Below, piece after piece: positions 1 to 56,649 of a stretch of 56,649 nt of DNA. The notes under the pieces are model-generated. The model was not told the origin of the DNA and made no database searches. It worked only from the letters and a program-made list of their open reading frames with translations. The stretch is from Diploschistes diacapsis (lineage: Eukaryota). A program made the translations under genes and the position numbers. The stretch spans positions 1 to 56,649 of the forward strand of contig JALAIB010000004.1 in assembly GCA_023645945.1 (NCBI GenBank), in the 5' to 3' direction. Each line of letters begins with the position of its first letter. The first letter of the stretch is position 1.

Positions 1-700
1 GTTTTAAATTTTAGTCATGGTGTCCGTGTCCGTGTCCGTGCCATGAAAGAGACAGCCTATTTAAACTATTATATAATTTTATTTTAAGATTTCTTAAGAT
101 CTGATATAATTTTTTATATTTTATATTTATTCTATAAATTAATAGTTTTATTATAACCTCTTTCCGTAAATATGTAGATTTATTTTTATATTAGTTCTTA
201 TTTCGTTTGGTCTAGTTTTTTATATATAAGATATCTTTATCTTGATCGATACCTTGAGTCTACTTAATAGAGATACAGATTATAACACTTAGATCGTATT
301 ATGAATGTTATGGATAATCGAAACGGGATTATTTAATCACTTGTAATTAGGCCAGGTTGCTAAGCCTAGAGTAAAGAACCTTTTCGGAATGGTGGCAGCA
401 GTAGGACTTGAACCCACGACCTTCGAAAGGTCTGCCAGCAATCTTCTAGAATAACTTATTAATTATTAATTGAGGCTAGTATGAAATTTTGTTTATAAAA
501 CGCCTTTTACCTTCTATTGTTTATAGTTATAACAATAACAATAATAAAAATCATTAAATAATAATTAATCAGGCAGGCTAGGAATAATTTCTTAGTTAGG
601 ATTAGCTCAGACTATATCTTAGCCACTAACATTAGGAACCTATTCCACCTACTTTTAACAGAAATGGACAATTAATGAATAATAATGCTAATCTCAACAC
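1..700. mobile_element. AT-rich, RIP-like degenerate repeat/transposon relic
   Basis: Strongly AT-rich and TpA-rich compared with the ~50% GC genic DNA that follows; no ORF; (GTGTCC)3 at ~20-37; contains a tRNA-derived segment. Element family not identifiable. Confidence 0.5.
390..438 (-). other. tRNA 3'-half fragment (type II, Leu/Ser-like) with encoded CCA; PBS-like on + strand
   Basis: Minus strand reads CTGGC-A-GACCTT TCG AAGGTC-GTGGG TTCAAGT CCTAC-TGCTGCC-A-CCA: long variable arm, T-arm, acceptor 3' strand, discriminator A and CCA. No recognisable 5' half. Confidence 0.65.
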
Positions 701-1221
701 ACAAAACCCAGAACCCAAAATGCGCAAAACCCAAAACCTAATCATGAAATCCCAAATTCTTTAATATGCAGTTAGCGTGCGAATAGTCCGCCGTTGGCTG
801 CGGCTTTTAAACCACCATACCCATCTCGTTGGCAAAAATGCTTTTCTTTAAATATTGCTTAGTCTGTTTGGAATAGACTGAATGATTGTTGAGACAGGCA
901 TTCATACCCGATTGTGGGGCTGTGTTGCTGATGATGGCAATGATCAAATGACTTAATGCTCGGCATTAAGAATATTTCTCCCTGGTTGACTCGGTCCGAA
1001 CTGGTGAAGTCTGCCCAGCGAACAGGGGGCAGAAGATTGGCATCGCCTTGGTTGGATTTGCTTATTAGCGTTTTCTGACCAGGCCTGAATTCCTCGGGAT
1101 TTGACTATATTGAATTGGAGAGTTCGTTAAGATGCTCAACGGGCTCCTGCAGCAACCGCTAGGCCAAAAGATACGCGCGCACTCAGCCTAGCAGTATCTT
1201 GACTAAAGAACCAATAGCTCT

Positions 1222-4200
1222 TCAGGGCCTTAACTTGACCATTCCCTCATAACTCTCAGCCTTACCTTTGACACTTGCGACATTCAGTTGGTTTCCACTT
1301 TTCTCTTCAAAGAGTAGCCACTTCTTGAAAAAAGCTCTTGCTTTTCTTGGTTTCAGTTTCTTTGAAGTCACACGCTCGAAGAGCTTCCTCACCCCTGCAA
1401 CAGAACCTGATTTAATCTCCAAATCAATGAGAACAATCCACAGGTCAAGTCTATGTGGGAAGTTGGAGAGAAGCCCCTCAAACATGGTCCGTCCTCGCTC
1501 GTTGTCGCCTTGTATCGATTTGAATTCGAGTTGTGCGAACTTTGAAGTTATTCCTATATGATGAACCTCTGACAACGACAGTAAAGCGCGAGAGAGTAAT
1601 TCTCGGCCTCGTGAAGGAGCCTCGAGAACATTGAACAGAAACGATGCGTAATTGATCCATACTAAAGGCTCGTCAGAGAATTTTTGAACCATAGTTTTTA
1701 AAAGCTCATCAGCTTTCTGCAGTTGGTTAGCTACACCACCCGGCTTTGAGATGGGATCGTCTTCATACCTCATATGCGCCGGACTGTATGAAGATAGTTA
1801 CTAGGTGACGATGCATTTCTTTAGGATCTTTGTGCTGACAAGATCGCTTGAGAAGCTTTGCCAGGGTCTCATCATCTCCATACGTGTGCTCCAGGTTGAG
1901 AAAGGCGACCCAAACATTCATACCCTCGTCTTCCGCGTCACCATGGAGGGCAATGGTACGGATAGCTCGTTCTGCTACATCTCGTGCTTTCTGTAATTCA
2001 TTCATCTGCACGTGAAAAGACATGTACTTTAGCCATATGAAGGAAGATTCTGGCTGCCCCAAGAGTAGCCTCTCGAAATCGGACACCGATTGAGCCTCCT
2101 CAGAATCGAGCTCTGCAGTTTTATCTACCATACTGGTCATTGCGTTAGGCTCTTTACCTATCATTCCCCTCGATAATTTCAGGCTCGTTAAAGCTGTATC
2201 CCCGTTCTCCCCTATTAAACCTGCTGCTGTTGACCATGAAAACCGTTCCACTTCAAGCTCGGTGTCCAACCCATGAACTATGTTTTCACTTGGACCTCCC
2301 TTTGTAAAACGGATCATCTCGGACTTTGGCTCGAGTTCTTGTTCCAAGCTAGGTTCAAGGTCACCCTTCAGGTCAAGAGCAGTGTCGCTATCATCTCCGC
2401 TAGCATCTTGCCTGTACGCTTCTTGGGAATCGGAGCGCTGTGGACCCGGAGGACTTGTCATTCTTCGAAGGACAGAACTTTTCATTGTCAGAGACACTCG
2501 TCGAGCATCGTGGTCAATCTTAAGAATCTTGACCGTTACGGCATCTCCTTCGCCGTAAAGCTGTCTCGCGTCCACGATCGGCTCGTCAGCCAGTTCGCTA
2601 CGGTGGCAAAGACCACTGACGTTGGTGGAGTTATCAAACACAACGAAGATGCCGAATTGTTCAGCCTTCCTTACTTTGCCTGAATAAACTTGGCCTTCGC
2701 ATAGATCTGCCCATGCAATGGGAACCCGATATCCACCGAGAATTACCGAATCCTTGAGACTCATACGAACGTGGCCTAGCGAATCATCAATAGAAATTAT
2801 TTTCCCCCTGACAAGTTTGCCCTTCTCAAATCGCTCACGCCAGGATTTAAGAAAATCATCTGAGAGATCGGTGACCCTGACGAATGCAGTGATACTTCGG
2901 GACAAACCAATAAAGATTCCTTGATCAGTGACATTCCTGATAAACCCGCGCATGGTGTCGTTGACATGGAGCTGAGAGAGCGAGGTAATTTCCGGGTCAA
3001 CAACAGGGGCTTCCATGTTAAGGATCTTCGAAGGCCTCGTGCTCAGATATAAACGCCCTTTGTCCTCACCAAAATCCGTAACGCATACTGTAACGATCTG
3101 ATTCTCTTTGAATAACTGTAGGTCTATCTTGGAAAAATCATCTGCAATATCCGTAAGAGGCAGGAAACCGGAGGCCAATTCACTTAGTTGGATCTTTATC
3201 AGTGTGCTAGTAACACTAATCACTTTTCCAGGTACTATGTCGCCTTTGTGAAATTCAGTGATGTCTTTTGAGGTGGCGGTGCTCCCAGATTTTGCGCTTA
3301 AATCAAGACGGTTTTTGGTAACGTCGACGTGCAGCACAGTTGCTTTAATGGCGGACCCAACGGGAAAATGCTTTGGGAGATCGGTCGGAACATTAGGATC
3401 ATCGGATACGTTGAATGCATGTATCCTCCCTCGGATGTTAGGGGTGACATTCACCCAGAGATGATCTCGTGCGATGTTATTCACATAGCACAGGCAGGTT
3501 GATCCAGCTTGGACTTGATCTAAAGTCAAGAGTTTCAGCTCCTCGAGAATTTCGACCCCTGATTTTGCAGAGAGCTCAAAGACAGGAACGGTTCTACTAT
3601 GCGTGATCGGTAGAAAGCGATGGGTTTTGGAATCGTGGATTCCTAGTATCCGAACGGGAAGCGTTTGACCAGCTTTAAACGATGCTAGGGGCCTTTTCCG
3701 GTCTTTAATATCTTCCCATGAATCGAAGACCTGCGATACATCTATTCGACCTCGCACTCCGTCTGCCAGCTCCACATTTAATTGAGTCTCCTTGACAGAC
3801 GTAATCCTTGCTGCGGTGGACTTGCCGAGGGTGAAGTCGTCGAGGGACTGTGACACGCCATCTACTGGATGCGCCAGCTCCTGATGATTGAACGAGCTTT
3901 GGATTAATTTTCGTTTAGTGACATGCCCTACGTCGTTCACTTTCTGAGTTAAAAGAAACCGTCGCTGGTCCGGGTCCACTGCGAGAACCCTAGCTAAAAC
4001 GGTCTGATCTTTGTGCATGCCAAAGTTTGGTAGCTTGGTCTGATCATCTGGAATTTGGCTCGTTAGCAACAGCCCTGTCAAGGCCTCAGCAAATTCGACG
4101 AACACTCCGGTGGTTGTTATGTTATTGACAAAACCTACAACGTCTGTCCCGACGTTAATATCTTCGAAAGAGCGAGGCATGGTTTCGGCACCGAGAGCCT

Positions 4201-6586
4201 CAGTGAGCGATGGCTTGCTGGTCAGCATTAAGTACTTTCGGTTCTTGCTTCTTCCAATAACAACCAATTTTTGTAGAGTCTGTCCAATGCGAAGGCGTTG
4301 GCTTGCCATCAGACACTTGCGATAGGACGCGTCAAGCAAATGTCCAGACCGCAACTTCGCTCTTGCTCCACTTTCTTTGATTTCAAGTGCAATTTCGTCC
4401 CCAATGAGATCGATAACCTGGCCTATGACTTTATCTCCAACGCTATGATTACCAAGAGAGTGGGTATCAGCTGCGGCAGGATGTGGCTGTGCTCTGCATG
4501 ACAACGTCATCCGATCTCTTACTTTGTTAAGAGCAATTATGCTGACACTTAGAACCTGACCGACTCGAAAATGCTGAGTTGGATCTTGAACGTAAGATTC
4601 ACTCATCTCCGAGATAGGCAGAAAGCCTTTGACATGGCCATAAAACTCAAGAATAGCACCTGATGTATTCAGCGATATTATGGTGCCGAGCGATGTTAGA
4701 CCAAGCTGTAGTTCCGAATATGACTTCCAAACTGCAGTAGTGTCATTTATGAGACTTTTCTTGCAAGTCAAACGCAGTTGTCGCTTAACAAGATCGACCG
4801 AGAGGACCCGAGCCATCACTTCAGAACCTAACTTAAACTTTCGCTCTGGGAGTTGCAAAGCAACATCGGCAAAGTGTGTCTCTTGGACGAAACCAGTGAC
4901 ACTATCAGTCAACCGTATCAACATACCGGTTATATCCTGAGAATGTGTCAAGAGCCTCTCAACGGTTCCATTGACCTTGATACCAGGTTGAATGTCATCT
5001 AGGCTAAGGAAGGGTAACTTAAGGATACTAGGTTCAAGCGACAGCTGGAAAAGTCCATCGATAGGGTTATAGCCCACTACTCGACCGCGATGTAAGCTTC
5101 CAACACAGAATGCGCCGCTTGTCTCGGAGATACTCTGTATTTTCTTTTCGGACAGTCTCGAGATATGTGCAAAGCCATAAACAGTAGGGACGTCAACATC
5201 CAGAAGAAGTCCGATATCAGGCTCGATCCTTTCGACCCTGAAATTGTCTTTAATACTTGAAATCGGAAGTATATCAGTAGGCAATTCTCCTGGCTCAAGA
5301 CCGGACGAAGACAGTCGCGAAAGTGTAAGCACATGAGGCAGAATGGAAACACCTATTGCCCTCTCTTCTTCGGCGCCTGCTGATACCCAAATAATTCTTG
5401 CTTTTACTTTACTTCCAATAGACAAATCTTGACTTCTGAATGATGATTTTAGTAGCTGGCCCGAGTGAAAAACATCTGCTGTTACATCGATCACGTCCAT
5501 CACTTTGCCACATAAACCGTGGCGTGAAGAACTTGATAGTGAGAATTCGATTACTGCACCTGGAAGCAAAGATTCTATGGTGGTCGTATTCTTAGGGAGT
5601 GCATTCTTTTCATAGTTGCCAAGACGCTCTGGATTCGCTGAAAGCTTGATGGTTTTGCCACTGGAGATAATGTCTGCCACAAGGCACAATATGATTTTAC
5701 CTGGCCGAGCTTCAGCTAGGCTGAGGGTTGGGCCGAGGTCTTTTCTCGACATGAAGCCTCTCACGCCGGGATCGGCAAGTCCGGTGCTTAGGATCAAACC
5801 ATGGTCTTCGGCGCTAATGACCTCGGCCTGCAATACGCTATTCGGGGTGATATTCTCCGGTATTAGCCCAAGGTTGACATTTTTTGGGTTGATGGTGAGC
5901 TCGATACGCTTTCTGGCGCTCAACGAAGAGCTTACGCCAGAGCTTATTGATGTGACCATGGCCCGAAGATATTGACCAACGGTGACGTAGTCTGCCAGAT
6001 CTAGGGGTGAAGAGGCACCTGCTTCAGTGTCCTCACATTGGCCAGAACAATCGTCATCTAGTAGGTTCAATTTACGGTCAACCTCGTCCGAAATCGACCG
6101 GGCGGGGACGTAACCGACAAGATTATTCGGCAAGGCAATCGTAATATCTTGATGACCGACCTGGACAACCTGTCCAAGGACGACGACACCTGGGTTCATC
6201 CTTTTGTAACTCAACCGCTCGATACGTGGCTGTAGTTTTGCCCTTTCGGCTTTCGGTACGGTGACTCTTGTGCCCAGCTGCCTTCGTTTGGCGATTGTTT
6301 TGGCTGGGGAAAGCTCTGATGTGCTGGCCGCATGATCTTCATCATCCTTCGAGTGAAAGATTTCGTCTATCCGCAGGCTAGTACTCTGTTCCAGCAATGC
6401 ATCCTGTCTTGCCTGTGTACGAATTTGCCGTTGCTCGAGAGGCGTAAGAATATCTGCTCCACCCCGCCTGAAGGGTTCATCTAGAGGTTGTTTCCGTTGT
6501 CTGGGATCGCGCGAGGGGGACGACTTAATCCTTTTACTACCCTTCACTAGGCTGCTGGGTTCGGCACTGCGTTTCACAGGCGCCAT
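1222..6586 (-). CDS. RRP5: rRNA biogenesis protein Rrp5 (multiple S1 domains + C-terminal HAT/TPR repeats); 2 exons
   Basis: FRRGG N-terminal motif, tandem S1 repeats, C-terminal 'FERLLLGQPESSFIWLKYMSFH...KFAQLEFK...ERGRTMFEGLL'. Intron 1717-1768 (GTATGA..GCTAAC..CAG) joins the 1607-aa and 183-aa ORFs in frame. Confidence 0.96.
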
Positions 6587-6804
6587 GTCGAAGTTTCAGC
6601 TGCGGCCTTAGAAGCCGAGACGGAGAAAAAGGCGTGGTTGATGGACTATATCATCCAAGCTTCTTGGGAAGCCTGGCCGAGGGCTCTGGGATTGTCGAAA
6701 TGCAAGCTTGTGCCGAACCGAAGTCGAATCTTCAGCGAATCTCCGCAGCTTGAGAGGAATGAGATGTCAGATATTATGGGATTCTTGCAAAGGGTTTGTG
6801 AATG

Positions 6805-6833
6805 ATTAGGTAACGCTGCTTTGATTACCTAAT
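6805..6833. promoter_or_regulatory. 9-bp perfect inverted repeat in the RRP5/CDT2 divergent promoter
   Basis: ATTAGGTAA-(11 nt)-TTACCTAAT; function not established. Confidence 0.3.
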
Positions 6834-7052
6834 AGCCAAGCTACGGGAGCGCGTGCACCGAGGACTTGACGCGGCTGGGACGTGCCTGTGAGAAGAAAGG
6901 GCAGAAGCTCTGGATTACATTCATGCCTGCTCTTTTATACATTTTTTAAAACGCATCAACAAGATCACAACTGATAGATCGACCTATTCATTCACTTGTT
7001 CCACAACACTTGACCATGTAAATCACTTGCCTGCTTCACATCCTTTCGCAAA

Positions 7053-9246
7053 ATGTCCACCCGGTCCAGTTCCTCGCCAGCTATTGGTACGACTGGGATG
7101 AAAGAACCTTCTCCCGAAGCAAAAGCAATTCTCAAGTCGAAGGGTAAATCCAGCATCACCCCCAGAACTTTCAAGCGCTTTTTTACCCCACGTCACCGCG
7201 TGGAAAGTCCGGAATACACCATTGTGTCTCGACATGTCTTGGGAGACCTCACCTCCACCAGCGTCAACAGGCTAGCCTCCGCGAAAGGAGCGGAACTTCC
7301 TCGGCAACCATCCAGAAGCCTCTTTGATCGGGACGAAAATCCCATCTGTGGCTCAAACATTCTTCCCTCGAATAGCAAGGAGTCTTTGTTTCCTCTTAAT
7401 GGTACAGATACTTCCCGCCCTGCAAAGCGGCGGAAAGTCTCTGCTGTAGACCAGTGCCAGTTGAAGGAATCCAAATCCTGCGCCCAGCTCCCCTCCGAAA
7501 TACTATCTTGTCAACCAGATGTTCACGCTTCTTGGCCGGTTCGACGGTCACAGGCCCGTCAGGTTTTAGGTGAAACGCTACTCCGTGAGTTGAGAATGTC
7601 GAAGAAGCCTTGCGGCCAACCACTTAAGGCCTGTTATCTGGGTACTTATCCCAGTCTATTTTACACGAGCTTACAGCTGACCGCTAGATTTTCGATCCGA
7701 AACGAGCAAGTATCATAGCCGCCCCGAAGACGTCCACGTCTGCAAAGACCCTTTTGCCAGCCGGCCAAATCTAACTTTACCTTTCTGCGTTGTAGCTTGC
7801 AATAGTATGCTCGTTCCTTGTAATCTATGCCTCACAACGCTAATGCTCATAGCGAATCCCTTGGTCGCTGTTGGTGATGACGAGGGCATTGTTCGACTAA
7901 TTGAAACCCGCAACGATGACCATTCCAGTGTCAAGAGATCATATCTAGCTTTCCGTCCTCATAACAATGCTATTCTAGATATGGCTTTCTCAACAGATGA
8001 CTCGATTCTCGCAACAGCTTCCGCCGACCAAACATGTCAAATTCTCAACATGCAAACGCAACAGGCCACACATGCTCTGGACGGTCACGTATCCTCAGTA
8101 AAACAGATAAGGTTCCAACCGGGCAGCTGTGACAGTGTCATTGCCACTTCCGGTCGTGACGGCTCTATTCAGGTATGGGATCTAAGATATGCAGGCCGAA
8201 GTCGTCCTGCTTTCGAAGTACAGAGATGTCTGGAAGACGGTGAGTATGTCGAAACCAAAACAACGACAAAACCGACGGTCAAGCACGTGGCACGTATTAG
8301 TGCTTTCAGCCAAGCTCACGCTGGGCTGTCCCATGCGGTGGACCGTAATGACGGCCCCACTAGAGCTTCTAGTCTATCGAACTTCCCAGGCCGCCGATCG
8401 ATGGCTCAAACGCGAACTGAGGTATCGGTAACAGCCATTTCATTCCTCTCCCCAAGTAACTCGCACTTGCTGCTTAGCGGAGGTGAGGCGGAGGCAACAG
8501 TTAAACTATGGGATCTTCGGATGACACGAGGTTCAAAACGGAAAAGTACAGTTCCTATTTCTACAACTCGGCGACCTGAGGCGCACCATGTACATCGCCA
8601 TTTCGGCCTGACATCTATGGCTCTTAGTGGCGATGGCGCCCGGCTCTATACACTGTGCAAAGACAACACTGTCTATGTATACTCAACGTCTCATTTAGTG
8701 CTTGGTTGCTCACCAGATTTTGAGGGTACGTCCAACAGATTACGATGGACAGGACCGGAAAATGAGGGTTTAGGTCCTGTTCTTGGCTTTCGGCACCCGC
8801 AACTCAAAGTCTCGACGTTCTACGTTAAGCTTTCTGTCCGTCAAGCACGTCAAGATAGAGAAGAGATGATTGCAACAGGAAGCACAGACTCATGTGCAGT
8901 CTTATTTCCGACTCGTGAGCGCTATTTCTCCCAATTCGGATCTCGTCGATCCCTTCCCAGCTGTCGCTCGGACAACACCAATAGCCCTGACAGCCCTGAT
9001 AGATTTCCCATTTACCAGGCTGGTACGCCACTTGTCAGAGGCCATGAAAACGAAGTTACAGGCGTCGCTTGGAGCTCTGAAGGAAATTTGTTGACTGTAG
9101 GGGACGACAATAGATGTAGAGTGTGGAGAGGAATCGGTGATCGAGCTCGCGAGCTCCGGGTGCGTGGTGAGGCGGATGGTAACCGCTGGGGACACGGTTG
9201 GGCAGAAGGATACTCTGATGTTGGGGATCAGTCCGAGCATGATTGA
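7053..9246 (+). CDS. CDT2: WD40-repeat CRL4 substrate receptor Cdt2/DTL; 3 exons
   Basis: 'LPFCVVACN/..LVAVGDDEGIVRLIET..FRPHNNAILDMAFS..ATASADQT..GRDGSIQVWDLR..STFYVK..GHENEVTGVAWS'. Introns ~7642-7687 and 7805-7852. Confidence 0.85.
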
Positions 9247-9816
9247 CAAAGGCACCTTCTGAACAATGGTTGCGAGCGTCAATGGACGAGCGATGCACGG
9301 ATGGGCACATGCCGCCACTCCATCAGCACAGCTATTTGTCGATTCTAGCCAGAGTACGGTCCGGAATGGTTGCACTTTAAATCCTTCAATGGTCCAGGGC
9401 CTCTCGTACTCTTGTAGATCACACTATATAAGAAGAGGCAGGGAACAAGGGGGAACATTCTGGATGGTAAAAATGGCTGAAGTCCAACTTGTCAAGTCTT
9501 CAATGCAATGTATCACTACACTCCATCCTAATGACTTTAAAGATTGCATTCTTCCCAAGAACCAAACAGTCTGCAAGCAAGCAAGTCCAACGCTTACTCT
9601 TTGCGTCCTATCTTAAGAACCCTATTACACAGAATGAATCGGCTACCAGGTGCTCTACCTACTCTCCAGGAACAGTCATCAGTTCACCATTGCTTGAGCT
9701 TTGCTATGAAGCCCTAAGCGGGCACTTGATCGAAAGTTGAGCCTGCTTCAAGCATGCCGCTTCCAGTTATTGAGACATAGCAATAGAATCGCAATAGTTA
9801 GGAATGATCACCTAGA

Positions 9817-11759
9817 TCAGGACGCAATGGCTCTCGCTCCGGCGTTGCCGCCTCTTCTACTCTTGGAGGGCTTAGAAACAGTACTCCACCCCTCTTCCTG
9901 TAATGGTTCTGCACTGGTGCTCGCCGAAGCAACCGTGTCGATATCTCTTACGACCGCTTGCGGCTTCACGTGCGTGTCTTCAGCTGCCTCCATGGAGAAA
10001 TTAGGATGATCCTTCTCGGTATTTTCGCTCTCTGTATCTCCGGCATCTCGACGTAAAATCTGGTAGGTTTTCTCAGCTTGCTGCTCACGTTGGTCTTCTT
10101 CTTTCGAATGACCATTCGGTCTCGTCTTCGCCTTTTCAGGCCGCTGTTCTGATCTGTCCGGCTCCTTGACTGAGCGCTTTTCTTTGGCTCTGTCTTCGGT
10201 AACCTTTTTTTCTTCGGTCGCCCTTTTATCCTCGCGAGCCTTCTCTTCCACTTCCCTCCGTTGCTTGATTTTTTCCTCGATTTCTTTTTCACGAGCAGAA
10301 GTATCGATTGGTCTGGCAGTTCCGAAAGGGCTCGCTTTGACCTCTGAGCTGCCTGTGGGAAGTGCTGGAGAAGCTTCGGCCTGTGAGACAGTTCGTTTTT
10401 GTAAATTCAGCTTTGGCCGTGTGGCAAAAGGTGGAACAGCCGTTGCGGGCGAAGGGGGTGGTTGAGTTCCTTTTCCGGAAGGCACCTGAGCGGATGCCGC
10501 TGGTGGGTCTGGACGCATCTTCGACCTCCATTGGGTATCGAGCTCAGCAGCAGTCGGGGCACGTTCCGGTACCGGCCGTTCGGCAAAGTCTCGGCGCGGT
10601 GGGCGTGAACCATCTTGAGATCTCCCTTCACCCCACGCCGGAGAAGCTTTCCGATCTCTAGGACCATCATGGCTTGCTGGGCGGTCAGAAGGGCGGGCAC
10701 CTGGTGCGCTCGGCATTGTCGGAGTCAGTGGTCCTCTGCGCTCCCAGTTTGAGAAATCGCGCGGTTTTCCATCACCTTGCTCAAACGCCGGCCGACGTGG
10801 CCGATCGCTCCCAAGGTCTGGGGAATATTCCGCACCTCTCGTGCCCAACGTTGATTTCTCCGGACCGCGCCTGGACGGAATTTCTGGCAGAGGACCTTTG
10901 CGAGTCCAGTCAAGGAGCTCACGACCTTCCGAGCGTTCCTTCTCTGCACCTTGTAAGCTTAATCCAAACTTTTCGTGTAGAACAGGTTGACATACGGGGC
11001 TCGGCAATACTAATTCGGATATTTCTCCCCTGAAATTGAGTGCCGTTAAAGTCCAGAGCCTTCTTTAGTCCGTCCAACGTTGCGAATTCAGCATAGGCAA
11101 AGCCTTTTGGCTTTTTATCCACCCGATCCTCCACTATACGTACGCTAGTGACTTGACAGTTTTCGAAGAAAGCTAGGATATCCCCTTCTGTAGCATCGAA
11201 TGACATGTTCCCAAGATGTACGGTGTACGGAGGTTTTGTAGGCAGTGGCAAGGATTCCCGCGGTGGATAACCTCGATCTTCACGATACTCAGTAGTTGAA
11301 CCTGAAACGGCTTCGAGGGAAGATGATTTTACTTACCAGAAGAAGCGCCGCTTCGGCTCCAATCGCCATGCGAACGCTCGGAAGCGTAGCTGGTACGCGG
11401 ACCTAGATGTTTTTAGAATGCGGTCACAAGAGGGTCATACAAGGATAACCCTTGAATAATCAATCTCTTACCAGCTACTTCATGGTTAGCAGGGAGAACA
11501 AATCAAGTAACCTCTGGGCTCACATGGTACCGCTACATCTTCCATCTCATCTGCCCATGATCCTAAAGCTAGGCTGGCCATTAGCTTCGAGTGGAAGGAG
11601 TTGTTCGCGGTCTCATCGCACAGGCGTCTGTAAGGAATTCACCAAGCCCCATCTTCTGTCCCTTTGCCTTCGGAGGTGCTGCATCACTGGTCAGCCGTAT
11701 ACGGTGAAAACCAGGTAGCTGCCGTCTGTAGGGAGCATGTAATGAGAAAACATACCCAT
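9817..11759 (-). CDS. TIF3: Translation initiation factor eIF4B (Tif3/Sce3-like), multi-exon
   Basis: Spliced N-terminus M-APPKAKGQKMGLGEFLTD..LGSWADEMED; RRM 'LPTKPPYTVHLGNMSFD..KPKGFAYAEF'; DWTRKGPL repeats; 'RPKLNLQKRT' and 'ASPFGTARPIDT' motifs. First exon is ATG+G at 11759-11756. Confidence 0.9.
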
Positions 11760-12200
11760 GTCGGCGGTGAGAAGGCCACGGTCTCTTAGTGTTGTTAGTA
11801 TACAACGGATAACCGTCCTCTAACAATGATGATTGACAAGCCGTGATTGCGCCCTTTAAAGTCGCGAGAAGTAAGTGGTGAAGCAGCCACTCGATTCCAT
11901 TACTACTTTGGAAATTTTACCGGTTGGTGGATCTCCAGGGCACGGGATGATTTTACGTGTACGGAGAGCGGAGGTACGAAGTGCCTTCCTCCGACCTTAC
12001 AAAAATGTGCAACCTAACCTCAGATTGATCGTTGTGAGATGACTTCACATCAGCATGCATGCTCAGGGTGACCATAACCCTTCCGGCACGGAAGACCTCC
12101 TTCAATCGTCTTTTAAGGCCGGAGCAATTACTGGTATGCATAGATATTAGTTCATCACATAGTCGACATGTGAGATGCTGGGAGCCTCACCCCCAAATGA

Positions 12201-12877
12201 ATGGGAGCTCAAGCCAGACTTATCACGAAGCTTATTACTCTTGCCCTTGGCTCTTGCTCCTCCAACGTCCGTGAAACCTCTCATTACAAGTCACTGATTA
12301 GTGTTTTAGGTGGATTTGGCTTGTTCTTAGGCTCCTTTGTTGGAATTGTACGCTCTGCACGCCCACTTATCTTCGCTCTAGCCTCTGGCCTTCAATGGTT
12401 TGCAGTGGGCACGATCTATCGGGGTACGTTTGTCACCAAGCCTTAATGTTTCTTCGTCTCATTGATCCAGCGTCCCGAACCCTCTTTCTACATACAAGGC
12501 TCACCAAGTCTGAAAGTAGCCCGTTAGCGAGCGGGGTGGGTGCAGCCATGGCCGGTGGTTTTGCAGGTGCTATCGCTCGTGGTCGATGGAACGTTATGCC
12601 GGGCGCGCTTGTTTTCGGTGTACTCGGACTCACAGGCCAAAGTTTATATGACAAGGCAACCGCAAGCGATGTTACATCAACCAGCATTACCCGCCAAGTC
12701 TCCGATCAGAAGCCCATGCGGAATTGGTTTCCTCTCAAAGCTCTTGAAGACCGCGAGTATGAGAGGATCCTGCAAGAAAAGCTTGTCCGGGTGGACTCCG
12801 AGATCGCCCTACTAGGCGAAGATATCCAGACCCTTCAGCATCTGCCTCGTTATTCACGAGAAAAGGAATCGCCATAA
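12201..12877 (+). CDS. Conserved fungal Gly-rich membrane protein, Tim17/Tim22-like; start and first intron uncertain
   Basis: GxxxG-rich hydrophobic helices 'GGFGLFLGSFVGIVRS..SGLQWF', 'GAAMAGGFAGAIARGRWNVMPGALVFGVLG'; C-terminal 'PLKALEDREYERILQEKLVRVDSEIALL'; intron ~12424-12469. Confidence 0.65.
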
Positions 12878-14019
12878 GAGCTATGGCTGTTACACTGTTG
12901 TTGCTCAGCCCATAGGTCTTGCAAATCTATATCAACGTGCCACCGACTGATTGATGTAGCAAAAGAAGGGCTCAATATACCTAAAACATTCGGCTTCATC
13001 ATCCTCAGTACTAGTTTGTCGCTCGTAGACGTTTGGAAATACCTTGCACTATCTTCTGTTGAGAGCTTAATGATATCGTGGGAACAGGCACTCTCAAATC
13101 ACCCCACTAAAAATCCGCTTACTGCTCGCTCGCGTGAACCAACGGTTCGTGCACTATTCAGACAGTATGTGTCAATGAACGTTTTCAGTGCAATCAAAGG
13201 ATGCTATTTCGGAACATCATTGTCGATATTTAAAAGCACGATAGCAATGAATAAGGCCAGTAATTGACCCAACGATGAACGTATTGTTAGGGGTGTTTTA
13301 GGGACCTAGTAAATGCATTTTACATCCAACATGCCTCAATAGCATTGAGCAATTGGGATAAGTTTAACACGTAGTGTAGAAGACCATTCGCCATCGCAGC
13401 CGCAAAAAAGAACGATTCACCAAGTCCGTTTATTTACTTAGCATAAGCCCTTTTTTGCACGGTACATTCTATAGAACCGCAATACCAGAAGCACCGCTCG
13501 CTGGGAGCATTCTAGAAACTTTGCCGTTTTAGCGGGACATTCGCTTTCCTCATGTTAATGCGTGGAACCGCTTGAACCTGTCCGAGCCAACATTCCATGA
13601 TACTTGCGTAACGGGCTACTCAGCACTGTTCGTTGGAAAGTGTTATGCTTCCAGAGGCAACAGTGATCTTGAATGGCGGCCATAACAGTTGCACTGCTAA
13701 CACAAATATGTGGAATGGTTTCGCCACCTCTGCAGTGCTATGCAAACACTGTGCGATAATCCTGACTATGGATACTTTATATCCCTAGAGATGCGGTTCA
13801 TGTTTATAAGTATTGAACTGCGGTAGGCTAGAAAGTAAACCCCATAAGAAGACTATTGAGCAAAGCTGGAAAACCGTGACAAGCAGACATAAGGGATTTG
13901 CTGCTGGAGTCTCGCTTTAGATCGCCCTTGCCCACTGAAGATCGAGATCCGGGAAGCCCTCGACTTACAACAAGAGATCCGCGGGAGCGTTCGCGGTAAT
14001 AGACTGGTCACATTAGAGT

Positions 14020-15102
14020 CTATGTGAATAGTTTGCCAATTGCAAGGTAGAAGATTGCCACCACAAGTACTACAATACTAAGGTCAACCCACCTTGGTAC
14101 AGGAGGCGATCTGCGAGAGGATTGAGTTTGAGGTCGTCCACTGGTGGGTTTAGCTGGGTTTTCCCTAGCAGTCATCGGCGGTTGAGCAAGTGCAGAAGAG
14201 CGCGCTGGGGTTCGCATACTCCGAACGCCTGAGTTTCCAGGCACCTGCAAGAGGGTGGATTCCTTATATACTTCAGACGCCGACGAGGTGGATCGCAGTG
14301 GACTTGGTGGGGGCTTGGATCTCGCCAGGATGTTGGCCATCGGGCCTGGCAGAGCAACAGATGATGACGCGCCCCTTAAGTCTTCGGCTTCTTCGGACTT
14401 TTGTATGGGGACTTTTGTGTTAGGAATCGGAGTGGGTGGTCCTCTGTCCATATCATCCTTGTAGGCCAAACGGAGCTCTTCTGGAATAGACGTTTCTGGC
14501 TTTGCACCCAGCGTATTTGACCCTTGCGAAAGCCGCCATTCTGCCTCACACTCGGCAATAATGTCTTCATTTGCTCTCGAGCCGCAGCCAATACACTTCC
14601 AGCTACGGGACTGTTTCGCCAAAAGCCGCCTCGACTCTTGGTTCATGTCGATACCACCAAGCTGACCCTTGGCATCGCTGGCCATGAACGCCCGAATTGC
14701 ACACAGTGCTGTTCGAATCCCCCATGCCGGCTGCCAGGTTTCTTCATGATGCCCAGAAATACTGAGACAAATTTCTCGATTGACCTCAAATCTTCCCGAT
14801 GGCGTTAGAAAGCGGAACGAGGGAGGTCGTAGCGGATAACTAGTGGGCAAGATGATGCGGCCATGATAGACGCCTATGTCATATGGTGAGGAAGGCGGCC
14901 CTGTTATTGTGAAATGCCACTCAAAAAGGTTCGTTTCCAAAGGCGTAGCGGTAAATGATGGGTCTGGCGCAAGTGATAGCTCTCTCGATTCTTGAAGGAT
15001 GCGTTTGATGGTCGGTGACTTAGTATTAAACCCGGGAGTCCGAGGAGTTCCTGGCGTGCGCGGTGTTCGAGGAGTAATTGGCGTTGACGGTATAGAGGCC
15101 AT
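14020..15102 (-). CDS. UBC6: Tail-anchored ubiquitin-conjugating enzyme (UBE2J/Ubc6 class)
   Basis: UBC fold 'NLFEWHFTITGPP..YHGRI..YPLRPPSFRFLTPSGRFEVNREICLSISGHHEETWQPAW'; C-terminal hydrophobic anchor 'LSIVVLVVAIFYLAIG'. Confidence 0.88.
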   Translation of the reverse strand: MASIPSTPITPRTPRTPGTPRTPGFNTKSPTIKRILQESRELSLAPDPSFTATPLETNLFEWHFTITGPPSSPYDIGVYHGRIILPTSYPLRPPSFRFLTPSGRFEVNREICLSISGHHEETWQPAWGIRTALCAIRAFMASDAKGQLGGIDMNQESRRLLAKQSRSWKCIGCGSRANEDIIAECEAEWRLSQGSNTLGAKPETSIPEELRLAYKDDMDRGPPTPIPNTKVPIQKSEEAEDLRGASSSVALPGPMANILARSKPPPSPLRSTSSASEVYKESTLLQVPGNSGVRSMRTPARSSALAQPPMTARENPAKPTSGRPQTQSSRRSPPVPRWVDLSIVVLVVAIFYLAIGKLFT

Positions 15103-15639
15103 AGTCGCAGGAGACGGTTCACTTCAAGTACCTTGTCCTCAAGTCAAGGTAAAGTCAAGGGAATGGTAAAAGTAATAAGTACTCAGAAAGAACAACGGCA
15201 AGCTGGCCTCTTGAAAGGATTTGCCTACCAAGGTTAGGGCGGGGCGGAAAAACAACAACCGGTAACCAACGTTTGGAGGCATTGGAACTCTGTTGCACAT
15301 ATCTATATATCTACCCATACTCCTATACTCGAATGATATACAATAGCAAAGCTGTGGAGTGATGATACATAATACAAGCACACAGCAATATACATCGGTG
15401 TATGTTTTTGAAACCCACTGCCTAAATATGTCCCAACAGGAGCTTAGAGACCCCCAGCCATGTCTTTTAGCCGTAAACTATCGAATCCCTAAGTAAAAGG
15501 GGCCAGGCAGAACAAGGTTTGCTACGTGTTCTGAATATGTGGTTCCTCAATTTCTTTCTTTGTAACGCCTTCAATTGTACAAAACATCAAAGAATCAAGC
15601 ACCCTGGAGCCTTGCCCACAAGCAACAGCTCCCTCGGTC

Positions 15640-18600
15640 TCACACCTCAAGCACCAAGTCTTCTGGCAAAGATGTCCACCACCATGACTGAAGTTGCACC
15701 ACGTCTTGCTGGTCAAAAGTCCAGGTTGCCGCCCCTGCTTGGACGAGCCACGCCAATATAAGCCGTATCTCGAAAACTTGCAAGCACGATCCGAGAAGTC
15801 TCTCTAGTTCTGACACTCGACAGCAGGAGACTGCGCTAAGAAGGCTCAGAACTGCACATAGAGCAGACCTCCAAAGCAGCTGAACACAGCCCCCATTTAT
15901 GTCGATCCAAACAGGCAGGAATTTTCCCAGCACTTGTTGCTCAACGCAGCCTGCGGAGTCTTGGGGGATTTGAGGCAGCGGCGCTAACGGAAGGCCCCCA
16001 CAATATGATTCTGTAGGACTGAAAAGAATCTTGAAATTGAGGAGCACTTTGTTGATGCCTCTTGTGCGGTAATCACCGGTTGTCAAACCAAACTCATTAC
16101 TTGGCAACGCTTCCTGCGTGAGCCGAATCATACCGCATGAGATGAGATTGATCAGCGCAATCATCTGGCCATCACTGGGGGCTTCACCAAACTGGAAGCT
16201 CCCGCTCGCTTGCACTTCATTATCAAGGCTGACCTTATAAGCGGCTGCTTGATAAAGTTGATCGGCCCGAAGATTAAAGTTGAACGACAAGATAAATTGA
16301 TCCGATATACCGTAAGTTCGTGCTGGTGCCGCCCTTCCTTTGTTCTCCTGAACAATTTTTCTCTCAGATAGCAATTCGGACACAGCGGAGTCAATAATTT
16401 CTCGTCCGAATAGAGCTAATTTCTCCCTAGCAACCTCAGGTTTATAACCCTTACTAGGTGTCATCACATTTGCCTGTACCCAGTTTTTGGCAAGATCTAG
16501 AGGCTCCCTGGTCGGCATTGAGGCCTTAGGGGTGTTGTGCGGAAGAAAGCGAGGGTTGCGGTGCGCAAACGCGTGTCGTTGAGGGATGGTAGAGATGTGC
16601 TTTCCCTCGTAGTAATCAACATGACTCAAAGTCAGGCATTCCCTGATGTTATGTTGTGATTCAAGCACCTCTCTCCTCGAAGGTAATTCTATTTGGTCTT
16701 GGGAGGGGCTTCGTAATCGCCTTAGACCCCAAGCAAGTAGCCATTTCCAATCGTATGTCATTGGGTTGTCGAAGTCCAAGCTAGGAACGTCGCCGTCTTC
16801 GTATGCTCGAATGAAAGCTTTGCGGAAACTCGAATACCAGCGATCCAAGGAAAACTTATATCTGGGTCTTTGGGTAGACCACCGCCTTTTCACGACTTGC
16901 ACGTCGTATTTCCCACCAAGCATCTCTGCAATAACACTCCAATTTAAGTTCAAGTCGACACCGCCCAACAGAACACGAGTAATGACAATTGCTGTCAACA
17001 GTGACCGGTCATCGTCAGTATTAAAAAAAGCGCTTGTCCTTTGCCCCCGTGTTTTAGATTTTTTAGGCTCTTCGCCGTTCTCATTACCCAAAGCTGATTG
17101 CGGCGGTACATTTCTACTGCTCCCCGGAATGCCGCGTCGGCTTCGTTTTCTCTGAATGTTCGATAGTCTTCGCTTCTTCACTCCAGCACCTTCCTTATCT
17201 AGCAAGGGCATTTTTCGCTTTCGGGTACGCGAATGAACAATACTTGCAGCTGTTGCGGGAGTTCTTGGAGGATCGACCATATTTATAGAATGAGAAACGT
17301 GGCTGTTAGTCGCTGGTGGCAAGGCCAGTGGGTTAATAGTATTCTCATCATCTTCTGGGTATTGGTAGTGGACCCAAGTACCCGTTCCGAAGAACATATA
17401 TTGACTACATGATTGCTGTTCCCATGCAGCAACATTATCAACTGTGGCATTGAAAGCCTCTCTGGTGTTCTTTCCAAGAGCAGAACCCCTTGCAGGAGCC
17501 GCATAGACATGCGACATGGAGGGCAAAGGACCACTGGAAGGGTACCGCATCTCCTGACCTTCGAAATCGAGGAAGGGTAATGTTGAAGAGTGGCCGACCG
17601 ATTGAGCGGGCGCAAGCTCTCTCAAAGTCTTCCTTCGTTTAGATGCAGTACCACGCCACGCTTGTGCGACGTCTTCTGGTTGTGATAAGGAGATATGTTC
17701 AACGACACCAGCGGGACGTTCTGGAGATGCTGGAGGATCTTGCTCCCTACTGTTCCGGATGTCTTCTCGACGCAAAGCATCTGGAGAGCCCCGAGTTTTC
17801 CGGCCGCCTAGTCTCACATTGGTTGAACTCTTCCTTGGAAAGAGCGGCTTCACAGTACCATCTTCTATGGGTAAGCGATTCGTATAAATTCTGCCGTCCC
17901 TAAGGCCACCTATATCAATAGCAGGTTCGCTAGTCTGATCATTGCCCCCAGTGGTTGCCGGAAAGCACGGGTGAGGATGCTTACGGCTTATTAGGTTCTG
18001 CAAATCCTTGAATTTCACGTCTTGAGGATCTAGATTCGCTAGTGCGATAATAGTCTTTTCCTGTATGAGACCCTGCTTGTCTTTGAAAGTGAATAGGATT
18101 TCTTGAAGTTTGCCCTCTCCAATCAGTGCTTTCTTCAAATGTAGTATAGTCTTTCTATCCGGCACGGACTGAGCACCAGTGGCAGAAATGGCCCGAGACA
18201 CGGAGTGGAATAGCTCCTGTCCTCCGGGATAGACGCCATGGTGTGTTTGTACTATTCTCATCAACAATTCCTTTCGAGCCCTTGCGGCTGACCCCCCGAA
18301 GGGACGCATCTTTAAAGAATTTCCAGTCATTCGGTTGGGGCCAAGCCTTCTGTTGTTGAAAGACCCGCCGCTTTGCTCTTTGGGTTTCTCTAATTTTCGT
18401 TGAAGAACCTGTTCGAATAAACGATTTCCGGCTGAATTGTCAATAGCGGACGACCGAGCAACTTCTTCAGAGTTCCCACGCAGTCCATGTTCGTCGCTAA
18501 TCGCGGCAGGCTCGCATTTTTTCTCCTCCATTTCCCCAGGTATTTCTACAATTGATGGAGCCAATTCAGCATCTTGAGGTGTTTGTCGATTTTCTGAGTT

Positions 18601-21600
18601 CATAGTCCTTAGCTCAGGCTCTGGGCTTTCGAACGAAGGAAGCCCAGACGGACTATGTCCGTCATCCAGGAGATTTGGGGTGTCCCCACCGTCGCTAATG
18701 TTGCGTTGGACTTGGTCGAGAGAGCAGACCTTTTTGGTCCTCAACGTAGACTCATGATTTGTCACAGGGCTTCCTTTGCGCTTTGAACTACGCTCCTTGC
18801 TAGATTCGACGTGCCGTGGATTTAATAGCCCGAAGACTGCCAGGCTCTCGTTCGAATGACGTTCACTAAGATTACCCCCAAGCCAAGCTATGTTGGGATT
18901 GTTATTATAAACAGGCTGATTGTTCACATCCCCTGCAGACAAGAACTCGGTATCCATAAGTGCAGACGCTGATACTGGAGAAGAGCTCAATGAATGATGC
19001 TTATGCTCTTCTATTATGTTCGAATGATCGACGCTGAACCATGGTAGGCTTACCATATTTTGCAATCTAAAGATGGCAACACGACACTTGCGTGGCCGGC
19101 CTCTGGCACCGCTCAACCTTAGAGAAGTGACTGGACCTAGGAAAAAACCTGCACAAGGTCTGCTGATCAGAGCAGATTGCTCCTCATAAGTCAGACACTG
19201 TGAATGTATGAGTGATGCAGATTTGCTTCCATTGCGAGTGCACTGTGATGCAGATTCTTGGGGTGAATGGGGACTTTTCGCCTTCTTGGTGTGCATTGTC
19301 TTCCGTATCCTATTTCCTCCTACCCCGGCCCTACTATTTCGCTTTTCTCGAACGGCAGGCAGTTCATGTAACTCTGACTTTAAGAGCCAGGTGGCGTTTC
19401 TTAGATCGTGCGCGGCAATGGATGGTAAATATGCCAATGCAGGATGCTGCGTCGGATTCTTTAATGCGCATGTGGTCTCACTGATGTGTTCTTCAAACTT
19501 CATTGGTATCCCATGGGCTAGACAGGATGGTAGATATTCTGAGCACCCTTGGCCGTTCTGATGACCGATCATGCTCCCGTGGAAAGAAGACTTTGCCAGA
19601 CTTTGGTTATTTGACTGAGCGCGCAGGAGAACAGTATGTGCTGCCGAGGAAGGAAGATTATACAGAGCATGCAATAGCGGTGGTCTTTTAAAGTACACCT
19701 TTCGAAGATCCCTTCTTGTTTTCTGCGAGAAGTATTCTTCGGAAGGTATTGCATATTCCGGGAGAACTTCCCTCATGGCTTGAACCTCGGAAACTCCAGC
19801 TTCAACCCCAGCCTCAATTTCTGGCGTGGCTTTCAAGCATTGGTGATCCCAACCTTTTGTTTGGGAAGTCTCGATCGAATGCAGCTCCTTTTCAGTAAGA
19901 GGGAGTCCATTGGCAGGAGCACCGATTTTAGGATGTTTTCGGGGCCTTCCACGTGCTTTCGGCAACTTGTTTAGCTCTTGCCCCTGCGAAAATTCGGCAG
20001 CTTTCCTTTTCGAACCTTTACGTACTGCTGGCTGTTCCAAACCCACATCGGCCGCCGGCTTTTCTTGACATTTTCTTGAAGGCGCAATGCCCCGGATAAT
20101 GTCATCTGCGATGGAAGAGTCCACCGACGGAGCCTTTGCGCTAACACGAACGCCTTGGTTTCGAACAACCTCTACGCATTGGGTAAGAGTGGCATTGTTC
20201 TTGTGTCCTTGAAAACGAGAGTCGTGGAGATTTGTGAAACCGTTGTCGTCAAGACTAACATTTGATGTCAATTCCGGCAGTGTCTCAACCGCATCCCAGG
20301 CGACTTCGCCTCTTTTAACCTTCGATTCGAAAGCTTGATATGTGTAGTGGACGTAAAAGCCGGTTTTCCCGATTTGGGCGGCATCTCGGATAATGGCCAA
20401 ATGCCTCACGTGGATGGGTTGTGAAACTTGCCAAAAGTTAACCAGCCGACTGATCGCCTGTTCCAGTGGACGGCCAAAGAAAGCACCGACTGTACATCTT
20501 CGGATACCCTACAACAATAAGTTGCTATTTAACTTGAGGTCTTTAGACTTACCTGGAGAGAAAGACCGTTAGAGCCACCTAGCTTCAGGACGCCGTGAAC
20601 CATGTGTACCAACAAACGATCAGGGTTCCATGATAAGAATGACGTTGAAAGGCCACTCTGCGGAAGAGGATTCAAATGGGCAATCTGAGCTTCATCCTGC
20701 AGCAAAATGTCAGTCCCTGCCCGGTTGGACAGCGCAGTATCGTTGAATTTCTCCCAGTCATTTCGGGTATCGGCATCAATCTCATAGCTCTGTTCCTGGC
20801 CGAAAAATACCTCCCAGTCCACTGATGTGGGCTCCCTGATGAGCTTAACGCATCGGCGTAGCGAGTCGGAGTCCACCGGCTTTGATCGGGCTCTCACACG
20901 TTGGAGGATCTTGAAGTCTTCGAATCTCCTTACCGCTTCCGCCATGAGTCTAGACAGCCTTCCATCGCGAAAAATTGCCTGTAGAAAGCCGTCAGTTCGG
21001 GCAATTTATAGCCGGTACAAGACTCATACTAATTGCTTTTTCAGATCATCCCATATGAGCATGTTCTCATCCTTGAGAATATCAAGTGCCCTGCGAATCA
21101 AGGTTTCATGGGCTAGAAATTTGCTGTGACCAAAAGGTTTAACAGAATCGGCTGGTAGATCTTTCGCTTGATTCTCTGATGGGTTTATTGCACCAGAGGA
21201 CTCAAGATTTTGAACGGGCTTGGCAAACTTACTCAACACCAAAAAGCTCGTACGTTTCGAGTCAGTAAGAATAGGGAGCTTCTGAATGTAACCCCTGTCT
21301 GAAAGTCTTTGGGTCCTCGTTGGTACCGATCTTTTGTCTTGTCCAGTTAACCTTACAAGATCTGGCTGGAGAATTCCACGCTCTCTGTGTGCAGCAATGA
21401 CCGTGAGGCAAACGAAGTCCAGTCGAGGTACTTTTTCGAAATCCTGTGCATGGCCAGCAGTGGCGAGCCAAATGTGCTCTTCAGATGCATGGACCTTTAA
21501 CGGTTCCCGAGATTGTGAGCTCAAGACTTCTAGATCTGGTGGTGGATCACCACGTGTTTCTGCCAGGCGATTCGCATTATAAGCTTCAACTTCCGCCAGG

Positions 21601-22055
21601 CTCATGAAGTTGCCTAATTTCTGTTTTCCAACGCTGATACCAAAGTGTCCAGTCAGCCAAGTCCAAACTTTTTCCTGAAAGCGCCGATCAACTTTCTGCT
21701 TTGCTTGTCGCTCAACAGTGACTCCTCCAGTTTGTATACAGTCATGGCTGCGCTCATTGTAATAACGGTCAACGTGTCTTAGAACGTCGGCCGGGTGAAT
21801 TCCTACAACTCACGATGTTAGATTGAAGATGTTAGATTATACCCAGTATCAGCTGCAACTAAAACATTGTCTCCGTACATGAAGCAGAGAGGAGCGCTCA
21901 GGATTCTATTGGGTGGATGCTAACTCGGCGTAGTCGTAGAAGAATCTGGGGAATGACATCTCTAAAGCAACGAATTTTGAAAAGGACTTACCTTCTGAGC
22001 CAGCTAACGCAATCTCCTCCACCAAGCATTTCATCAGCCCATCTATACTAGCCAT
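15640..22055 (-). CDS. TFC3: TFIIIC B-block binding subunit (Tfc3/Sfc3, tau138); 4 exons
   Basis: N-terminus 'MASIDGLMKCLVEEIALAGSEG'; B-block domain 'IAAHRERGILQPDLVRLTGQDKRSVPTRTQRLSDRGYIQK'; AT-hooks RGRPRK; C-terminal 'PVWIDING...WWW'. Introns 21803-21991, 20979-21029, 20509-20552. Confidence 0.88.
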
Positions 22056-22380
22056 TCCTCTCAGACCTCATCAGCATGAGAAGATGTAAAATTTATGTCC
22101 ACTGCAAGGACGGCGTCTCGTTGCCTTGAACGAGGATCGAACTCGATAGGCTACTAGGAACGGGTGATGGTTGGCAAATATCGGTTTAGTGGGGTATAAT
22201 CTTAGTCGTTGACTAGTCTAATCCAACATTCTTCATCAACATTGTGCACAGGCTCGAGTCACAAAATACACTATTTTGTCAATGTTGTGAGATTTTTACT
22301 TTTACCTTCAGGTAGAGCTATAGAAAATTGAACGATCAGAGTGCTGCTAAACATCTGTATCAAGGTCCAAACACGACCAG

Positions 22381-23357
22381 ATGCCTCATAAGCATCGTCG
22401 ACGCAAGAGTAGTGATCAAGGATTGTGCGCAAACATGCCATAACTTTGACATGATTAACCAGTTAATTGTGCTATAGTTTTGATTTGCCACCCACGGTAG
22501 TAGCTAATCCCCTGCCTAATTTCGACTCAGTGAAGCAGGCTTCGAAAAATGGCGCTACCGCTCCGCAAGATTTCCAGCCACACAGCTTCGAGCGTAGATC
22601 ACGGCCTGATAGCATTTTTGATGACACGCCGAAGGCATTCAAACGCCTCATGGCACTTCAGCGAGGCATCAAGCCGCGTCCTGGGCATGACGATTGTAGC
22701 GTGCGACCAATGAAGAAACAAAAGCCGCAAAGTTCAGAGACTGAGATGAAGCCAGGAGGTACGCAAAAGACTTACGCGAACCACACCCCGGACTGTGGCC
22801 CATCGGAGCGTATGGAGAAGCTCTCAGCTCGTGTCGATATAAGTTTTCCCATAACGGGGCATACAAAAACGTCTAGAGGAGCGGAGTTAGTTTCAACCAA
22901 AGCTTCACAGACCAAGACTGAGAGGAAGCTCCAGAGGATGCAAGAAGAGTGGAGAGCACTTGATGCTCGACGGAAAGAGCGGGTCAAGGAGGCTAGGGAG
23001 GAAGTCGAGGCTCAATACCAGCATACTGAATTCTGGAAAGCTGTAGCTCCAAAAAGAAAGATTTCGAAGCATTCTAGAGGGACACAGTCTGCCAGAATGG
23101 CGAATGGCGAACACGATCCACTGATGTGCACTGGAGCAAAACAAGGGCGTAGCGGTAGTCTTGTCGGCCTACATGACGTGGTAAAAGAACCCCCTCGCAT
23201 GTCCTGCATTCCTACAAAGAAGCTCCAATCAAGGAACGGTGCCGCTTTCGACCCCTTCGTTATTCCAGAAGCATCGGGAAGCATATATAAGAGGGAGCAG
23301 CTAAGTGAGGTGAGAAGAGAAGTGATAGATGGATATCGCAAGCGAAAAGCAATATAA
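22381..23357 (+). CDS. Conserved basic fungal protein (UPF0653-like); 2 exons
   Basis: ATG at 22381 'MPHKHRRRK', intron ~22425-22477, then 'FDLPPT..DDTPKAFKRLM..TKTERKLQRMQEEWR..GLHDVVKEPP..RREVIDGYRK'. Confidence 0.75.
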
Positions 23358-25122
23358 AACAGGGAGCCTCCTGTAATTGGGTCTAACGGAAGGTGCTGCA
23401 CGTGTGCGAACCCACAACGAAACTCAAGTCTATCGCATAATTTGTGATAGTGGACTGCCACCCCTTGTCAATCTGCAGCCTGGGAGGGTTGAACATTGGA
23501 TGGGGGGCTCGGGCCTTTCGCGGAGGAAGTTCTGGGGTTGAGAGTATTTCACACTCCATACCGCCGTATGAGACAGTTTTCTAGACTGCATTCGTATCCA
23601 CAGGTGCGCAAGCAGCATTTCTATATTCGACCGTTGACACCAGGCTGAATTCTCACGGTAGCTGTTACTCAAATTGATCCGATCCTACCTATACCACATG
23701 GTGAGACTGCTAGCGAGTTCTGCCAAGGCGATAATAATATTAGATATCAGTGTCCGGTGAGTTCCCTATTCATGATGCCTCGCGAAGTTAGCTGAAGTAG
23801 TGTTATAGTCCCCACGCTTCGCTCAATGTAAGAGGCTTGAAAGGTGCTTGAGAGTAGTCGCACAATCAACCATAGATACTTGGAGCTCTCTGGAATCTCT
23901 AATTGTTCTATAATTAAATCTAGAGCAGCTTTCGAGTTCTGGTGCAAGCATAAAGTGGTAGAAGAGGTGTTTGGTGTGCCAATGATTATTGATAGCGCCT
24001 CGCCTGCCTACTGAGCGACCATGCAGCTGTTTTCCGGCGTTTAGTACGATGTCTATCTACCTCCCTAAAATGGGTATGATATCCCCTCAAACGGGATAGG
24101 TCCCTTCCGGTCACTTTCGTGATGTACTTGTGCGCTTTCAAGGTTCTGCCGCGCAATATCAGACCGCGGCGTGCTGTACATTCATTTTGTTTTCCGTCGC
24201 CATGTTGACTGCGCAAAGGCCCCCGGACAATTTGCTTGCGTGCATCGTATTAGACAACCGTGGTAGTGGTGTCGAGGTTCTAAACGAATACACTCAGACA
24301 GTCCCACATGACTCTGAAGAGGTGCAGCCTGAAATCATGGATTGTCGTTTCGCTCGCTATATGCGTTCCGTCAACCGTAGTGCTTAAGCCTCAGGCGCAG
24401 CGGCCGCAGAACTCCTTGGATTTTCCGTTACCAAGGGATTCGTATCTGCTCAGAACAGCGATGGTCTAGGTTTGTGAGACTATGAGGCAGTTCCGCGAGG
24501 CAACCGAAAGCCGTTTCAAAAAGATTCTGCTGCGCCGGCACAACTCGAAGCCTCCTGTGAACCTGGAACACTTGGGCGTAGCAAACGAAGAGCTAGACAG
24601 AATCCGGATAACTCGAGATCGCCGCAGCGCAAAGCTGTTTGGAGATGCGAACGTGATGATTGAATGAAATACTCGCATGAGAGAAAATGGCGGAAACCTG
24701 ACTAAAGAAGATGTACCAAACAAAAAAACAAGAATCCGATAATCATTGCATATTATCCTGGCTTGATATGCTGCTCATTTGGGTTGGAACATCGTTCGTA
24801 AGGGCAGTCAAGCAACGAGGAACAGAGCAAATAGACAAAGCGAGGAGACGTAGAAGGTTGCGGAGTAGGATCGAAAAGATCATGGATTTGTCGTTTCTCC
24901 ATCCCCAGCTTTTCCTAGTGCGCTTCCATACTAGTAACGACTGTTAGATCATCCCGAGGGGGGCGTATGTGTCAGGTGCAGTGCCAAAGCATACAGTACC
25001 TAGGTAGACTTCAGCGAGCCAACCATAGCATTGGAGTTGGACATTGCCGCCCAAGAATGCCTGCAGAGACGCGTAAGAGAATATACATGTGAAGCGCCAA
25101 AACTTCTTATTTCCACCTTGAG

Positions 25123-28100
25123 TCACCAGGCTCCGAGATCTGTATCAAACCTTACAAGCTCCTTCCCAGCATCCTCTACATCTTTCTTCGCCTTCATCCT
25201 CATGTAAAAGATAGGGCAATCCTTTGAGCTGCAGATGACCTCGTTGTGCATGCTCCCTTGACACCGCTGACACTGGGTCCAAAGCCGACTGAATTTGACT
25301 TCCAAATCCGAAACCTCATGAAGGGTTTTATGGTACAATTCACCAATCCGAGGCCGACAGTTCTCACAAACCGCTCCCGTCGCTTCCTCCTTGCTGACAA
25401 GAGGCTTCTTACAGCCCATGCACGTTTGAGTTTTCTTGGCGAACTTCATCAAGCCACCAAGTGTTGGTGCAGCTACTGAGATACTTCTTGTGTGTTCGCC
25501 AGTGAGAAGCTGACCAGCCTTTTTCTTTCCAAGGATAGGCTCGAAGATGCGGCTGAGGGGTTTGGCAAGCTGGTTGTCGAGGTAGTATCGAGTGTCAATG
25601 GGTATGTTATTTTCCAGAACGAAGATTGGGTCCTCAGACTTCTCGTAGGCTTTTGCCCCTGCCGCACCCTTGACGATGATATATGCTACACGGTCTCCCA
25701 AACCTGGCGCTGAGCCAGCGTCGCGCTTTTTCATGCGGGCTGCAAGCTCGACGTGAGCTTGCTTCCCTTTGTACTCATCCTTTTTCGCAGCCACCGGAGC
25801 ATCCTCGTCTTCATCTTCATCTTTTTCTTTGGAGTTCTTCGTGAGCGCTTTCGTAATCACCAGTTTGGAAAGGTCAATTTTGTTCTGGAGAAGATCCGAG
25901 ATTGTCTCCTTCACGTAGCTAAACGGTGTCAGTTAGCAACGTAATTGCTACACCTCAAGTTTACTCACTCCTGAGCGCCCGGCACGTCACGGTCTATGAG
26001 AATTTTGCGTAGCACAGTCTCAATTACTGTCTGTACCATCCGACAATTGTCTCGTCGGACGGTCTCGATTCCTTTGCTATCCATCTTATCGTACTTGCTG
26101 GGGTTTGTCCAATACAGGCCAGCATATCTCTTTTTGTTGATAAGCAGATATGGGAAATACACCTTCTCAAATTCGAGTTTGATAGGCTTGATGAACTTTG
26201 CCGAAACATATGATCCAGCCTCTTCGCCCAGCTTCATCGTCGCCTCGAGCTCAGTAGTGCCGAATCGAACCATGACGGAGTCTGTGTCTCCGTAGATGAC
26301 CTCAGCGTCGTGAGAATATCCATTAGAAACAGTAAATCTTGCCTCCACTTCGTTCTTGGTTTTCTCGATCATCTGTCGTCCGTAGGAAGTGGTACTACTT
26401 GCAATAGCCAAGCATGGTAACTTGCCTACAGTTGCTCCCGTGATACCGTAAACACTATTCGCGCTTATCTTGAGAGCAAGCTGTCTTCCATTCAGCACGG
26501 CTTTCTTGAAGGGGTCTGTTTCGATGGCCAGATCCTTTCTTGCCCGCTTTCTTGCCGAGAGCAATTCTTCTAGGATCTGAGTCAGGAGACCTTTGCGGAC
26601 CTTGGCCGTGCAGAAAAGATCGTTATGGGGCGTCTCAATGTAGTCTTCGTCCTTTACAAACCCAAACTGTTCTACTTGACTCCTCGTGAGCAAGGTGGTG
26701 TAGCAAAGATTGTGTGCTTGCATGATACTTGGGTAAAGAGAGGCGAAGTCAAGTGTGGCAACAGGAACATCGTAATAACCCTTCTTAGGCTCGATTACTG
26801 TAGCGCCCTCGTACGCCTTTTCGTCTCCCCCAGACTCGTTCGGCAAGTTGGGTATAACAAGGTTCTGCTGACGAGCCTTGCGAAAGAGCTGACTAAGGAA
26901 CTTAATTTGCTGGCCTTTCGCGAGAAGATAGTTGAACGGAACTCCAGTGACCCTCGCCATTTCGGTGTAGTTGACCAAACACATTAGCTTGTCCATCAAT
27001 CTCTGTGGAAGGTAAGCATCCTTAAGACAATAGACCGCAAGCCGACGACGTGATTCTGCAGTTCCTTCGTGCAATGCAGTGATCATTGTATGATGAACGT
27101 CCTCTTTCTGTTCCCCAAGAAAATGTGCAGAGACTGAGTTCAACGTGTAACTCCGCAGTTGGTAATCGCGCTGTACAAGTTGAAGAAGGTCCAACTGAAG
27201 GCGTCCATGGATGTTGGTTGCGTGCGTCTCCCTGTTACCCATCTGTTTGCTAGAAAACCTATCCTCTTTTGCTTCTGAGATTCGACCCTTCAAGCGAGAC
27301 CAGTATGGAAACTTAACACATTTTAAGTGCCTAGCTCGATCCAAAAGGTATCGTAGATCGAAATTGGCAATATTGTAACCAATAATGACATCTGGATCAA
27401 CTCTTTCAAGGAAGCCCTTCCAAGCCATCAATAGCTTCTCCTCTGCATCAAACTCTAGGACCTGCGTGTTGACTATCAAACTACACGTATCCAGGACAAA
27501 GACATTCCGAATGAAAGGCGTGGATTCCCCATAACGAGTGACAACATTGCCGATTTGGATTACGGGATCATGGGTAGGCTCGGGAAATATACCCTTTCGG
27601 CCCGCACATTCTATGTCGAAAGACATAATCCGGAGAGGTGCGATCTTGGCCCATTCTCCGTCGTTTCCATGAGCGACAATATCTTCGTAATGAACGTAGG
27701 CTTCGATTTGGCATGTGGACTGTCGGTCCCGCGCTGGTACAAGTTCATATTTCAAAGCCGGCACCTCAACCCACGACATTCCGGTAATACCAGTATCGAT
27801 CATGAAGCGCAGGACGTAATCGAGATTGTCAAAGGTCTTGATTCCTTTTTCGACACCCACCCAGAAGTTTTTGTAATTGAGTGGTTGCTTTTCAAAGATG
27901 AACCGAACCTTACTGATGTACTGCGGGTCTGTCACGGAGATTTTTAGGTATGGGCTTTTCTGATTACCCTGATACCCGAAGATATTCTCCCGTAGGACCA
28001 TCTGGATTGAGTGTATGGCCGGCTCGTGTACCGAGAACTTCTGCTCGAGGAGACGTTCAAGCCCTTTACAATCATCTTTGGTAAACGAAGCTGGTGCGGC

Positions 28101-28602
28101 AACATAGAGGTAGTGGAGGAAATTTGTCACGTGTACCAGCACCGAATTACCGCTCTGCGTCCGGAAGTTAGCACAAGCGTAATCAAGGTCATCGTCGCCT
28201 TACCTCTGTTACACCAAATAACTTCACGGCAGCCTTACCCCCTTGAACGGCCCCCTTCTCAGCCTCTATTTGCTGGAAACATAGCGAATTCCTCTTTTCG
28301 TCAAAGTCTTTCAAAGCTGGGCGATCCCATTGTTGGTCCTTCTCGGAGTTGTTCTGTTTGAGCTCGTTGATTTCTTGCGTCAACTTCTCAAGTACCTCTT
28401 CTTCAAAGTGTGACTTTGTTTGGCTTGAACCAAGAGGACCTCTTTGGCCCTTGAGACCTTTGAATCCGGTTGCTGGGGACGAGCCCAAATCCAATCTGCG
28501 TCGTTTTGCTGCGCTCGGTGACGGGAGAACAGTTGCGTTCCGATGCGCATTGGTTGAGTCTCCCAGAACCCTCTTCTGTGGGTGAAGTGCTGTGCCGGGC
28601 AT
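25123..28602 (-). CDS. POL3: DNA polymerase delta catalytic subunit; 3 exons
   Basis: Exonuclease 'SFDIEC'; polB motifs 'DFASLYPS', 'KISANSVYG', 'YGDTDS'; C-terminal CysA/CysB. Introns 28155-28203 and 25919-25968. Confidence 0.97.
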
Positions 28603-28787
28603 GTTCACCAGTTCACAAAGCGACTCATCGAACGCTAAAGTCGGTAGTGGAGAATGGCAAACTTATCGTCGGGCTTCAAAGAATTTAGAGAAAAACCAAA
28701 TGAAGGTCCGAATGTAGGTAACTACAATCCAGGCTTTCCTTGGGACTTGTCAAGAATAAGGCCATAGCATGAAGGAATAGCAGGATG

Positions 28788-28804
28788 ACGCGACCAGACG
28801 CGAA
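28788..28804. promoter_or_regulatory. Paired MCB-like (ACGCGA) elements upstream of POL3
   Basis: ACGCGA at 28788 and ACGCGAA at 28798, ~190 nt upstream of the POL3 ATG; POL3 is an MBF target in budding yeast. Confidence 0.5.
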
Positions 28805-29163
28805 GTATTCGTGGCACACCGGCTCCGACCTTGCTTACTTCCCCCGGCTACCGACCTCATCATTAATCGTAATCGTCGGTGGGGCAAAAAAGTTATGCTA
28901 TGTAACTAGATAGATTGCTTGCTAAGATTATACACGTCGCCGACCTTTCCAAATTCTCAACGTGTTTTTCGCCGAAGTCCCATCCTCGAAAACTATTATA
29001 AAAGGGCCTTGACGCATCCATCTTGGGTTCAAATTTCAAGCAACACTATCGATACTGTACTTAAGCTTTCCTGTTTGCTCAAACTCCCCATCTTTTTTTT
29101 TAAACATCAAGCCGCCGCCCTCTACTCGAAATTACCGCTAGCATCAGTCCTTTAGAAATCGCA

Positions 29164-29390
29164 ATGTGTAAGAGAGGTACTTGTGCGACGTGTAGTACGT
29201 GTTCCGTGCCCTCAGCAGCGATGTGCTAACTCAACGCTGATGTATTGTAGATAAAGCATCATGGTGGGGTTGTGGAAACCACATCTCGTCGGTCATGGCT
29301 TCCATTCCGCCCCAAGAATGGTGTACCTGTGAACCCCAAGTTCAGCGCAGCGGGGTTCTATATCCTCCTATGGCCGCAAAGGCCGATTAA
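29164..29390 (+). CDS. 56-aa Cys-rich putative metal-binding microprotein; 2 exons
   Basis: Exon 29164-29194, intron 29195-29250 (GTACGT..GCTAAC..TAG), exon 29251-29390. Product: MCKRGTCATCNKASWWGCGNHISSVMASIPPQEWCTCEPQVQRSGVLYPPMAAKAD. Confidence 0.85.
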
Positions 29391-29940
29391 ACCCCCCAAA
29401 ACCCCAGCTGTGTCCGACTGTCATAGCACCCCACTTCTGTCCACTGGACAGCACGGCGATGACAACTGGGACATGGCTGGAGACTATCTTCGCTATATAG
29501 CGCTTCAGCTGTCGAAAATGTATTTACGTTGCTCCACTATGGAAAGATTACGGCATTTGGCTGATTAGATTTTCGACTATGCTATAAGAAATTAGATTCC
29601 CAGATCACAATATGACCGGATGTTCAACCTCAAGCAAAAGAAAGCGTTACTCTGGCTGAACCATCACCAACCAAAATCCATTAACGGACCAACTGGAGGC
29701 ATTCCCAACCTTTCAGGGCTCTGCTCTCAAACAGCACTGATCCATGCACTTGTTAACGGAGCTTGAGCTACGCGAAACTTGACCAAAAACTGAACGCACA
29801 GGCCCCCGGGTAAAAATTGGTCTTTAAGAAAATACCAGAATATCTCGAAGCGTTGTGTGATGGCGATGATATTCCCAAGCCTTTCCACAACGCGCGCGGG
29901 TGAGGGGTTTCCAACATTCACAAGCAGCAAAAGATTATTT

Positions 29941-31877
29941 CTAAGCAAAAGAAGCGCTTGTCGGCAGAGCTTTGCTTGTTTCGGGAATGACAGCCATCGG
30001 CAACGTCAGGTTCGATGGGAGTAACTCCGGGACTTGAGTGAACAGTGGGTCGTTTATGGTTACGGCCCAGGGATCACCACCGCCATTCTCTAAATGGTAT
30101 AGATCGTTCGTCTCAGCTGATGGCGGTCTCTCCATCATTTTGCCCATTGCCATGACCTCGCGCGCAGCACCACGGATGCTTTGCAGCACAGAGCCAGCAA
30201 GAGCCCATGTCCCTTTGATTGACTTTAGGGAGCCCACGCTTAGCGCCAGCCTCTCACGAATAGCCGCCCTGTGATTCACATCATGGGCAAGCAGATAAGC
30301 GGAGAGATGGACCACGGCACTTAGTGTCAGCATGCACGTGAAGAGTGGGGTATGCTGAAGACTATCACCAGGATATGTGATTAGCTCTGCGATTTTGTCT
30401 GCTGCAGAGGTACACTTGACGGTGTGGACGCTGAACTTGGATGCCGGAGTTCCATAAATTCTCGATTCCAGACAGTTGTTGCTGTCTTGCACGTCTGTGA
30501 ATACGAGATCAGAGCGCGGACGATGCAAACAAATACTTGCCCTGTTGGTCTGTTAGAAGCTATCCTAATCTCCTTCATCTCGTCTGGGCTTACGCATTGG
30601 TCATCATGTGCGCCTGGAACATCATTTCATCAAGCTTTCCGTCCTTCCCTAACGGAGTCTGCTTTTGCTCTGGCAAGTGTAACTGCCAGTTGTTAATGGC
30701 GATGTCGATTGACGTTACGATATCCGAGCTTTCCGGGCAAAATGGTTGATTCAGGGCAAGAAGCCGGCCAATGGAACGAGCGGCAATCACTCTATAGGCA
30801 AAGGATGAGAATGAGGCATCGTCGTCGTCGAAGAAAGTATATTGGTCGTATTCCATGATTGTCCTTGACGCACCGGGCTAAAATAGGTTAGTCACCCTCC
30901 GATAAGGTCTGCTATTTCACGGAAGCTTACCCGGCAGGCACGGTATTCTTTCTCCTCCCAAGGAAGCTCGATATCCGCCTCCACCGCGTTCATACGGGAA
31001 TAAATATCGTGTCGAAACGCAGCCAACATTAGCTCATTAACATAAAGCTCCCACCATACCCTGCGCCACATCTCCTGAATTACGGCCTCGCCACCGCTGT
31101 TGAGCTGAGCGAAGGATGCCCTATGCATGCCAAGCTGAAGCGCCAGATCTGTTGCTTGTGTGAAGGTTGTTAGCGCCAAGCCATTCTGATCTTGAGCCCT
31201 ATACATAATACCAAGCAAGGTCAGAGCTTGCACCAGGTAGGCATCACGTTTGGTGTCCTTCGCGTAAAGGCACGCCTGAAGATGGTGTAGATATCTTGGG
31301 TCAGCTCGAGCCTTGGCGGAGTACTGCGCACCAACATAGTCCACAACGGCTTCAACAAGCGCAGGCAATGCATTGGCGGATATGCGAGGAAGGAAAGCTT
31401 TGGGAAGCATGATAGGATGCGCATCATGGAAGTAGTAATAGTAAAGCTCCCTCAGCTTCTCTCGCCCGAAGGAAGCAGAATTCGAGTCTAAGAATACCGA
31501 CGGTGGAACCCTAGCGGAAGGCCGGGGGTCAAAGAACCCCTACGAGAGAATGTCAATTATTGATGGCATGCACATCGGCTATGGCAAGAAGAAGAATAAT
31601 GGTTTCATACCTGAGCGGGATACTCCTCACTGCTTGTGGTGCTGGAGGTGTTATAGGATTCTGGTGTTTTGTCCGCCGACTCACCGGACCGTTGTCTCTT
31701 ACGTGTAGGTCTGTGTCCTCTTCGAGATTGAACGTAAAAGCAATTTTGCTTGCTGTCGAGGCACCTCGAGCACGAAGGGCTGCCACCGTCACATTTTAGA
31801 TGTCGTTCGCGGCAGACAACGCATGCGAGGGGCACGGCGGCGACGTCGCCATTCTCTTTGCCTAGCTTTGTGGACAT
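29941..31877 (-). CDS. Zn(II)2Cys6 transcription factor with fungal-specific TF middle domain; multi-exon
   Basis: 'ACVVCRERHLKCDGGSPSCSRCLDSKQNCFY'; 'YYYFHDAHPIMLP', 'EMWRRVWWELY', 'DEMMFQAHM'. Introns near 31540-31610, 30880-30930, 30540-30593. Confidence 0.9.
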
Positions 31878-31937
31878 GGCTACGGTGCCTGCTTAACGGA
31901 TACTCGAAATTCTGAGGACCAACAAACGATGTGGCAG

Positions 31938-32020
31938 GAGTAGTAATAGTAGCAGTCGCAGTAGCAGTAGCAGTGGTAGTGGTAGTGGTAGTGGTAGTGA
32001 TAGTGGTAGAGGTAGTGGTA
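31938..32020. repeat. Imperfect trinucleotide/hexanucleotide microsatellite (AGT/GGT/AGC)
   Basis: agtagtaatagtagcagtcgcagtagcagtagcagtggtagtggtagtggtagtggtagtgatagtggtagaggtagtggta, upstream of the TF ATG. Confidence 0.8.
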
Positions 32021-32846
32021 AAGTGGAGTATCTAGTAGTTCAATGAATGAAGCGAATCGATCGGCTCGGTAGGATTATTCGAGCGACTTTCGGGAGTGCA
32101 ACTAAGGCAAGATACCACCTAGTAAGATCGAGTCCTCTATGCGGTGATTGCTTGATTGACCAGGGTAAAAAAGGGTCTCTTTCCCTCCGTTGATCTTCGT
32201 CACACCACACACAACACAGAACGCAACCGCCACTCTTCGTAATCGATTTCGATTTTACATCTACGGCCTCCAAACTTCCTCAAAAAGTAGTACAGTCAGC
32301 CCCGTCTACATAGTAATAGAGGAGGTAACGGGGCGCTCGGAGGGGTCAGTCGTCTTGGGCCGCGTTTCCATACACCTACCTTTGTGCTCCTGCTTATGTG
32401 CTCCTGCTTATGCGGCTATGCACATTCTCATTGTCATTGTCATACTATCGACCATACAGGTAATCCAGACCACTACTATCGCTGCCTCCATGGCTCTGCC
32501 AAGGCCATTGGCCATTGTAAGCGGTCCCACCAGCAGGAACGTTCTGTCCACAACTTGTCAGTACTACAGAGTAGAAGTGAACGTCTTCTCGTCATATGGA
32601 GATGGTGATTGATCTCCGACAACATTGTGCATAGATCTTTCCACCTGTGTTGGCGACGCACCAACTGGACGCCACCGCAAGTTAGCGCAGCCACAGCGCA
32701 ACTATAGGCAATAGTGTATCTAGAGTATAGGGGCCAAAATTGGATGTCAGAAAGTAGCCTTGGAGAAAAGCCAAGCTGCAAACTTTTCGATTATTTATAT
32801 TTGGAGGCAGATTCTCAGGTTCTCTCGTGGCCATCAGCTCCGTTCA

Positions 32847-35800
32847 ATGGCAGACAACCATCACCAGGCCTACGGAGACTATCCGGCTCAGGACGACCGC
32901 GAACAAAATGATCGTGGCCTGGTTAACGATACTCTACAGAAAACTCAGCGAACCCCTGTCGTCTCTTCCCTGTTAGATAAGGTCCAAGGCGCAGTTCAGG
33001 AATTCCGGTCCGAGCTCAATCGGGTTGCAGGCCAAGGGATTGGCCAAAGTCAGCCTCGACAGGATCAACATCGCTTCGATAGCTTCGTTGGACCTCAGGA
33101 AGGTAACGCCGTAAAATGGTATGTTGATGGTGCTGGGTACTTCTGGGCAGTCTCGATCGCACTGCAAGAAGCAAGAGAATCCATATGGATCCTAGACTGT
33201 GCGAAGTAACCATCAAATATCGCCTCCATCACAAGCTCACGCATGGTTTTCAGGGTGGCTTTCGCCGGAGCTTTATTTGCGAAGGCCTCCAGCAAAGCAC
33301 GAGCAATATCGGCTCGATCGTCTGCTTCGATCCGCTGCTGAGCGTGGTGTCAAAGTGAATGTGATAGTTTACAAGGAGGTACCGCAAGCTTTGACACGTA
33401 AGTTGCTCCTTTCGCCAGTATGCTTCCTTTTCTGGTGCCCCGACAACGACCCCGATGCCGAACCCGGAGCCGCTCTGCTGGCTGGATACCTACAGTAACT
33501 TCATCTTAACAATGTTGAAGTTCGCCCTTCATCCGCCTGTCCCCGTCCTGTCGGGGCCAGAGCTCGCTAATCCTTCTCAGTTGACTCGCAGCATACCAAG
33601 CATTATCTCGAAGGGTTACATCCCAACATTGCCGTCTTCCGCCACCCCGATCACTTACCCGACGCGCACACACTCGAATCGTCGTTTGTTTCCTCCTTGC
33701 AGGGCTTGAAATTGAACGCCGCAACAGCAAGTAAGTTGGGAGGCGATGCTCTCAAAACTTTGTATGGCTTCTCGGATGACATAATCCTGTATTGGGCCCA
33801 CCACGAAAAACTATGCATAGTGGACGGCGGAACCGTCTTCATGGGTGGACTGGACCTGTGCTATGTACGTCGTTTGCGTTCCTGCCGGCCGCATGCACTG
33901 CTAATCATCACAAGGGACGCTGGGTAAGTTTTGTCGCTATTCGATACAGAGGACGCCGTCAAACCGCACGAATAAAATTCAGCTGACGCTGAGTTACCTG
34001 TAGGATTCTAACCAACATTCCATAGCCGATGCCCATCCAGGTGATTTGAACGCCATTGTCTTTCCCGGTCAAGATTTCAATAATGCAAGAGTCATGGATT
34101 TCGAAGACGTTTCACACTGGCAGAACAATAAACTAGACAGGAAATACAGTTCTCGAATGGGCTGGTCCGACATTTCTATCTGTGTTAGAGGTTCGGTGAC
34201 TCAGGATCTTCGGCAGCATTTCGTACAGAGGTAGGTCGTGCTTTGACAATGGCCATCAGTCCATAGCCTGCCGCTCTTTGCTAACGAAAGCCAGATGGAA
34301 CTTCATCTGTACGCCTACGTCTCCAATCTGCAGAGCACATTGATTGAACTTAGATTAGATAACGAAAAATACGATCTCCGCAAGGATGTACGCTACCACA
34401 GATTGAGTCTTGAAGGATTTCCAGTGGAACAACTGGATGGGCAATCACTACTGCGCATCCAGCGGCAACAAGGCCAGTCTGATGTCAACCGCGGATATTC
34501 CAACCAAACCGGACCGCAACCAGACCAGGAACAAGGTCTGGGGTATGGTAACCCGGACCAAAATTCGACGCATCGCGCGGGTGCACAATCTTATTTGCAA
34601 AGGCTCGAACACGAAGTTTTCCAGGAGGGTACCGCGTTTAAGGAGCATTTCCAAAATCAAGCACACCGAATGGGCGATCAGTTAATGGACTCTGGGCCGT
34701 CAAAATACGCAGGAGCAGATGGGATGTATTGCCAGCTTGTCCGCAGCGCAAGTAAATGGAGCAACGGGACCGCTACCGAGCACTCCATCGCGAATGCGTA
34801 CGCGAGTCTCATCAAGCAGGCCAGCCATTTCATTTATATCGAGAATCAATTCTTCATTACCGCAACCGGCAACAACCAGTCCCCAATAAAGAATAACATC
34901 ATCGGGTCGGCCATCGTCGAGCGGATTTTGCGTGCAGCAAGGACTGGTCAGAAGTTTAAGATCATCATTGTCATGCCGGCCATTCCTGGATTCGCAGGGG
35001 ATCTCCAAGCCGACGCAAGTCTGGGAACGAGAGCCATTATGGAGTATATCAACGATCGTTGTGTGTTCACGGTCAATGCTGACAGCCTCAGGTACCAATA
35101 TAAATCAATCAACAGAGGAGGCCACAGTATCATGGAAGAGGTTGCAAAGGCAGGCTTCGACCCTCTTCAGTACATTCGTTGGTACAATCTTCGCAATTAC
35201 GATCGCGTAAGCGACAACCAGTGCTCGTGTCTTCTAATATACTGATTGCTATGGCAGATCAACACCAGCGCGGTCATGGAGCAGGCCGAACGAAACAGTG
35301 GGGTAGATTACGAAGCCGCGCGTCGAGACTTCGATCATCAAGTTGATCCTCTAGGCTACGAAAGAAGCCGTGAAGCAGCTTTGCATGGCGCACCGAAGAG
35401 CGGCGAATGTCAAAGGTATCAGCATGCGGCTGATGAGCTTACAAACCGTAGAGGCCTCAGGAACTGGGATTCTGTGTCTGGCTGCTATATGCTTCACGGT
35501 CCAGATATCCGCGAGATCCCATGGGAAGGGGATCAATCTGAGATGGATGCTTTCGTTCAAGAGGAGCTGGTGAATAGTCCGCTTCCTTGGCCGCACTTTT
35601 GGACTGATCAATCTCTTGCCAGTACATCCATTCAAAGGTCATGATCGTGGACGACAGGACAGTCGTATGTGGAAGTGCAAACTGCAACGACCGCAGTATG
35701 CTAGGGTACCACGACTCAGAGATCGGTCAGCACCGTTTCCAATGTTGTGTTTTGTACTACATTAACTGGGCCGCTAGCGCTCGTAGTAGAGGACTCTGAG

Positions 35801-36427
35801 CCCTTGGAGTCATTCATGGACGGTCAACCATGGAGAGCGAGCAGGTTTGCAGCCACACTCAGAAGACAGCTGTCGCGCAAGCACTTGGGCCTGCTACCGG
35901 TTCAGGACTTTGAGAAGCCGGACAGAAATTTCGAGCCCCTGGCCATTCCCAACGCTTACGATCTAGGCTCCGCTGAGGATCATCTGGTTGCGGACCCTGT
36001 TGCCGATAACTTTCTGAACTTCTGGAACGGCAGAGCCCGGCAGAATACAGAGGCTTTCAGGAAAGTCTTCCATCCAGTTCCAGATGACAGTGTGAAGACA
36101 TGGGCCGAATACAGTACGTTCTTCGAGCGATACTTCACTCATGCCGAAGAAGTAGCGGAAGGCAAAGGTGGGAAAGGTTGCGCAAAGTACCGTTGGGGCC
36201 ACGTTGTGGCGGAGAATTTTTCACCAGGCGAGCAAGGTGTCCGGGAGGTCAAAGATATTCTGAGTACTATACATGGCACCTTGGTGAGTCACAAGCATTG
36301 CTCAAATCCGAGTAAGCTTACAAGCCCGGGATATTAGGTTGAAATGCCTCTCCTGTTCTTGATCAAGGAGGACATTGCGAAGGAGGGACTCAGCTTAAAT
36401 GCTTTGACCGAAGAGGTGTACACTTGA
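32847..36427 (+). CDS. Phospholipase D (two HKD motifs; no PX/PH region seen), many introns
   Basis: '[33 protein letters not shown]', HKD1 '[12 protein letters not shown]', '[10 protein letters not shown]', HKD2 '[27 protein letters not shown]', C-terminus '[14 protein letters not shown]'. Confidence 0.92.
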
Positions 36428-37514
36428 GGTTCGGAGTTTCTAGTACAAAGATAAGACGGGGAAGCGATGGGAAAGCCAAGTAAGGTTGAGCTGCCTATTG
36501 ATGGGTTCTAGCCAGGCTGCAGGTAGGTACTACTTGGCAGGTAGTGTATGCGGTGGTTTAGCGTGGTGTTAGAAAAGGTACCTGCGGTAGGTAAGTTTGC
36601 AGTGGACGACCGAAATGTTGATGTGGACGACGAAATGTTGATGTTGATCGGATATCCATACGTTTTGGGCTCTTGAACTTGAAGACTTGTAAGGGAACAA
36701 CAATACTAAGGGCTCGCTTAGCAAAAAGAAATCCGAAAACGAACTAGTATCCGAGTCCCGATCTGCACTAATACCACAGGTATTTACTTTCTCCAACTTC
36801 AATTACTCTCCTTCGCATTGTCTATCTCTCTTCAGCTCTAATTTTGTATCGAGCTGATAACGGACTTGAAAGCACATACTGTCGGTTGATAGGAAATGTA
36901 CTCAAGGAAGTAGGAGGAGAATGCAAGCTTGCAGGCATTGTCGTCTATGGCCCACCATGTTTTGCATCACAGTACATGTGCAACAGAAGGCTGAGTATAC
37001 ATCTTGTCCCTGAACCAGCATCACTGAGTGTGAGGTGTCGAGGATCCTTCTTTGCTTGATCTTTGATGTCTGATCATCTATGCCTTTCCTGTCTTAGGTC
37101 GTCACTCCTTCAGCCTCACCCTGTTGAATTCATTGTTTTTTTTTTCACATTTGCAGATACGAATCGGTGCTCTAGACCATTCCGATGCCTAAGTCTTCGT
37201 GTTCTTTATGCAAAAGAACAATACCAAGAAGTGTTAATATTGTCGAGTCACAGACGATAATATCAAGCCTTGAGCTTTCGACCTTTTTCAAAAGTTACAA
37301 AGGGCTCTTGCAACTGCTATCACTGCTAACGAGACGCCGCTGCTTGCTCACTTCAAAGTATTTCAGTCGTTGGGTCTGCTTCTTCTCATCTCCATACCAC
37401 AATTCTCCTCCATCAAGGACTCAAAGCCAGAAGCCAAGATAGACGACCTTTTACAAGCAAGACCTCAATACACCTCCCAAACCCTCTTACCGCTTTTGCC
37501 CTCAGATCTTCCGG

Positions 37515-37578
37515 GTAAGCCGTGAAGCCCTCACCCTGGCTGGCACAGAACACTAGCTAATCAATCACCCTCATTTAG
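37515..37578 (+). other. 5'-UTR intron of the candidate pheromone gene
   Basis: GTAAGC donor, GCTAAT branch site, TTTAG acceptor 29 nt before the ATG at 37608. Confidence 0.65.
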
Positions 37579-37607
37579 CATTTACGAGTGCCTCACAAGC
37601 ATCAAGA

Positions 37608-37754
37608 ATGAAACCCTTCACCATCAAGCCCTTCACCACGAAGACAGAGGCCGCCCAAGGAGGCATGGTTAATCCTCATGGCACGAATCCCGGCACCGAG
37701 ACGACAGACGGCCCCAACAGCCAGCATGTCGGCTTCGTTTGCGTTGTCATGTAG
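37608..37754 (+). CDS. Candidate a-factor-class (CaaX lipopeptide) mating pheromone precursor, 48 aa
   Basis: MKPFTIKPFTTKTEAAQGGMVNPHGTNPGTETTDGPNSQHVGFVCVVM*. Ends in CaaX (CVVM); no signal peptide; hydrophilic pro-region; isolated in a ~2 kb intergenic gap; upstream intron. Confidence 0.75.
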   Translation: MKPFTIKPFTTKTEAAQGGMVNPHGTNPGTETTDGPNSQHVGFVCVVM

Positions 37755-38493
37755 AAGCCTCCCAAGGGTTTGAACCTGCACGATCGACCATCCGGGAGTG
37801 ATGCTTCTATCGCGTCTTTCAGGTGTCAGTTGCGGGTGAAGCTTGGACAGGCAGGGGCCTTTTAATTTCAACTACGTGCTATATACGCAACCAAAGTCGA
37901 TCTTTTGCATCTTCTGTCACATTTTGTTGTATCTAGCATGGTATTACACTAGAACTCTGGGTGCGATGTGGGCACCGACTTGCCGACCCTTTCCTTCGTT
38001 TATGGTGTCGGTTCTCTACATTCCTGATACAAAGTTGCTTGAGAGACTCGGTGTTGCTGTACTACATTCGAGAGCTTTCTGCACATCTTAGGAGCATCGA
38101 GACTGTTATAGGGGGTAGCGGAGTTATATGGATTTTCCTTCTATACGGAGAAGGAGCATTATTGGAGACATACAAGACGCATTCATGTATTCGCTTGGTT
38201 ATGGTATATGGGGTTAGTGATTCGGATATACAAGAATGTGACTTCTTAATCTACTCATGTGACGATCGCCCCTTCTATGCTATGGTGAAGTCATACCCAC
38301 AGTCTCTGGGCGATGGGCATGGGCCGCGAGATGACTCTCATTGTAGTGGAGCTCAAAGCTGTATGGCGGTGCCAAGGGGCAAAGATACCTTCGTGAACCA
38401 TGCGGGTTTGTGCTCGACGATCAAGGTGCATGAGAAGAATGTGAAATACAAAAATAGTGTAATGTGAGTGCTTCATCATATGCCTTCCATCTC

Positions 38494-40465
38494 CTAATCA
38501 GATGGACCGGCATTTGCTACATCCAAACTCCTTAGCCTAGCAAGTACGTCATCCAGTGCGTGTAATTCAGCCCCAAAGTCTTTCTCGATATCGGAACTCT
38601 GAGAAGGCCCCGTTCCTATTGATTTCTCCACCAAAGCAGCCAAGACGGCTACAAAGTCCTTGTCCACATTAAACTCCACAGCCAGTCTGTGGACCTCAAG
38701 ACGCTTGTACAGGAGAGGCGACGAACACAGCAAATAGTAAAGGTTCAGCGCCGCCAACCAGAAGGGGAAGTTCGTGGCCATGTCCTGCATCGAGGACGTG
38801 TCCGGCGTGGCGAACAGCCAGGGCGCGCAGGCCCTTAAAGCGGATGGCTGTGCAAATGCATTGGAGCTGTCGCCCGTGCTATTCGTTATTCTGAGGCCCT
38901 CGGTGCCCTGAAAGCTCGAATTGTTGAGAGGCACGTCAAAGGCCATTAGGATCTCGTCTTTGAGCCAGCCCACGGCGGTGACTTTGAGGTTTGCATATGG
39001 GCAATGCTCAAGCGTGTCTTGTATGAAGTCCAGCCGCGCCTCGGAGGAAGGGTTCCCGCGTAGTACGGCTGACGCAAAGGCATGGGCTTGGAACCTCATG
39101 CTCGGCAGAGGCATGTTCGCGGAGGTAAAGGATATCCTCTGTAGATAACTGCTGAACTCTGCTCTCGTCTCTGCTTCTGCAACGCCATCGGTTGCCTCGA
39201 GTGCGGCCCAGCCGAGGATCAGGGTAGCATCAACGGTTTGGACCATGGAAGCAACGCCTTCTTCGATGTCGAGGAATCGGCTTGCAAGCTCCTCGTGCTG
39301 TGGGAATAAAGATAGATTGATCGAGGCTGGGCGGTCGTTTAACAAAGCAGTTGCCACTCTCGCTGCTACACAATATAGGGCTCCGATCCGAGACAATGGG
39401 AGCTCCTCGAGGGACACGACAGACCCATTGGCACCGAGCTCATCATCCGGCTCGGTGATGCATTCTAAAAGGTCCTGCCATGGCATGGTAAGATCACTAT
39501 CTGCTGTACTCTGTGAAGGGTCAGCGCTGCCAGGTTACAGGAATAAGGTTACTTGCCAGTATCTGGCTGATACTCGCGTCTCGCCTCTCCAGATCAGCTT
39601 CCTTTTGGAAGCGCGACCGGTAGGTTTCTTGTCGAGGCAGAATCCTTTCGGGATACCGCTTCTCGAAAAAGCGGTCGGACCATGCGAATTGCGAGGTTTC
39701 GCCAGCAGGATTCAGAGAGTGGATGTAGATTTCGGCCACATGAGTGACGAAGGATCTCAAGATACGCTTCTGAAGGCCTTCCTCTTCCTTTCCCGGAGCG
39801 GCTGTCTGGGCTTCAGGGTCTGGGGCTGAGATCCTGTCACTTACCCTCGGTATCGCCTGCTGGCTTTTCCGAGGCGGGAGATGTGGTCGACTGGAGCCAG
39901 ACAAACTTTTGAGCAGCATCAGAACTGCACCGATAGACTCGGCGGTATGCGCTACAGCCTTGTAGGCAGGAACGACAGCCTGTACCGAAGTCATGAGAAA
40001 TCGACTCGGGTATTGTGTCTTGATTCGAGGATGCAAGATACACAGCATGTGCAGCAGAGACTGGAACTGAAGCGCCAGCAGAGCGGACCTGGGTTTTGCC
40101 TCTTGTTCTAATGCGCCCTGCTCGGAGTCGATGCCTTTCCCTTCTCCGCCTTCCTCGTCGTCATCGTCAGCTACATGCCTGCGACCAATTTCATAGAGGA
40201 GTTCGGCGACCTTCAGCACCGTTTCTCGGGGGTTTCCAAGGAACGCTACATCTTGCAGGCATTGCTCCGATTCGGGCAACAACGGCAGGAGCAAGCCCAC
40301 AAGATCCCAGCCGATGTTGGTGGTCAGGGTTTCATCTTGGAGTAAAGTATGTAGCACGGGAAGCTGTTCCTTATTCAGGTTATATTCTACTATGGTCAAG
40401 TATGTCAAATAATCGGTTTCCGGCGGCAGCGCCTTCACGAGTGGACTTTCTTCAGCTTCTGCCAT
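38494..40465 (-). CDS. Ybp1/DUF1760 (YAP-binding/Alf4/glomulin family) protein; 2 exons
   Basis: 'PLVKALPPETDYLTYLTIVEYNL..LTTNIGWDL..LGNPRE..LHPRIKTQYPSRFL'; C-terminal 'RLDFIQDTLEHCPYANLKVTAVGWLKDEI'. Intron ~39511-39556. Confidence 0.8.
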
Positions 40466-41338
40466 GGCAGTATGTTTTGTTAATCAATACCACTCGTGAT
40501 ATGGTAACCGCCTTGCGGTTAATGCATGCGCCCCCATTTCCAACTCATTCTGGCGGTACGTCATGGCTTACCGCTATCATACTCACTCTGCTCGGGCTTA
40601 AGAAAGATAACTTGGATGCAGTAGTTAGACTACTTGTTCACGGCCACCAGAGGGTCACCTTTTAGTTTTTACACAGAGTCTGCATTCGACTGTTAAGGAG
40701 TATTGAATTTGACAAACTGTACATGGATATCATTGTTGCATTAACATCCATGTTTCCGCCACTGATAGGCTACTTACCTAAAAGTGATGTTGCGTGCGAA
40801 GGCTTGAATACGAAAAGCCCTTGCTCATCGCACTTTGTGTATCTACTCCTAGCACCATTCATGTGCCATCGCTCAAACTGTTTGACGAACCAGAGCTGAA
40901 CATGAAAACACAGTGCGATAGCTGAGTGTATCTCCCTTGGCTGCCTCGGCGACTAATCCAGCGATGACGTCTCTTAGAAAGTATCGAGCAGAAGGTAGAC
41001 TACTGCTTTTGAGACGAGCGGTGCGACGCAATGTCAAAGTTCGTAGTGTGGATTCGATACACGTTGTGGTCCCAGCTGGGGATGCGGTTCCTGCCAACTT
41101 TGATATACATAGAGATCCATAGCAAGACACCGAATGTATCCTTAAAGGAAGGGCGACCACCTCGAGTCCAGAGGGACACCCTGCAGTACTGTATGGAAAG
41201 ATTAGCTATGGGTAGCCGGTGGCCTCCGTGGAGTCCAGAGGAAGTACCAGCATATCTAGTTGTAGAATATATTCAGATCTACCATTCCTTGGTTCAAACT
41301 CTGCCGCCTAATAGCCATGCACAAGCACTTTTGAGGCT

Positions 41339-42317
41339 CTATTCTTTTTTCCAATCCTCGAATTCCTCGTCAAGATGCCGCTTTAACTCCTGGAACCGAT
41401 TTCGGAAATTCTTGCCGCATCGCCAACACTTCAGGTCGTTTCGCAAGTACCCACCGTGATCGGGTCGCCTCCTTACATCGTCTTTTTTAAGTGGAAATTC
41501 ATGTAGGGTGACCAAGAATGGAGTAGCAAAGCTGTTATAGTGCTTCCTATGCCTCATAGTTTCTGAAGTCCTGTCTCGCGAGAGAACGTGTACGTGCAGA
41601 TGGTTCATTGAAGGCCCAGAGTGTACTCCGGCGATTACTTCGTCTTCCCAGTGCCTGCCTTCAGGCAGGCTTTCCAAGTTTGGGAGCGCCCTGCTGGGGC
41701 CTTCTTGTGCACCCTCCATGGCTTTCAAGCGTGCCTGCTCTTTATGACTAAACTTGCCAAACCTTCGCCTCAGCTCGGCCGCCACCAGTTTCTTCACCTT
41801 TTCAACCTCTTCAAGAGTCGCTTTCAAGAGTGCCGAGTCCTGGCCAAAGGCATCAAAGGGGTGTAGCTTTGTAAGAGAATGCCGAGGAATGACAAGAACG
41901 TGGATCGAAGATTTGGGAAATAGGTCATGAATGGCAACGAACTGGTCATTATAGTACAGCACGCGGGATGATGGAAATGTCTCTGGAGAGGAAATGTATG
42001 CACCTAAACCATCACGGCCTAGGAAGGTAAAGCCCGCTGTGGAGGACAGAGAAGGGGCGGCCTGATTAGTTGCTATCGACATGGTCTGCACCAGCCGCTT
42101 CTTTTTTGGTGACATCAATTCGATAACTGATATTGATTAGAAGCGTGCTTTACCTCAACTCATCAGAATGTGCTATACATGCGTCGCGTTTCTGAAGCGA
42201 AGGGCCAGGCACGGTAGTACTGTAGATTTCCTCGCCGACATCTTGGCTGCCCCGAACAGCATCATCAGCATCATTGAAATCATGAGCCACGTCTACCTTG
42301 CGTAATTTGCCAGCCAT
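41339..42317 (-). CDS. HNT3: Aprataxin-like HIT protein with C2HE zinc finger; 2 exons
   Basis: Splicing gives 'KRDAFIELMSPKK'; 'RDGLGAYI', 'IHDLFPKSSIHVLVIPR', HIT motif 'PSMNHLHVHVLSRD', 'KHYNSFATPF', 'CWRCG...LKRHLDEE'. Confidence 0.9.
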
Positions 42318-42906
42318 TTCTTGGACTTCGCAGGGCTCAGAAGGCCGTAAATGATACTGTAGGCTACACGCAGGCCTCCCGTCGGACACGAAGCTAAGTT
42401 CAAGAGGTACTCGCTTTTTCTAAAGAGAAACTCCCTAGTTCCGTTGGAGAGGTTTCCTTCTCCAATTCAGCCGATTTAATAGCTAGAAGTTAAGCCCTTT
42501 CTACGAGTATGGCCCACAAGAACTACTACCTAGATATGACTAATGCCTCATATTCCGTGCGTACCTAGTACGGAGGAACAACACCCAAAATGTCACAAGT
42601 CTAGAACGCGCTAAACTCAACCTCAACCTCACCTCCGGGCCCGAGTATTCAAAAGTTTATTACGCAGACAAACTATATAGGACTACAGTTGGGCAGGCAA
42701 GAACACAACAGGCAAAATTTTCAGAGGCTCGGCAATCCTCTTGAATATATCGACACTGTTACGGAGGAAGGCAAAATCGATAGCTCTCCTTATGTCCCTG
42801 TGTTCGAAGCCAGGACGCTGCTTAGTGAGAACTCGGAGGTACTAATCAAGTGCTTTCTGCATGAGCAAAATAGGTGTATAATCGTCTTGATCCGAAGCTT
42901 TACAAT

Positions 42907-45900
42907 ATGCCTGACCGAGGGAAACGCCAAGGTGGCAGCACTGGGCCAGCAAAAGGCTCCAAGCATGACCAGACTGCTTCCATAAGTGTAAGCCAGACCG
43001 CAAAGGAGAAGAAAGCAAATGCAAAGCTCGCACCAAATTCCACAGCTAATGAGCCTGTCGGGGCTGAAGTCGTCCAAAAGCCAGACACACGAACCTTGAT
43101 TGCTGGCGCATCCTGGACAGGAAAGCTCCCTGTTAATTTGTTGTCTGAGCATTGCCAGAAGCAGAGGTGGTTAAAGCCAGAATATTCCATGGTATTTCTT
43201 GAACAAGGTAAGTTTTCGCCACACATGCTAATATCGATTCAAGAAAAAATTAAAGGATGGCTTTGTGTCCTCGGTTACACTGAGAGCGGCGAATCCAAAG
43301 ACACAAGAGACTACTACGTTACCACCTTTTAATCTACCACCCTCGCACCGACATCTTGGTTCCCGTGCAACCGCGGTCGAGGCCCGTCATATCGCTGCAA
43401 CATGGGCATTGTTTCGAGTTTCAAGCATGAAAAATATCCACGTGATGCTTCCCCCCGACTTTCGGGATCTTTGGAAAAGCGAGTTCCAAGTGATTAAGAA
43501 AGCAGACGTTCAGAATGGCCATGGCTGGCTGTACGAAGCAGATCCATTCATCGCTTGGGAGGAAAACGAAAAAGTGGAGGCCCTGAAGCGCAAGAAGAGA
43601 GACGAGGTCATCACCCAAAAGGCCATGGAGGCTAAGATACAGGCACTTCCTCGTCTTTCGGCTCGGGACCCGAAGCGAAGCGATCTCGGTGCGAGGTCCA
43701 AGAGCGCAAAGATTGAAATGGGCAAATTGATCCGTTCTGATGTCGAAGCACTTCTCCGAAAATATATAAGGTGGAACCTCTACTGTATATCAATAGCTTC
43801 TGACCAAAGCGTAACGATTGTGAACGAACTCAGCAATATGGGATTTCGAGAGTCTCACGTTCGAGAGGCTGTTGAGTATTGTAAGGACCGCGAAGAAGTC
43901 CTGGAATGGCTTTTAATACACGTACCAGAGGATGACCTCCCGGTGTGGGCAATGCCAGAAAACTACAGCGCTGGTGTAAGTCTGGTGAGCGGAAATATAG
44001 CAAAGGAAGCCAAAGTCGCACGACTTTCGCAAGCCGGTTACTCTATAGAACTTTGCCAGGCATTACTCGAAAAGCATGGAGGCAGTGAACTAGACACATC
44101 CGAGGCACTACAGCATATCCTCTGCGAGGGTCTATCGAAGCCTGCAGAAGCTTCTTGCTTAACCTTGTCAGGAGAGCATGGAGAAGACATATGGACACAA
44201 GAACTGGATACGCTGGAATCAATCTTTGGAGACCGTTTTTCAAAAATAGACGCGCTAGGTTGCAGCCTCAAGCTTCACTTGGCTGGTCTGGAATGCTCTG
44301 TTCAATTTAGGAGATCGAGAGCTTACCCCCTCGACGCACCACTACTTCGCTTGATTGGGAACGGAGTTCCAGCATACATTAAGCTGAGCATTTATCGACA
44401 AGCAATCCGCCAAGCATATCAAGCTTTCCTTGGACAACCTATGGTCTACCTTTTGGTAGATTGGCTCGAAATCGAGACCCCGAGGATAGTAGCAGAGCCC
44501 GGGAAACTGCGTGATATAGCAACGGCAGCGATACCAATGGTCGCAGCTCATCCACAAATCTCGAATACGAAAAGACTGCCTGCACGAGATATCAAGTCTC
44601 GTGGTAGACGAGCGGCCGGTTCGGCGAAGAGTCTCTCAATATTACGGCAGTGGTGCGATAGACAAAACCAGAGGCCTCAGGTCCAGATGATGGCAGCCCG
44701 TCAAACTTTACCTGCATGGGGCAGTAAAGAGAAAATCTTAAAAGCTGTGGACGAGAATCAGGTCACGATAATAGGTGGTCCAACTGGCTCCGGCAAGTCA
44801 ACCCAGACCGTTCAGTTCATCCTCGACGATATGATACAAAATGAGCTTGGGGAGTACTGTAGCATTATATGTACACAGCCGCGAAGAATATCTGCGCTGG
44901 GCTTGGCAGAGAGAGTTGCTGAAGAACGTTGCGTTACTGTTGGGGAAGAAGTAGGCTACACGATCCGGGGAGAGTCTCGACAGACCCCTGGGAAAACAAG
45001 CATCACGTTTTGCACCACCGGCGTTTTGTTGAGAAAGCTACAGGTGTCTAGCTTTACAGCAGAAGACCTTGCGGTTTCGCTAGAGGGTGTATCCCACGTG
45101 GTTGTCGATGAGGTTCATGAGAGAAGCTTAGACACGGATTTTCTGCTCATCCTTTTACGAGATATTTTACCCTCGCGTAAGGATCTGAAGCTTATCTTAA
45201 TGTCCGCAACACTTGATGCGGTCGAGTTTGAGACGTACTTCCAGTCCATTAGCACCGTTGGCAAAGTGGAAGTGGAGGGGCGGACCTTTCCAGTCACGGA
45301 CTACTATCTAGACGATGCCATAAAGATGTCTCAGTTTAACGACTCAGTTGGCCATGGCGACCTGGACGATAGAGAGGTGGGCAGAGCCATAAAGAGCGTC
45401 GGCACGCGTATTAATTATGAGCTCATTGCTGCTGTCGTACATAGCATACATCATAATTTGGGGAAACGAGAGGGATCAATCTTGATATTTCTTCCTGGCG
45501 TTGCTGAGATCAACCGAACCATCGATGCTCTGCGTGGAATGCATGACATCCATCCGTTGCCGCTTCATGCCTCATTGGCTCCCGCAGAACAGCGACGGGT
45601 CTTCTTCAAAGCACCCAACGGCCAAAGAAAGGTGGTCGCTGCCACCAACGTTGCGGAGACTTCAATAACCATTCCGGATTGTGTAGCCGTTGTCGATACT
45701 GGTCACGTTAAAGAGACGACTTTCGATACAGAGCGGAGTATGGTCAAGTTAGAGGAAGTCTGGGCGTCACAGGCCTCCTGCAAGCAAAGACGGGGCAGAG
45801 CCGGTAGAGTTGCAGCTGGCGAGTGCTTTAAGCTGTACACGAGGAATGCGGAAGCAAAGATGCCCTTGCGACCAGAGCCAGAGATCAGACGCGTTCCCTT

Positions 45901-47035
45901 GGAGCAGCTTTGTTTGTCGATCAGGGCCATGGGCATAACAGATGTAAATGGGTTCTTAGCAAAAGCTCTGACCAAACCCGAACGCACCTCTGTCGAAGGA
46001 GCTATGACTTTGTTGTGCAAGATCGGCGCCTTGGATTCGGAGGGTAAACAGCTGACAGCTCTGGGTCGCCATTTGGCGAGCATACCGTCTGATCTCCGCT
46101 GCGGCAAGCTGATGATCTACGGTGCCTTATTTGGCTGTATGGAAGCAACTCTTACAATTGCTTCGATTCTAACGATCCGGTCTCCATTCCTGTCGCCTCA
46201 GACAAAGAGGGATGAGAGCAAAGCGGTTAGGACATCCTTTGCCGAAGGCCATGGTGACCTTATTGCCGATTTAGAGGCATACAAACAGTGGACTGCACGC
46301 CGTCAGAGCAATAACAGTACCCGGGACATTCGGGTATGGTGCGATCAAAGCTTTCTTTCCCATCAAACGCTCTCAGAAATCTCCACAACTCGCATCCAGT
46401 ATCTGTCCTCCCTCAAGGAAGCCGGCTTCATACCTGCGGACTATTACTCCTACTCTGGTTCAGCCTCCAATGCCAGGTACCCATCGATCAATATAAATGG
46501 ATCAAACCTTGCTCTCCTTCGCGCCCTAATTGCAGGCGCTTTCAACCCTCAAATCGCCCGCATCGCTTTTCCAGACAAAAAATTTGCTGCCTCGTCCTCC
46601 GGCGCGGTCGAGCTGGACCCGGAGGCACGAACAATCAAATACTTTACCGAAGACGCAGGCCGCGTGTTTGTACATCCGAGCTCGACGCTTTTCGAAGCCC
46701 AGGGCTTCCCTGGTCATTCAATGTTCATGGCATACTTTAGCCGGATGGCGACATCGAAGGTCTTCATCCGCAATCTGACGCCTTTTAATTCGTATTCTCT
46801 GCTCATGTTCGCTGGGAGCGTACGCCTGGATACCATGGGCAAGGGGCTCATCGTGGACGAGTGGCTGAAGTTTAGGAGCTGGGCGCGGATAGGTGCATTG
46901 GTCGGTAGGCTACGGACCATGCTTGACGAGATACTAGACGAGAGAATGGAGAACCCCGGCAATTTGAGTGACAAGGGGCAAGAAGTTCTTGCTGTCGTTA
47001 GGCGGCTGATTGAGTTTGATGGGTTGGATAGGTGA
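42907..47035 (+). CDS. DEAH-box RNA helicase with UBA/RWD-like region (DHX57/YLR419W/Ucp12-like); 2 exons
   Basis: 'SWTGKLPVNLLSEHCQKQRW'; motifs GPTGSGKST, TQPRRISA, DEVH, MSAT, TNVAETSITI, QRRGRAGR; HA2/OB C-terminus. Intron 43192-43243. Confidence 0.92.
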
Positions 47036-49410
47036 GGTTACGACGTTACGAGTAACGATTTTGGTCAGTTCAACTTGAAACTATACATCCTGCTCCTACG
47101 CCGCTGTTAGCATGCCAGTCGAGATACTTCCTAGTACTTTAAAGATGGGGTATATTAGATTAACAAGATGCATGGTCTCCAGATTTGTAGTGTATGTCTT
47201 CAATATAGTCAATGAGCAGGTCATGCAACTTTTTAACTAAATGCTGTGAAGCTGCTGCTCGAGCAAGGGGACGAACGAGGAGAATACGCATGACAACCAC
47301 TTCCTCCCAGGCCTGGTTTGTTAAAGCCTAAGCTCAATCTGCTTTATTATATCGAGAGCGACTTGAAGTCCTTGCTACAACCAGCAGGGAATCTCCAGAC
47401 GATCGCTAGCTCCGAACACCATCATCTTCGCTGTCACCTGCGCTCTTTCTTCTCCATTTAGCGTCCTACTCCAAAAGCTTGCCCCCGATCTAAATGAATG
47501 ACGCGAGTTATGAATTGCGTGAACCCATGGTTTTCGCCACGCTTATGCATCGGGGCAACCACCTAAGAGCGCACTACTGTAATGGCCGAGCTTTGGGATT
47601 TTAGATCAGAGCTGTATGAATATGAATCACGGTATGTAGTCCTTGGGACTCGCTCTTCGTTACTTTAACGAACGCGGCAGACCACGAACATATGGAAGGG
47701 TCACAGGGTGAAATGTTTTTCACTAGACTTTCAGCTGGCTTAATGTAACGTCAGGGGATTTCGTCAAGATTCCGCTGCCATGAACCTCAGGGGTAAGGGT
47801 TACAGAATGAATCCTATTGCGCAGTGAACGTAAACTTTCTCTTTTGGTTACCAATTCATTTGATTGGATATAAAGGCTGTGCGGCCGCTATTCACCCGAC
47901 AAGTTGTGGGGGGAAATGCCAAACTGCAAAGCCTTCTATCAGACCATTTATAGGAGCTTTCTTTCTCCAAGAGGACTCCAGGCCCAGGCAATTAGTCTGA
48001 GGTGCGCATCAGTGGTTTTCGCTCAGCATCCCAGAGATCCTCATCCGCCCATGCTTTTGAATCTTCCTTGCCTTCAGGCACAAGCTCACACAAACTTTCG
48101 TATCACTTCCGCTCCCAGTCAGGCTCTTCGGGCTTGCTATCGTCAACGAGAACATTTTGCGAGTCGCTTGCCCTTTGCCAAACTATATAACGCTCCGCGA
48201 ACTGTCGAGCATCATCCATATTCTGCATCTGACGCCCATTTATCTGATGAAGGTACTTCTTGACGCACGCCTTGCTTAATAAAGGCTTCCATCCGCCTCC
48301 ACGCAGCGAACTCTTCACTTCCGGGCATGTATTATCCAGCCATTCTCCAAATATCTTCATCGCTCCTTCAATTTCCGCGTTCTTATGTGGATGTGGATTT
48401 GCTCTAAACCAGGGCGCTTTCACAGTTTAATCTTAATAGGTGGGAGAGCGGTCCCAGAGTGTGGAATGCCTTTTGCTGATCTTGGAATCCAGTCCCCGTG
48501 CATTGTCGTGGTGGGATGGTCGTCGGTGCACAAGTGTGATGCCTTGGGATCTGTATTTCTTGACTGAGTGGAGGGTGCAGCAGGCTTGCGAGATTTTTTG
48601 GCCTTGTTCCTCAGAATTTTAGGTATTGTGCTGAGATAGTGAATTGAATGGTTGAGTGGATTGAATCACAGCTGGAGTGGGAGTTGCGTAGAACAATAAA
48701 GACGAATTCTAATAGACTCCCAATCAAAGGCAACCTGTCAGGGGCTGCCGGAAATGAAATAACCTACCTCCGTGCGTGTAGAGCCATATGAGCAACAAGG
48801 AGGAGATGTGTTGCTCCTTGTGACATCAAGAGTTTGAACAAAGCAGTGGCACTGGTAGGAAGAAAATCACGAACAAAGCACCCTTCGCTATTTCAATGCG
48901 ATGATCTGCTTTGGGCTTACCTTTGCGCATCATGGGAGTAATGTGTAGATACATCTCAGATGCATACGAGTAGATACTTCAACAGTACAGATGGAGATAG
49001 GGGAGATTATAGCGCTAGGAATGGCGTCATCCCTTCTCTCCGCATAATAATTCCTCCGTCCTGTTGCTTAACATGCGATATTAATAATAGTTTGCGCATC
49101 AAATATCTTTTCCATCATTTTTATACCCACACAAGCGGTCAACAGATGCTTCAAATCAATTATGAGAAAACTCCTATAAATTCCAGGAGACTTTCAACTA
49201 TTTCATGTCTGTTTTTTAGTCGAGCTGAAGCAGCACCCTTGAAGCTTTTGTGTAGGTATAAAGTGGTAAAGTCATGGTGGATGTGCAGATTATCACTAAT
49301 CTTTCCTGCCTATAACCAAGGTGTTTGATAACTGGTGAACGCTCTCATCTTCGGGTCGTGGCTATCTTGATACGCATGTAGAAATTGCCACAGAGCCGTG
49401 GCCGCCAGAG

Positions 49411-51219
49411 ATGGTTTCCCTACCTCGCAGCTTAACAAGGAGAACAACTCAACTTATTTCCCAAAGACATTCTTTAAAAGCAAGCTTCCAAGTAAAACAC
49501 CGAATCGGTCTAACCGCCCTACGAAACTTACATGAAAGTCCTCTTTCTAATCGTTCTCCTTTCTGTACAATGGCTGCTCTAAAGAGTGCAGCGCCTTCCC
49601 CTGGAGGGAAGCGAGAATACGATCCAGAGATCAAGGATATGGCGAACTATGTGCATAACTATACAGTTGATTCCGATCTCGCGGTAAGTGGGTTCCGCAC
49701 TGATTCAGCATTTATCTCACTCAGAACGTAGCTTGATACTGCTCGCTACGTACTTCTGGACACCATTGGTTGTGGGCTTGAAGCCTTGAGATTTAAGGAA
49801 TGCACCAAGCTTCTTGGGCCTACTGTACCGGGTACAATTGTTCCCCACGGCACTCGAGTTCCTGGTACACCATATGAGCTAGATCCTGTAAACGGAGCAT
49901 TCAATATCGGTGCTATGATACGATGGCTTGATTACAATGATTGCTGGCTGGCTGCTGAGTGGGGCCACCCTTCCGATAATCTTGGTGGTATTCTCGCCGT
50001 TGCAGACTGGATTTCTAGAACAAATCGGGCTGGAGGAAAGGTGGGTACTGGCGTTGTTCTCAAGATCAAGGACGTTCTAGAAGCCCTGATCAAAGCCCAC
50101 GAAATTCAAGGCTGTCTGGCCCTAGAGAATTCCTTCAACAAAGTTGGCCTTGACCACGTCGTGCTGGTCAAGGTCGCTACCACCGCCGTAGTATCCAAGA
50201 TGCTGGGATTATCAGAGAGACAGACTGCCGATGCCATCACCCAAGCCTGGGAAGACGGCCAAAGCTTGAGGACCTACAGGCACTCTCCCAACACCATGTC
50301 GAGAAAGTCGTGGGCAGCTGGCGATGCGTGTCAAAGGGCAGTGAATCTAGTACTTAAAGTGCAGCGAGGCGAACAAGGCATACCGACTGTCCTGTCTGCG
50401 CCTATCTGGGGCTTTTACGACGTTCTCTTCAAAGGGAACAAATTCCAATTCCAGAGGCCTTACGGGACCTATGTGATGGAAAATATCCTCTTCAAAGTTT
50501 CCTATCCTGGTAAATCCACCTTTGCACCTCTCCAGCGCTTCTGCTCATATCTGCGTAGCGGAGTTTCACTCACAAACGTCAATCGAGGCTGCCAAACGCA
50601 TATACGCACAACTGAAAGAGAGGGGCAAGTCTGCAGAGAATATCAAAGATGTTACAATTCGAACCCACGAAGCCTGCATCCGGATCATAGACAAGCAGTT
50701 CAAACCTCTGGATAATTTTGCCGATCGTGATCATTGTATTCAGGTGAGAGACTCCATTGAAGTTGGGTGATCAATGACTAAGGAATCGGACAGTACATGA
50801 CCGCTGTGATGCTCGTTTTCAACCGTCTGGAGGCAACTGACTACAGCGATGGCTCCGAAGCAGCTACTTCCGAGCTGGTCGAGTCCTTGCGCAAACGCAT
50901 CAAGTGTGTCGAGGATGAACAGTTTACCAAGGATTACCATAATCCAGATATGCGGACAATCCCTAATGCTCTCACCGTCAATCTTGATGATGGCACTGTC
51001 CTGGAGGAAGTGGTTGTGAAGGCACCTCTTGGCCACAAGCTCAGGCGAGAGGAAGCGAAGCCCGAGATCCTCGAAAAGTATCGCCGTCATCTGACGCCGC
51101 ACTTCAAGCCGCACGAGGTGGAGGAGCTCATCGCTCTAGGGACTGACGCCAAAGCCTTGGAGCAGACGAGCGTCGATCAGTACATGGACATGTATGTAAA
51201 GAAAACTATGGACTGGTAG
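49411..51219 (+). CDS. PDH1: 2-methylcitrate dehydratase (PrpD/MmgE family) with likely mitochondrial presequence; 4 exons
   Basis: '[23 protein letters not shown]', '[18 protein letters not shown]', 'FKVSYPAEFHSQT', '[11 protein letters not shown]'. Introns ~49684-49730, 50510-50558, 50744-50793. Alternative start at 49570. Confidence 0.95.
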
Positions 51220-52105
51220 TGCCGTACAGGCAACAAGCCGGCAAGACTGACTGTAAGGTTAACTCGTTGAGTGTAGAGGTTGGAAGAATTGGAAAACTAG
51301 CAAAGTCGTACAAACAAGCTCGAGAAAAACTTGTCACCGCCTTTTTATGCTCACGCCAGAGCTAGAACGAATGCTTCAGATCAATTACACAACGAATCCG
51401 AGATATCTCCAAACTCCGTTTCCGCCACCTTAGGCCTAAATAAGGGCTGGGAAGATGCTTCAGATCAGTCACAAAATATATCTAAAACTCTCTGGAGTGC
51501 TTCGAGTATCTCAGGTCTGTTTTATAATTGATCCGAAAGCGTCCATATAGCTCTTGTATGGGCACCAAGTGGTGGAAGAGGTGTCTGGTATGCAACTTAT
51601 TCTTGATATCGCCTGGATACCTGAAGCTCTCTGCAATGTGGGTAGGCATGATTAGTCATTAACATCACCTGCTGGCCAACTGATATTGGCGCGTACTAAT
51701 AAAAAGGTTAGTATTGCTTAGTGTGCGCAGGGCGCCTTGCACCATTATATCTGGACACTTTTCCTGTATGGCGCCACACTAGCCAGCGCTAACCTTTATT
51801 CTTGGGGGTGAGGCGTGTTTGTGGCGTCAAGAAGCAATTACGTTGTAAGAGGTTACGTCAGCCCACCCCTTCCCGTAGTTCCCCCTAGAGTGACCTTGTG
51901 GCTGATGCCGTCATTATCGTACGGGCCCCGTCAACAGGTTCTGAGAACGAAAGAACAAGGGCTTTGTCGTACCGTAAATATACTGTTCGTTTCTCTCTCT
52001 CTCTCTCTCGTAAGATCATCAACATATTTCTCACCCGTCTGTCTATCGAACATCATTTTCCGGCGTTGCTAGAGATCGCCATCATCCAGCACCGCGCCTT
52101 TAACA

Positions 52106-52132
52106 ACCCCCCCCCCCCCCCTTTTTTTTTTT
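52106..52132. repeat. Abutting poly-C and poly-T tracts; (CT)n microsatellite nearby at ~51992-52008
   Basis: Long C run immediately followed by a T run in the 5' leader of the Gly-rich gene. Confidence 0.85.
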
Positions 52133-52166
52133 CTTTATTCATCAAACAATCCCAGTCGCCAACAAC

Positions 52167-52675
52167 ATGGATTGGTCGAAGAAGAAGTACAACGAGTACT
52201 ACACGGCCTGTAAGGACCCGGCTTCTTTTTCTCTCCTGGACCACAAGCACCTTCCCCCTCCCCCTTGTTTTTTTCTCTTTTGGAGCGCCTGGTTCGGTTG
52301 TGACCGACCGACTGACCCCATAGTCCAGACATGCCGTGGATAGAGGACAAGTACCTCCAATGGTTCGGCGAGAACAAGGCGTCGTACAGCGCCAAGGAGA
52401 CGCTCAAGACCGACGTCACGGGCGACAAGAACCTCAACGCCGTGCAGGGCGGCGTGGCCGAGGGGCTGGGCGGCCAGTTCGGCAAGGGCGGTCTGCTTGG
52501 CGGCGTGGGCAATGCGGCGAGCAGCCAAGGCTTCAACAGGGCGGAGCGTGGAGATACCGGGCCCGTCGGTAAGCTGCAGGAAGGAGGGAAGAGCGCGGGC
52601 GAGCAGGCGAAAGGGCTGGGGAGTACGTTGACGGGAGGAATGCTGGGAGGTGGAGGCGGCGAGCAGAAGAAGTAA
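52167..52675 (+). CDS. Small Gly-rich fungal protein of unknown function; 2 exons
   Basis: Exon 52167-52209, intron 52210-52328, exon 2. Product: MDWSKKKYNEYYTAYMPWIEDKYLQWFGENKASYSAKETLKTDVTGDKNLNAVQGGVAEGLGGQFGKGGLLGGVG...; strongly GC3-biased codons. Confidence 0.8.
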
Positions 52676-52933
52676 GAGCACTGCTCTTCTTGGGGAAAAG
52701 TGGCTGGTACCATCTTCTAAAGAGAGGAGTGTGCTAGGGTTTGTCCTGCCAGGTCATGGTTTTATGGGATATGGTGTTCGAAATAGAACATTGGGTAGTA
52801 TTATTTTGCCATCAAGAGGGAACATGATGTCCACACAATCTTTTTGAGAGTTATGCAGTTCTTAAGCGAGATTGGTTCCACGAACACCATGACTACATTT
52901 TCGAGATTGCAGGATTGCCTCTTGTTGAGCAGC

Positions 52934-54165
52934 TTAGCGAGCGCAAATCAGGTTCTTTGAGGCCATAAAAAGCGTCGAAGAAGTCACAGGTGCTTGCGGC
53001 TTGAACAGATTAGCACGGTAGTAGGCGAAAGGGCTTTCATCATACAAGAACTCAAGGATGAGACGGTATCCACGTTGATACTCTTGGCTAACGCTCTCGT
53101 CATTCAAGTCTCCCCTAGCGCCCATCCAGCCCTGGCAAATATTTCAGTAAGGTTGCGGTGGCCGCTGGTATCAGATGCTATCTTACATGGACTTGATCCG
53201 GGAAAGTCTCGACTTCGTGGGGAACTTTCAGCTTCGACTGGAACTCCTTGACAGCATTGGCATCCTCATCTTTCGAAGGCAGCATGATATATGGAACGTT
53301 GATGGATGGAGCTTCGCCAGCATCAATCATTGCTGGATGACATGAAGCAGCTACTGAAAGAGATCCAATCATTGGAGTGCCAAAGTAATGATCTGGCCAG
53401 TCCAATCAGATATGCGAAGGAAGAAAGAATGATGGCGTAGCGCTTACCTTTCCACCCCAACAGAAGCCCACGATGCCCCATTTCTTGATCTTTCCGTCGG
53501 AGAGCTTTGTAAGCTCTTGGGCAAGAGGAGCAATCTTAGGTACAGTGTCCTGAGGCTTAGCAGGGCCACCGAAAAATGCGCCGAGCTTTCCTTTCTTTCC
53601 TTGTTGTCGGGTGGGAACCACGAATGATCGGCGTAGTTGCCTTTTAGGAGATCCGGGATAAAGACTTGGTATTTCCTCTTGTGATCGGAATGTGCGAGTA
53701 TATCAGCTCCCTAAAGAGATCGGCGTTTATGATCGGTTTCAATGTGGGTAAATCGTCTCGGAAACCTCCTCGACTCACTTGAAGCGCCTGGTTGTTGAGA
53801 CCAAAACTAGTATTGCCCTTGTGGTTAGCATGGTCTTTGGCATGTAGGGGATCTGATATATGTTACATATCCTGCATCCTCGATGTTATCTAGGTTGTTC
53901 GGTTGGATTATGCATTGGACTTACGTAGACGATGAAGAGGCCAGTCTCAGCATCAGGGGGGGCCCGTCCTATCTGTTTGGCTAGTGAGCAAAGATATAAT
54001 CGATCCAAATTCGAACTTACAGGTCTTCATTCCATTGACATCAATGTAGCTGCCCTTGGCAGAGCAATCCATAGAGACTAGAGGAATAGTACAGCATGCC
54101 TTACCATAACGTTAGCCTCACACAATGCTGATATTTGAACGGGGATCTTACTTCGACATGGCCAT
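52934..54165 (-). pseudogene. Dienelactone hydrolase family (AIM2-like) gene with multiple frame disruptions
   Basis: Exons reconstruct 'SKACCTIP..GMKTY..TGPPDAETGLFIVYDIFG..QGADILAH..WFPPD..GIVGFCWGGK..CHPAMID..PSKDED..FPDQVHGWMGARGDL', but only after correcting lesions at ~54100, ~53960, ~53595 and ~53370. Confidence 0.75.
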
Positions 54166-55233
54166 AATTTGACCAGATTTTGATAGTAAAACTGGAGAGT
54201 TTATGCGGACGAGAAGCCTTTTTATGTATGATTCAAGCGTAAAGACGAGGATCAGCATAATTCACTCGGCCTTTGAGAGTTTCTTCGACTCTTGGTGTCC
54301 CTCAAAATGCTGTCCATGGTGGGGTAATCGAGCCTGGGATTAAATACTAGGTAGGTTCATCCTTCACCATCCACATCAATTAATGGGAACGCGTTCTCGT
54401 ACCTCTGATGGCAGCGATTCTCTTCTATAATGCTTGATAACAAGGTGGGAAAGGATGTCACATAGGTAACTACTTCGAACGCCATGCATGTGCGCTTGGG
54501 CACTGCATATAGTTTGTATTTTCGGACCACTGAAACGGAACGAAACCTTAACTAAGTAAACACCCTTGCTAATACTGAAATGATCAGACTACATACTGGG
54601 TATCACTAATATCAAAGTGGAAGATAATAGCTAGCGATGCCAGTGGACAGGCCAGATAGGTACTAGGAAGTCGGCCTTTCTGCAAGTGTTGCACCACAGA
54701 ATTCTTCAGCAGCCCGTCTCTCTGATGAGACATCGTCAGTGTGATAATATAGTGCCCCCAAAGGCTTTTAAGTTATCAGACAAGTGCGCAAGCTTTTCGC
54801 AGAGCTTTAGGGGAGGACACTTTGATCCGCTACACTTCACTGTCGCGACCAGAGGGATCTGACATAACGCAAAGTCTAGCACAGCCCGGAACCAACATAC
54901 AACACGAAACTCAGCCTGTCCTTGCGACATGGCTTCAAATCTGCAATAATAGTCTTTAAAAAAGTTCAGCAGAACTCATAACTCTTGTTGGATCGTTCCT
55001 CCAAATAACTCAAGCGTGCTAAAACCCTCCGTCCCTCCCAGAGATCCGTTTGGGGACCTTTTGACACATTTCCTTTTTGAAGCGGTACTTTCCTACGTTT
55101 TCTCCATTCTTGACATTTCACAGTATATTCTAGCCGTCGCAGGTCGACGATTACTTTTCTTCACACTTGGGTTCCAAACCCCTTACCATTTCCTCCTTTC
55201 CGAGTCCCTTTATTTCTTTATCATCGATACATT

Positions 55234-56361
55234 ATGCGTGTCACCTCAGCCATGATCGCCACGGCAGTGGCAATATCGGTCACTCCGGCCGTGCTTGCTG
55301 AGTCTGTTGCTAAGTCGGGATTGGACTTCCTAAACAATCTCGACGGCAGTCAGGGTAGACCATCACGAGAACGAAATCCTGCCAACCTTCAGGCTAATGT
55401 TCAAGACCCAAACATCTACCAGGGAAACAATCAGCGAACAAATTCCAACTCAAACCCTCGCTATGGTGATTCAGCTCAACGGAATACACAATATGGAGGG
55501 CAGCAACCATTAGGTCAACAAGACCGGTTCGATCAATCTAATCAACAGGGTCAACCACCGAACCCACCAGCGAAGCAGTCAGGTGTCATGGACAAAATTA
55601 AGACGGCTGCAAAGCTGTTCTCGAACCCCAACCCCAAGCCCTCAAAACAAGGATCGAAGAGCTCCAACAAGGATAATGAAGAAGTAACTAGCACATCTAG
55701 CAAGAGCAAATCTGAGAAGTCGTCTGATAACAACCTCGATGATGACGACGCGAAGGAAGGGTCCAAAAAGCCGAAGGAAAAGAGCAGTTACCAAGATGAT
55801 TCTACCACCAAAAGCTCCGCTACTGACCCCAAAGTCAATATTATGCACGCTTTCTCGGACATCATCCACAACTTCAAGGACCAAGACACCCTCAAGCAAG
55901 GGGTTAAGGATATTTTCAACAGCCGATCGAGGCAAGATGACAAGAAGAGCGACCATTACAAGCAAAAGTACACGATGGTCAAGATGAGGTCTGATAAAGG
56001 GAAGAAGAACGAAATGGGGAAGCGTGATGCGGAAGCGGATGAAGACTTATATACCTTTGACAGCCGTGATATGCCTATGGGTGCGATGCCGAATCTGCAT
56101 GTCCGGTTCGCTAGCGCAGCTCCATATCCAGAAGCCTACGCGCATGCCGAACCAGCCGCTGAAGCTGACGCTTACCCCTTTGCTGACCCAGATGCGGAGG
56201 CTTACCCCTCCTCATATGCATACGCATACGCAGCCGATCCAATGACCAGAAAAATCGCCAGGAGAGCAATTCTAAGACGTGCGTTGTCGTTGAAGCAAGA
56301 GCTGCAAAGGCGGAAAGATGACGAAGACGAGGATGAAGGAGAGGAGGAAAATGGGGAGTAA
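55234..56361 (+). CDS. Secreted low-complexity precursor with Kex2 site and X-Ala/X-Pro dipeptide run; probably extends further via frameshifts
   Basis: Signal peptide 'MRVTSAMIATAVAISVTPAVLA'; Q/N-rich then K/S/D-rich region; 'KR|DAEADEDLY'; 'APYPEAYAHAEPAAEADAYPFADPDAEAYP..YAYAYAADP'. Confidence 0.8.
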   Translation: MRVTSAMIATAVAISVTPAVLAESVAKSGLDFLNNLDGSQGRPSRERNPANLQANVQDPNIYQGNNQRTNSNSNPRYGDSAQRNTQYGGQQPLGQQDRFDQSNQQGQPPNPPAKQSGVMDKIKTAAKLFSNPNPKPSKQGSKSSNKDNEEVTSTSSKSKSEKSSDNNLDDDDAKEGSKKPKEKSSYQDDSTTKSSATDPKVNIMHAFSDIIHNFKDQDTLKQGVKDIFNSRSRQDDKKSDHYKQKYTMVKMRSDKGKKNEMGKRDAEADEDLYTFDSRDMPMGAMPNLHVRFASAAPYPEAYAHAEPAAEADAYPFADPDAEAYPSSYAYAYAADPMTRKIARRAILRRALSLKQELQRRKDDEDEDEGEEENGE

Positions 56362-56619
56362 GAAAGGCAGGAAGAACACAAGGAAGGGCGAGAAAAGTGA
56401 TGATGAGGACAAAGATGAAGAAGAGGACGATGAAAAACCAAAGAAGAAAGAGTAGGGGTAAGGGGAAGAGCATGAAGAAGGCGGATGACGGTGAGAATGA
56501 TGAAGAAGAGGACAGAAAGTCTAAGAGCGCAGCGAAGAAGATTAAAAAGAAGCAAAAGCACGACGGTGACGAAGCTGACGAGGCAGGGAATGGCAGAAAG
56601 AAGTCGAAAGAAAAGCTGG

Positions 56620-56649
56620 AGGAGGAGGAGGAGGAGGAGGAGGAGGAGG
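56620..56649 (+). repeat. (GAG)n microsatellite at window end (poly-Glu if translated)
   Basis: Perfect gag repeats to the end of the window. Confidence 0.9.

Follow-up and report, generated by a model that had tools for sequence, protein, structure and literature searches.

A candidate a-factor-like pheromone precursor gene between the PLD and YBP genes of a Lecanoromycete fungus

INTRODUCTION

Does a 48-codon open reading frame (ORF) lying between a PLD gene and a YBP gene encode the precursor of an a-factor-like lipopeptide pheromone, and how does it relate to the a-type pheromone genes of other ascomycetes? Because they are short and variable, a-type pheromone genes elude both annotation and homology searches. 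Since lichen-forming fungi are difficult to grow in culture and difficult to cross, their mating biology is known almost solely through their MAT loci. According to the portion of the Leotiomycete study on which we draw (PMC10569646), Pezizomycotina other than Sordariomycetes had yielded no a-type gene until that study's own candidate, which is functionally doubtful. Our literature search, which covered sources other than subscription journals, turned up no Lecanoromycete for which an a-type pheromone gene had been reported.

RESULTS

In the window (the whole stretch of DNA analysed here, 56,649 nucleotides), the ORF occupies positions 37608-37754 of the plus strand and comprises 48 codons, translated as MKPFTIKPFTTKTEAAQGGMVNPHGTNPGTETTDGPNSQHVGFVCVVM, followed by TAG; its CVVM-TAG end and the internal Met at 37665 were found just as the original prediction described them. 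The CaaX box, C45-V-V-M, lies at 37740-37751 (+), with Cys45 as the presumed farnesylation site, and a Gly-Phe pair, not Gly-Tyr, stands two residues before this Cys. Use of the second in-frame ATG (M20, 37665-37667, +) would yield a 29-aa precursor, nearer to the 32-33 aa of the related peptides described below, and the best global alignment places the Met of one of these peptides (L002 group) opposite M20. A repeat search revealed that a 15-nt unit is tandemly duplicated at 37608-37637 (+) with 87% identity, giving the start MKPFT-IKPFT. Threonine accounts for 10 of the 48 residues; by inspection, the N-terminus MKPFTIKPFTTKTEAAQ is polar and has no hydrophobic core, and the precursor, at 48 aa (<100 aa), is predicted to have no N-terminal signal peptide. 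We also considered an in-frame coding intron within the ORF and discarded it, as the one plausible acceptor (..CAACAG, 37720; worked by hand) would cause a frameshift that loses the CaaX box.

The flanking genes converge on the gap that holds the ORF. The upstream PLD gene (+) does not stop at 36337: a 51-nt intron at 36287-36337 is followed by a conserved last exon at 36338-36427 (+), which matched the PLD ends of 13 related loci (tblastx, 83-87% identity over 30 aa) and sets the true gene end at 36427. The downstream gene, YBP/Kinetochor_Ybp2 (38494-40483, minus strand; Pfam PF08568, E = 4.7e-67 and 2.6e-28 for its two ORFs), is convergent with the small gene and has its stop at 38494. With the PLD end thus corrected, the gap measures 2066 bp from stop to stop, in agreement with the predicted figure of about 2 kb. 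The nearest matches of the YBP protein are from Lecanoromycetes (Trapelia, Xanthoria, Rusavskia, and others), indicating that the window derives from a Lecanoromycete, lichen-forming fungus. The DNA also occurs in a lichen metagenome run, and the six sequencing runs listed as containing it include no RNA run. Nothing else in the gap matched an Rfam family at gathering score, and neither a tRNA nor a second CaaX candidate was present there. At E values up to 1, Rfam gave one weak lncRNA match at 38259-38365, far under threshold.

Codon usage in the ORF resembles that of genuine coding sequence. Its GC content by codon position was 0.52/0.48/0.73, and the third-position value of 0.73, compared with 0.50 in the window's genes, falls in the top 1.7% of 302 short ORFs; C at third positions reached 0.50 versus 0.26 in genes. 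The codon log-likelihood was 0.155 per codon, corresponding to the 58th percentile of true coding windows of 48 codons and to rank 14 among the 302 short ORFs. Taken by itself, the CaaX end does not exceed chance: C-[AVILM]-[AVILM]-X closes 4 of the window's 602 ATG-initiated ORFs of 15-100 aa, and 137 C-x-x-x-stop ends occur across its six frames. Among those six frames, this ORF is the sole instance of G[YFW]..CaaX-stop. Neither Pfam nor a word-based search (26-84 aa) detected a homologue of the 48-aa peptide. A phmmer search against 1.84 billion representatives returned only 2 matches, both long repeat proteins, which we judged to be artefacts of many weak repeats of about 25 bits each summing up.

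The ORF is preceded by an unusually long leader devoid of ATG. The preceding plus-strand ATG lies at 37208, which leaves an ATG-free run of 397 nt before the ORF; only 7 of the window's 1917 ATG-to-ATG intervals measure at least 400 nt, and the leader is among the top 7. Within it, the region 37211-37514 (+) would hold the transcription start and a non-coding first exon and includes a CT-rich tract at about 37378-37413. A putative 64-nt 5'UTR intron follows at 37515-37578 (+), with a GTAAGCC donor, a GCTAAT branch site, and a TAG acceptor, and a 29-nt leader segment at 37579-37607 (+) with A at -3 leads to the start codon. With this intron removed, the frame is open back to a stop at 37271 and has no in-frame upstream ATG, which bears out the prediction. 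The predicted consensus intron (GTAAGC..GCTAAT..TTTAG) is the only match to a strict intron pattern on either strand of the gap. The pattern itself is unspecific: 19 strict matches occurred in the window versus 20.4 in shuffles, and for matches of at most 70 nt the counts were 8 and 4.5, with at least 8 found in 22 of 200 shuffles. The intron taken alone is thus weak evidence.

We then compared the locus with 42 related metagenome loci. Twelve of these hold PLD; L022, at whose edge just the end of PLD is present, and L025, which stops short of PLD, belong to the same group and were added, giving 14 loci in two lineages. The other 28 have no PLD within the stretch examined and are uninformative on the small gene. 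In all 12 PLD loci, as well as in L022 and L025, a small two-exon CaaX gene lies downstream of PLD and on the PLD strand. Gap alignment and a terminal-exon scan placed its exons at 2182-2251 and 2348-2379 of L002, in the group of three loci named after it, and, in the 11-locus L008 group, at 7798-7732 and 7630-7599 (minus strand) of the example locus L028. Nine L008-group loci show the convergent PLD..YBP arrangement of the window, with a gap of about 2.5 kb. The encoded peptides begin with MPSTT.. or MQPAT.., continue through a Thr/Pro/Ala-rich middle, and end in ..GYGCTVM-stop; the alignment score between the L002 and L008 peptides was reached in 0 of 5000 shuffles. Across the 11-locus group, changes affected 3 of 99 exon columns, compared with 16 of 102 in the intron, 92 of 258 in the 200 nt upstream, and 66 of 225 in the 200 nt downstream. 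The far stronger conservation of the exons than of the intron and flanks demonstrates purifying selection on the relatives' genes. Two deviations were seen, a GTG in place of ATG in L034 and a GC donor in L008. Because the intron splits the gene, scanning the syntenic gaps for uninterrupted ATG-initiated ORFs revealed none with a CaaX end on the correct strand, and searches of the loci with the peptide (tblastn) or the gap (tblastx, blastn) matched only the last exon of PLD.

The original prediction had suggested looking in this interval for a syntenic short ORF with a conserved Asn. The small CaaX gene is present in 12/12 PLD loci; the Asn is not conserved. In place of the proposed cleavage after N37, the relatives have ..R-G-Q-[PT]-G-Y-G-C without Asn, and the predicted start of the mature peptide is not upheld.

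The relatives share with the window more than the position of a gene. A 15-mer upstream of the small gene is common to the window, the L002 group, and the L008 group, on the same strand, while 200 shuffles yielded not one 12-mer common to all three. Its distal copy in the window, AACAACAATACTAAG, was located by cross-group 15-mer matching at 36696-36710 (+), 912 nt before the ATG, and the proximal copy, GAACAATACCAAG, a candidate HMG-box-type site, lies at 37216-37228 (+), 390 nt before the ATG. The window carries one exact and one single-mismatch copy of the 13-mer against 0.04 expected, and the exact 13-mer is found in 9 of the 42 loci, every one carrying the small gene. The core ACAATACYAA has 52 matches on both strands of the window and the 42 loci, and 51 of them fall between PLD and the small gene, either in the window or in the 14 gene-carrying loci; the exception is at window position 14072. 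The proximal copies of the relatives stand 344-362 nt (L002 group) and 519-596 nt (L008 group) before the ATG, and 10 of the 11 L008-group loci have one core copy about 1400 nt before the ATG, near the PLD end. An HMG-like TACAAAG (WWCAAAG) follows the proximal element at 37296-37302 (+), 78 nt past it, and the same motif occurs 24 to 56 nt past the element in 14/14 related loci. WWCAAAG is itself common (56 in the window versus 39.9 in shuffles, with about 5 in a 1.6-kb stretch surrounding the ORF), and we rejected it as a local signal on these counts; only its pairing with the element is notable.

The leader is mirrored as well. The ATG-free run measures 477 nt in the L002 group and 209-250 nt in the four L008-group loci examined. 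The L002 group has a counterpart intron (GTAAGCC..GCTAAT..CAG, 2081-2152) that would end 29 nt before the ATG if that acceptor is used, and the L008 group has an intron-like GTAAGT.. stretch farther upstream. These features bear on a rival explanation in which a CaaX end has arisen by chance in an ORF of an intergenic stretch or of an unrelated non-coding transcript. The frequency of CaaX ends among short ORFs, the sequence searches without a homologue, and the unspecific intron pattern would all agree with such an origin. It leaves unexplained a CaaX gene in the same place and on the same strand in two lineages, together with a nearly exclusive upstream element, the ATG-free leader, and the codon bias. 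We regard it as very improbable, since synteny, upstream element, leader, and codon bias, rather than the CaaX box alone, place the ORF above chance.

The window ORF and the genes of the relatives thus have in common their position, strand, upstream element, 5'UTR intron, ATG-free leader, and end pattern, the last reading Q-H-V-G-F-V-C-V-V-M in the window versus Q-[PT]-G-Y-G-C-T-V-M in the relatives. Beyond the last 10 residues, the similarity of the peptides is weak, and over the full length it is weakly above chance (39/5000 and 236/5000 shuffles reach the score). The window ORF does not have the coding-region intron of both other lineages, is 15-16 residues longer, and has F for Y. Four contigs were compared with the window over 36700-38500: X1 is identical and probably the origin of the DNA, X2 and X3 are too close to reveal constraint, and X4 misses the ORF. 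X2, about 2.5% diverged, retains the ORF with two synonymous changes and P8L; these 3 changes in the 147-nt ORF, set against 17 in the 686-nt contig, indicate that the ORF is not visibly more conserved than its flanks.

Such observations could mean that the window copy is a decaying remnant of the family, its coding intron lost or read through, its start duplicated, and its peptide drifted, so that the ORF survives by chance and encodes no working pheromone. Exon structure, length, and most residues do differ from both other lineages, the start bears the 15-nt tandem duplication, and the comparison with X2 discloses no excess conservation. Decay fits less well with an intact frame from ATG to CVVM-stop in which the CaaX box and the Gly-aromatic motif are kept, with the strong codon bias, and with the retention of the intron, of the leader devoid of ATG, and of the upstream element in two copies. 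Moreover, the X2 changes comprise two synonymous ones and one in the presumably disposable N-terminal part, and pheromone peptides vary widely among lineages (PMC10569646 supplements, in part). We consider this explanation unlikely, if somewhat less so than a chance ORF.

DISCUSSION

Our analysis suggests, with a probability that we put at roughly 70%, that the window ORF is the coding part of a gene which, in Lecanoromycetes, corresponds to the ascomycete a-type pheromone precursor genes. The a-factor-like reading of the original prediction gains support from synteny with MPST../MQPAT..CTVM genes that resemble Sordariomycete precursors. As judged from sequence, the window gene most likely adds a member to the a-factor-like lipopeptide pheromone family, and we found no previous report of one from its class.

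We infer the biochemical steps from the family, as we do the role in mating and the limits of the mature peptide, and the following course can be proposed on that model. Transcription would start between about 37230 and 37450, downstream of the two ACAATACYAAG copies and the HMG-like CAAAG site, which may couple expression to mating type. After removal of the 64-nt 5'UTR intron, translation would begin at 37608, for a product of 48 aa, or possibly at 37665, for one of 29 aa, in either case without a signal peptide. Cys45 of CVVM would be farnesylated because X = Met, a residue taken to direct farnesylation (PMC3068285, in part). An Rce1- or Ste24-type protease would then remove VVM, a Ste14-type enzyme would carboxymethylate the exposed C-terminal Cys, and the Thr/Pro-rich N-terminal part would be trimmed. 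The resulting short farnesylated peptide, ..GFVC-OMe, would be exported via a Ste6-type ABC transporter and sensed by the Ste3-class receptor of the partner. Pfam placed none of the 21 long ORFs of the window in the families of the Ste3 receptor, the CaaX-processing enzymes, or the Ste6-type exporter.

A real prenylated small peptide of the same family could also act in the adhesion of hyphae, in fruit-body building, or in other signalling, without attracting mates and without mating-type-specific expression. The Leotiomycete candidate and alpha-factor are expressed irrespective of mating type, and N. crassa mfa-1 and the Fusarium pheromone pathway have non-mating roles (PMC10569646, in part), which implies that a CaaX peptide is not necessarily a mate attractant. 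The MPST start, GY motif, and C[TV]VM end of the relatives are, against this, traits of Sordariomycete precursors, which are expressed by mating type (PMC10569646, in part), and the HMG-like cores in the upstream element would fit control by the mating-type locus. A purely non-attractant role appears rather unlikely, albeit the least unlikely of the rival explanations.

Beyond the pheromone-precursor reading itself, we lean slightly towards a broader proposal. The locus and its counterparts in the two related lineages may represent the Lecanoromycete a-type pheromone gene, truly homologous to the a-factor genes of Sordariomycetes and yeast (MPST/MQP.T start, GY, C[TV]VM end), which is PLD-linked throughout and has its own conserved, repeated upstream element (ACAATACYAAG plus CAAAG), perhaps a landing site for a mating-type HMG protein. 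The window precursor would then have been rebuilt, its coding intron being lost or read through and five residues being duplicated at its start, and its mature end ..GFVC, in contrast to ..GYGC, would be as expected for species-specific mate recognition. If this holds, synteny and exon structure could serve to follow the family through Pezizomycotina, in which case the Leotiomycete candidate with its Cys-rich end would either belong to it as a derived member or not be the orthologue. A credible pheromone gene would additionally provide a marker for expression work in thalli and apothecia and a peptide to synthesise and test on a Ste3 receptor in a yeast reporter. The search recipe, a spliced M.P.T...G[YF].C.VM gene downstream of PLD together with ACAATACYAAG elements, can be carried to other genomes, and ACAATACYAAG is a candidate regulatory element to try against the mating-type HMG protein.

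Among the known systems, the hybrid-type HPP1 of Hypocreales resembles the window gene in its 48 aa, its CaaX box with Met, and its long untranslated region (PMC3068285, in part). Membership in this type was rejected, as the window peptide has one CaaX and no KR/RR, whereas HPP1 has three (L/I)GC(T/S)VM units and Kex2 sites (PMC3068285, in part). The Leotiomycete a-factor candidate (B. cinerea BCIN_13g03330), unannotated in most genomes, broadly resembles the window precursor, with a length of 45-64 aa, a Ser/Thr-rich N-terminal part, GY/GF, and a C[TV]VM end (PMC10569646, in part). We likewise set aside membership in that family: the window peptide has a single Cys, while all sequences of supplement S10 carry the Cys-rich end ..C.ECDG..CCCIP(IP)C.VM (PMC10569646). 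By eye only, the window's MVNPHGTNPG is faintly like the Leotiomycete LVNRNGPGS.

Like the a-factor of Saccharomycotina (S. cerevisiae MFA1/MFA2), the window gene would encode a CaaX-ended precursor with a removable N-terminal extension, and we assume the same biogenesis, namely farnesylation, aaX removal, methylation, two N-terminal cuts, and Ste6 export (PMC2148179, in part). The MQP.T-type start of the L008 group resembles the MQPT.. of the Candida glabrata entry (PMC10569646, supplement S2, in part). The mature part shows no sequence similarity to that of yeast a-factor, and nothing conserved corresponds to the yeast cut after Asn21, since the relatives have no Asn there.

The function of Sordariomycete a-type pheromones has been shown by genetics in some species. 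Our comparison with the published Sordariomycete and Leotiomycete precursors was made by eye. Unlike the Sordariomycete precursors of 21-26 aa, that of the window has 48 aa, an MKPFT start, and GF-V-C instead of GY-C; the sequences are unalignable outside the end, and the locus lies downstream of PLD rather than of cyanate lyase, as Sordariomycete a-type genes do (PMC3068285, in part). Like those precursors (N. crassa mfa-1, S. macrospora ppg2, P. anserina, F. graminearum ppg2, and M. oryzae MF1-1), the window precursor is tiny and predicted to have no signal peptide, and it appears to combine a Thr/Ser/Pro-rich N-terminal part with a Gly-aromatic motif a few residues ahead of the Cys; its CVVM end is identical to that of the entries for N. 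crassa, S. macrospora, P. anserina, and C. globosum (PMC10569646, supplement S2, in part). The relatives of the window gene even begin with MPST, as do the Sordariomycete precursors of the forms MPST..GYCVVM and MPST..GYPLSCTVM (PMC10569646, supplement S2, in part).

Results

The window ORF at 37608-37754 (+) comprises 48 codons, translated as MKPFTIKPFTTKTEAAQGGMVNPHGTNPGTETTDGPNSQHVGFVCVVM and followed by TAG, and sits between two convergent genes, PLD (+) and YBP/Kinetochor_Ybp2 (-). A plain ORF list placed the PLD stop at 36337, which was ruled out: an intron of 51 nt (36287-36337, +) is followed by a conserved last exon (36338-36427, 29 codons), whose protein sequence is 83-87% identical to PLD ends at related loci. 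With PLD ending at 36427 and the YBP stop at 38494 (-), the two genes are separated by 2066 bp, a long gap for convergent fungal genes, and scanning it revealed no ncRNA family or tRNA. Translation and the gap length thus bear out the original prediction of a 48-aa ORF in a PLD-YBP gap of about 2 kb. The sequence likewise agrees with the proposed consensus intron at 37515-37578 (+; GTAAGC donor, GCTAAT branch, TAG acceptor), a candidate 5'UTR intron whose removal leaves the frame open back to 37271 without any ATG. The ORF opens with 30 nt (37608-37637) made up of a 15-nt unit duplicated in tandem (ATGAAACCCTTCACC / ATCAAGCCCTTCACC), giving MKPFT-IKPFT, so that the start codon region has been copied in frame.

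Several of the features that define the ORF are common in the window. A strict CaaX end occurred in 4 of 602 ATG-ORFs of 15-100 aa and C-x-x-x-stop ends occurred 137 times in six frames, and a CaaX end alone does not exceed chance. The same holds for the intron pattern alone, which matched 19 times in its strict form compared with 20.4 in shuffles, and eight times compared with 4.5 when length was limited to 70 nt (22/200 shuffles reach 8). Other properties are rarer: the window ORF is the only Gly-aromatic..CaaX-stop case in the six frames, and its ATG follows a 397-nt ATG-free stretch on the same strand (ATG-to-ATG intervals of at least 400 nt, 7/1917). Its GC content by codon position is 0.52/0.48/0.73, with third-position C at 50% versus 26%, and GC3 at 0.73 versus 0.50, in the Pfam-supported genes of the window; this GC3 falls in the top 1.7% among 302 short ORFs. 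With a codon log-likelihood of 0.155 per codon, the ORF lies at the 58th percentile of genuine coding windows of 48 codons and comes 14th among the 302, some of the higher-ranked ORFs looking like real exons. The peptide matched no Pfam family and no word-sharing protein of 26-84 aa. A phmmer search of 1.84 billion representatives returned two long repeat proteins, rejected as sums of weak repeat matches, and no other match.

The whole stretch occurs in a lichen metagenome run, possibly its source, and parts of it in two runs from close relatives. Named relatives of the YBP protein, at 30-36% identity, are Lecanoromycetes (Trapelia, Xanthoria, Rusavskia, Flavoplaca, Seirophora), and three further proteins reach 54-56%. 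The window is therefore assigned to a lichen-forming Lecanoromycete. In X2, a contig of a close relative (~2.5% diverged; 17 changes over the whole 686 nt), the window ORF is intact with three changes, two synonymous (37622, 37721) and one replacement (37630, P8L). The ORF is thus kept, yet at this divergence no stronger conservation than in the flanks is visible. Upstream of the gene, a T-run at 37136-37146 varies in length among the close relatives, X2 and X4 contigs having deletions of 3 and 4 bases.

The C-terminal part of YBP was aligned with homologues and used to scan metagenome contigs, yielding 42 loci at 31-44% identity, 12 of which also contain PLD. Nine of these 12 share the window layout, PLD and YBP converging across ~2.5 kb, and form a single genus-level group in which the gaps are 88-100% alike; in the three loci of the L002 group, PLD lies upstream of YBP on the same strand. 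Scanning the gaps for unspliced ORFs gave a false negative, with no CaaX ending on the PLD strand, as the gene has two exons; gap alignment exposed a fully conserved two-exon gene, defined by a terminal-exon scan and splice modelling (2182-2251 + 2348-2379 in L002; 7798-7732 + 7630-7599, -, in L028). Its coding intron (phase 1, 66-102 nt) has GTAAGT as donor and either ACTAAC or GCTAAC as branch; its products of 32-33 aa start MPSTT.. in the L002 group and MQPAT../MQPTA.. in the 11-locus L008 group, ending in both ..GYGCTVM-stop. The gene is present in 12/12 PLD-bearing loci and in two further L008-group loci (L022, L025), where the examined stretch barely reaches or stops short of PLD; in the other 28 loci, the terminal-exon scan gave one stray match (L029). 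None of 5000 shuffles reached the alignment score between L002-group and L008-group peptides. Within the L008 group, changes affect 3/99 exon columns, 16/102 intron columns, 92/258 columns in the upstream 200 nt, and 66/225 in the downstream 200 nt. A GTG replaces the ATG in L034 (~7798, -) and the coding intron has a GC instead of a GT donor in L008 (~7726, -), which may reflect allelic variation, errors, or a disabled copy. A block of ~80 nt, ~60-140 nt past the stop in L008-group loci, is nearly invariant amid variable surroundings and may be a 3'UTR element.

Several features link the window ORF to these genes. In all three lineages, the small gene lies downstream of PLD on the PLD strand, and the window ORF lies before the 3' end of YBP. 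Upstream of the gene, the window, the L002 group, and the L008 group share a 15-mer, AACAACAATACTAAG, whereas 200 shuffles shared no 12-mer. Its core, ACAATACYAA, matched 52 times across the window and the 42 loci on both strands; 51 of these matches fall between PLD and the small gene, in the window or the 14 gene-bearing loci, the sole exception being at window position 14072, and the 28 loci without the gene had none. The ACAATACYAA(G) element occupies 36696-36710 and 37216-37228 in the window (core copies at 36700 and 37218), 1820-1848 in L002, and 8317-8347 (-) in L028. The proximal copy precedes the ATG by 390 nt in the window and by 344-362 and 519-596 nt in the relatives, and 10/11 L008-group loci have one copy ~1400 nt before the ATG, near the PLD end. 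WWCAAAG, common in the window (56 matches), follows the element by 24-78 nt in every case. Because the AACAAT and CAAAG cores resemble HMG-box sites, a mating-type or Ste11-like factor may recognize the element. The candidate 5'UTR intron has a GTAAGCC donor and GCTAAT branch common to the window and the L002 group, where, with the second acceptor used, it ends 29 nt before the ATG, as in the window; ATG-free leaders span 397 nt (window), 477 nt, and 209-250 nt (four L008-group loci). A chance ORF is now very unlikely as an explanation of the window gene.

The peptides end Q-H-V-G-F-V-C-V-V-M in the window versus Q-[PT]-G-Y-G-C-T-V-M in the relatives, with weak overall similarity (39/5000 and 236/5000 shuffles reach the observed scores). 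The best alignment places the relatives' Met opposite the second Met of the window ORF (37665, +), so translation from this codon, predicted to yield a 29-aa form, is a real possibility. Unlike its counterparts, the window gene has no coding intron; because ..CCCCAACAG directly before the Q-H-V-G-F-V-C codons resembles an acceptor, its sequence suggests a former splice site, with the old intron now read through. The window copy might instead be a decaying member of the family, which is possible but improbable and a poor fit, given that the frame is intact, codon bias is present, and the leader, intron, and upstream elements are all kept.

The remainder of the window consists of ordinary fungal housekeeping genes, for which a Pfam scan of long ORFs identified RRP5 (1763-6595, -), a WD40 protein (7681-9246, +), a ubiquitin-conjugating enzyme (14020-15123, -), a large DUF6581 protein (15640-20508, -), a TFIIIC B-block subunit (21024-21809, -), the DNA polymerase delta catalytic subunit (25123-28199, -), a fungal transcription factor (30892-31539, -), an aprataxin-like HIT protein (41339-42136, -), a DHX29-like helicase (43232-47035, +), and MmgE/PrpD (49732-50715, +).

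Discussion

Maturation of the candidate pheromone can be modelled on the yeast a-factor route outlined in PMC2148179. The precursor would be made in the cytosol and farnesylated at Cys45, X = Met being taken to direct farnesylation in PMC3068285; VVM would be removed by a Rce1- or Ste24-type protease, and methylation by a Ste14-type enzyme, loss of the N-terminal part, export via a Ste6-type ABC transporter, and action on the partner's Ste3-class receptor would follow. The predicted syntenic small CaaX gene was found in 12/12 PLD-bearing relatives, but the Asn expected to be conserved with it was not, and the proposed cut after Asn37 gains no support from conservation, the relatives having Arg-Gly-Gln and no Asn there. 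Near the end, only Gln and Gly-aromatic-x-Cys are shared by the three lineages. A prenylated peptide of the a-type family could also serve a role outside mating, as the Leotiomycete candidate is, according to PMC10569646, not mating-type-specific; we regard this as unlikely for the window gene.

As a pheromone precursor, the gene would be useful to fungal mating and lichen biology, with no new principle involved. PMC10569646 presents its own Leotiomycete candidate as the first a-factor in Pezizomycotina outside Sordariomycetes. Across full-text literature other than subscription journals, we found no report of an a-type pheromone gene for Lecanoromycetes or lichens; matches mentioning pheromones concerned receptors or alpha-type precursors.

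In supplement S2 of PMC10569646, Sordariomycete a-type precursors have an MPST start with either ..GYCVVM or ..GYPLSCTVM at the end, and the Candida glabrata a-factor starts MQPT. Because these starts, the Gly-Tyr motif, and the C[TV]VM-type end (the latter two from the Sordariomycete precursors) recur in the related Lecanoromycete small genes, we take the latter as homologues of the a-type precursor family. By eye, MVNPHGTNPG in the window (37665-37700) faintly resembles LVNRNGPGS, highly conserved in the Leotiomycete putative a-factor of PMC10569646, a likeness that may be chance. The Lecanoromycete genes are unlike that Cys-rich a-factor, of which the ~111 S10 sequences in PMC10569646 all end ..CCCIP(IP)C.VM, and unlike the Hypocreales HPP1, described in PMC3068285 as a three-repeat precursor.
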